Assembly (NCBI GenBank): GCA_964016885.1
Contig: OZ024762.1
Span: forward strand, 5,952,001 to 6,016,000
DNA from: Eledone cirrhosa
Taxonomy: Eukaryota
DNA length: 64,000 nucleotides
Reading direction: 5' to 3'
Positions within the stretch are counted from its first letter, which is position 1. The number at the start of each line of letters is the position of its first letter. Positions 1 through 64,000 of the stretch are shown here, piece by piece. The translations under genes were made by a program, and so were the position numbers. The notes beneath the pieces are model-generated. The model saw only the letters and a program-made list of their open reading frames with translations, had not been told where the DNA came from and made no database searches.

Positions 1-312
1 TGAGAGAGAAACTGTGTATAAGAGGGATAAGTTGTAATGTGCGGGAGAGAATGCTGCGTTGGTATGGACATGTGATGTGCATGGAGGATGACCGCTGGGT
101 AAAGAAGTGCCAAGAAGTCCCAATGGAAGGAAGACACAGTAGAGAAAGACCACGAAAAACATGGGCAGAGGTGGTTATTACAGACCTCAGATCGCTGAAG
201 CTCACGGAGGAGATGACGAAGGACTGTGACAAATGGAGAGATGCCGTACTTAATAAGACCCGTCCCACCTTCACAAGCAGAGAAAAGCGGACATAAAATG
301 ATGATGATGATG
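1..312 (+). mobile_element. RTE-clade LINE 3' fragment
   Basis: ORF 39-296 (RLRWYGHV...GRHSRERPRKTW...W) matches the typical RTE ORF2 C-terminus; ends in an (ATG)n tail. Confidence 0.8.
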
Positions 313-685
313 AATGTACACATTGTGTATTTAATAATATACTGTATGTTTATTTTAAAACATTTTCAAGGCCTTTGTTATTGCTGAAGCTAGATGTGTG
401 ACATTAGTCACTACCTTAAAATTCATTGTGAAAGGCCTTCAAAATGTTTTTAAATAATATATATGCATTAGAGAGGTTACCCAGTACTCCTCGCTGCTGT
501 CTTTTGCTCTGGTGGTGGCTCGGTTGTCCACCCCTTCCTTTACATTTTCTTTAATATTGCAACATTAAAAGAATATATCCTTCTGAAAGAATTGCGAGCA
601 ATAATGTTATATAAGCATTTGTAATGTTATGTTTATACTTAAAACATATTTGTTGTTATTCTACTGTTAATTTATTTATATGCTT

Positions 686-687
686 TG

Positions 688-726
<39 letters not shown>

Positions 727-1000
727 TGTTCCATATCTCTTTCTATTATCTCTGTCAGAACACCTCGCTACTCCTACATACACATACATATATACATATA
801 TACATATATACATACATATATACATACATACATATACGCACACATACATATCTACCTACATACATGTACATATATACATACATATATACATACGCACATA
901 CATACATATATACGTACATACACACATACATACGCACATACACACACACATACACATATACATACAAACATACATACATACACACATACACACATACATC
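686..1000. repeat. (TA)n/(CATA)n compound microsatellite
   Basis: Visible low-complexity tract; source of the spurious YI/HT ORFs. Confidence 0.95.
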
Positions 1001-1315
1001 ACACTTATGAATTACTGAAACGTGTTAGCATGTCTATGTATAGTGAAAAACAGAGTGAATGGAGATGGGGTGGGGTAAGAAGGGGGTGGTTGACGAGGAG
1101 GGGGAAGAAGAAGAAGAAGAAGAAGAAGAAGAAGAAGGGGATGGCCAGCCGAGGTCTGTGATATCAATCTGTGTGTCATACAATTGAACAAACGAGAAAG
1201 TTAGTTCGTGGCAAGTCCACGCGTCCAGGTTTTGGACAGATCGATAAGAAAGACAGCGTGAAAGTAGATCAAATTGTTTGAATAGGTTTGTCAGCTGATG
1301 TAGACAGCTGGTGCT

Positions 1316-1323
1316 TGACGTCA
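1316..1323. promoter_or_regulatory. Palindromic CRE motif TGACGTCA upstream of the F-box gene, next to two CAGCTG E-boxes
   Basis: Exact motif ~255 bp upstream of ATG 1579; function not demonstrated. Confidence 0.3.
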
Positions 1324-1578
1324 GAGCTTCAATGAATTGAGCTTCCAACTTTCCATTCAGTCAGATCTTGTGTAGGCGTTTGTCCAGTTTTATGAATGAA
1401 ATTTTTTTCCTTACTACGCCAGACACATATAGTAATGGCTTGATGCTGCTGAAAAGAAAGAAGAAGAAAATCTGGATTGGACTAGATAGGACTGGACTGG
1501 TCAAAAGAAAAAGAAGAAAAAAAAGAAGAGAAAAGAAAGGGAAAGGGAGAGAAAAAGAATATATCACCAACTTCAGCA

Positions 1579-2099
1579 ATGAGTGAAGTTATAAACATCG
1601 CTGAAGATGATAAAAGTTGTGGAGAAAGTAATTCTCAGTTAGAGAGCCAGATGAGAAGTTGTGAAAGGTGTTATATCAATGAGTTACCTGGTGAGCTGAT
1701 AGCAAGGATTTTCCAGTATTTCCATCCCGTAGAAGACCAGTTGTCACTTCTGGCGTTTGTTTGTTGTAAGTGGAGAGACGTATTGGAACACACCGCCACA
1801 CTTTGGCGCAACTTACACATCAACCCAACACGTTATAGTTACCGGCATTTCAGCCTTGTGTGTTCTATATTCCGTGTCTATGGACATCATATACAAAAGC
1901 TGACATGGAGGGAACAGTCACCGGTTTACGAGAGTGTATTCTCTCTCATTCCTCGCTTGACAAATCTGCGCTATCTTCGCTTACCAATTTTGTGGACCAA
2001 GGCTGTTGTGGAGAGCCTGGCACCACTCAGCAATATGGAACAGGTGCAAATCAACGGCGGTTTCTCTCTCACAGATGAGGACCTATTACAGATAGCTCG
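1579..2099 (+). CDS. F-box/LRR protein, coding exon 1 (F-box domain)
   Basis: INELPGELIARIFQYF...VCCKWRDV...LW F-box motif; donor CG|gtaagt at 2099/2100, phase 2. Confidence 0.9.
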
Positions 2100-2219
2100 G
2101 TAAGTAACAAACTTTTCTTTACAATTTATAGTTTTCCAGGGGTCGCCTCAAATATTGAAGCAAAATTATTTTAAAGACTAATACTGCAAAATATATATAT
2201 ATACATATACATGGTGTGC

Positions 2220-2260
<41 letters not shown>

Positions 2261-2264
<4 letters not shown>

Positions 2265-2571
2265 GGAGGTGAGTTTTATTGTAGCACAATAAAGCAATGC
2301 AAATATCGGATAAGTAGCACTCTACAGTTTGTAGGACTGGAGTATAAATAATATAAGATCAAAAGATGGTTAAAAGAGTTCCAAGTACTTTATTATGCGC
2401 ATTTCAAAAACAAATATCATCATGGGATGATATCTGGGTTTTCATCAGATAAAATAGGGATACATGATATGAACTTAAAAAACACTTGTGAATAGTGAAG
2501 TTTTAAATCAACATATGAAAAATAATTTAAGATTGATGTGTGAGATTGGGAAAAAGTGAGGGGGGGGGGGG
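2261..2571 (-). mobile_element. Penelope-like pseudo-LTR-type repeat carrying a hammerhead motif (left arm of inverted repeat)
   Basis: Reverse complement of 2645-2873; homologous to 18480-18770. Confidence 0.6.
2386..2456 (-). ncRNA. Minimal type I hammerhead ribozyme motif
   Basis: Minus strand reads tattttat-CTGATGA-[stem II hairpin]-GAAA-tgcgca-TA-ataaagta. Confidence 0.75.
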
Positions 2572-2644
2572 TATCTAACTTCCTTCTCATACTCCTCCCC
2601 CACCATTCTTTACTCTCATCTCCTCCTCTTCCTTACCTTTTCCA

Positions 2645-2873
2645 CCCCCCCCCCCTCACTTTTTCCCAATCTCATACATCAATCTTAAATTATTTTTCAT
2701 ATGTTGATTTAAAACTTCACTATTCACAAGTGTTTTTTAAGCTTCATATCATGTATCCCTATTTTATCTGATGAAAACGCAGATATCATCCCATGATGAT
2801 ATTTGTTTTTGAAATGCGCATAATAAAATACTTGGAACTCTTTTAACCATCTTTTGATCTTATATTATTTATA
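2645..2873 (+). mobile_element. Penelope-like pseudo-LTR-type repeat (right arm of inverted repeat)
   Basis: Near-perfect inverted copy of 2343-2571. Confidence 0.6.
2760..2830 (+). ncRNA. Minimal type I hammerhead ribozyme motif
   Basis: Stem I tattttat/ataaaata (8 bp); CTGATGA 2768-2774; stem II gcagatatcatc/gatgatatttgt; GAAA 2811-2814; palindromic stem III tgcgca; UH = TA 2821-2822. Confidence 0.8.
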
Positions 2874-3209
2874 TATATGTATATATATATATTATATGTG
2901 GTGAGTAGAGAGATGCTGTACTGAGAAGGACCCATCCAACCCATGTGAGCAGGGAAAAACAGACAAAAACAAATGATGAAAGAGAGAAGGAGAGAAAGAG
3001 AGAGAGGTGGGGGTGTATTAATACACATACACACAAAAATACATGTGTACATATATACATAAATACACCCATATATATATAAACAAGATCCACATCAACA
3101 ACTGCATGTAACTGTCTTCATTAGAAGTGTGGGAAGCAGTCAAAATGTACAATACAGTTATATCTGTTATATACAGTCTAGATAACAGAGACTGCGTCAA
3201 TGTATATAT

Positions 3210-3367
3210 AAATATACACATTTTTAATGTATAGTCGTGTAAATATACACATTTTTAATGTATAGTCGTGTAAATATACACATTTTTAATGTATAGTTGT
3301 GTAAATATACACATTTTTAATGTATAGTCGTGTAAATATACACATTTTTAATGTATAGTCGTGTAAA
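3210..3367. repeat. 31-bp tandem repeat, ~5 copies
   Basis: Unit aaatatacacatttttaatgtatagtcgtgt. Confidence 0.9.
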
Positions 3368-3502
3368 CTTGCCAAAGGACTCGATAAGGTAGGGCCTTAG
3401 AGTAATAAGATACGTTTAAATAGCTTGACAAATCGAACATTGTGGTAGGCGAATCTAACACACCATATATACCAAAGTAACGATAGAACTAATGAGTTTG
3501 AA

Positions 3503-3533
<31 letters not shown>

Positions 3534-3816
3534 TATACAAATAACAACAAAGAGCGCTTAGAACATAGGTATATCTTTAATTGCTGTCCTCTGACATTGA
3601 GCTAACCATATACTGCCTATTTGATAAGTGGAGTGTTACACACTCCCAATTCTCTCCCTTATATATATATATATATATATATGCGTGTGTGTGTGAATAA
3701 AATGTGTATAAAATGAATAAAAAATAACCAGGGTTAAATAGACTTTTGCCTATCTTAGTATGGACTAAATAGTGCATGTGGAATGGGTGCATTAGTCTCT
3801 CTTACACAATATATAT

Positions 3817-3920
<104 letters not shown>

Positions 3921-4039
3921 GTAACATACATCTGTCATAATGTTACTGATGTATGTATGTACAACACACAGATATACATACACTCAGACATAGATACAGA
4001 TCCTGTATCTAAGATGTTTGTCTATCTGTATATGTATAT

Positions 4040-4475
4040 GTCACATGTGGTAACAATATCACATGTAGTAACACAGCACCTGTCACATGTAGTGACACAG
4101 CCTCTGTCACATGTAGTGACACAGTCTCTGTCGCATGTAGTGACAGTCTCTGTCACATGTAGTGACACAGTCTCTTTCACATGTAGTGACACGTTCTCTG
4201 TCACATGTAGTGACACAGCCTCTGTCACATGTAGTGACACACTCTCTGTCACATGTAGTGACACAGTCTCTTTCACATGTAGTGACGCGTTCTCTGTCAC
4301 ATGTAGTGACACAGCCTTTGTCACATGTAGTGACACAGTCTCTTTCACATGTAGTGACACGTTCTCTGTCACATGTAGTGACACTGTCTCTGTCACATGT
4401 AGTGACACAGTCTCTGTCACATGTAGTGACACAGCCTCTGTCACATGTAGTCTCACGATCACTGTCACATGTAGA
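4040..4475. repeat. 24-bp minisatellite with internal hairpin, ~18 copies
   Basis: Unit tgtcacatgtagtgacacagtctc (tgtcac/gtgaca inverted). Confidence 0.9.
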
Positions 4476-5092
4476 TCATAAACAGTGTATTTCATTTTAA
4501 ATCTGCTTCTGAAAGTTTTAACCAATTTACCCAGAATTTGGTAGGATTTAACAAAATAGCCAACTGTTTCACTGTTAATCTGGGGTATTGAACCTACACT
4601 CAGGCTCGTTTGTCTCAGTTTTTAAGCAGTTGTCTCCCCTTTGTTCTCCTTCGCAGGTACACACTGCTGAATGCTAAGCTCAGACGTTTCATAAACAACG
4701 CGTCTATATATGCATATCTTATATATCATCGTCATCATCATTTAACATCCATTTTCACTGTTAGCATGGGTTAGACGAGCTATCCTGTTGTGAGACAAGT
4801 CAGGTCGGAGGAGCATGTTTTGCTCACACACAACTGATTCTGGCTTGGCTTCTACAGCTGGATGCCCTTCCTAATGCCTATCACATTTTCATTCATCAGA
4901 ATGAAAATTCTAATGAACGATTTCTGATGAACGATTTCACATGTCTCTGTTGAGTTTGCCTGTCTTCGTGAAACCTTTGGTAAATGGAATAATTGTATTG
5001 TGTTGTTTATTACATAATTAAATAGCTCTGTACTATATATAGAGCACTTTCCCTTCCTTTACTCTTTCTAGCGAAATATTTCATATATATAT

Positions 5093-5149
<57 letters not shown>

Positions 5150-5349
5150 GTAATAATAATAAATTTGAAGAGTAAAATCCAAAGAGGGCTCGGTAAGGAT
5201 AAATATATATCAAATATATAAAAACCATAGAGCAAATATTTATTAAAATAACAGATTAAAGTTTAAGCAAAGAATCGCTGCTTTCACCCTTAACAGGATC
5301 TTTAATCTGTTATTTTAATAAATATATATATATATATATATATGATTAT

Positions 5350-5696
5350 ATCATCATCATTCATCATTTCATTTTACGTCCGCTTCTCCCTGCTTGCAAG
5401 GGTGGGACGGGAACTGATTCTGGCTTGATTTCTACAGCTGGATGCCCTTCCTAACACCAACCTCATATACAGTGTGGGCTGGGTGCTTTTTTGCTGTGGC
5501 ACCTCCAAGACCACTTTGCAGTGGAATGATAGGGACCCCAGTCCCTATCATCTCATTTCTACAGCTGAGTAAACTGGAGCAATGTGAAATAAAGTGTCTT
5601 GCTCAAGGAAACAACACATCACCCGATCTGAGAATTGAACTCACAACCTTTCGATTGCAAGGCCAATGCTCTAACAAACTAAGCCATGTGCCTCCT
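5350..5696 (-). mobile_element. tRNA-derived SINE with CORE-like domain (young family)
   Basis: Minus strand has A-box and B-box (gagttcaattc) plus CORE-like tccttgagcaagacactt; near-identical copies at 11040, 17775, 29525 and 36370. Confidence 0.8.
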
Positions 5697-5796
5697 ATAT
5701 ATATATGATTATATCATGTTAAATATTATTATGTACCCAAGTCTAAATATTCCGCTTTTAATTATTCTTTCTTTTCTTTTCTTTTCTTTTTAACAG

Positions 5797-6115
5797 TTAT
5801 TTTCCATATTTGAAAGAGATTTCACTGAATGCCTGTTGGCAGATCACATCAGATGGTGTGTTGAGGTTACTGGAGATGTTACCAGCGCTTGAGGCAGTGA
5901 AATTTAAGATTAATTCTGGTCTCTCTTTCAATGATGTACGGAGTGAGAGAGCAATGAGCGAAGGAGCAAGAATTATTCAAAATGTGGCCAATTCAGAATT
6001 TGCCAGTCTTGTTACAGTTTTGTGTCTCCATTTTGTACCAATTGAAATGGAAGAATTGTGGGATTTAGTGAGGAAATTTCTGAATTTGAAGAAACTTTGT
6101 ATCAGCAATTGTGAG
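5797..6115 (+). CDS. F-box/LRR protein, coding exon 2 (LRRs)
   Basis: Polypyrimidine-taacag acceptor; frame continues R-YFPYLKEISLNACWQIT; donor GAG|gtaag. Confidence 0.9.
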
Positions 6116-6271
6116 GTAAGATAAATAAATATATATATAAATGTAATTTGCGTTTTCAAATATGAATAATAATATTCGATTCATTTGCAATTATGTAAAC
6201 AGCCTCTTTAAGCCATGTCAGTAGAATGTCTCCGTCATTCTTGCTCTTGTGTTGCCATGTAAACAGAACTG

Positions 6272-6324
<53 letters not shown>

Positions 6325-6329
<5 letters not shown>

Positions 6330-6712
6330 CGTTTCTGAATTTGTTTAGCAAGATTCTTTATCTGAAAACGTGTGTTGAAAACGATATTGCTATACTTTGG
6401 GAGGGTCATGTTGCCAATAAGAAACACACGCACCAGTTGCTTTCACTCCAATTTATTATAAATAAAAAATTTTTTTTAAAATTTATAATAAATTGGAGTG
6501 AAAGCATGGTGCATGTGTTTCTTATTGGCAACATGACCCTACCAAAGTATAACAATATATATATATATATATATATATACTTCGTTTTTGAAGTACTTCG
6601 TTTTGCAAGATTTTTTATCTAAAAACATGTGTTGAAGCATATTGTTATACATTGGGAGGGTCATGCTGTCAATAAAAACACACGCACCTATTGTTTACTT
6701 CAATTTATTATA
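6325..6712. repeat. Foldback/MITE-like inverted repeat plus a third direct copy
   Basis: 6385-6463 is inverted relative to 6481-6558; 6580-6712 repeats the first arm. Confidence 0.75.
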
Positions 6713-7096
6713 AAATTTTCCGGCTGGTTGGTTCAATAACCGGATGGTTATTTATATAATGTCAAAGCTGTTTCATCACACAATCTGTGACCTCCTTAGT
6801 GACTGGGTTTTTATTCTGTGTCTCTCCTTTGTTCTACACCATCTTGTTTTTGGTCATCCACGTTGGGGTCGTTCACAGCATGTACTGGCTTCATTACCAC
6901 ATGACAAGGTGGACAGAGTGCTCTTTCATGGAACCAGGACTATACATATATATATTTGTTCTTCTTTATTTTTAAACATTAGGCTAAGGCCATGTTAGGG
7001 CACCATATTGATTTAGTGGCTTATATCGAACTGAGAGCTAATTTTTTCAAGCAGGGTACTACTTTATCAATCTCTTTTTGTCAAACAAGACAAATG

Positions 7097-7240
7097 TAAT
7101 GATAGACAGGTACGCCTGTGTATTGATAGACAGGTACGCCTGTGTATTGATAGACAGGTACGTCTGTGTATTGATAGACAGGTACGCCTGTGTATTGATA
7201 GACAGGTACGCCTGTGTATTGATAGACAGGTACGCCTGTA
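7097..7240. repeat. 24-bp tandem repeat, ~6 copies
   Basis: Unit ttgatagacaggtacgcctgtgta. Confidence 0.9.
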
Positions 7241-7606
7241 TTTACATGGATACATATAAAAAAAAAGCTATAGGTGACAAACGCTTGTTGTTGGATGTTG
7301 TTGTATCTTGATGTGATGGTGATGATGGGGGAGAGTGAAAGAGGAAGGGTGTGGGAGAGTGTGTTTGAGAGAGAGAGAGAGGGACTGAGAGAGATGGGTT
7401 GGTGCGAACTGTGTAGGGGGTTGGGGGAGGGAGAGTGTGTGCATGTGTAAGATGTGGGTGGGTTAAGCTGTGCAGTGGTGGTGGGGGTGAGAGCAATCGA
7501 GATGAGATAATGAGTGTGTGGGCGGTGTGTCGAGGTCTACCCCCCACTCACCTCCGTCATAACTTCTTTGACGTCATCACATTGATTGTCAACAGATGGC
7601 ACTATT

Positions 7607-8620
7607 GCTGTTGTTGTTTAGCCCTAGGTCAGACATGACAGAGCAGGACTATATGATCACAGCTTGGCTGTTGTTGTTTAGCCCTAGGTCAGACATGACG
7701 GAGCAGGACTATATGATCACAGCTTGGCTGTTGTTGTTTAGCCCTAGGTCAGACATGACAGAGCAGGACTATATGATCACAGCCTGGCTGTTGTTGTTTA
7801 GCCCTAGGTCAGACATGACAGAGCAGGACTATATGATCACAGCCTGGCTGTTGTTGTTTAGCCCTAGGTCAGACATGACAGAGCAGGACTATATGATCAC
7901 AGCTTGGCTGTTGTTGTTTAGCCCTAGGTCAGACATGACAGAGCAGGACTATATGATCACAGCTTGGCTGTTGTTGTTTAGCCCTAGGTCAGACATGACA
8001 GAGCAGGACTATATGATCACAGCTTGGCTGTTGTTGTTTAGCCCTAGGTCAGACATGACAGAGCAGGACTATATGATCACAGCCTGGCTGTTGTTGTTTA
8101 GCCCTAGGTCAGACATGACAGAGCAGGACTATATGATCACAGCCTGGCTGTTGTTGTTTAGCCCTAGGTCAGACATGACAGAGCAGGACTATATGATCAC
8201 AGCTTGGCTGTTGTTGTATAGCCCTAGGTCAGACATGACAGAGCAGGACTATATGATCACAGCTTGGCTGTTGTTGTTTAGCCCTAGGTCAGACTTGACA
8301 GAGCAGGACTATATGATCACAGCTTGGCTGTTGTTGTTTAGCCCTAGGTCAGACATGACGGAGCAGGACTATATGATCACAGCTTGGCTGTTGTTGTATA
8401 GCCCTAGGTCAGACATGACAGAGCACGACTATATGATCACAGCTTGGCTGTTGTTGTTTAGCCCTAGGTCAGACATGACAGAGCAGGACTATATGATCAC
8501 AGCTTGGCTGTTGTTGTTTAGCCCTAGGTCAGACATGACAGAGCAGGACTATATGATCACAGCTTGGCTGTTGTTGTTTAGCCCTAGGTCAGACATGATA
8601 GTTGAAGACCATATGATCAA
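7607..8620. repeat. 60-bp minisatellite, ~16.5 highly similar copies
   Basis: Unit ctgttgttgtttagccctaggtcagacatgacagagcaggactatatgatcacagcttgg. Confidence 0.97.
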
Positions 8621-8824
8621 AGGTTTTCCAGCATTGTTGCCTTGTCAAGGAACCAACACCCTAACCACTGGGTCAGAGGCCTCTCCCTTAGTCATGTGCT
8701 CAACTTATATCCTTCAAATGGAGTACGAGTTGAAGGAGTTTTTAATGACTACATGGAAGCGGTGTTGTTTGTTGTTGTTGTTGGTGTTGGTGATAGTGGT
8801 GGAGATGGTGATGGAGAAGTTTGG

Positions 8825-9340
8825 ATGTCATGAGAGCGGTAGAGCATCCAGTGCACATATTTGCCAATGTGGTTGTGTCTTTCTATATAGTCAGTTTTTG
8901 CCAGCTCTGAACACACACAGATAACATGATCTGCTGTTTCTTCATGTTTGTAGCATATTCTACATAGAGGGTTAGTCCCATCTTTTACTATTCCGTGTCT
9001 ATAGTCCCGAGTGTTTAGAGATTGGTCTTGTGCAGCAACTAAGAGTCCCTCAGTCTCTGCTTTCAAACCAACACTTCTGAGCCAAGATATTGAGTCATAC
9101 TGATCAATATCATTGTCAGAAAGTAGTTCTGGGAATCTACCATGTAGTGGTTTTGCCTTCCATTCACGGTTTAGTTCATCTGTTTGGAGTTTCTTTGTTT
9201 TGATCTTCAGTCATAGCTAGCTGTGCAGCTCTCTGTTGTTGATTTTCTATGGGTTCGTCTTGTTCCATGTTCAGTTTTTGGCTAAATTTGCTCGCCTCTT
9301 GTTATTGAGTGTAGTTTTTTAATCCATTCATGCTTGAGTA
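8825..9340 (-). mobile_element. Decayed RLE-type (R4/Dong/NeSL-like) non-LTR retrotransposon fragment
   Basis: ETEGLLVAAQDQSLNTR...CRIC...EETADHVICVC...RHN, the CCHC knuckle that precedes the RLE domain. Confidence 0.75.
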
Positions 9341-9569
9341 GAGGCTTATTCAGGGTGACTGTGGATTTTGTGGGCTTTCTACATGAGTAACCCTTGGTGG
9401 TCTCCTCTCTACTGGGGATTTTTCCTTTGTTTCCATTTTTTTGTTACATCTTTTGTTCTTCTTTCCTTTTTGTTACATGCAGAAACCCATATTTTTACCA
9501 TCCTCTACTGTCCTGCCCTTAATGTATTTTTTGTAAACCCTTTGTGGTTAATAAATAAATCACCACCAC

Positions 9570-9603
<34 letters not shown>

Positions 9604-9614
9604 TTTATTTTCAG

Positions 9615-10688
9615 CAACTTCATGGTATCCGTCTGTTCAGCTCTTCTCTTCAGAAACTCTACCTTTACAATCTTTGGAACGTTGTGTTTGTCAGTGTCAG
9701 GGCCGATTCTTTACGTGTGACCGAGATTGACCATGGCCTGGAATCTATTGAACATCTGGAGCTGTTTTCATCAAAACTTCGTCGAGTTGCCGTCAATGGC
9801 AGTGATGTGTTACACACTTTGAATATTCGCAGCCAACGTCTCGCCATATTGGAACTGTGTTACTGCGAAGAAATAGAAATGAGTAGCTTGAAGGAAACAC
9901 TTCAAAACAATCCGACGATAGTCTGCTTGAAACTTGGTTGTATTTCTCAGGACAGTCTGACTTTGGATGAGTTTACAATCCCTAGTGTACAAGAATTGTG
10001 TCTCCTTGCTGATTTTGCTTGTGAAACTCTGCATATCCGAAGCCCCACGTTGCGTTTATTGCATACAGAATCAGAGAGTGATATTATTACTGTGAGTCAT
10101 GTGTACATCATAGCTAACCATCTGTGTAAAGTGGCTTTGATAGGTCTGCCTTCATTAAAAACTATGACAATACAATGCGTAAGTGTAGACTATATAGAAC
10201 TGAATCTTTGCAGCGATGACCAACTGGTGTTAGATTCTTGCGTTATCCAGGCCCTCACTGCTGTCGGGTTCTTACGCTTTTTTGACTGTAAACTGAACCT
10301 GCTTTCAATCTGCACTCCCTTAGCAAAAACGATTGTCCTCTATCGTTGCCAAATGACTGACTACGTTCTACAAATGGGTTTGACAGGTTGTTCCAGCATT
10401 GCACACTTGAATTTAGAGAAATGTCGCAATCTGGAGAAAGTTGCTATCCAGCAGTGTCTGCTGCGTTATTTAAACATGTTTGGATGTAACCAGTTACAGC
10501 AACTTTATCTTGATTGTCCACAACTGCTGGCACTGAATCTAGGGGAATGTGCAGAAAGCATACGGTTATTCCTGAAAGGTATAGAACAAGATTTAAGTGA
10601 ACTTTGTTGCCAAAAATATGTTGTTTTCCCACATGAGTCTATCAGATGGACGCATGGTTTCCCTCCACAGATTTATGCCTTCAACTAA
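9615..10688 (+). CDS. F-box/LRR protein, coding exon 3 (Cys-rich LRRs, stop)
   Basis: ttttcag acceptor at 9614; in frame with ORF 9684-10688; LxxLxLxxC repeats; joined CDS 1914 nt = 637 aa. Confidence 0.9.
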   Translation, partial: QLHGIRLFSSSLQKLYLYNLWNVVFVSVRADSLRVTEIDHGLESIEHLELFSSKLRRVAVNGSDVLHTLNIRSQRLAILELCYCEEIEMSSLKETLQNNPTIVCLKLGCISQDSLTLDEFTIPSVQELCLLADFACETLHIRSPTLRLLHTESESDIITVSHVYIIANHLCKVALIGLPSLKTMTIQCVSVDYIELNLCSDDQLVLDSCVIQALTAVGFLRFFDCKLNLLSICTPLAKTIVLYRCQMTDYVLQMGLTGCSSIAHLNLEKCRNLEKVAIQQCLLRYLNMFGCNQLQQLYLDCPQLLALNLGECAESIRLFLKGIEQDLSELCCQKYVVFPHESIRWTHGFPPQIYAFN

Positions 10689-10904
10689 TTTCTCTCTAGA
10701 ACAAAAAAAAAAAAACAAAAAAAAAAAAAAAAAGGGAATAAGTATCTCTTTGAGAAAATTCAACATGTTTTCTTTCCAAGATATTAAATATGAAATCTGT
10801 TGTGTAATTGGTATCAGGTTGGATAGCTAAAGAGACAAAAGTATCACTAATTATTGGGCTGTGACCTCACACACACACACCAATATTACATTATATATAT
10901 ATAT

Positions 10905-11025
10905 GATCTGAGTTCAAATCCTGCCGAGGTTAACTTTGCCTTTCATCCTTACGGGGTTGATAAAATAAAGTACCAGTAATGCACTGGGATAATTGCTGGC
11001 CTTGTGCCAAAAGTAGAAACAATTA
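10905..11025 (+). mobile_element. SINE fragment, second family (gcctttcatccttacggggt central domain)
   Basis: B-box gagttcaaatcc; related copies at 12832, 23900, 38110, 59060, 59235 and 60320. Confidence 0.7.
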
Positions 11026-11039
11026 TATATATATATCAT

Positions 11040-11383
11040 CATCATCATCATCATTATCATTTTACGTCCGCTTTTCTCTGCTTGCAAGGGTGGGACGGGA
11101 ACTGATTCTGGCTTGAATTCCACAGCTGGATGCCCTTCCTAACACCAACCTCATTTACAGTGAGTGCTGGGTGCTTTTTTGCCGTGGCACCTCCACGACC
11201 ACTTTGCAGTGGAATGATAGGGACCCCAGTCCCTATCATCTCATTTCTACAGCTGAGTAAACTGGAGCAATGTGAAATAAAGTGTCTTGCTCAAGGAAAC
11301 AACACATCACCCAGTCTGAGAATTGAACTCACAACCTTTTGATTGCAAGGCCAATGCTCTAACCACTAAGCCATGTGCCTCCC
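11040..11383 (-). mobile_element. tRNA-derived SINE (young family)
   Basis: Near-identical to 5350-5696. Confidence 0.8.
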
Positions 11384-12290
11384 CTACCCAATATTACATT
11401 ATATATATATATGTATATTACATTATACATATATTTATGCAAATAAGTCTGATGGTTACCTCAACCTGCAAACCAACCACTGACCTGTACTTATAACCCC
11501 TGCTAAACCAAAGCCCAACCTACATCTCTATGTTCCACAAACAAACCATGGGCTGCATCAGCTTCCAAAAGTGTCTCAATTTAAATTAGTGTTGGGACAA
11601 AAGTGTCTCAATTTAAATTAGTGATGGGACAAAAGTGTCCCATGTGCATATTTTTAACAACAACAATAAAAATGTAAATAAAGATACATATTACTGGTTA
11701 AATTTAATCAAAATTAACTATTTTCAGTTCAAATCAAACTAATTTGTTTAAAACTAGAAAATCAGTAGGGAAAGGGTTAAATATTGCAGAGCCCCTGACT
11801 ACACCACAGTCAGTCTCTCCATACTACCACAGTCAGTCTCCCCATACTACCACCTAACTACACCAGTCAGTCTCCCCATACTACCACCTAACTACACCAC
11901 AGTCAGTCTCTCCATACTACCACCTAACTACACCACAGTCAGTCTCTCTACACCAGACTGCCACCTGATTATACATATATATTCGCTAATATGCAGATCT
12001 GACTGATCAGCCAGTCAGCTAATATGCAAATCAGGCCAATCAGTCACTGTGTATTTTTTAAAATAGCATATATTTCCACTAGCTCTGACAGTTTGGCAGG
12101 TGAACAGTGAACTGTACTGATGAAGGGTGATACCCAGAAACATTAGTGTCTGCATTTCTGTTCGCATGCCAACACAAGAGCAAGAATGAAGCGTTCATTC
12201 TACTGACATGGCTATAAAATTGGGGCTTGTTTGCATAATTGCAAACGAATCGAATGATATTATTAATATTCGAAAAACTCAAATTACATG

Positions 12291-12335
<45 letters not shown>

Positions 12336-12831
12336 TATACAAAGACACGTGTATGTGTGTATATATATATATATATTCTTATATATATCTGTTACTGGTC
12401 TGGTGCTATGATGAAGTTCCTCCTCCAGTTCACACTGCACACGATTGCCCTCTCAATTTCCTCTGCCTCCAGCCCAATGTCATCTTTAAGAACATCTTTC
12501 GATGTAATGGCCTCTCAACTTGTCTGCACACACACACACCCACCCTCACACACATGTTTCATATATAAAGCCCCAAAAAGAGGGAATCTATGGCTATCAT
12601 TATAGCTTTAAATTGATTGATTATGTCCTTTTTCCTAAGTATTACATTGAACCACATTATCTGTTGCTATCCAAAATGTCTTTCAAATTAGTCCAGGCAA
12701 GTTTGAACTCCAGTAAATATATTCTAATGAGCTGTGTTATTTAAATGAGATATTTAACTCTTAACCTCCTGTACTTCATCAACCACATTAGTAAGATGAT
12801 TTTGAAAAGTACAAAACAACATTATAACTAT

Positions 12832-13020
12832 TTGGCAGAATCGTTAGAGAGTCGGACGCCATGCTTTGCAGCAAAGAGTTACAGCCCTTTATGATCTGAG
12901 TTCAAATCCCGCCGAGGTTAACTTTGCCTTTCATCCTTATGGGGTCGATAAAATAAAGTACTAGTAATACCCTGGGATAATTGCTGGCCTTGTGCCAAAA
13001 GTAGAAACAATTATAACTAT
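12832..13020 (+). mobile_element. SINE, second family
   Basis: tggcagaatcgttag A-box-like motif, B-box, same central domain as 10905. Confidence 0.7.
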
Positions 13021-13165
13021 ATCACATTAAAAATTAAAGACTTGACTCTAATACTGCAAAGTTTCACAACAATGAGTTCACTAGTAAAGATACTATAAAC
13101 ATTTGAATTAACAAACTAGCAAGACATTCTTAAAAAATACAAAACAGTACTATGACTGCATTACA

Positions 13166-13394
13166 TTAACCGTTTAGCATTTACATTACTCTATATATGC
13201 TATTGTATTTTTGTGGTAAAGGCTTTATCTTACATAATTATCTCACATAATATCGAATCTACGAGATTTTGATGTTATTTATTTTGAGAACAATACCTTA
13301 ACATCAGTATGAGCAGCCATTTCATGCTGATTTGAACAGAAAGAAATGAGAGAGTTCTGTTCGGATGTGGCCAGTTTAAATGATAAAGGGTTAA
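13166..13394. mobile_element. piggyBac-like MITE
   Basis: TTAA flanks, TIR cc(c/g)tttagcattt; inverted homolog of 60550-60776. Confidence 0.7.
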
Positions 13395-14389
13395 ACATTA
13401 AAATCTTTACTTTAACTCTGATACTACAAGTTTTCACAACAATCTGTCCACTAGAAAAGACACTATAATAAGCATTTGAATCTACAAACCCGGTTTTTGA
13501 AATATTTTTGACTAAATCATTACAGGATATTAAAAGTTTCAGCTGGACACTTGTATTATGTTTACTTGTAGAGAGTGAGACCCGCTATCATTGTATCATT
13601 ACAATCATTGTATTTAATGTTCACTGTAAACCATGCTGGCATGGTTGGAGTGGACACTCAGAAACTTTTCCATTGACAAACCAAAATAAAAATTCTTTGA
13701 AAATATCCAATATTACAGATTTGTTTTCATTTGAAAGCCTCAGGAATATCATCTTTCCACTAAAACAGATTTCACTTTGCTTTGATACGATATTCATATC
13801 AACTCTACATTGACTTCTAAAATGGTTACAAACCCTACCTTGATTAGGTAGAACACTAATGTATGTGTATATAAATATATATATATTTATATATATATAT
13901 ATATGTATGTAAATGAAAAAATGGCATGCTGCGTTGTTGCGAATATGAACATATGAATAAAAATAGACCGAGAAACAGGAAAAAGTCCGTCATCAGTAGT
14001 CTGCTGATTCTCATTGGTATTTCTTCGCATTAAAGACTAGATACCTAAAATCAGTGTGAGCGGTAACTCAATTAAGTTATCGGGACAGAGGAAAGTGAAC
14101 AAACAACTTGGTAGTAACGCAATGTAAAGAGAGGAAAAGAGAGACAAGTCAATGAATCTTGTGGGCTTTATATACATATTTATATATACATATATACATA
14201 TATATACATATATACATATATACATATATATACATATATACATATATATAAGCAAAAGGGATATTCAATTTGTTGGTAATTCAACAAATATAAATGTTTA
14301 TAACTGATTCGAAGCACTCAACAGATTTTCTGGAGTATAATATCAATGATATTAAATAAATGGAAACTATATTTATAAAACCATATTTA

Positions 14390-14446
14390 TTCTATTATAT
14401 ATATTTCAAGGGTACCAAAACTTTGGTACGCTCTCATCAGATAAAA
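14390..14446 (-). ncRNA. Minimal type I hammerhead ribozyme motif (second sequence family)
   Basis: Minus strand reads ttttat-CTGATGA-gagcgtaccaa agtt ttggtaccctt-GAAA-tatata-TA-atagaa. Confidence 0.75.
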
Positions 14447-14670
14447 ACCAAAGTTTGTTTTATAAATATTGACATAACCAGGAAGATCTTAAGTATCCAG
14501 GAAAAACTTGAACCGTTAAGATCTTCTTCCTGGCTATGTCAATATTTATAAAACAAACTTTGGTTTTTATCTGATGAGAGTATATACTTTCAAACGTTCA
14601 ATCGACTGACAGGAAGGTATACATTGCTGATGACAGCTAATAAGCTAGAAACTAGTTCATCGTTCCTTTG

Positions 14671-15006
14671 TCAGTGTTGAACAAAAGGGCAATGATGGTT
14701 GCCGAACACTGTAGATAGATGGGAAAGCCTCAAAGAAAAGTTTCTTACCAGGTTCTTGGTTATGCTGGCAGGATGGTTAGAATGCTTACTGATGTAATTA
14801 AGCGTATCATTCGGCTTTCTATACAGGTAGTGCAAGCCATTTGACAAATTGAGGGTAACATCGAGGTAGTTTATGACTGAAAGGTTGGCCTCAACTTGTA
14901 TGGAGGGGTTGAAGCCTTTAAAGAAGGCTGTGAGTTCTTTTCTAAACCTGTCGCAAGCACGGGGACCGCACTTTGTCATGGTCAAAAGACCATGATCGCA
15001 GTACAA
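14671..15006 (-). mobile_element. Penelope-like element reverse transcriptase fragment
   Basis: YCDHGL (degenerate YxDDGL), NYLDVTLNL, YRKPNDTLNYISKHSNHP are typical PLE RT motifs. Confidence 0.8.
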
Positions 15007-15566
15007 ACCACCGATGCGCTGAACGAGTGCGACTTTTTAGTCCAGCCAGCAACTTGAAAACTCTGGTACAAACACTACACTTGTGACAATTATTGACACA
15101 TAGTGCTGGGCCCATGGCACTATGTAACGACAAGTGCAGAGAGATCTCCAGATATAAAGCAATGCCTGTGCCATGAAGCTTTTATAGTGAGCAAAGGCAC
15201 TGCACAAAGCCAGTCCCACTCTCTTAACCAAGATGATATTTACCAAAAAGAATAACAAGTCAACATCATTGGATTCCATCAGGGTTGCAGGTGTTATATC
15301 AGAGTTTTCCTTCTCCTAGAATTCTGCCTTGACAAAGGCTAAGGGGTCATCTCTCCCGGTGATTTTGGATGGCCATTGACTCTTAAGAGCTCCTTTGCTC
15401 CTTTGCTTCTTTGCCCTTTGTTTTTAGTCCTGCAGGATGTCCAAAGCCACCCTCCTCACCAAGAAACCTTGGTGGGGTTGCCAGTTTTGTCGCCAACGAC
15501 CCGACCATGAGACAGGTTGTACTGGGATACATGTTACCAGTAGCACCAACTGGTGACCTGACACAT

Positions 15567-15586
15567 GTATGTATATATATATATAG

Positions 15587-15617
<31 letters not shown>

Positions 15618-16036
15618 CATATACATACATATATACATATACATACATATATACAAATATATATACATACATATATACATATATATACATACATATATAC
15701 ATACATATATACATATATATACATACATATACATATATATATATACATGCATATATACACATACATATATACATATATATACATATATATACATATATAC
15801 ATATACATATATACATATATGTATACATATATACACATACATATATACATATATATATATACATACAAATATACACATACATATATATATATACATACAA
15901 ATATACACATACATATATACATATATATATACATACAAATATACACATACATATATATATACATACATATATACATACATACATACATATATACATACAT
16001 ATATACATACATATATCTATATATATATATATATTT

Positions 16037-16083
<47 letters not shown>

Positions 16084-16110
16084 CATATATATATATATAT
16101 ATTTATACAT

Positions 16111-16161
<51 letters not shown>

Positions 16162-16522
16162 CATATATATATATATATTTATACATACATATATATATAT
16201 ATATACACATACATATATATATATATACATTCATGCATACATATATATATACATATATATATATATACACATACATATATATACATTCATGCATATATAT
16301 ATACATATACAAATATATATATTTATATATACATATATACACATATATATATATATACATACATATATATATATATACATATATATATATACATACATAT
16401 ATATATACATATATATATATACATACATACATATATATATATACATACATATATATATATATACATACATACATACATAAATACATATACATACATACAT
16501 ACATATATATATACATACATAT

Positions 16523-16564
<42 letters not shown>

Positions 16565-16625
16565 ACAATGTATATATATGTATGTATGTATGTATATATG
16601 TATATATGTATGTATATATACATAC
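15567..16625. repeat. ~1-kb (TA)n/(CATA)n microsatellite
   Basis: Low-complexity tract. Confidence 0.95.
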
Positions 16626-17497
16626 ATGGCAGCGATAATGAGGGACAGAGACCGCTGGTGAGAACTCGTCCATGGATCTATGGATTTTTACCCGCCCTAA
16701 AATATATATATGCATACATACATATATATATATATGGTGGCTGCCAACTCGTTTTCGAGTATGGCCACTACTTTATATCCATGTAGGAGAACCCCTACCG
16801 ATGCGCTGAACGAGTGTGACTTTTTAGTCCAGCCAGCGACTTGAAAACTCTGGTACAAACACTACACTTGTGACAATTACTGACACATAGTGCTGGGCCC
16901 ATGGTACCATGTGATGACAAGTGCAGAGAGATCTCCAGATATAAAGCAATGCCTGTGCCGTGAAGCTTTTATAGTGAGCAAAGGCACTGCACAAAGCCAG
17001 TCCCACTCTCTTAACCAAGATATATATATATACATACATATATATATACATACATATATATATACATACATACATACATACATATATATATATATATATG
17101 CAGTATATATATACATACATATATATATATATATATACATACATATAAGCAGGATGTATGGTAGGTCATATGTGAATCGCAATGATCACGCCTGACCTAC
17201 CAAATATGCTGTCGGCAATAAACTTGTTGTAATGTCATAATAGTTCCTTTGTTCTTTTTCATTAATACATACATATATATATACATATATATATATACAT
17301 ATATACATATATAGAAATATTAAAACAATTTCATTGTTTTAATATTTCTATTTTTGACTCTGTATCCAATGAATTATATCGTTGAAAATTTTGTATTTTA
17401 AACTTTGCTTCACGACATCTCCATACGGCTTACATTGAGTTCTTCATACGGTTTAGACCCTACCATAGATTGGTAGATTTATCTGTATATATACATT

Positions 17498-17563
<66 letters not shown>

Positions 17564-17774
17564 TATATATATATACATGTGTAAGTGCATGTATGCATGT
17601 GTGTATGTGCGTGTATATATATGTTTATATATTTGTGTGTGTGTATATGTATGTATGTGTGTGTGTGTATATATATATATATGTATATATATATAGTTTA
17701 ATATATGAACAAAAAACAGAGATGCAGCACAAATGATGTTTTTTCGTTTTACGCTATATATATGTATGTATATA

Positions 17775-18109
17775 TATCATCATCATTTTACGTCCACTTT
17801 TCCCTGCTTGCAAGGGTGGGACGGGAACTGATTCTGGCTTGATTTCTACAGCTGGATGCCCTTCCTAACACCAACCTCATTTACAGTGAGTGCTGGGTGC
17901 TTTTTTGCCGTGGCACCTCCACGACCACTTTGCAGTGGAATGATAGGGACCCCAGTCCCTATCATCTCATTTCTACAGCTGAGTAAACTGGAGCAATGTG
18001 AAATAAAGTGTCTTGATCAAGGAAACAACACATCACCCGGTCTGAGAATTGAACTGACAACCTTTCGATTGCAAGGCCAATACTCTAACCATTAAGCCAT
18101 GTGCCTCCA
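17775..18109 (-). mobile_element. tRNA-derived SINE (young family)
   Basis: Near-identical to 5350-5696 and 11040-11383. Confidence 0.8.
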
Positions 18110-18149
18110 CATATATATATATATTAGTCTTCAATTTTATTATTATTAC

Positions 18150-18180
<31 letters not shown>

Positions 18181-18479
18181 ATATGTGTGTATGTATGTAT
18201 GTGTATGTATATGTGTGTGAACCTCTTAATCAATTTTGTTTAGTATATAAACCCCAAATAAATAATATACCTAGTCTCTATATTTGTAATATAAGCACAT
18301 AAACCTCATCAATTTATTTATTTATTTATATTTTTTAGCCGTTATTCACATGTTTTTCATTTTTGACAGGTTTCCGATCAAAAGTCTCTCTCCTTTCTCT
18401 TTCTCTCTCCTCCTTCCTTCTAATTTTTCCTCCATTATTTTCTTCTTCTCTCTTAGTTTTCCTTTTCCCTCTTCCTTCT

Positions 18480-18770
18480 TTTTTCCAATCTTCTCTCTCC
18501 TTTTATATATTTTTGTCATATGTTGACTGGACACTTTCTTGTTCACAAGTGTTTTTAGGGATCATATCATGTTACCTTATTTTATCTGATGAGAACGCAA
18601 TTATCATCCTAGGATGATATTTGTTTTTGAAATGTGCATAATAAAATATATGGGACTTTTTTAACCATCTTTTAATTTCTTCTTTATATACTCGTTCTGT
18701 CAACTGTTGAGTGCTCCTTATCTGATATATGCATAGTTTTATTGTTCTACAATAAAACTCACCTCCTACA
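18480..18770 (+). mobile_element. Penelope-like pseudo-LTR-type repeat, diverged copy
   Basis: Homologous to 2660-2870 and to the reverse complement of 2261-2560; ends aataaaactcacctcctaca. Confidence 0.6.
18578..18648 (+). ncRNA. Minimal type I hammerhead ribozyme motif
   Basis: tattttat-CTGATGA-[stem II ...tatcatcct aggatgata...]-GAAA-tgtgca-TA-ataaaata. Confidence 0.7.
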
Positions 18771-18834
18771 TTATATACACATATATATACACATACATAT
18801 ATATATATATATACATACATATATATATAGATAC

Positions 18835-19495
18835 AAAGACTAAGGTCCTTGTAAGTAGACGAGAAAACAGAACCCAGATCCTCTCAGGGAAATGGCCTTG
18901 CTCAGTATGTAGGAAATGTGTAGGTAAGAACTCAATTCTCTGCCCCAAATGCAAACAATGGGTACACAAGAGATGTAGCGGGATCTCAGGAAACTTAATT
19001 AAGAATGTAGGCTTCACATGCAGCAGCTGTGCTGGGACAGCAAGCAGCAAACAGCCACAAGAAACAAGTACCACCAATCTCTGTGAGGGCTCTGTAGAAA
19101 CAGTAGACAGCTTCTGCTACCTAGGTGACCGAATTAGCAGCGGAGGTGGGTGTTCAGAAAGTACAATAACTAGGGTAAGAACAGGATGGAAGAAGTTCAA
19201 GGAACTACTGCCACTGCTAGCTGCAAAAGGCTTCTTCCTCAAAATGAAAGGCAGACTGTATGATGCGTGTATCCGAACAGCAATGTTACATGGTAGTCAG
19301 ACATGGGCGCTGAAGGTGGCAGACTTAAGTAGATTAGAAAGAAATGAAGCCTGCATGCTCCGATGGATGTGTAATAGTAATATACGCGAACGACAAAGCA
19401 TAAATGAATTGAGAGAGAGACTGAGCATATGAGGAATCAAATGCTGTGTGCAGGAGAGGCGGTTGCGTTGGTATGGACATGTGATGCGTATGAAG
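18835..19495 (+). mobile_element. RTE-clade LINE fragment (RT C-terminus with Cys-rich PHD-like segment)
   Basis: WPCSVCRKCVGKNSILCPKCKQWVHKRC...FCYLGD...KGRLYDACIRTAMLHGS...RWYGHV. Confidence 0.8.
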
Positions 19496-19724
19496 CACCC
19501 AGCCCACACTGTCAAGTGGATGTGTAGGCGCCACGAAAAAGCACCCAGCACTCACTGTAAATGAGGTTGGTGTTATGAAGGGCATCCAGCTGTAGAAATC
19601 AGGCCAAATCAGTTCCTGTATGAGCAAGGCATGGTCAGCCGACCAGACACTGCCCACAACATGACAACCTGTCTAACCCATGCTAGCGTGGAAGAACGGA
19701 CGTAAAACGGTGATGATGATGATG

Positions 19725-19731
19725 TATACAC

Positions 19732-19764
<33 letters not shown>

Positions 19765-20192
19765 TATATATATATACATACACATATATATATATATACA
19801 TACACATATATATACATACATACATACACATATATATACATACATATACATACACATATATATACATACATATACATACACATATATACATACATATACA
19901 TACACATATATACATACATATACATACACATATATACATACATATATATATATATATATACATATACATACATATACATATATACACATATATATATATA
20001 TACACATATATATATACATATACACATATATATATACATATACACATATATATACACATATATATATATACACACATATATATATACACATATATATATA
20101 CACATATATATATACATACACACATATATATATACATACACATATATATATATATATACATATATACATGTATATATACATATATATATACA
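19725..20192. repeat. (TA)n/(CATATA)n microsatellite
   Basis: Low-complexity tract. Confidence 0.95.
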
Positions 20193-20518
20193 TGGCTCTG
20201 AACATTAATCAGTATACACTGAGGATGAAAAACTCAGAGCTGTATGGGAGCCTCCCAAAAGTCAGCTCAAAAGTGACACAGAGGAGACTGAGGTTAGCTG
20301 GACATGCTCACCGACATCCAGAGTTGACACTGCACTCAGTGCTCCTTTGGGAGCCCCTGCATGGACACACTAGAAGAGTAAGACCAAGGTTAACGTATGT
20401 TGATGCCCTAAGGACAGACACTGGTCTGTTGGAGACGCAGGACATGGCAGCGATAATGAGGGACAGAGACCGCTGGAGAGAACTCGTCCATGGATCTCGG
20501 GAATTTTACCCACCTTAG
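20193..20518 (+). mobile_element. RTE-like LINE 3' fragment
   Basis: [12 protein letters not shown]...LLWEP...RPRLTYVD...DRDRW. Confidence 0.75.
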
Positions 20519-21589
20519 ATAGATAGATATATATATACATATATACACATAACTCTGATACTGGTTCAGTCTGGTTCAACTGAATTGGTCTGTCCCGGTC
20601 ATTCATTGAGCAACATCGGTGAAGTTGGCACCCTTAACTCACAGTTGGGTGTGGATGCATTCATGTATATATGTGTGTGTCCGCATGTATCTGTGGGTTT
20701 CTAAATATATTGTTAATAACTCCCTCTGGTCGAGCAATCTTTGAAGTGTGGGGACAGCTGGAAAGCTTCCATTACTCATACTTCTCGCCTTCTTCACCAC
20801 CTCTTCTACGGCCTCGATATGAATACCCCCTCCGCGGTATTTTCTTCGGGGTTATAAGAGGCTTAGCTCTGTTTCTCGACCGTTATATCGCGTGACTATC
20901 TCCCCCTCCGCCTTTTGGGATTCTTTCTCACATCGTGTAGACGCGTTCTTGAGACTAGTAAAATGAGGTATCCTCTTGATAAGTCAGCAGACCTCGCAAG
21001 GACTCTATATCTTTATGATATATTGTTTTTGTTTATGCCACGAAACTACGTAGTCGAGGAATTTAGGAGCAGTTTAGGTATGATACATTTTATTACTAAT
21101 TATATCTAAATGTTTCTTCTCTCTTCATAATATATACACATACATATATATATATATATATACACATATATATACACATACATAAACATACATATATATA
21201 TATATACATATCAGTGGTGAAGTGTAACCTGGGAAGCAGGGCATGCAGTCCAATCACCATGGCGGAAAGTGGGGCTGTGCAGCCTCCCCCCATTCCCTCT
21301 AAATGTATATATATATATATATATGTATCAGGAGCGAAGTGTCCGTGCATACATTATAGAATCTTGAGTTGATCAATTGTATCGGTTGAAGCAAGCAGAA
21401 TTTTGGCTGCTTACTAAATCGTAGACACATAAAAAGATAACACACACACACACACTAGATAACACTACATGCGGCTTTGACAGGGAGGGTCATTTAGAGG
21501 GAATTGGGGGGGGGGGGGCTGAACCTTAGTATTATAAAGGTTTTATGATCGTTGGACGATCTTTGTTCAGGAAGTTTAGTAGCTAGAAC

Positions 21590-21990
21590 AGACTGGAAAA
21601 AGTTAAGAGAACAACCGTCTCATTTGAGAACGAAAGGTTGTATGATGTCTGCATGTGAAGTGTGCTGTTTCATGGAAATGAAACCTGAACAGTAAATGCA
21701 GAGGATGGAGAGAAATGAAGCAAATAAGCTTCAATGGATGTGTGATGTTAATGTGTAGGAACAGCAAAGCTTGAATGAGCTGAGAGAAAAACTGAGTAAA
21801 CGGCAGATCAGATGTAGTGTACAAGGGGGAAGACATGCACTGGTGTGGACATGTGATGTGTATGGTTGGTGGTTGCTGGGTGAAGAAGTGCTAAGAAATT
21901 TCAGTGGAAGGAAGCTGCAATAGAAGAAGATGAAGGAAGATGTGAGCAGAAATGGCGAGATCAGATCTCAGAATGGTGAGCCTGACAAAA
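21590..21990 (+). mobile_element. Decayed RTE LINE 3' fragment
   Basis: Similar to 1-300 and 19240-19495. Confidence 0.6.
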
Positions 21991-24900
21991 GAACACAGAC
22001 TTGTTTATAGTACCAGTGATATACAACCAACCTAACACAATGGCTACACACATGACATGTTCATGGTGCCAGTGATGTTACCAGTGTGAGCTATAGAAAT
22101 ACGCGTGATATGTGACTAGTCTGAGTCACAAACATGCCTTGTTTATGATGTCAGTGATGTATCACAAATGACGTTTATGGTACGTATATGTCAGTAACAG
22201 CTGGCACACTTAAATTGTTTCCCACTCACATTAAACTTGTTATACAGCAGTAGTAGTAACAGCTTTAAACCTTTTCATTATATTTCTAATGACACACACA
22301 GGCCATAATATTTTTAATGACTAACACACTGACAAGGACTCTCAAATCATTTTCAAAGTAATCAACAGGACTTAATAATGAGGTTCCATTGCTGAGTTGG
22401 TGTTTGGAACATAACCTAACTTCTTACATGCTGATTCAGCCAGTGAATAGCATTATATATCCACACCAGGTGGTGCTATTAAGTTAGATATGGCTTGGGC
22501 CAATACTGGCCAAAACGTATCAAAGTTATCAAAGTTTTATCACCTTATACACATCATTGTTTTTACATCCATTTTACCACACTTGCATGGGGTAGGACAG
22601 GTCCTTCTCGGCACAGCACCTCTCCACTTGCTGTTTCTTCGTCGTCATCTCTGCAAGTCTCAGCAATTTGAGATCAGCTGGTGATTTTGTTTTGTGGTAC
22701 CAAAGCTAGTTTTGACTGGATTGGTATCAAAAGGGTTAATCAAATTGTGAATATTATTAACTTTTAAAAATGTTTGTCATCTCACATGTCTGTGTTCCAT
22801 ATTTCTAATGAAAAACACTGCCCATGGGTTTAGTAAAATAACTTTCTTATTAAGCTTGTGTTTGGAACAATTTTTCACATTAAATTATGATGGACGGTTT
22901 TAAACACTTTAACCCTTTTGTTACCATATTTCTAATGAAAACACGACAATTTTCAAATAGTTTTGAAAATAATTATTTTGGAAGGATTTAGTAATATGTA
23001 TATACAAAAATTGAAACCCCAAGCAGAGGCAGCTAAACACATTGTTTAGATAGCATATATAAGCTGACCCATTTTACCATTGATTTTTTTGGTCAAACAT
23101 TCCTCAGCTTATATTCAAGTATATACAGTAACTAACTTTTTCAGTATTAAGCTTGTGTTTGGAACATAACTCAAAAGTTCTTATATAATACTATTATGGA
23201 AGGCTTCCACATTTCTAATGAAAAACACTGGCAATGTCTTTCAATTAATATTGAAAATAGGTAAAAATTTAGAAGGATTTTCTCATTATTAAGCTTGTGT
23301 TTCAAACATAGCTTAAAGTTTGACTTAAAATTATGAAGGAAATTTTTTTTTTAAAATAAAAGACTTAGAAATGGGTTGTATCACAGAACCAAAGTAGTTT
23401 TATGTAGGTAAGTATGCTTTGAAAGGGTTAAAAGGTAGCTGTAAACAGCAACATTGGGTGAGGGAATGGTAGAATGATTTGGTGGGGCGTGGGGGGTGCG
23501 ATTTAAAAAAAGAATATTTTATTACAATTTATTTTATTGTGTAAAGAATATTTTATTGCTTTCCATTAATTCAAAGTTGATGACAACTTGGCAAAGCTGC
23601 TGTCATTACCAGCCATAAGACAATAAAACACTGTTCTTCATGTAACAGCACTTCTGTCTGCAGAACATTTGAAAGGTGGAAGAGGGGATGCTATCCTAAA
23701 GCAATGACCACAGGATGACCAACTGGTTAAGAGGTTTGTTTCACAATCCTTAGGTGCCAAGTTCAATCCCACATCATTTACCATAGCCTCAGGTTCATTC
23801 CTTGCGAGTGAAACTCTCCAGGTCTAAATACAGACTTCTTCCAGGAAAGGATAGAGAATGAAAGAATGGAAGTGAGAAAGAGATATAAAGAAAGATCGAC
23901 CACAGTAGTTGACTGGTATTTTTTTTTTTTTATTAAAATCAACCTTGAATGGATAAAAGGCAAAGTTGACCTCGGCGGGATTTGAACTGAGAGCAGAGAG
24001 CCGCAAAGTATACAGCAAAGCATTCTATTTAATGTTCTAACGACTGCCAATTCATTGCCTTCCTAAAGTGTTTATCCTTATCTAAAGCCATAAGCTCAAG
24101 CTTTCCAAGTGCTGAGAGATTATGAAGTTCAGCGAAAATGTAGGAAAACTAAAAAAAAGGGGAAAAAGAAAAGTCTAAAGTCTGTCTCCCCCCGGAGATT
24201 CATCAGGGCAGTACTTATCCCAGTTACGATGATGTTAAGTGATTGAGAGTACAAGACTCACCTCTGGATAGGATGCCAGTCCATCGCAGGGTTAAACGTC
24301 CAGCTATGGCGAGTACTCAGAAAAATAACTGTAAAAACAGTTGGTTGCTATAAATAGGTTAGAAAATTGAATAAAGATCTTATAGACAGAAAAAGTTGCC
24401 AACAGCCTCTTTGAGGAAACCTGGTTTGATTCCTTAAAGCAGCAGCTGGCAACCTTTTTCCTGTCTATAAGGTTTCTTCACTCAATTTATTAAGCTATTT
24501 ATAGTAAATGTCCGTCTTCCATTAATTTTCTGCATCTGAACAGAATACATTACATTTTCTATGAACTTCAGAATAACAAGCATTTAAAGGCCATCTTCCC
24601 ACCTAAAGCCAGGTTTAATCTTGTGGACGCCATGACTAAACTTTGCCCTTTCATCTATACCCCTGCCACACCAACACGTTGGCTTTCCTCCTCTAACCAC
24701 ATCTTTCCCAATACATGACCCAACCAACTCACCCCCCTTCCCAATCAGTGCTGTGGGTCCCATTCTTAGATACAGGCAGTGTGTTGTGTTCTTGAGCAAG
24801 ACATTTCATTTTATGTTATGTTGCTTTCCATGACAGGACTGTAGTCTTTATTAAAACAGTCAAGAAACCTTATAGGAGGCCAACTAAATCTACACAGGAG

Positions 24901-26611
24901 TAAGCTGTAACATCATACGACTAGGGTCCCTATCATTAACCCCCCTTGAGATACAACCAAATAGGAGACCAATTAAATCTACACAGGTTTGAGCTGTAAC
25001 AATATATGATTGGGAGCCCTATCATTAAAACACCCAAGAAACCCCCTGTGAGGTACAATCACATAGGTCAATTAAACCTACATAGGTGTGAACTGTAACA
25101 ATATATGGCTGGAGTCCCTATTCTTAAAATACCAAAGAAACCCCCTCTGAGGTACAACTCTACACAGGGGCTAAACTTTTTTTTCTTTCTAGTTTTCACT
25201 CCTGTATTTCAAATTTACAAAGTACCAGCTTTCCCCACTTCTCGCAACATATCTCACAATCTTTCATATAAGGTGGAAATTTCAAGAAAAAGCAAATGAA
25301 AAGAGAAATAAAACAAAGAGACAACTAAAAAGGAAATATTTTATCGAACGAAAGAGGATTTCAAGGTAAGATTTCAGACAAACTAAATGGGTAAATATTT
25401 GTTTAAATAAAAAGTAAGAGAATTTGTCTCATTTTTCTTTTTCTCTTAATGGACTGAACAGCATGAATCTGCATTAACAAGACATTCTTGAAAAGTACAA
25501 AACAATGACTGCCTGGTTTCACATTAAAAATTAAAGTCTTTTGTCTAATACTGCAAACTTTCATAATGATTCATCCAGTAGTGAAGGTATTATAACATTT
25601 GAATTAAAACTTGTTTTATAGATATTTTTTGCTAAATCATTACAGGGTGTTAAAAGATAATACTGCAAGTTCTTATAATGATCTGTCCACTAGTAAAGTT
25701 ACTATAAAATAAACATTTGAATTAACAAACCAGTTTTTAGATATTTTCTGCTAAATCATTGCAGGAGGTTAAGAGATAATACTGCAAATTCTTATAATGA
25801 TCTGTCCACTAGTAAAGATACTATAAACATTTTCTGCTAAATTATTGCAGGATGTTAAGAGTTAAAAGTCTTGGAAACCAAAAGAAAGAAACGTTGAAAA
25901 TACAAACTGGTTAGCAGAAAAAAAATCCTCAATATTATTAACATGGTATGAATAATTATATATAGAAAGTGACCTCATAATGGAGGAGACACAAACATAA
26001 TACAACCCTGTTATAGGGGAAAAACATTACAAAAATTTAGAAGTTATGTATGTTTCACTGACAGCAATCTTACCATTGAAAAAAAGATTGTTAAATTCCA
26101 TTACAGAATTGCTGGGGGTTTAACACCGCAATTGACTGGCATCATGTCCAGAGGGAAGTCTTGACTGTCAGTTGCTTCATGCCATGGAACCGAGATAATC
26201 ACCAGCTTCATGAGCCTCCAGGGCTCAAGACAGACTTTAGACTTTTAGACATAACAGAAACAAGGTGTACAAAAGTGTTTTAATGCCATCTTTCTAGCTA
26301 AAGCAGGGGTTAAGACTTGCTGGCCCCCATCACAAGCTTTTCCACTTTGCTCTATTGACTGCAAAATCCCTCACCAACACCCCACCTAGCTTTCCTTCCC
26401 CATCATCCCTAGTGTATCTAGTTGAAAATAACTAGACTGTGTCTCTCTCTATTGTAAGAGGTGTTGGCACCAGGAAAAGGCATCCAACCATAAAAGATTG
26501 CCTCAAAACACAACCTTATGATGGAGTCTAACAACATAGAGAAGAAAGTGGGGAAGGGTACATATGGAAGAAATCGACCCGTATTAAAGAAACAACTTGC
26601 AACTTTATAAC

Positions 26612-26617
26612 TTTATT
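26612..26617 (-). other. Candidate polyadenylation signal (AATAAA) for TRIP12
   Basis: tttatt on +, at the end of an ~860-bp stretch after the stop that lacks recognisable transposons. Confidence 0.4.
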
Positions 26618-27472
26618 AATTCAATACAAACATATCAAGCACAAACAGCATGGCTACAACTTGTTAGCCAAATTTTATTTTATTTCATTGTTTGTTTGTT
26701 TTTAGTTTATTTTTTTTGTTTTGTTTTGTTTAGACATCTAGTCCCGGGAGGGGAGTGGGAGATAAAGGTTGGGTTAGGGGTTGGGGGCACAAACGCCACT
26801 CATGTCAATATTTTACAAATGTCAATATATTCACCTCACACATTAGCTGTGAGGTGAATCATAAGGATGAATATATTAGATGCATAGTGGCAACTGGTCA
26901 AAAAAATCGTAGTCTATACACTCTTTTTGTTGGCAAATACTTTGCAGATAATTTGTACCAGTTATCTCTGTCATGAACATTTGCACTCTCCCTCACAAAG
27001 CATATAAGGCGAAATTTTCTCTCTTTTTCTAGATAAATGTTTAAAATAAGTTTAGGAATGGTTCTTTTTTTATATATCACCATCTAACACTCACCAGTCA
27101 TTTACCAGAATTACTGAAAAGATTTTTAAAAAAATTGTTTCTTTCAACCTGGTAGATGTCCTTGGAATGACAAACTGCCAGCAAGATGGCTGCTCTTTCC
27201 TTTCTTCACTATATATATATTTATTTTTTCATTTTTTGTTGTATGTTTTGATTTTGTTGTTTTTGTCTTTTTTTTAAATTATTTTTGTGGGAGTTTTTTT
27301 TTTCTTGTTTCTTTGTCAGTGCAAACTGCTGTTGGGTTATTTAATCATCATCATCATCATCACCATCTAGAACGTCCATCATCGGGAACGTAAATGGTGG
27401 CGCTGTACTTGTACTGTTTTTTTTTTAAAAAGTAATTTTTGTTTGTTTGTTTTGTTTGTTTGTTTGTTTGTT

Positions 27473-27669
27473 TTAAGATAGATGGAATGAAAGCTGTCCT
27501 TCCTGTGAAGCAAGGTTCAGCTTGTCTCTCATCACTTCCACTGAAGAGTAGTCCGGAAGTTTTAAATAATTCACACAGGTCATCACAGATGGAAGGGAGT
27601 TATCAGGGTTTTCAGAATTAGAGAATGTCTTTCGTACAATAGTCAGAGGTGGGTTTAAACTACGGAAAC
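27473..27669 (-). CDS. TRIP12: E3 ubiquitin ligase TRIP12, last exon (HECT C-lobe, catalytic Cys)
   Basis: [14 protein letters not shown]...[18 protein letters not shown]...EGQLSFHLS*. Confidence 0.95.
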
Positions 27670-29111
27670 CTGAAATAATAATAATAACAATGATATAATA
27701 AAAGCAATTAAAAAGTACAACATACATCATGATGTAACAAAATTTGACAGCAATGGAATGATTAAGTTTATTATATTCTGAAAGTATTGGATACAATCGT
27801 TATATAAGCTTGAATAAGAATGGAATAGAAGTTTAGAGAGTTACTACCCCTGTCGACAACAAAGGTGTCGACCTATGTGTGTAAGGTCAGCTGTATGATG
27901 TCTGTGTGTGATGTGCAAGCTGGGGAGAAATGAAAACGGCATGCTTCAATGGATATGCAATGTAAATGTCCATGTAGATGTATATAAATGAAGTGCTAAA
28001 ATATTTTTGCTTTGGAGGTGAAATTTGTTTTTATGTTTTAAATGAATATGGCCTTCGAAACAGTTGGAAATTTGGTAAAAAATCATTACATAATGGAGTT
28101 GTAAAACAAAAACTATAGTCAAAACAACACTTAAAATATTTTAAATATAAAAATATTCTCCACTCAAGAATTTAAAAGCCACACCATCTAAACATTGTGT
28201 GTTGATTAGCTGCCTCAGTTTATATATAGGGTTTGGATTTTTGCCCATTTCTCAGGCATAAAATAATTTATATTTAAGTATATATGGTAACTAACTTATA
28301 TTAGTACCAGTAGACCAGTGCCATCAATAATAACGACAATAGTGATTAATATATTTTATTTTCGGAATCCAGGCTTACCAGACTGGGAAATTTGGGTTTT
28401 GATAAATTTATGGTCTTTGAATATAATTTACATAATCGTTCAGCATGTATGTACAGATGTCATACAGGATTAAATGTATGAGTAACTTTGGAGAAATAAC
28501 TATTTACAGGGGTAAAAATGTAGTGGAAAGTGAACTTCTTATTGTAGTAAGATGACTGAGATAAGAAATGTATTATGTGAATGTAAATTGTAAAGAGTTA
28601 CACATATATATAAGAGTAAAGACCCTCTTCAGTCACAAATGACCATAGGATTTGCATCTAGAAAATTCCCCTCCGAGGAACAAGTCTCGGCAAGGTTGTT
28701 TGTGGAAGACCGGCAGTCACCCACTTATACCAGTCTTCCTTCTCCATGCCACTGATGTTGTCCAAGGGAAAGGCAAGGGTTGATACAGCTTGACATCACA
28801 ACTCTTTTCTACAGCTGAGTAAACTGGAACAAGGTGAAATAAATTGTCTTGCTCAAGGACACAACGCATTGCCCAGTCCGAGAATTGACCTCACAACCTC
28901 CTGTTTGCAAGCCCAATACTCGAACCTCTAAGCCATGTGGCTTCACAAGAGAGAGAGAGAGACAAACTCACATGATTTATTATTGTGGTTAATTATTATT
29001 ACGATTGCGTTAGATGTTAAATGATGATGATGATGCATATATAAATTTTTGTTTTAACAAATATTTGGTTTCTTCACCAAACTTTATCAAAGCTATGTTT
29101 GTGGATTATAG

Positions 29112-29243
<132 letters not shown>

Positions 29244-29760
29244 ATATACATTATACACAGACACACACCTATACATGCATATATGTATGTATGCATATAT
29301 ATACATATAAATACATGCGTATATATATCTATATATATAAAGTTGTAGTTCCTGTTTGTTTGTTCACAAACTCCTCCTATGGTTTTGGAGATAGACCCCC
29401 ATAACCATATATATTCTGAAACTACATTGCCCAGGGTACTTCAATAAGTATATTTCATTTTAATCAACGAGTTCCCCGGGGGCACAAAAATTTTCCCCTT
29501 CGATTTATATGAAATTTAAACCATTTGCAAGGGTGGGACTGGAACTGATTCTGGCTCGATTTCTACAGCTGGATGCCCTTCCTAACACCAACCTCATTTA
29601 CAGTGTGGGCTGGGTTCTTTTTTTTTGCCGTGGCACCTACACGCCCACTTTGCAGTGGAATGATAGGGACCCCAGTCCCTATCATCTCATTTCTACAGCT
29701 GAGTAAACTGGAGCAATATATATATTACACACACAATCTACAGATAATAAAACAACTTAC

Positions 29761-29959
29761 CACCAACTGGAAGTCTTGGAGAGCCAGTAACAAACTGTAA
29801 GAAACGGCGTTGGTCTTCTCCAAGGTAGGAACTTAATATTTCAAACAAGTATTTGACAGCTTTGCTATCATGAGTATAACCATGATCAGGACGGCAACAT
29901 TCCATCAACATCTTTACTTCCCATACTTCACTTCGGCAGCCACAAAACAGTTGTTCCAG
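29761..29959 (-). CDS. TRIP12: TRIP12 exon (HECT)
   Basis: LEQLFCG...[14 protein letters not shown]...[14 protein letters not shown]; AG/GT boundaries. Confidence 0.95.
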
Positions 29960-32900
29960 CTGAAATAACACACAACAAAACAACTAATTATTTAGCATTG
30001 TACAGAAATGGGGTTTGCTGCTGTTGTTACAGACCACACTTTCTATGAGGCTGCATCTCATTCTTTGGTTGTTTTAATGACAGAGGGCCCCAATCCTATT
30101 GTGTTGTTACAGCTCACAACTATACATGTTTAGTTGACCTCATACAAGGCTGCATTTCATAGGTTTTTTGGGGCACTTTAAGGAAAAGGACTCCAATCCT
30201 ATCATGCTTGTACAGCTCACACCTTTGCAGGTTTCCCTGGCCTCTTACTAGGTTACATTTTATAAGGGTTCCAGTAGCTAGATATCTTATGTATATTTGG
30301 CTGGTTTCATTCAAGGTAATAGGCTCTATCTCATAAATGGTTTCTCAAGTGTTTGCATGATAGAACTGGGGCTCATTAAAAGTAGCGTCTTGAGCAAGAT
30401 GAACAAGAACAGTACAGAACGCCTGGTCCAGGAATTGAACACACAATAGGATGTTCACCTTATGATCATAACAAACACCTTCAGCTCACACCAATGCCAG
30501 TTTCGCTGGCCTCCTATGAAGTTTGAATGTTTTATTAATAGAACCCCCAATCCTGACAATACACTAGCCCGTTGCAGCAACCCCTTTTTAAACACTATAT
30601 ACTTGAATATACGCCACTCTGAATATAAATCACTCCCACCCTCTATTTTATGTCTGAGAAATAGGTGAATATCTAAACCCCATTTATAAACTGAGGCAGT
30701 TAATCAACACATTGTTTAGATGATGTATATAAGTCGTCTTCCCATTTTACCATCGATTGTGTGGTCACATATTCTTCAACTTATATTCAAGTATATATGG
30801 TAGTTCTCAGAGTGATTCAGCACAAGACAATGTGTGATGAGGCTGGTCTCGAGCAACACAAAATGAAGTAGCTTACTCAAGACTACAACGAGCCAACTGG
30901 TTTCCGGAATTGAACCCACAACTTTACGATCATTAGTTCAACATGCTAACCCCTAAGCCATGCATGTTCAACAAAGCAGGAGAGGAAAGAAAGTTATACT
31001 TTCTCTGCCCCCCAGTTCATGACTGTGATAATTCTAGTGTATGAAGGAAACAAATCCTGTTTTGTTGTAACTATATCTCTGATGGTTCAATTCTCTGCTC
31101 CAATCAGGATGTTCCATTATACCACACAAAAATCAATAACAAAAATAATAGCAATAAGAATATAGAGATCAATACAATTGGCTTCACTGTACACCGAATC
31201 TACAATAGATACAACAGGAACATTTGTATACTTTCTAAAATATATACATTTGTGTCTGTGTGTGGCTGTAGGTACATACAGATATACATACGTCAGTGTG
31301 TGTGTGTGTGTGTGTATTTATATATTTATATATATATATACACACACACATGTATACATACATATATATATATATATACATACACACATACAGTGATTGG
31401 TTTAACAGGAAATATGGAAAGTGTCTGAGGTCAAATATAAGTGTTATATCTGGCTTGGATTCGAGGTTGTCAGTGTTTTCTTTATGGGTTAGGGCAAGCA
31501 GTGGCCTCATTTAATGAATAGCTGTAGTTTAAATATATTTACATATACACACACCTACGAATAATGTTTACGTCAATATTTTACTTTTTGTTTACAGGTA
31601 AACCAAAACTCAATGAAAAAAAACAAACAAAAAGGCATTACAAATTCACTGAAGTTATTTTTAATAAGTGTAAATTTAGTTCCCTTACAAAATATAGTCT
31701 AAACATTTGAATTAATATTTCCAATACAAGTAGGTCTGTATTTTATTTGCAGTTAAACCAATTTATAGTTAAGTCATTAAACTTTGTTTAAAAAAAGAGG
31801 CCCACAATAATTAAGCCATTAAATTTTGGTAAAAAAAGACTGTTATAATTAAGTCAATAAACTTCGTTGAAAACCACAATAATTGAGTCATTTGAATTCG
31901 TTAAAAACCACAATAATTAATTAGACTTTGTTAAAAACCTGTTGTATTTGTTGTTGCTATGGTACACACCCACAGATTGTTTATTCATAGGCTCCATCAA
32001 TATTTAACGCTTTCACCCCCTTTTTTATGTAAAAACTTTTAAGCTAACAACTTAATAATGAAAAAGTTAAGCTATATAACTAAATTAACTCAAATATTTT
32101 ATTATTTTCAAAATAAATTGAAACACTAATCTGTGATGGCTAAAGGAACCATATGGCTAGAGGGACAGCAAGATGGCCATAAATTGTACAATGTTAGATT
32201 TGTTATATGAATGTTATGATCTAGCAACACAGCTGTTACATATATTTATGTTCTATAGCCTACAGATAGTGAGTCAGCTGCTTTTATTACCCAATATTTC
32301 ATTGAAAGCCATTGCTGTACTTTTAAATACTAACATCTCCTGGCTGACTAATTTATTGAGGCCTATAAATATAACAAGGCAATTCATAATACTCTGACAT
32401 TATATATCTTTACCTATGTATTGAAACATGTTACACACTTCTCACCCCCCGCCCCCCTCTCTCTCTCTCATTAAACTGACATCAAATGTCTCACTTGCAG
32501 GTTTGTTTAGCTGACATGCAAGTATATTATACAAAATCTAACAGATCTTGTTGAAATACAAGGATGGAAAAGTAATTATATACTACACATGTAAACAAAT
32601 GTTTTGTTTTTTTTACACAAGGTTTGTTTGTAGTCAACAATCTTAGCCTATCAGATACCAAACTACCTAAAACCACCCCAGATTCTACAATACAAAACTG
32701 TTTGTTTTAAGCTCTTTATATTTATATAGAAAACTTCCATTATAATTTTGTGAGAGCTTTACTTTGTATGTTTTGTTTGTTAGTATATTGGCTTGACCCT
32801 TCTGATACTAAACTGACTGACACCACTTCTCAACCAACACAATCTGTAAGTAACAACCACAGCTACTTCACCAAGTAGGAATTAACCACACCTACTTCCT

Positions 32901-33409
32901 TACTAATGTAACCCCCAAGTAGGAATTAACCACAGCTACTTCCTAACTAATATAACTCCCAAGTAGGAATTAACCACAGCTACTTTCTAACTAATATAAC
33001 CACCAAGTAGGAATTAACCACACCCACTTCATCATCATCATCACCGTTTTATGCCTGTTCTTCCACGCTAGCATGGGTTAGACGGATTGTCCTGTTGTGG
33101 GCAGTGTCCGGTCGGCTGACCTTGTCTTGCTCATACGGGAACTGATTCTGGCTTCATTTCTTCAGCTGGATGCCTTTCCTAACACCAACCTCATTTACAG
33201 GGAGTGCTGGGTGCTTTTTTTCCGTGGCGCCTACACGTCCACTTTACAGTGTGGGCTGGGTGCTTTTTTGCCGTGGCACCTCCACGACTACTTTGCAGTG
33301 AGAGGGTGTGGGGCATATTGTCTATATGCTTCAGCTTGTACCCGTGGGATGTCGGGTCTTCTGTATTACTGCACGACAGTAGAACTTGTATAGTTCTACC
33401 ATAGATTCA

Positions 33410-34860
33410 GCTATAAGTGCGAGGTCATCTGCATACAGGAGTTCCCAACTCCTGTTATTGCCTGCAAAACTATGATGAACAGGAGAGGGCTAAAACAGAG
33501 CCCTGGTGGACACCGACCTATATGCTAAATTCCTCGCTATAGTCATTACTAGTCTTAACTTTGCTGACTGCTCCCCTATACATGGCTTGTACAGCTTTCA
33601 CAAGCCATTCATCTACTCCTAGTTTTCTAAGAGCCCACCAGACTATAGCACGGGGAACTCTGTCAAAGGCTTTCTTGAGATCGATGAATGCCAGGTAGAG
33701 TGGCTTACTTTTAGCTAGGTACTTTTCCTGTAACTGCCTCACAAGGAAGAGGGCATCAGTGGTGCCTCTTCCTGGCACAAACCCAAATTGCATCTCATCT
33801 AGTTTCACCCAGTCCCTAATCAACTGTGCTATAACTCTTTCTGTTACTTTCATGACCTGATCCATCAGCTTTATACCTATATAGTTTCTTTATCAAGTTA
33901 TTTTTAGGAACTCCCAGTGCTCTTCTACATTGAATGTCTATCCGTTCTTCTTTAGTGTCATAGGCGTCGAATAAAATATCTTTAAATCTGTTACTTTCAG
34001 CTTCCAGATCTTTCTTCTCCAGGTTCGTCTAGTTCTGACCGTGAGGTCGCTGACAACTAAGTTATGTTGGGAGGTACATTCCTCACTAGGGAAGGTTTTT
34101 GTGTTTACGACTGTCCATCTGTCACGTCCTCTGATGAAGATAAAATCTATCTGACTAGAATGCTCCCCTGGTCTATAGGTGATCAGGTGGTTGTCGGGTT
34201 TTTTGAAGTTTGTGTTACATATCGACGTCATTGGCATCGCAGAATTCTAGAAGCCTTCTTCATTTCTTGTGCCAACCCCGTGGCCTCCATGGACTCTATA
34301 GAAGCCATCACAGTATTTACCTACGTGTCCGTTAAAATCTCCTGCAATGATTAGGAAGTCATTGTCGTTTGTTAGAGCAGTAGTGTGCATTAGGGACTCG
34401 TAAAACCTGTCCTTAAGTTCGTTTGGCAACCCCGATTGGGGTGCGTAAGCTGATATTATTGTGGTAATTGTTTTATTCAGGACTAGTCTAAGTTTAATGA
34501 TTCTTGCATTCACCCTGTGCACTGTGATTATCTTATCTACCCATTTGTCAGCTAGTAGGATACCTACACCACCCATCCCATTGTCATTTCCCACCTAGAA
34601 AAATTTGTAGCACTGACTTTTGCCTATAAGGACTCTAGCAGACTCTCCTCTCCATCTAGTCTTTTGCACACAGCATACATCAATTTCCTTTCGCTCTAGC
34701 ATCTCTACAATTTCTCCTGCTTTTCCTTTCATTGTGCTTACATTGATGGTTCCAACTTGGAGTTTTGGGCATTTGTCAACATTCGTGGGAAAGGGTAAAT
34801 TTTTGCGGGGGTGTGTGTATGCTTCCTGTCTCTGAATTGCGAGATAGGTAGCCATCATGG
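33410..34860 (-). mobile_element. Decayed RTE LINE (APE endonuclease and RT fragments)
   Basis: VGTINV, ISAYAPQ, AGDFNGHVG, QIDFI; QFGFVPGRGTTDA, FIDLKKAFDRV, ELLYADDL. Confidence 0.85.
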
Positions 34861-35529
34861 CCTATAGCATCTCAGGAGATTTGGGCGAAATAAACCGATA
34901 TGAGTACCTATATTAGACAAGGCGAAATGTTAGGATTTCGAAAGGAAAAGATGACTTTGTAGAGACAGTCATACTGGCCAGCATGGGAAAAACAAGGGTA
35001 AAGAATAAATGTGTTGTGAAGGCCAGCGAAATAATACAACAACAACAATAATAATAATAATAATAGTGCAAGCGGAACATTTGCAATTGGGAAAGAGGGG
35101 GATACCTGGAAGATATATATGGATGGCTGGTACATAGTTTTTAGCAGTTTGTTCTAGTGATTCATTTTAGCCTTTCAGAATCAAGTGTCTTATCTCGTGA
35201 AAAACCTCAAGTAGGAATGAACCACACCTACTTCCTAACTAATATAACCACTAAGTAGGAATGAACCACTCCCAGATCTGACCACTGAACTTCACCAAAA
35301 TACCCATCTCAATGAGCTTCTCACAATCAGTACATATATCCCTGAATGTTGTCAAGAAGTGACCCAAAAGGTTGGTGTAAAGAAGGGCATCTGGCTATAA
35401 AATGTTGCCTCAAAAGATCTTGTCCGATCCAAGTCGATGTAAAAACAATGATGTGAAGAAATTTCATCTCAGAATATGAAATGCTACATGTATTATCAAT
35501 TAAAGGTTTAGCAAAAAGCCATAACTCAC

Positions 35530-35643
35530 CTCTTCAGGATAGAAACTTTGTAAGGTTGACAGGGGAAACACTGATTCAAAGCCCTCTTTAAAAGCTTCAA
35601 ATTGTCTCGATACACCTTCAACAAGATTCCAATGGACAACAAG
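35530..35643 (-). CDS. TRIP12: TRIP12 exon (HECT)
   Basis: [38 protein letters not shown]. Confidence 0.93.
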
Positions 35644-36313
35644 CTAGAGGATGAGAGAGAAAAATAAAAACATCAAATCGTTTCAGCCATGGCTGTCACA
35701 TCTATTTAAGGGTTGTGTGATTGTGGTAGAGTTCACAGTCACTTGACCACTGATCATGTGATGGTTTAGGAAAAAACAAAATGAAATTTATAGCTTACAC
35801 CTGTACAGGTTTAGCTGACTTCATATGATATTGCTTCTCGTAGGTTTTCTGTGTGTTTTAATGATAGGGACCCCAGTCCTACCACATTACAGTTCACACC
35901 CATGTAGGTTTAACTGACCTCCTACATGGTTGCATCTCATAGGAGGTTTTTTTTGTGTGTGTTAATAAAAAGGGGCTCAGCTCTATATAACATAATATAT
36001 ATATATACACTACTAAAACTGTGATTGTGTGCTTGTCTGTAATGTAATACAACCAAAACAGCACATAATGGGAATACAAATGGAATAAAACAAGTTTTGC
36101 ATAAATTGGAGCACAGGTTCCCAAGATATGGGGTTTTTCCGAGTACCTTCATAAATAGCCAACAGCTCCGTGATAACCAATCAGATCACTAGCACACTTA
36201 CCAATGGGTTTCATTTCTGAAAAGCCTTAGTGTAGTCAAGTTAAAGGCTGGCAGGAAGAGGTCCTTCTTAGGTAACAACTAGACCACCTGTGACTTGTTG
36301 GGTCACGGGTGGT

Positions 36314-36369
<56 letters not shown>

Positions 36370-36837
36370 ACATCATTTCATTTTACGTCTGCTTTTCCCT
36401 GCTTGCAAGGGTGGGACGGGAACTGATTCTGGAGCAATGTGAAATAAAGTGTCTTGCTCAAGGAAACAACATCACCCGGTCTGAGAATTGAACTCACAAC
36501 CTTTCGATTGCAAGGCCAATGCTCTAACCACTAAGCCATGTGCCTCCATATATATATATGTTGTCGTTACAGCTAAACCTATATTGGTTTAGCTAGTCTC
36601 CCCACCATCCCGGAACGTCATCACCCAGAGTTTCTCATTCATACACATCACATGTCCAAACCAGCACATTCATCTCTCTTGCATACTGCAACTGATTTTT
36701 CATATACCCATATTTTTTCTCAGTTCATCCACGCTCCAGTGTTCATGACACACACATACATGTGTGTGTAAGACATTAAGACTTAAATAGACAAAACCGA
36801 AGTATGAAAAAAAAAAGAAAAAGAAGCAGATTATTAC

Positions 36838-37002
36838 CTGTAAATATTCCTCTAAGTTGTCTAATGTTACAGGAATGTCCTTACCACCCTTTTTTAATTC
36901 AATATTTACATGACCTGGAAGGGTAAAATCTAAATCCAAATCCTCAATTGTACAGCCATCCATTGTCAAACTGTCGAGAGCCAACTGACGAGATTCTTCA
37001 GT
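36838..37002 (-). CDS. TRIP12: TRIP12 exon (HECT)
   Basis: [19 protein letters not shown]...[21 protein letters not shown]. Confidence 0.93.
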
Positions 37003-37512
37003 CTGAAATCAAATATTTCATATGTCAAATGAAAAACACGACCAATGATTTTCAAATATATTTTTAAATAATCAAGATTTTGGAGCAATTTAATAACTAA
37101 CATTCTCATTATTAAATTGGTGTTTGGAACAAAGGATCTTACATAAAATTATGATGGAAGGTTTTTGTTAATATATTTCTAATGAAAGAAACTCTGTAAT
37201 TTTCAAATCATTTTGAAAATAATCAGGAATTTGGAATATAAAGGATCTTACATAAAATTATGATGGAAGGTTTTTAGATAAATATAAACACTAACTCCAA
37301 ATCCTCAATGTACACATGTTAATTAATTTCACCTGCTCATAAAAGTTAAATTTAACTAAAATAAAAAAAACAAAACAAAAAAATAGTCCTAACTTGAAAA
37401 GCAATGAGAAATGAAGCTGCCCAGTCCAGGAAGTGAAGCCACAACCTTATGATCAGAAGTCCAAACACCCTAACCACTAGGTTAATGGCTTAACTTTTCA
37501 CAAAATACTTAC

Positions 37513-37677
37513 ATGAGATTGGTCTGATTCTATTCTTTTTTTCTGCCTGAGAATATCTTCAAGTTCATAAAAAGATCTCGCAACAACAGGATCAATATAT
37601 CGAATGTCTTTGGAAGTAAGGCTATGCTCTTGGCCTAAGATCCACTTGAAAAAAACCAGACTTATTGGCACATCAAT
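37513..37677 (-). CDS. TRIP12: TRIP12 exon (HECT)
   Basis: [17 protein letters not shown]...IDPVVARS...[12 protein letters not shown]. Confidence 0.92.
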
Positions 37678-39361
37678 CTAGAAAAAGAAAAAAGAAAAGT
37701 TTTTAAATGATTGATTTTGAAATAATATTCATGGTAGTGTTGGTGCCATGATAAAATGCACCCAGTCAATACTGTAAAGTGGTAGTGCTCTTGTCATAAA
37801 ACACACCCAGTCAACACTGTAAAGTGGTAGCACTCATCCCATGATAAAATGAACCCAGTACATTTTAGGAAGGGATCCAGACGTAAAAACCATGTCAGAA
37901 TGGAATGTATGAGTGAGATACAGTCATTTGACTTGTCTATCTTTGGAAAGTGACAACCCATCTAATCCCTGCAAACATGGAAAATAGACATAAAACTGAT
38001 GATGATTGCTGTTTCAACATATGAAATTAAAGGAAAGGGTTAATGAAAAACTTCAGACGAACATTAACCACACTTTTCTAGAAGGGTCTACAAGGGTAAT
38101 TATATAATGGTTTCTGATTTAGGCACAAGGCTAAAAATGGGGGGAAGGGGAGGGGGATTTAAATCGATCCAGTGCGTTACTGGTACATTATTTTATCGTC
38201 CTCGTAGGGATGAAAAGCAAAGTTAACTTTGGCAGGATTTGAACTCAACATAAAGGGACGTAACTATGCCACAAAGTATGTTGCCTGACACACTACCGAT
38301 TACTGCCACTCAACTGCATTAAGTGTAATAGATAATACAATTTCTTTTTTCTGATTTACCCTTTTGTGATTATATTTCTAATGATATACACTAATTTCAA
38401 AATATTACTAAGGAGTTTTGAGGGATTTCCTAATAAACATTTATTTTATTGTTTTAATAAGAGAGTAACTTAACACCTGGTTCTTATGTAAAAGTGTTGG
38501 AGATTAGAATTAAAATCTTTATTTTAGCCAAATCAATAAGATCCCAAGTGAGGTAGAACTTGTCAGATTGAACCATGAAAACAATGTTTCCATTGGTCTT
38601 TCCAAGTGTTGATACCATCTATCGATCTCAACTCTAGGCAAAAGGAGCAACATAAAATAAAGCTTCTTGCTCAAGGACACAACGCATTGTTTGGCCTGGG
38701 AATTAAACTCGCGTCATGATTGTGAATCTAACTCCCTAACCACTAAGAATCCTTTAAAATATTTGGTTTTGTTTTCATAGAATCAGAGCTGGTTTTGGCT
38801 ATGTTGTTACCAAAATGCTTAAATGTGTAGAGGGAACTAAATTTATGATGGTGTCGGGTCGTTCCCGAGTACTACTGGTGACATGTAACCCAGTACAACC
38901 TGTCACATAGTCAGGTTGTCAGCATCTAAACTGGCAACCCCACCAAGCTTGCTTGGTGAGGAGAGTGACTGGACACCCTGCGGGATGAAAAAGATCTGAC
39001 AAAGGTTGGAGGAACTTAAGAGTCAGCAGCCATCCAATAGTGTGTCCATATGTATATATATCGTGTACATAAACTGCTTATAGTAAGCAGTAGTTCATGC
39101 AGGGAGCATCAGTTTAATTGGATAACCCTGGCATCATGGACAGAGTAGCTTCATAGATGATCAAATATTAATTCAACAATGGGTTGGACTGCTCCAGTTA
39201 GCGGAGAAATCTATGAGTATACAGGTGTGGTGAGCCACATATATTCTAGCCATTATAAAAAGCAAAATAAAGATGCTTCACCTTCAAAAGAGGGATGATT
39301 CAAGAAGATAGAAGAAATTTATATTAGAGAAATACAGAAGCAACTCTGATAAAGGACTCAC

Positions 39362-39516
39362 CATTCTTGAATCCATCAATGCTTTAGCTAAGAACTTCCC
39401 AAAAAATTTAAATTTGGCCCTGATTTTGTTGACAGCAGCTGCTTTGGTGTTACGAGCAAGAGGAGTAGGAAACAAACCACAGGGAGCTGTTACATACTCA
39501 ACATCACTTCCTGAAC
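39362..39516 (-). CDS. TRIP12: TRIP12 exon (HECT)
   Basis: GLFPTPL...KFKFFGKFLAKALMDSRM. Confidence 0.92.
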
Positions 39517-39866
39517 CTGTTTAAAAAAAAAAATTATAAATAAAAATATGAACACGAAGTTAATCCTTCCATCAGGCACATAGATCTATAAGAGAAAAGT
39601 GATTGTTAGATTGGACCAAGGAAACTGTTCCCTTTGGTCTTTTAATTGATCCTGTCTGTTAGTCACAACACCTGACAGAAGAAAGGAAAGGAGCTGATTG
39701 TCAGATAGGACTAAGGAAACAATTTTCATTGTTGATACTGTCTGTCAATCCCAACACATGACAAAAGAAAGGTGCTGATTGTGTATTTGTGAAGCAAACC
39801 CCTTACCCATATGGCCATGCCTGCACCTGGAGAAAAAAGATATTTAAAAAAATATTTTTAACTTAC

Positions 39867-39981
39867 CAGAGAAATCCATCTGTTTAATAACATCACCTCG
39901 CCACATATCCAGATCGGCTCTTTGTACTTCTTTTGAAATTAATGCATAGAATTCTAATGTGGGTCCCAACCCCGTACCAAC
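39867..39981 (-). CDS. TRIP12: TRIP12 exon (HECT)
   Basis: [29 protein letters not shown]. Confidence 0.93.
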
Positions 39982-40150
39982 CTAGACAGAAAGAAAACAA
40001 AGAGTAGGTGTAAACAAAAGCTCAGTAGTTTTTGACCTTCAATGAAAAGAAAGTTGTTTGCAAGGAAAAAGTTTTGATCTTCAACGAAAAGGAAGAGAAA
40101 CTGGGTTGTTTGCAAGGAAAAAGTTAAATACCACAAAATATTTTTATTAC

Positions 40151-40249
40151 TTCGTTCTCATATTGGATTTCCAGTAGTCCTTTTGTGGAAGCCAGCTCAT
40201 CCATGAGTTTCTCCGCTTGTTTTAATATATCCACTCGACTCACTGTACG
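40151..40249 (-). CDS. TRIP12: TRIP12 exon
   Basis: [13 protein letters not shown]...LLEIQYENE. Confidence 0.92.
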
Positions 40250-41266
40250 CTGTAAGTAACACAAACAACATTAAAGAAATGTGGAGAAAAAAAAGAAAAA
40301 AATTTTTTTATCCCTTATAAAAATTTCTAACTCTAGTAACTGTACTTCTAACGAAACACTATTTTAATTAATAGGGAATTATGGAAGATTTACTAAAAAT
40401 AACTATTTCATTACTATAACTCCCATAACTCCTGAAGTCATTGTTGGGGCGCCGTATTAACATATTGCGTTTCAAGGGCATTTTTTGTTTTAAACCTGGT
40501 GGAGGCCATCTCCTCTCCAGATCTGAATACAGTAGATTTCTTCCAGAGAAGGATAGAGAGAATGGAAATGAGAAAGAGATATAGTGGAAGAATCGACTCC
40601 AGTGCCAGACTGGCACTTCTTTTTTCCATGTTGAATGGATGAAAGGCAAAGTTGACTATGGCAAAATGAATACAACAAAGCAATCTGACGTTCTAACTCT
40701 GCCACTTTGCTGCCCATTACTAAGATAATAATTTAAAATATGGTTCTTATTAAATCCCTCCAAATTCTTATTTTTTAAATTATTTGAAAATAACTGTCTT
40801 TTATTAGAAACTTGGTAATGAAAATAGAAATGTCTCCCTTCCATAAGATTTTCTGTTCATAAACACAAAGCTCCATCTCATAGGTTTCTTGGGTGTTTTA
40901 ATGATAGAGGCCCTAGTCTTACAATGTTATTGCAGCTCAATATATTTAGGTTTATTAGGCCTCGTACAAGTTTTCATCTCACAGGAGATTTCTTGCATGT
41001 TTTAATAAGAGGGCCCTAGTGTTGTTGTTGTAGTTCACACCCGTGTAGGCTTAGCTGACCCCATAAAAGGTATCTTGTGTGTTTTAATGATAGGGGCTCC
41101 AGTCCTATTATGTTGTGGTCATTCACTCATATGTGGGTTTGGCCGACCTACAAGGTTGCATTTCATAGATGGTTTCTTGCATGTTTTAATGATAGGGGCT
41201 GCAGTGCTATCAGATCTTAAGCTATGTATTAATAATGAAACAAGGAAGAAAAATTTGGAAGCAGAC

Positions 41267-41420
41267 CCTTTTACGTTCCAGTCGGGGAGCAACTCTGTCT
41301 GTTGTGTCTGTTGTTGTAGAATCAGTGTTGTTATCTTGTAACCTCATCATAGCTCGGTCACGATCAAATGATGTAGCATAGAAAAGCATTTGGCGAGTGT
41401 CGAACGGAAAAAGGAATGGT
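41267..41420 (-). CDS. TRIP12: TRIP12 exon
   Basis: [27 protein letters not shown]...[10 protein letters not shown]. Confidence 0.92.
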
Positions 41421-42830
41421 CTGCAACAAATTAAAATAAAATAAAAATTTATACCATATTTTCCATTGTAAAAGACATTTTTTCCACAAAGATTTGGTGT
41501 CAAAATCTGCCTGTGTCCTATAAACCAAAAAGATACAAATATACACACACACACACACACATATAATTTAACATCAGTGTTCCATGCTAGCATGGGTTAG
41601 ACAAGTTGTCCTCACATTGTGAGACAAGACAGATCAGGTAACAGAACGATTTTTGACTTGGTTGCTATGACTGGATGCCCTTCCTGATGTCAACCACATT
41701 TACATGGACTGGGTGCTTTTCACTATGGCACCTTACAAATTTAATTCTTTTACTGATTTCAGTCACATACACATGTATGCATTATATACATTATTTTATA
41801 TAATAAACATAGAACTGCCTCTGTTTTTAATAACATCTGTAATGGGTACATATGTCTAAAGTATAGTCAGCTAATATATATACTTGATTACTTAATCTTT
41901 GCAATCTTCACCTGATGATGTCGCCATAGGTCTTGTGTCATGATCTGATGATGTAACCAGGTCATAGAAATACGTATTGTGACTTTTGCAATATTAAAAG
42001 AATATTTTGAATCTGGCCTTCTGTTTTCTTTGAAGTGAGGGTGTGAGTGAGAGAGAGATAGAGAGAGAGAGAGAGAGATAGAGAGATAGAGAGAGTGAGA
42101 GTGTGTGTGCGAGATAACTTGATTCTTGTTATTCAGGAGTTTCTCCTGTCTTGTGAGTCATAGGAGAATCTCCATGATAAGAATCAAGTAATGTACCCAG
42201 TCCACCCAGAAAAGTGGTATTGCTGGTGCTAAGGTGAAACGCATTCAGTTGAACTTGTAAGGTGGTAGTGGTGGGGCCATGGTGAAAAGCACCCTAGTAC
42301 ACAAGTGGTTAGCATTAAGAAAGGCATCCAGCCATAGAAACCAAGCCAAAACAGAGCATATGATTAGGACATGGTCACCTTATCAATCTGGCCTCAGCAG
42401 GCGACCACACCTGTCTAACCCAAGCAAGCATTGAAAACAGTTTAAACGGTGATGGTGATATATATATATATATATATATATACCCTTTAGTTGAGTCAAG
42501 GACATGACAACCATCCTAGTGCTGGTGATCTACACAAAATTATGTAAAGTGATTGGACGGGCAACCAGCCATATAAAGCTTGCTGGGTTTGGGAGGTCAG
42601 TAGCCCCGCTTCAGTACTGACTTAGCCTTTGAAGACCCGTTCAACCCTTGCTAGTTGGGAAAGTAGACGTTAAATAATGATGATAATTTACTAGCAAAAT
42701 TGGGAGCTACTTTTTATGAAGTGGGAAACATCGGACAAAATGCGCCATGGAATATATCCGTGATAGCAATTTATGTTCAAACTATTCTGGGGTCTTGAAT
42801 AATGCCCCCTCCCCCTTATGAAATTTTGCT

Positions 42831-43035
42831 TTAACTCTTTAATGTTCAAACCGGTCAGAATTCTCTACCTCTTTCTGTTGAAACTGGCTGTAACTGGTCA
42901 CTCAAACTGATGTTAAGGTATTGTTCTCAACATAAATACTTTCAAAATCTCATAGATTTGATATTATGCGAGGTAAAGCCTTTACCATGAAAATACAATA
43001 GTATACATAGAGTAATGTGAATGCTAAAGGGTTAA
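42831..43035. mobile_element. piggyBac-like MITE
   Basis: TTAA flanks; homolog of 60550-60776. Confidence 0.65.
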
Positions 43036-43353
43036 GTGGTAACATTCCTGCGACAATTTTCTTTAGACATTAAAAGACATTATACATGACAAAAATAGTA
43101 CATTACTAAAAATCCCACATGTTATAAAATAAATAGGATGAGTTGGGGTCTCAACATGTAAACTAAACGACATTCTGGTTTTAAAGAAACAACAACTGAG
43201 ACAACCTAGAAAAATTACCGATTTTTCACCACCACCCCACTCATTCCAACCTCCCTCCCCAATTATTTGGGATCCAAGAGTAATGACTGAGATAAGTAAA
43301 AACAAAACTATAATATAAAATATTCAGCAAAAGCAGAAAAAAAATAAACTTAC

Positions 43354-43499
43354 GCTGCTGCAGCTATTTCAGCCAACCAGGCAGGAAGGTTTCCAGTCAT
43401 TATAACTAATGGATCCTGTAGTTGTCTGTTAGCTTTGGCAGTGAGTTTCGAACTAATGAATTCATTTGAAGAAAGGATAGGAGATAGTTGGGAAGACTC
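43354..43499 (-). CDS. TRIP12: TRIP12 exon
   Basis: [30 protein letters not shown]. Confidence 0.93.
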
Positions 43500-44257
43500 C
43501 TGAAAATAGAAAGATTAAATAAGATAAAAACATTTTAATATACACTTTCATGATTTATAGATTTTTGACAAGATAAAAGAAATAAAAAATGTCACAACTA
43601 AAACGGTTGGTGCTAGTAAGGGCATAAAAAAGGAACCCAGGATGAGTATGAAATTTATTATGGGTTCCAACATTATCATGTCACTGAACTAACCCCAACA
43701 CTATAGCTTCCCCACTGATTGGAATCCAACATGGTCATGTCACCTTCATTGAGCTAATCCCAACACTATAGCTTCCCCACTGACTGGAATCCAACATGGT
43801 CATGTCACCTTCATTGAGCTAATCCCTACACTAGAGCTAATCCTAACACTAGAGCTTCCCCACTGTCTGGAATCCAACATTCACTATACACTGTAAAGTG
43901 GTTTGTTATAGGAAGGGTATCCAGCCATAGAAAACTTGCCAAACAAGGAACGGGAGGACTTTTCAGCTGTATCAAGGGAAAGACAATCTCCCTAGTGTTG
44001 GTATTGTGATAAAATGCACCTGGACGAGTGTGTAGTGTAGAATCATGTTACTTTCTTGAGCCACCTGGAGGTCATAGGTTCCACTTAAGTGCTGACCATA
44101 TGTCTAACTCTTGCTAGCAATGAAAATGGACATTAAATGCTTTAGAATAAACAGTTTTGTATTGTAAAACTAATGGTGGTTTAGTATGAAAAGGGTAATG
44201 ATAGGAATAAAAAGATAATGTAAATGTTGAGGTGCAGCAAATGAGGGATTGACTTAC

Positions 44258-44409
44258 TTCATACATGGTTGACCAGTACCTATTGAAGGCATGGAGCACT
44301 CTCAGCAGTGTAATCACATCTAAAGAAAGATCTTGTACAGTAACAAAGGCAGGTAGCTTGTCAGTGAGGTATACATTCAAAGCAGGCACTATCTTGGGAC
44401 AATGACCAT
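44258..44409 (-). CDS. TRIP12: TRIP12 exon
   Basis: DGHCP...DLSLDVITLLRVLHAFNRYW. Confidence 0.9.
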
Positions 44410-44813
44410 CTGCAAGAAGACAAAATGAAAAATTAAAATGGAATTTACAGTTCACACCTATGCAAATTTAGCTGACCTCCAAGGACGTAAGAGGTTTCTT
44501 AGGCATTTCAAATATTTGGGTCTCTAGTATGTTATAGACCACACATATGTAGGTTTAGCTGGCCTCCTACAAGGTATCTGATAGGTTTCTAGGGTGTTTT
44601 AATGATAGGGGTCCTAGGCCTATCATGCCGTTGTTACAACTTAAACTTATGTATGTTTAGCTGGCCTCGTATCAAGTTGTCACCACATTAATGAGTTTTA
44701 ATTGAAAACGCTCAATTTTAAGTGTAAGACTGTCAACACGTGGAAAAAGTGTTCCGTATGTTTCTGTATGTCCTAAGAAAAACTGGGCTACAACAATGTG
44801 ACAGTAGTTTTAC

Positions 44814-44935
44814 CATTCCATAGTTCATCACCCCGTCGACTCCTTCCAGAAGATTTACAACTTTTCGTCTCAGCTCTAGTTTTCTTTGGACTCGTGGCAG
44901 CAACAGCGTCTTCTTGTTCAGAAGCAGGCCGATAC
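44814..44935 (-). CDS. TRIP12: TRIP12 exon
   Basis: (W)YRP...DELWN; phases 2 and 1 match flanking exons. Confidence 0.85.
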
Positions 44936-45475
44936 CTAAAAAGCAGAGAAATTCCAGAATGTTAAAGATCTGTTCAAAATTTATATTAACTATTGTTATT
45001 AAACTGATATTTGAATAATATAACTTTTTACAAAGAGTTATAATGAAAGTTTTTAGATAAATATAAATGCTAACCACATATATAATGAAAGGTTTTTAAA
45101 TGAATATAAACATTCTTTGAATAATTAAAATATGGGCAGTTTTAAGTGGTTTGGTAATAAAAAGGTTGAAAAAACACTGGCAATTCTTTTTACACACACA
45201 TACATTCATGCAAGCAGCAGATGTAAAGAGAGAGGAGTAGTATGAGGTAGTCAAACTACACCTCTTTATATGTTGTGACAATCGCAGAAATTTATACATA
45301 GACATAACTAACTTTTTCATTTATCTGGTGTTTGGAGCAAAAAGAATTTTGCATAAAATTATGATGGAAGATTTTTAAATATAAACACTTTAAAATAATC
45401 AGCTCTACATCATAGAGCCAGAGGCAGTTTCAAGTGGCTTGTGTATCAAAAGTAAAACAATAGAATTCTACTGAC

Positions 45476-45678
45476 CATATTGTGTGAGTTTGAACCCAGA
45501 TTCCTGCGTTTCCAAATGGGTTTTCTGAATCTGTATCAGTTTCACTCCCTTCCTTTTCTGTTGGCAGACTGAATTGTTTAACTGCTTGATACACAGTCAT
45601 ATTGTATGGTAATAAATGATCACCAATCAAAAATTCTAATTTATGACGAGCAGTAACTTGGTTGATGAAGACTGCAGC
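45476..45678 (-). CDS. TRIP12: TRIP12 exon
   Basis: [26 protein letters not shown]...[10 protein letters not shown]. Confidence 0.92.
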
Positions 45679-46506
45679 CTAAAATAATAACAACATCAAT
45701 TAATGCTCAACATGCTGTATCACACGAAACCACATTAGCAAGATATTTTTGAAAAGCACAAAGCAGCACTATAACTGCATCACATTAAAAATATTAAAAT
45801 CTTTATTCTATTACCGCAAATTTCCAGTAGTAAAAATACTACCCATTATATTAAAGTGTTAATAATAGATTATGTGTGGTGTAAAATGTTGGTCATGCTG
45901 TGGAAAAAGGTTGGTAAGATTATGTGTGATGCAATAAGAAACAGCAATGATGGCAGTATAGACATTTTTTCCCCCTAATTCTACACTGTACAAAAAATAT
46001 TGTTTATTCATCCTCAAATTACGAGTAGAATATTCCATTTTGGGAGTTTCAGTCATTTTTTAAATTGATTTATTTCATATATAATTAAGTAATGGTCTTT
46101 GGAGTAACATTATTCAATAAGGTGTGTAGCTCGGAGATGAAGGGGTCGTTATTTCTCCAAATTGAGAGTTCAAAGCTCCAATACTTCCGACATGGGGTCA
46201 AATTTTATGGGAGACCCAGTGGTAGATTTCAATCAAAATGGTTGGATAACATCTATGAGCTTGGTTGGTCTCTTTTAGGGATCCAGCTAGATCAATTGAA
46301 GACAGTTGTTTCTGACAGGACTTGCAAGCAGGCATGCTTGAGGACTCTGCCCACTTATTTCTGGGCAAAGAAGATGTATATATAAGTTTTAAATAAAACA
46401 CTTAAAATGCCATATTGATCTTTAATAGTTGGTGGTAGTTTCTAAAATGTAAAATTTCTACAGGATCAGCTAGTAATTATTTGAATTATTTCAGAATTAT
46501 AATTAC

Positions 46507-46566
46507 CATGGTATCAACATCATCATCATCAGAGTTGTCTTCATCACTGCCATCATCTCCACCTTC
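46507..46566 (-). CDS. TRIP12: TRIP12 exon (acidic linker)
   Basis: EGGDDGSDEDNSDDDDVDTM; phase 0/0. Confidence 0.85.
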
Positions 46567-47348
46567 CTAAATTAAAAGAAAATACAATTTAAATTATTTA
46601 AATTCTAAACTTTAACTTATAATAGACATCATCATCAGCTTTAAGGTTGCTTTTCCATGCTGCCATTAGTTAGACAGGGTGTTTGGGGCAATGTTTTACA
46701 GCTGGATGTCCTTCCTGACGCCGACCCTTTTTAGTCACCTCTTACAACATGTGGGGATATTGTGTATCTATTCTAAACTGGATACACATGGCCCAATGCT
46801 AAGAGGAAAAAAAAAAAAAAAAAATGAAATTTAAGTCTATACCTACGTAAGTTTAGCTGACCTCCAAGATTATATTTCATAGGAGGTTTTTGGAGTATTC
46901 TATAGCACACACCTATGTAGATTTAGCTGGCCTCTGACAAGAAACCTCTTGTGTTTCATAGGTTTCTTGCTTGTTTTAGTAATAGGGACCCCCCCCCCCA
47001 TCCTCTCGCGATATTACAGCCCACATCAATATATGTTTAACTGGCTTCCCACAAAGTTGTATTTCATAGGTGGTGTCTTGTGTTTTAATGATAGGGACCC
47101 CAGTACTATCATCAAAGGCAACATGAAGTGAAGTGTTTTGCTCAAGAACACAACACACAACAAATCCAAGTACTAAACCCACGAGCTTATAATTGGAAGT
47201 CCTAAACCCGAACCAGCAGACCATGCAGCTTTATACAATGATGGAGAAGTGAATAAAAAAAATATAACTATGTAAGCAGAATAACTTTGATCATAGGTCT
47301 GTTCAATCATGGCTAAACACCCCCACCCTAACAAGGAAATATTCTTAC

Positions 47349-47483
47349 CAACTGTATTCTTCCATATCCTCTCATGACTAAATATCGCTCAATAGCTTGA
47401 ACTAAAGCTAAAGGATCAATTTTAACAGGTCCTCCTTTCCACTGTTTTAGATTAGAACATTCCGGATGTCGTTGCAAATGGCA
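47349..47483 (-). CDS. TRIP12: TRIP12 exon
   Basis: CHLQRHP...[28 protein letters not shown]. Confidence 0.93.
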
Positions 47484-47629
47484 CTGAAAAAGTGGAAAGG
47501 ATAAAAAAATAAAAATGAAACAATATAGATTTGATATTGCAATATATCAAAGTATGTTGAAACTAAAGTAATTCATTCATAGGAGACATTTTAGCCATTT
47601 AAAATACAAAACAAAAAAAATATGCTTAC

Positions 47630-47722
47630 CTTCAACTGGTGTGTGTTGAAAAACTTGAGGGCATTAGAACCTCTTCCAGTTCCTGTCACACCACCTGGAA
47701 GATCATGAACTTTAACCTGAAA
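47630..47722 (-). CDS. TRIP12: TRIP12 exon
   Basis: FQVKVHDLP...[15 protein letters not shown]; alternative acceptor possible at 47716. Confidence 0.88.
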
Positions 47723-47791
47723 CTAAATACACAGACGATAATAATTTAGTGATTATTTGATGATCCTGAGCTGTGTATTTTATTAGAAGTA

Positions 47792-48376
47792 CTAGCAGAA
47801 AAACCCTCCTTCGGGTGGTTTTCTGCTAGCATGTGTAGTGTGTATATTGATATCATACGCAAGTATATATACATGTAGATATGATACATCCAATAAAATC
47901 GTAATTGACTATATAAACAGAAATTGAACGAAGACGTTGTGACACTGTGTTATGTAATCAGTAATGTAATCCATGATACATTAAAAAAAGACGATATTAT
48001 ATATAAACTGCATTAGGAGAAAATTAGTGACAGAAAATTAGTATGTTTATTTAAGTGATGGCCATCGGAAGTGTTGACATCACACACACTCTCTTTCTAT
48101 ATATATGGTAGTTGAGGTGGTGGTAACGCTATACCGGACGTGTAACTTTGAAAAGAAATCAATTTTAAATTTATCTTTACGAAATTATTTTTGTTTATGA
48201 AATTTAGTAGATAAATTATGTAATATTCATTCATTATTTATTCAAAGTAATTGCTGGCCTTGTGTCTAAAGTAGAAACAATTATTTATTCAAAGTAATCC
48301 AACTTATTTTACTAACGGGATGAAAATAAAATAAACCGTACGCAGTCCCGCAGACCTTCCTTTATTATAGTTTAGA
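47792..48376 (-). mobile_element. Non-autonomous Helitron
   Basis: Minus strand 5' TC start, subterminal hairpin, 3' CTAG end, inserted between A and T. Confidence 0.6.
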
Positions 48377-49250
48377 TTACAGTATTATAGAAGTATTAAG
48401 TGAGTGGTCAAGGGAGAGAACTGCACTGGTATACACAGGAGATGCGAATTGAGGGAGACAACTACACTGGTATGGTGAAAGGAGACAGCTAGCTGCACTG
48501 GTATGCACAGGACATGTGAATGGACAATGAATTTTCGGTGTGCCACCATCAGTAAAAGGTACCAAAGCAATGGAAGACTGAGAATGACACAAACTGAGGA
48601 AGCTGAATCTCAGACATACAAGAGATGAGAGATAGGTTGGTAGATGGCTATGTAGCAATATGTTGTGCAACAATCTAGCCAGTGTTGGTATTGGAATATG
48701 TTTAAAATATTGATGATGATGATGGCTAAAGGTAAAAAATGCCAGTACCATGACCTCATAGTTAAAGTATATATAACAGTTTTATATACTTAGAAACGAA
48801 GGCGTTAGAATGTCGAACAGAATGCTTTGCAGCATTTGTTCCTGCTCTGTGCTCTCAGATTAAAAATTACTGACATCAACTTAACCTTTCAAGGCCAATA
48901 AACAAAAAATGCACCAGTACCAGTTCAATACGAGTCAGCTTTCTCTCTCATTGGTAGACATGTTTCTGTATTCAGACTGGGAGAAGGATGGCCTCTGCCA
49001 GGTTTAAAATATCCCTGCGACTCCACCAAGTCTACAATACCCCTGCGACTCCACCAGGTCTACAATACCTGCAACGCCACCAGATTTTCAATGCCCCTGC
49101 GACTCCAGATTTACAATACCCCTGCGACGCCACCAGGTCCACAATACCCCTGCGACGCCACCAGATTCACAATGCTCATATAACCCCACCAGGAGTTACA
49201 GAGTCCATACAAAATACTTTAAAATACACAAAATTAATAAAACAACTAAC

Positions 49251-49352
49251 CTGTTCTAAATGATGAAGGCATCCAATCAGTTTACTAACCAATGGACTAA
49301 GTGCAGGTGGATCACTTACTTCAATTTCTTTCACAAACACTGAATCAGGAGC
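49251..49352 (-). CDS. TRIP12: TRIP12 exon
   Basis: APDS...ALSPLVSKLIGCLHHLEQ. Confidence 0.88.
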
Positions 49353-49413
49353 CTACAAAACAAAGATATTCATGACAAACCCCAATAAACTCCAAATAAC
49401 TTTTATATTAACG

Positions 49414-49610
49414 TACAAGGATCAGCTGAAAAGTTCATAGACTGACTAAGAAGAATTCATGCTAGAGCTGTGAAATCTTGCATGCATTAATTTCAACTCT
49501 TAATAACTGCATTGTTTCTTTCCAGGGACAATGTTAAAAAATAAACCTCATTTGGTCATTCCATGAGAGCATCTTGTTCAGCCTATGAACTTTCAGCTGA
49601 CCTTCATATA
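49414..49610. mobile_element. Tc1/mariner-like MITE
   Basis: TIRs tacaaggatcagctgaaaagttcatag / ctatgaactttcagctgaccttcata, with TA ends. Confidence 0.65.
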
Positions 49611-50576
49611 CAACAAGCATTTTAAAGCCATTTCCTTTGCTAGAGCAAAAGGAATGAGTAACTCCAATCAAGAAAACAATGAAAATGAAGCTATTCAAAG
49701 CAACAATGAGTCCATTCTCCTCTATGGATGTGAGTCAGACACTAACAAAGAGAATTAATGGCACATTCACACGAATGTGGAGAAAGGTGCAGAACATATC
49801 CTGGAAAACACATGTAGCAAATAAATCACTCTATGGCTCACACCTTCGCCTTTCTGATATAAAGCATAAAAGGCTTACGATGTTGGGAGATCAACCATCA
49901 CACTGAAGGATGTTCTTGAAGATGGCACCAGTTTGGAAGCAGGGCAAATTTAGACAGCAATGTTAGACAGAGGGAGCTGAAGGATGAACTTCATCATGGC
50001 ACCAGATGTATAGAAACAGAAGCAGGAGTGAGCCTTGTGGGGGGGTCCCCATGTCAAGCCTTTTCACTTTGTCCTAACATATAAATATATAGAAACTACA
50101 TAATACGGTAGTTGCTGTCCCTGTACCAGTAATTAGTACAGGTTCGTGATTTATGGCAGGGGAATCAGAATATGATTCTGAAGGATGTGTTTCACTTTTA
50201 CTTTGTCTTATGCAGTAAAAGAAATTCATTGGGAAGATGATCTCCGACACGTACTTGATAAATTTGCTGCAGAGTCCTGCACAGCAGGAGTGTTGCAAAG
50301 ACAGACACTCGTCCTCTCAAGAAAACCTGTGCAATGGCCTCTGCATGTGAGTGGAGTTCCACTGAAGCAGTCAGTCTACCATTTATTTACAATTGCATAG
50401 ACTATAAAATTAAATGATTAGCCATTCCATAACATGGAAGGAACATGTATATTTTATGAAAAGAATTATTGCTGTATTTAATAAAAACAAAACAGAGCAA
50501 ATATTCTTGTAAACCTGTGAAAGAAGGCAAGATAGAAAGGTATGGTGAGGTTTATGGTAAACAAAAATAAACTTAC

Positions 50577-50762
50577 TGGACAGTTGAGGAAAACGTGGAG
50601 AAAACGCCGTATCCTTTCATCTCTGGCAACCAATGCAGAGTTGGCAGTGAGGTATTGTAAGAGTTTATTTACAAGGCCACTGTGTATCACTTCAAAGGGA
50701 GAGACATCACTGCTTCGCATAATATCACAAATTTCTTGAAGTGCCTGAATTCCATTATCTTC
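50577..50762 (-). CDS. TRIP12: TRIP12 exon
   Basis: SDVSPFEVIHSGLVNKLLQYLT...RIRRFLHVF. Confidence 0.92.
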
Positions 50763-50837
50763 CTTAAAAAACATAAATTAAATGAAAATCAGATACCATT
50801 AAAAATTTAAATGAAATCTACAGCATTCACCAATATA

Positions 50838-51595
50838 GCTTTAACTGGCCTTCTACAGCCTTATACCTCTGTAGGTTTAACTGGCCTTCTACAGCCCTAT
50901 ACCTCTGTAGGTTTAACTGGCCTTCTACAGCCCTATACCTCTGTAGGTTTAGCTGGCCTTCTACAGCCCTATACCTCTGTAGGTTTAGCTGGCCTTCTAC
51001 AGCCCTATACCTCTGTAGGTTTAGCTGGCCTTCTACAGCCCACACCTCTGTAGGTTTAGCTGGCCTTCTACAGCCCACACCTCTGTTGGTTTAGCTGGCC
51101 TTCTACAGCCCACACCTCTCTTGGTTTAGCTGGCCTTCTACAGCCCTATACCTCTGTAGGTTTAGCTGGCCTTCTACAGCCCTATACCTCTGTAGGTTTA
51201 GCTGGCCTTCTACAGCCCTATACCTCTGTAGATTTAGTTGGCCTTCTACAGCCCTATACCTCTGTAGATTTAGTTGGCCTTCTACAGCCCACACCTCTGT
51301 AGGTTTAGCTGGCCTTCTACAGCCTTATACCTCTGTAGGTTTAGTTGGCCTTCTACAGCCCTATACCTCTGTAGGTTTAGCTGGCCTTCTACAGCTCACA
51401 CTTTTGTAGGTTTAGCTGGCCTTCTACAGCTCACACTTTTGTAGGTTTAGCTGGCCTTCTACAGCCCACACTTCTGTAGAGATGGCCTTCTACAGCTCAC
51501 ACTTTTGTAGGTTTAGCTGGCCTTCTACAGCCCACACTTCTGTAGAGATGGCCTTCTACAGCCCACACTTTTGTAGGTTTAGCTGGCTTCCTACA
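50838..51595. repeat. 36-bp minisatellite, ~21 copies
   Basis: Unit tgtaggtttagctggccttctacagccctatacctc. Confidence 0.95.
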
Positions 51596-52172
51596 AGACT
51601 GTATATCATAGGTTTCAAGGGTGTTTTAATGACAGTGGTCCCAATCCTATCGTGAAAAGCAACGTGAAGTGTCTTGTTGAAGAACACATCACTAGTTGCA
51701 GAATCAAACCTACCACAATATGACCATGAGACTAACACATTACCACTAGGCCACCTTCCAAGCATTATAACATTCAAGATCTCTTCTATTACCATATTTC
51801 TAATGAAAGACACTACCTATGAGTTCCAAATCATTTTGAAAATAATCAAAAATTTGGAGGGATTTAGTAATGTTTGGAGCATAAAATTATGAAGAGACTT
51901 TAAAATAAACAGTTTTGTAATTTAGAAACAGGGTGGTTTCAGATGTGCTGATAGTGTCCAGACAATATTTGTTAGCTCAACATATAGATGATTTCATTAC
52001 TTAGAGGAGGAATAAGTGTATTAATAGCCAATTTCCCTGCTAAGACAGTGGGTAGTCTTGCAAGACATGACATGGGATTCCTTTTTGAGGCAATGTTCTT
52101 TTAATACTTGGATGCACTTCTTGGCACCAACCTTTTTAGATCATCTACAATTATTAAAAACAATATAGTTAC

Positions 52173-52276
52173 CTCAATGGTAAGATTGTCTGTTGCAGAA
52201 CACAGCCGATTCAACATGTTTAAAGCAGGATGGGTATGGGTATCGGAATTGAAATACTGGTCAAGGAATCTGATTG
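52173..52276 (-). CDS. TRIP12: TRIP12 exon
   Basis: AIRFLDQYFNS...PALNMLNRLCSATDNL. Confidence 0.9.
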
Positions 52277-53170
52277 CTGAAGACACACAATAGAAGGACA
52301 TTAATTAAAGTAGAAAAAAATTATATATCAAATATTTATTATACAGCAGTGATATTGTCAAATATGTTTCACACACACAGTAACATGTAGGGGGTCAATA
52401 CACCACACAGCTCTAAGAGGGGGAGGGGATACCAAAGCTCCAGAAAGAGGGAGTGTTCACAACTATATAGGTTTAGTTGGCCTTCTACAAGGTTGTATCT
52501 CATGAGTTTCTTTAGTGTTTTAATGATAGAGGCCCTTGTCCTATCGTTGTTACAGCTCACATCTATGTAGGATTAGTCAGTCTCCTACAAGTTTGAATCT
52601 CATTGGAAGTTTCTCCAGTACTTTAATGATAGGGACCTTAGTCCTATCATGTTACAGCTCAAGCATGTAGGGTTGGTTGGCCTCCTACACGGTTACATAC
52701 ATCATAGGTTTCTAGGGTGTTTAATCATAGGAGCACCCAGTCATATGTTGTTACAGCTCCTATAAGGTTGCATCTCATAGTTTTCTCGAGGGTTTTAATG
52801 GTAAGGGCCTCAATCCTATCATGAAAAGCAATGCGAAATGAAATATATTGCTTGCTCAAGAACACACGTTAACCAGTGAAGGAATCAAATCTACAACCTT
52901 ATGATCAGGAGTCTAACACCCAAGCCAGTAGGACATGGGCCTTCACAGCTGGAGGCAATCCACAGCTATGGTGAATACTTCAGTCACTCTCTCTTCCATA
53001 CATCATTTAATGTCCGTTTTCCCTGCTGGCAAGAGTTGGACGGGTGCATTATATCTTGGGACCTGCACTAGGGAGGTTATCATGACTTTGACACAGCTTA
53101 GGAGTGCTTTCAATCGTTTAACAACCTTTCTGCAGCTAGATTTATTGAAGAAGAAATTTGTTTTGTGTAC

Positions 53171-53249
53171 CTTGTTCTTTGATCCATGTTTTCACCTTCT
53201 CTTTATGACCGTATGTATTTGAGGACACCATTTTAGAAACTGGACCGTC
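53171..53249 (-). CDS. TRIP12: TRIP12 exon
   Basis: ...KEKVKTWIKEQ; phase 0/1. Confidence 0.88.
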
Positions 53250-53439
53250 CTACAAACAAAACAAAAATGAACTTTTCTTTTTTGCTTTTATGTTAATTTT
53301 TTTATTTTTTTAAAAACTGCTGGTATACAATAACAAACAAATGTTTTAAGATCATCATCTCTCCTAATAAAGTGGTTAGACTGGCAGGCCTTTTGACAAG
53401 CTTCTCTATTTTGCCACTATTGTCTGCATCCCCCTTCAC

Positions 53440-53775
53440 TGACCCGTCATGTCTTTCCTCTATTTCCTTCCACATTAATTCCATCATTCCTCTCACTTTC
53501 ATCTTTCCTCAACACATGACTTACCCATCTCATTCCATTTCTCTTCACAACATTTATCACTGGCTCTATTCCTCTCACCCAGTCACTTTCATCGTTCCTC
53601 AACACATGACCCAACCATCTCATTCCATTTCTCTTCACAGCATTCATCACTGGTTCTATTTCCATCACCATCTGCAATTCATTGTCTTCTCTCTGAGTGA
53701 TATTCCATTCATCCACTGGACTATTTACATATCCTTTATTTCCAGCCTTCTGTGCTGTTCTCTGTTCATCACTCA
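53440..53775 (-). mobile_element. Decayed RTE-like LINE 3' fragment with internal duplication
   Basis: Duplicated MRWLGHVLR / MRWVSHVLR. Confidence 0.6.
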
Positions 53776-53807
53776 CGACAAAAAGATAGTTGAAATGTGA
53801 TACTTAC

Positions 53808-53920
53808 TTTTGTAAGAATAGCTTTATCAACATTTAAGCCACCAAGTTTCCCCCAGCTTCTTGGATTTAAACTTGGTAAAAATGAACTCTTCGTAGATGC
53901 GGCAGATTTAAATTCCTTAC
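53808..53920 (-). CDS. TRIP12: TRIP12 exon
   Basis: KSSFLPSLNPRSWGKL. Confidence 0.88.
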
Positions 53921-54993
53921 CTACAAATAACACAATTATCAATACACATCCGTGGTTATTGAATGAGGACATAAATCACGACCACCATTTAATATCCATT
54001 TTTATAGATGAGATGGGTGAGATGAGTTCCCATTGTGAGACAAGACAGATCAGATTACCATGACTTGTTCATACAGGACTGTCTCTAGCTTGTTTTCTAG
54101 GGCTAGATACCTTTCTTAATGCCAACCATGTTTACAGTATAGAGAAAAGTGTTCCCACCCCAGGATGTAACAAAGGACAAAGCTACTGAGGTAAATTGCT
54201 ACAAAGATGGAAGGGTAAATCATCATCATTATCATTTAACATCCATTTTTCCAAGCTAGCATAGGTTGGAGAAGTTGTCACAGACCAAGTCAGCATGTAA
54301 TCACAGCTATTGGCCTCACAAATACACCTTGGACTGTATCTTCTGTTTGCTCCTAACTTTACAGAATGTACTGGATGCACTAGGGAGGTTGTCATGCTCT
54401 TGACACAAATTATAAGTCCCTGTAACAAGGTTTCTATGTCTCGATGCCCTTCCTCACACCAACTACTTTACAGAGTGTACTGGGTGCACTTTATCATGGC
54501 ACCAGCACTAGGGTGGTGGTCATGCTCTTGACACAAAGAGCCTTCTCAAACAGGCTTGGTAAATTTTCAACACCTTGATGCCTATCCTGGCACCAACCAT
54601 TTTACAGAGTGTACTGGGTGCATTTTATTGTGGCAGCTATAAAGGCAATGTCATTATGGATTGGCATTAGAAAGACCATCCAACCGTAGAAATCATGCCA
54701 AAAAGGGGTTGTGTTTAAGACACGACACCTTGTTTAGTGCTAGTGCCCTGACAAAATGCAGCCAATGTGAGAGCCTTAGTAAAATAATGTTAGAAGTCAA
54801 TTTAGGGCATTGTAACCACAGATCTAGTTTGGTATCAAAAGGTTTAACAAACAATTTAGGGCAATATAATCATAGATCGAGTTTGGTATCAAAAGGGTTT
54901 AACAGATAATTTGGGGCAATATATTTATAGATCTAGTTTCGTATCAAAAGAATTTGAAGATTTAACAGAAAATTTAAGTCAATATAATCTCAC

Positions 54994-55142
54994 TTGCTGA
55001 AGCTTTTCCACGACTAGATGATCGGCTCCCACACAAACTAGGACTTTTTACTCCGAGATCATTAGAATCGTCTGTTTTGTTTCCTTTCTTTGTTGGTCCA
55101 CGCTTTGAGGGCTTCTTCCTCTTCAACACATCACTAAGTCGT
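54994..55142 (-). CDS. TRIP12: TRIP12 exon
   Basis: RLSDVLKRKKPSKRGP. Confidence 0.88.
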
Positions 55143-55336
55143 CTAAAAAAGAGGAGATTCACTCATTTTATGGTCAACTACAACAAACACGATCAATTAC
55201 TAGGCCTATAACAGATACTAGCTGACCCTGTAGAAATTCCACCATTTAATTAGAAACAACCACCAAGTATTAAAGAACAATGATATTTTAAATGTTTTAC
55301 AGTTATATAAATATTTACACATGTAATATTGTCTGA

Positions 55337-55369
<33 letters not shown>

Positions 55370-58146
55370 GCCTTGTTGCTACCACCACCATCTTCTCACA
55401 TTACCCTTCCCTTGCCATTAAGACTTCTTACAGCATAGGAGTAAAAAAATGTCTGGCCTTGGCACTACTACCACCACCACTTTTTCTCCCTCTCACAAAC
55501 TCTTACCCTCCCCTTTCCAGCTTGACAGACATTTTACACAAAATACACACCAGCATTAGTGTAAGATATTCTAGAAGTTTATAGTTTCCATTAATGGCTG
55601 TTTAAAATTACACAGTAGCAGAATAACTTATTTAGAAGTAATTTAACTTAATGAACAAGGCCCCTTGTTTAATAATTTTAGTAATTAAAAATAGAATAAC
55701 AGTCATGGCCAAATGGCTAAAAAAATTCATTTCACAATCCTGAGGTTCTGGGTTTGATTCCACTGTGCAACATCTTCAGAAGATGTCTTACCATAGCCTC
55801 AAATTGACCCAAGCATTTTGATTGAAATTGGGCAGATGGAAACTAATTAAGGACCTGTTGAATGAACTGAATCTATAATTCAAAGGGCCAGCATTTGTCA
55901 CACATACTGTGCAGTAATTTGAAATTCTGAAGGGACTCACTCCATAGCAATAAAAAATAAGTTGCAGATTTAACCCTTTCATGACTGTATTTCTAATGAA
56001 ACACATTATTTCAATAATTAATGAAGAATTTTGAGAGATTTACTAAAATTATTAATTACTAGCTGGACCCATGAAAAAATTCACATAATCCCCTCTCTAT
56101 ATATAAACCCATCCCTTTCTCTATATATTAAAACCACCTTCTCTCTATATTATAACCCCCTTCTCTATATATTATAACCCATCCCTTTCTCTATATTATA
56201 AACCCCTCTATATATATATAATAACCCCATCCCCTTCTCTATATATTTGTTTCATAGAATCAGGGTTGGTTTAGGGCATGTTGGTATTAAAAGAGCTTAT
56301 AGACTAAATATAACCACACATAAAATATACACATACTTACAGGTACCAAAAAAAAGAGATACGTTTTTTTTTCTTCAAAAAGTATTGTGCCAAGGAGCCT
56401 TAACTCTTGATAGAGTCATAGGGGCAGTGATGTAACATAAAGGCACTTAAACAAAGCAGAGCCTATCTCTCTCTCCCTCTCTCCAGGTCTGAACACAGCC
56501 AATTTCTTCCAGAGAAGGAGAAGGGAAAGAAAGAAATAATGAGGAAGGATCAACTCCAGTATTGGACTGGAACATTATCAATCTTGAACGGATGAAAGGC
56601 AACGTTGATGTCGCTGGGATTTGATGAGCTGGAACGAATGCTGCAAAGCATCAATCTGACACTTAACAATTCGTTGCTTTATTTCATCTTCTCCCACATA
56701 TTCCTGCCAGGGTTGTTGGAACAGAGCCCTCAAGTACGCCTTCCAGCAGGTCCTGTCAGAAGAAACCATTTCCAATTGATTCGGTTAGATTCCCAAGCAA
56801 GATCAGCCAAGCTCACAGATGCTATCCAACCATCTTGCTCGGGGTATACCCCTGGATCTTCTGCTGGTTGGGTTTGCTCCTAAAATCTGTCCAGCGATTC
56901 TTTCCCGAGACATTCTAACCACATCCCCAGAGTATCGGAGCTGCAATCTCTCAATTCGGAGAAGAGTTCTACCTGAGCTATGCAGTCTATCAAGTAACAC
57001 TCTAGAGACCATTTGAAGGAACCCCCATTTCAGCTGCTTCTATTCAGGATTGTTGTATTCTTTTAATACCAACACGCCTAACTCACTGCCAACCATGCAA
57101 TTATAAGTGACCATATTGCTTAACTATCATCTAGTGTATAATAAGGAAGAAATCAAGAAGATTCCAAGAACCAAAACTCACAAAAAAGGCCCCCGGGATC
57201 CACTGCCAACTGGTTCCATGTCGAAGATTCTGGGCAATTCCAGTTGTCTGTAATGGTTTACATTTACAAGAATCAGAATGAAGTTGTATGCTAACAACTG
57301 AATTATTTAATTATTGGAAATCTTTTTCACATTAACTCTTAACATTCTTAAGATCCTGTGCTACATTAAACTACATTAGCAAGACATTTTTGAAAAGCAT
57401 AAAACAGCACTATTACTGCATCACATTAAAAAGCAAAATCTTTATGTTTATATTGCAATTTTTCACAATAAGCTGTCCAACAGTAAAAATACTATAAACA
57501 TTTGAATTAACAGTATTTTTATATTTTCAGGTAAATCAATACAGGATATTAAACAAAAATATACAAGTACATGAAGATGCAAGTTATAGGAGGTTACTTA
57601 GGTGTTTTCATGACAGAGCCCCAGTTCCATGATGAGAAGCAATGTGAATCACACCCACAACTTTATGACTAAGACCAACACCCTAATAATTGGGCAACAC
57701 ACCTCTGAGAGAGAGAGAGAGAGAGAAATAGAGAGAAGAGAGAGAGAGAAAGAGAGAAGAGAGAGAAAAGAGAGTGTGTGTGTGCACACGTGCGTGTATG
57801 TATATTTATATATATATATATATGGGCTTCCTCTGTTTTCCATCAACAAAATTCCCTCACAAGGCATTGGTTAATCAGGGGCTATAATAGAAGTCACTTG
57901 CCCAAGGTACCTAAAACCACATGGTTCTAAAGTAAACTTCTTAACCACACAGCCATGCCTGCTTCACCTCTGACATTTTCATTAAGTTGGTGTTGGAGCA
58001 TAAGATCCTTACAGAAAGTTATGATGAAAGTTTGGGTTTTTTTTTTTTAAATAGGCACCTTTTATCATAGAAACAGGGCCGGTTTAAGGTGGTTTGTCAT
58101 CAAAAGGAATAAGTGAAGTGTAATACACACATACAGGAGGCAGCAA

Positions 58147-58467
58147 TTAACTCTTAACATATTATGCTAGCTCTGCATAAAACCACATTAGCAAGGTAGT
58201 CTTGAAAAGTACAAAAAATGCACTATCACTGCATCACATTAAAAATTAAGGTCTTTATTCTAATACGGCCTATTTTCAAAATCTGAACACTGCTATAGAT
58301 ACTATAAACTTTTGAATCAACAAACCTATTTTCAGGTATTTCCTGCTAAATTATTACAGTATATCAAGAATTAATACTGAAAATTTACGTATTGTCTACC
58401 AGTAAAGACACTATAAACCTTTTTTTAGGCATTTTCTGATAAATCAATACAAGATGTTAAGAGTTAA
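58147..58467. mobile_element. TTAA-flanked AT-rich MITE
   Basis: TIR ctcttaacat/atgttaagag with TTAA on both sides; related pieces at 12754, 25470-25865 and 57331. Confidence 0.6.
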
Positions 58468-58607
58468 TACTGTAAATTTTCCAAATTTGACCATTAGTAA
58501 ATATACTATAAACATTTGAATTAACAAACCTGTTTTTTTTTAAAAATACATTTTCTGGTAAATCATTAAAAGATAAGAGTTCATTTTGTGATTGAAGAAA
58601 TACTTAC

Positions 58608-58818
58608 ATTTGAGAACTATGTTCTTCTGATTCCCCTGTAGCTCCTACTGTTACCATACTAAAGTAGGAGTCTTTTCGTTCAATGGCATCAGCATTGCTA
58701 CTGCTAAGGCTTGAACTTGAGCCAGATGCAGAGCCAGGGGCAATGGTACCGCCTTTTGGAAGAGAAGATGTACTTTGGACTTCGATTTCTGTTAACTTCT
58801 TTATCTGGTGCATAACTC
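58608..58818 (-). CDS. TRIP12: TRIP12 exon
   Basis: GVMHQIKKL followed by a Ser-rich linker. Confidence 0.87.
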
Positions 58819-59801
58819 CTGCAAAATGAAGATTTAGCTTAAAGTTCACAGTAAACTTTCTCATATGTATTACAAGGGGGAAAAAAATTATAGCTCTCAT
58901 CTCTGTTTAGCTGGCTTTCTACAAGATTGCATCTGATAGGTTTGTTGGGCACTCTAATGATAGGGGTTCCAGTCCTATCATGTTACAGCTTACACATATG
59001 TAGGGTTAGCTAGCCTTCTACATGGTTGCATCTCATAGGAGACTTTACAATTTTATAGTTTCTGAGTTCAAATCTGGTTGGGGTAAAATTTGTCTTTCAT
59101 CCTTATGAGGTAAAAATAAAGTACCAGTAACGCACTGGAGTAGATTTAGCTAACTTTCCCCTTCCAACAAACTGCTGACCTTGCGCCAATGTTAGAACAA
59201 ATGTTTTTCTCATTAAGCACAAAACCTGTATTTACGTTACTGGTACTTTATTTTATCAACCGCATAAGGATGAAAGGCAAAGTTGACCTCAATGGGATTT
59301 AAACTCAGAACATAAAGAGCCAGAACTAAATACAGCAAACCATTTTGTCCGGCACTCTACCAATTCTGTCACCGTTCTTGAGAATAATAATTGTCTCTAA
59401 AATTGGCACGAGGCCAACATTTTCTGGAGGCAGGAATGTCAATGACATGAACCTCAATATGTGACTGGTACTTTATGTTAACAGCCTTTTTCTGATACCG
59501 CAAAACGTCAGAAACTTCTGATACTGCAAATTCAATAATAATATACACACTAACCTACATATATCATTTGTGGCATTCTAATCACCACTAGAAAATGCAC
59601 CAATGCACACAGTACATACTGTAAAATGCAAAAATGTAATCAAGCTGTGACTCTCTGCCCATCAGATCAGAAGTCAGTAGTTCTGATTAAGTATTGATTT
59701 GGTCTGTGTTGACCTGTTCAATCATTGCTAGCAGGGAAAACAGATGTTAAATGATGACGATATATCTTAAACAACACACAGAGAATATATTAATTACAAA
59801 C

Positions 59802-59920
59802 CTTCTCGTCTAAAGTAAATGCTGAATATGTCTGGAAGTTTTTGCATTAGAACATCAGCCATCTGTATGGCACCAACAACTACCTTTAAATCTTGTGATG
59901 CCATCATAGCTGCTATGTGA
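59802..59920 (-). CDS. TRIP12: TRIP12 exon (ARM region)
   Basis: [39 protein letters not shown]. Confidence 0.93.
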
Positions 59921-60549
59921 CTAAAATAAAAGGGAAAAATTTTTGGGTGAAACAGGCATTGGAGAAGTCATTCTATTTTCATTGTCAAACAAAACTGAAT
60001 ATGTGCTTGTGTTTCTACTTGCATCAGCAAGTTTTTGTTATAACTGAGCAAAACAACTGATTCAGTTAACCCTTGTATTACCAAACTGCCCCAAGTTCTA
60101 CAATACCTAGAGTTTGATCGACAAGATCCCAGACCTCATTCGCTTACCAACTGGGATGGAACTCATCAAATCGGAACAAGGAAACAATGTTTCCATTGGT
60201 GATACTATCTACCAGTTGCAACTGCTTATTTTAAAGTGTTTACTTAAAAATAAGCTTCCATCATAATTTTATGTAAGAACTATTAAATTACATTCAAACA
60301 CCAGCTTAATAAGGATTTCTAATTCAGGCACAAGGCCAGCAATTTGTAGAGAGAAGTCAATTATACTGACCTCAGTACTATACTGGCACTTTATTTTATT
60401 ACCTCTAGAATGATGAAAGGCAAAGTTGACCGTGGCGAGATTTGAACTCAGAATGTAAAGGGTCATAACCAAATATTGCAAAGCTCTAACCGTTCTGCCA
60501 ATCTGCCAGCCAACACCAGTTTATTAATGAGAAATTTTAGTTACTTTAC

Positions 60550-60776
60550 TTAACCCTTTAGCATTTAAACCGGCCATATCCAGCCAGAATTCTCTCACCT
60601 CTTTCTGTTCAAACCTACTGTAACTGGCCACTCATACTGATATTAAGGTATTGTTCTCAAAATAAATAATATTAAAATCTCTGATTTGATATTATGTGAG
60701 ATAATCATGTGAGGTAAAGCCATTACCATGAAAATATAATAGTAAATATACAGTAATGTAAATGCTAAAGGGTTAA
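60550..60776. mobile_element. piggyBac-like MITE
   Basis: TTAA target duplication; TIR ccctttagcattt/aaatgctaaaggg. Confidence 0.8.
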
Positions 60777-61404
60777 ATCACACCAAATTCTTTATTTCTA
60801 AAATTGATTGAGTATTTTTCATTAGAAATATGGTAATGAAAAGATTAATGTCAGAGCTTCAAATTACTGCACATGGCAGCATTATCACATGACTCACCTT
60901 TATCACCTTCAAACATATGTATACTTACAACAGCTTTAAGGCCATTAAATTTGCTATAGCAGGGGTTAGCCTTGTGGGGTCCCATGACAAACTTCATATT
61001 TATCATGGGGGTCCTTTCTAAGGCAATATTTTACAGTCGGATGCCCTTCCTAGCACTCATCCTTTAGCCACCTCTTATGAGGTGTAGGGATTCAATACGT
61101 TTATTCTAAAATAGGTACAGCCTAGCTGATGACAAGTGCCCTTGTGTTGTAAAGTGGTAGTGCTGGTGCCACGATAAAAAAGCAACAAAAAAACACCCAG
61201 TACATGCTGTAAAGTAAGTGGCATTAAGAAATGAATCCAGTTATAGAAACTATGCCAAAATGAAATGTATGAACAAGATGTGATCATCTGACTTGTCTGT
61301 CACAGAATATAACCTGTCTAACCCATGACTGTGGAAAATGGACATAAAAAAATGCTACCGATGATACACTGTATGTACTGTTGGAGTAGAAAATAACCGC
61401 TCAC

Positions 61405-61511
61405 CTGGAAACGGGCTGATTCTTCAAGACAACTTTGAGAAGTGCAGAGCTAGCATAATAGATCATTCTCAATAATGTTTGAAGACACTTGTGTCTCACA
61501 GTAGGCCCAGC
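61405..61511 (-). CDS. TRIP12: TRIP12 exon (most 5' exon in window; gene continues beyond 64000)
   Basis: [35 protein letters not shown]. Confidence 0.92.
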
Positions 61512-61772
61512 CTGCAGCAACAAACAAAACATTATCAAAATTTTAATATATTTTTAAACAGCAATAATTTTTTACATGTTTTTTTTTATATAATGTTCTA
61601 AAATGAGTTTTCCATTTCCATAGGTGTTTGGATTGACAATAGGACACTTGACTAGATTTTAACAAAAATGAAATTTACAGCTCACATGCTTAGGTGACCT
61701 ACCAGGTTAGCTTTCTCAGGTATTTTAATATGTGCCTTAGTCTTATGATGGGACCACCAACACACCGACCCG

Positions 61773-63091
61773 TAAAACCATCCACCTTGGGACTGACACA
61801 CTGACTACTAAAACCATCCACCTTGGGACCGACACACTGACCACTAAAACCATCCACCTTGGGACCGACACACTGACCACTAAAACCATCCACCTTGGGA
61901 CCGACACACTGACCACTAAAACCATCCACCTTGGGACCGACACACTGACCACTAAAACCATCCACCTTGGGACCGACACACTGACCACTAAAACCATCCA
62001 CCTTGGGACCGACACACTGACCACTAAAACCATCCACCTTGGGACCGACACACTGACCACTAAAACCATCCACCTTGGGACCGACACACTGACCACTAAA
62101 ACCATCCACCTTGGGACCGACACACTGACCACTAAAACCATCCACCTTGGGACCGACACACTGACCACTAAAACCATCCACCTTGGGACCGACACACTGA
62201 CCACTAAAACCATCCACCTTGGGACCGACACACTGACCACTAAAACCATCCACCTTGGGACCGACACACTGACCACTAAAACCATCCACCTTGGGACCGA
62301 CACACTGACCACTAAAACCATCCACCTTGGGACCGACACACTGACCACTAAAACCATCCACCTTGGGACCGACACACTGACCACTAAAACCATCCACCTT
62401 GGGACCGACACACTGACCACTAAAACCATCCACCTTGGGACCGACACACTGACCACTAAAACCATCCACCTTGGGACCGACACACTGACCACTAAAACCA
62501 TCCACATTGGGACCGACACACTGACCACTAAAACCATCCACCTTGGGACCGACACACTGACCACTAAAACCATCCACCTTGGGACCGACACACTGACCAC
62601 TAAAACCATCCACCTTGGGACCGACACACTGACCACTAAAACCATCCACCTTGGGACCGACACACTGACCACTAAAACCATCCACCTTGGGACCGACACA
62701 CTGACCACTAAAACCATCCACATTGGGACCGACACACTGACCACTAAAACCATCCACCTTGGGACCGACACACTGACCACTAAAACCATCCACCTTGGGA
62801 CCGACACACTGACCACTAAAACCATCCACCTTGGGACCGACACACTGACCACTAAAACCATCCACATTGGGACCGACACACTGACCACTAAAACCATCCA
62901 CCTTGGGACCGACACACTGACCACTAAAACCATCCACCTTGGGACCGACACACTGACCACTAAAACCATCCACCTTGGGACCGACACACTGACCACTAAA
63001 ACCATCCACCTTGGGACCGACACACTGACCACTAAAACCATCCACCTTGGGACTGACACACTGACCACTAAAACCATCCACATTGGGACCG
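61773..63091. repeat. 36-bp minisatellite, ~36 near-identical copies
   Basis: Unit aaaaccatccaccttgggaccgacacactgaccact, no spacers. Confidence 0.97.
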
Positions 63092-63402
63092 ATCTAGATG
63101 CTGGTTTCCACTGGAAAGTCAATGTGATAAGTTGATACAATATAAATACTGCTGGTTTACACTGGACAAACCTCAAATATGATTCATAATCATCATTGAA
63201 CATCCATTTTTCACGCATGGGTTTTGATGGGGTCACCAGCGGAGACCACATCATTCTCATAGGGATCTGTATTTTGGCTTAGTTTCTACAGCTGGATGCC
63301 TTTCCTAATGCCAACCATGTTACAGTGTAGAATTGGATGATAATTGTTCCTACTTTTGGCACAAGGCCAGTAATTTGAAGGGAAGGGGGGGGGGGGAGTT
63401 GA

Positions 63403-63618
63403 CTAACCCATTAGCATTTAAACCAGCCATATCTGGCCAGAATTCTCTCACCTCTTTCTGTTCAAACCGGCTGTAACTGGCCACTCAAAGGCATTGTTTT
63501 CGAAATAAATCTCAAAATCTTATAGATTCAATATTATGCAAGATAATTATGTGAGGTAAAGCTTTTACCATGAAAATTCAATAGTATATTTAGAGTAATG
63601 TGAATGCTAAAGGGCTAA
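63403..63618. mobile_element. piggyBac-like MITE with CTAA target duplication
   Basis: ctaa-cccattagcattt...aatgctaaaggg-ctaa; homolog of 60550-60776. Confidence 0.7.
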
Positions 63619-63669
63619 ATCAACTCTAGTGTGTTACTGGCATGACACAGTTGAAAGGATGCACTTGTT

Positions 63670-64000
63670 TCTCCAGGTGCTGAGCTGCAGACCTAATTAA
63701 TTTTTGCTCCAGTCAACATGTCAGACTCCTCCAAGAAGTTGCTGGCCACCTTCAATTCCATCACAACGTCGTCCGAATATACCAGCACAGCCCTTCCACA
63801 TCCCGGTTTAACTGGGATACCCTTCAATAGCTCCAGCTTCTGCAGTAGTGGCTCAAGAGTCAGCATATACAGAAGAGAGGAGAGAGGACATTGTTGACAG
63901 ATCGAGTGTATGATCTGAAACGGTTCTGATAGGTTGCCATTTACTCCAGCCACTGAGCAATCCAACCTCTGAAGACAGGAGCAAAACAAGCTGATTTAAG
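63670..64000 (-). mobile_element. L1/Tx1-like LINE RT fragment
   Basis: VNGNLSEPF...QQCPLSSLLY...LEPLL...YSDDV...GAKIN. Confidence 0.75.

Follow-up and report, generated by a model that had tools for sequence, protein, structure and literature searches.

Inverted remnants of a Hydra-clade Penelope-like element with hammerhead motifs in the first intron of an F-box/LRR gene of Eledone cirrhosa

The first intron of an F-box/LRR gene of Eledone cirrhosa contains an inverted repeat with a hammerhead ribozyme motif in each arm, one of them in the sense of the pre-mRNA. This raises the question whether the pair is a switch controlling the integrity of the host transcript, as suggested by a sequence-only reading of the locus, or an inert insertion, which the same reading kept as a fallback. 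The window analysed here is a stretch of 64,000 nucleotides (assembly GCA_964016885.1, contig OZ024762.1, positions 5,952,001 to 6,016,000 of the forward strand), and all coordinates refer to it (Table 1). The inverted repeat is very probably what remains of a Hydra-clade Penelope-like element (PLE) that inserted into a (TA)n run of intron 1; the hammerheads are likely inactive passengers rather than a host switch. The fallback of an inert insertion is thus the best reading. It had been proposed there that self-silencing makes the insertion tolerable, but a single copy on its own, as a monomer, would probably also be tolerated.

Table 1. Features of the insertion and of its host gene (window coordinates)
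Feature	Position	Strand	Basis or remark
Coding exon 1, F-box/LRR gene	1579..2099	+	Pfam, homologues, contig junction at 2099
Intron 1, 3,697 nt, carries the insertion	2100..5796	+	X4 contig joins 2099 to letters beginning at 5797
Left flank, (TA)19, preferred target of the Hydra clade	2223..2260	.	Sequence; TA flank at the 3' end in 37/40 sampled sites
Whole insertion	2261..2873	.	Tail-out union of two 3' ends, each 5'-truncated, of a Hydra-clade PLE (by motifs), within a (TA)n run
PLE tail, antisense arm only, start of the ORF-bearing unit	2261..2342	-	Follows the pLTR in other copies; pLTR, tail and ORF contiguous in L097
Antisense arm, 3' part of the pLTR	2343..2570	-	Three private changes and one common to 3/28 copies
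Antisense-arm hammerhead motif, core 2448	2386..2456	-	Private changes: one in stem I, one in stem II; in the F-box pre-mRNA, the non-catalytic strand
Junction of the two truncated copies, 7 nt	2572..2578	.	No match to the family
Upstream pLTR sequence, 66 nt, sense arm only	2579..2644	+	Precedes the arm in most of 29 other top copies
Sense arm, at the family's short 3' end, without tail	2645..2873	+	Arm alignment and sampled sites
Sense hammerhead, type I, dimer-type, core 2768	2760..2830	+	Descriptor and folding
Stem I	2760-2767/2823-2830	+	
Core	2768-2774	+	
Stem II	2775-2810	+	
GAA	2811-2813	+	
Stem III and loop	2814-2821	+	Predicted cut after A2822
Right flank, degenerate (TA)n	2874..2895	.	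Sequence
Exon 2, 3' end approximate	5797..6115	+	tblastn
Exon 3 to the stop codon	9615..10688	+	tblastn, sequence

The host gene and the intronic location were borne out by Pfam, tblastn and a spliced contig. Exon 1 encodes an F-box-like domain (Pfam, E 3.7e-09), and three exons were placed by tblastn with a protein of Octopus bimaculoides, the best named relative (88–94% identity per exon). In a contig of sequencing run X4, at a depth of 29, exon 1 is followed directly by exon 2, and the unique flanks within the intron are at zero depth. This contig sets the boundaries of intron 1 and suggests that X4 is RNA; contigs demonstrate presence and not level, and the sample may lack the insertion. 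At positions 1830 and 2079 of exon 1, differences are seen for runs X1 and X3, which come from one sample; they suggest two haplotypes, and X4 agrees with the window.

The inverted repeat itself is real. Its arms are the two longest inverted repeats within positions 1–12000. Their alignment of 229 columns contains three substitutions and one indel, four differences in all, in agreement with the description as near-perfect. The first arm begins 243 nt past the exon 1 donor, in agreement with the earlier estimate of about 240 nt. The right end of the feature, set at 2873, also stands, but the left end does not, since the element begins at 2261 and its 82-nt tail had been missed. Nor are the letters between the arms simply a pyrimidine-rich loop: they comprise the 7-nt junction (2572–2578) and 66 nt of upstream element sequence (2579–2644). 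A natural copy at another locus, L032, matches the insertion at 2258–2561 (minus strand, 98%) and at 2579–2873 (plus strand, 97%).

The sense arm is a high-copy sequence, with 1,981 candidates in the genome, and the 40 of them that were scored match at 99–100%. A 29-mer from the 3' half of the ribozyme has 2,095 exact genome matches (1,046 on the plus and 1,049 on the minus strand, as compared to none for the control); the copy count of the family rests on this 29-mer and not on complete hammerhead motifs. In longer copies, the upstream sequence contains two frames, one for an endonuclease and one for an RT with YRDD. The first RT query belonged to a sibling family and hence yielded no full-length copy, which was obtained with a later query. 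In L099, a copy distinct from that of the window, a frame of 782 amino acids contains both YRDD and the endonuclease, and in L097 the pseudo-LTR (pLTR), the tail and the ORF are contiguous. The unit is about 3.8 kb long, being formed by an ORF of about 2.4 kb and a 3' region of about 1.27 kb; this long 3' region features an internal tandem duplication of ~190 nt with 80% identity (L062:4936-5311).

The encoded protein has the motifs by which the clade was assigned. DKT replaces DKG (HSDKT in L061, L097 and L099), and at the position of the RWK motif RLRWI aligns to RMRWK of the homologues. The frames of L021, L031 and L094 contain the CxCX5C linker (CNCPVRTKC) and the CxxC and CxH motifs around the conserved E/N (CNLC..EK and NRR..CLH), and no CCHH. 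Pfam produced no RT or GIY-YIG match in three element frames (no families for two of them and two weak unrelated ones for the third), and the RT and endonuclease were assigned by motifs and by comparison by eye with the published Hydra alignment, which includes a family from O. bimaculoides (PMC8557442, supplement). Judged by these motifs and by-eye alignment, the element is a Hydra-clade Penelope-like retroelement. The Penelope-like origin proposed from the window letters thus holds, given the pLTR-linked RT-endonuclease ORF in other copies. Two sister Hydra-like families are also present genome-wide; the same lengths (821 and 758 amino acids) recur among their many open frames, suggesting a very recent expansion.

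How common such pairs are was assessed on the first 40 sites in the listed order on one contig, picked by the exact ribozyme 29-mer; the sample therefore favours ribozyme-bearing copies. An inverted partner lies within 1.5 kb upstream at 25 of the 40 sites, at 19 of them within 60 nt. Thus the inverted pseudo-LTR copy, expected in the earlier reading as a PLE by-product, is the default footprint of the family, and hundreds of similar hairpins are implied genome-wide. Both arms span the hammerhead at 11/40 sites by coordinates and at 6/40 by the strict core pattern, while in 14 of the 25 pairs at least one arm fails to cover the ribozyme. Among the first 100 matches listed on contig C1, tail-out neighbours within 3 kb were seen 11 times against 0.045 expected, the other neighbours being one tail-in and one tandem.

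The ends of the pairs are asymmetric. Twenty-one of the 25 pairs combine a short end with a tail, three have two short ends, none has two tails, and one is unclassed; with one duplicate locus and the unclassed pair dropped, 20/23 are of the short-plus-tail type (P=2e-4), to which the window copy also belongs. The duplicate reflects L045 and L046, which look like one duplicated insertion. A TA flank is present in 37 of the 40 sites and on both flanks of the window copy. The arm length and the junction vary between copies. Among the 65 arm ends in L037–L076, 15 coincide with a 5'-truncation hot spot at CATATG, ~70 nt upstream of the core, where microhomology with TA runs is possible, and seven lie near the stem II apex, where the RT may stall.

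Four subfamily variants are common to the two arms, which fits a single event. There are only four private changes in 594 columns, the sampled copies deviating from the commonest letter by a median of 3.3%, and the insertion is roughly 2 My old, a rough figure that uses the calibration quoted in PMC13282606. All four differences between the arms are changes on the antisense arm, the chance of which is 1 in 8 (two-sided).

The following course of events would account for the structure. After nicks by the RT-endonuclease of the element on both strands of the TA run, two cDNAs may have been primed, the one at the left end from the tail start site and the one at the right end from the short start site; both would have halted after about 300 nt and been joined head-to-head via the 7-nt linker. 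Neither arm is a simple fold-back of the other, since each has unique sequence (the tail and the 66 nt, respectively). An in vitro study of a PLE protein (PMC11167929) describes nicking of AT-rich DNA, extension of both strands, two start sites bounding the tail, and a predicted dimer; the short-plus-tail asymmetry fits the two start sites and the both-strand extension of that study. In the pre-mRNA, the 229-bp hairpin would form as the second arm is transcribed, would probably be edited by ADAR, and would be spliced out and degraded with the intron.

Each arm does hold a complete type I hammerhead motif, as the sequence-only reading had it. Rfam gave no hammerhead match at the gathering level, nor any among the 38 matches at E<=10, and the motifs were located by a descriptor scan, which found cores at 2768 (plus strand) and 2448 (minus strand). 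Four descriptor matches were found in the window, as compared to a mean of 0.02 (maximum 1) over 100 shuffles. The sense motif has the type I core CUGANGA...GAA...UH with stems I and II, its numbering agrees with the earlier placement of the predicted cut after A2822, and it is the commonest variant (32/108 motif matches, some loci overlapping). Stem I is formed by eight A-U pairs, and stem II lacks the G10.1-C11.1 pair at its base, with A-U here and G-U in many copies.

Stem III consists of two A-U pairs around a palindromic loop. Its pairing probability in the free monomer is predicted to be 0.001 (37 C), and in a dimer it would become an 8-bp helix; the predicted energies of the dimer and the monomer are -41.1 and -33.2 kcal/mol, with a Kd of about 3 uM at 37 C. 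With only two A-U pairs in stem III, cleavage is predicted to depend on dimer formation. The antisense copy cannot serve as the partner, so that a tail-out inverted pair provides no dimer in cis, and the descriptor scan found no second sense hammerhead from exon 1 to the stop codon. The other two hammerheads of the window, 14440 and 18586, are situated past the stop codon at 10688. Dimer partners could come in trans from family transcripts, and protein might assist the cut. The region 2261–2873 is predicted to fold at -384 kcal/mol, and the active ribozyme fold would cost 94 kcal/mol (37 C). The antisense arm is transcribed first, and its proposed sequestering of the sense ribozyme agrees with this prediction. 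Hence the ribozyme is predicted to be off twice over, buried in the duplex and without a dimer partner. In published experiments, a single minimal hammerhead of a Schistosoma PLE was uncut in vitro and dimers gave low cleavage (PMC4209133), while an Anolis PLE ribozyme needed protein in vitro, with no RNA-seq reads ending at its site (PMC11167929).

It is very improbable that the locus is a regulated switch, with an active ribozyme masked by the antisense arm until editing or unwinding allows it to cut the F-box pre-mRNA. The masking geometry is real, with the antisense arm transcribed first, the sense core intact, and the sense arm retaining the commonest ribozyme sequence while all four changes fall on its partner. 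Moreover, young repeats are the main editing targets and octopus has the top editing rate of 22 species (bioRxiv 10.1101/2020.01.19.911685), and CPEB3 provides an example of an intronic ribozyme that can affect mRNA or tune splicing (PMC10919898; also PMC6765202). However, the arrangement is the default of the family, the insertion is young by the above calibration (PMC13282606), the monomer lacks a stable stem III, and the other hammerheads of the window are beyond the stop codon. Editing would hardly help. In a model where edited adenosines are fully unpairable (93 adenosines of the antisense arm, energies at 37 C), freeing the ribozyme would cost 83–90 kcal/mol with 10% of these adenosines unpairable, 48–68 kcal/mol with 50%, and 23 kcal/mol even with 100%. 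The core adenosines would be edited as well, and by computation all five would remain intact in 3% of cases at 50% editing. Release by editing is hardly plausible without hits to the core, and the switch is not supported. Equally small is the chance of a captured ribozyme with an antisense lock, where ADAR or a helicase, together with the PLE protein or a family RNA partner, would open the hairpin and cut the F-box pre-mRNA in some cells.

The sequencing runs, with raw reads of RAD-seq DNA, and the genomic copies were also considered for traces of editing and of an empty site. X4 differs from the window at seven A>G, six A>T and six C>T places, and the five A>G places among the rows listed are also present in X1 and X3; since other family copies lie on the arms, these places say nothing about editing at the locus. 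Genomic copies have no excess of an ADAR footprint (private A>G 15/3,803 and T>C 23/5,148), and no piece bridging the TA flanks, that is, an empty site, is seen among the contig pieces listed.

Selection might instead have filtered the copies, if those in introns in the sense orientation are mildly harmful due to trans-dimer or protein-assisted cutting and the masked ones survive more often. The predicted burial is strong, a dimer is energetically possible according to the same predictions, and in Xenopus, introns are depleted of related retrozymes (bioRxiv 10.64898/2026.07.22.740005). Still, inverted partners occur at most sites, and 14/25 pairs lack full cover of the ribozyme; being common and often not covering it, the partners need no selective explanation, and we consider the filter improbable. 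An effect of the hairpin rather than of the ribozyme, via a splicing change, hyper-editing with nuclear retention, or small RNAs directed at the family, is unlikely too, albeit compatible with the PLE remnant. A 229-bp duplex ~240 nt from the donor, with the predicted fold of -384 kcal/mol, is a candidate for such an effect, and editing of repeat-derived dsRNA is general in metazoans (bioRxiv 10.1101/2020.01.19.911685); against it, the X4 contig is correctly spliced at depth 29, although contigs show presence and not level, and hundreds of comparable hairpins are implied genome-wide. Finally, a long terminal inverted repeat in the TA context resembles a MITE or a fold-back artefact of the assembly, and the probability of either is close to negligible. 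The fixed terminal inverted repeats and uniform structure of MITEs are absent, as the arm length, the junction, and the truncation and inversion points vary by copy, and copies run into the RT-endonuclease ORF. An artefact is at odds with the four differences between the arms and the unique sequence in each; besides, short-read contigs demonstrate many inversion joints of the family, none of those listed spanning the junction of this locus.

The PLE remnant may be compared with known systems. Descriptions of Hydra-clade PLEs (Penelope-13_HM and Hydra-1_Obim; Craig et al. 2021, PMC8557442) share with the present family the C-terminal endonuclease, DKT, CxCX5C, the CxxC/CxH motifs around the conserved E/N, the lack of CCHH, the (TA)n target and the hammerhead in the pLTR. 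The supplement of that paper describes for Penelope-13_HM a 5'-truncated inverted copy and hammerheads on both strands, as in the window element. At the same time, the present family has RWI and not RWK, a unit of ~3.8 kb whereas Hydra-clade elements tend to be <3 kb, and a tail of 82–85 nt as opposed to 30–40; its hammerhead differs from that of Hydra-1_Obim, and hence it is a different family. PLEs typically have an inverted, 5'-truncated copy next to them and a tail that is often confined to one end (PMC8557442), and the hammerhead in the pLTR, 5' truncation, an inverted 5'-truncated neighbour and a one-ended tail are all seen here.

The minimal hammerheads of PLEs (Cervera and de la Pena 2014, PMC4209133) are similarly of type I, with a long stem II and a tiny palindromic helix III, and exist in thousands of mostly truncated copies; the same paper noted opposite-strand hammerhead pairs 100–700 bp apart in Schistosoma. 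They differ from the present motif, which has A-U in place of the G10.1-C11.1 pair and eight A-U pairs in stem I. The PAc Poseidon element of Anolis (Frangieh et al. 2024, PMC11167929) shares the tail and short 3' ends, the AT-rich target and a hammerhead near the pLTR–ORF junction, and both strands of its target are nicked and extended in vitro. It belongs to another clade, and its ORF begins inside the hammerhead, whereas in the present family the ORF is downstream of the tail. Non-LTR retrozymes (bioRxiv 10.64898/2026.07.22.740005) are likewise short hammerhead-bearing pLTR derivatives of PLEs, but theirs is a head-to-tail tandem and the window pair is tail-out inverted. The window insertion was rejected as a retrozyme: it has no head-to-tail tandem and only one sense copy, and only one same-strand neighbour within 3 kb was found among the first 100 matches listed. 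Judged by the titles listed, the literature search, with most subscription papers outside its scope, found nothing on this locus or on a natural hammerhead released by editing.

Intronic ribozymes adopted by the host are low-copy, conserved and active as monomers, whereas the window motif is a young member of a family of >2,000 copies, is of the dimer type and is buried in a duplex. What it has in common with them, namely the CPEB3 HDV-like ribozyme and the amniote intronic hammerheads (PMC10919898, PMC6765202), is an intronic self-cleaving motif in the sense of the pre-mRNA, in the window the motif only.

The window case is ordinary and as found matters little, with hundreds of similar insertions in the genome and an arrangement known since 2014. 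The end types of the family (20/23, no tail-plus-tail pairs) can nevertheless test the model of PLE integration with two strands and two start sites, and with gene annotation the family could test whether dimer-type ribozymes in introns cost the host. Were the switch real, a host pre-mRNA would be under the control of a natural ribozyme gated by editing, and hundreds of locked pairs would form an editing-gated layer of gene control in an animal that edits heavily.

The window contains other hammerheads and repeats. Beyond the F-box gene lies an older solitary pLTR of a related family (18396–18771, plus strand, 77% to L032). It carries a tail as well as an intact hammerhead core (18586), and a PHD-finger frame (18737–19429) follows. 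The stretches of about 14380–14580 and 14710–15021 contain a hammerhead of yet another family at 14440 (minus strand), with a TATATA loop, and a second small inverted pair, whose plus arm stops just after the core; a fragment of a Hydra-like RT is nearby. Other hammerheads that keep the core, with A/U-only stem I and a palindromic or near-palindromic loop III, and with a different but paired stem II, were observed in L033, L038, L059, L060, L064, L076, L090, L017 and L036.

Exons of a HECT ubiquitin ligase (27476–37008, minus strand) are convergent with the F-box gene, one intron containing a LINE RT fragment (33521–34594). Two 94% identical repeat copies (5350–5649 and 11038–11375) are probably a SINE, judging by the tRNA-like head (Rfam tRNA, 30.3 bits, 11312–11375, minus strand). 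Intronic tandem arrays occupy 3178–3398, 4071–4498, 7071–7262 and 7487–8746, with units of 31, 24, 24 and 60 nt, respectively.
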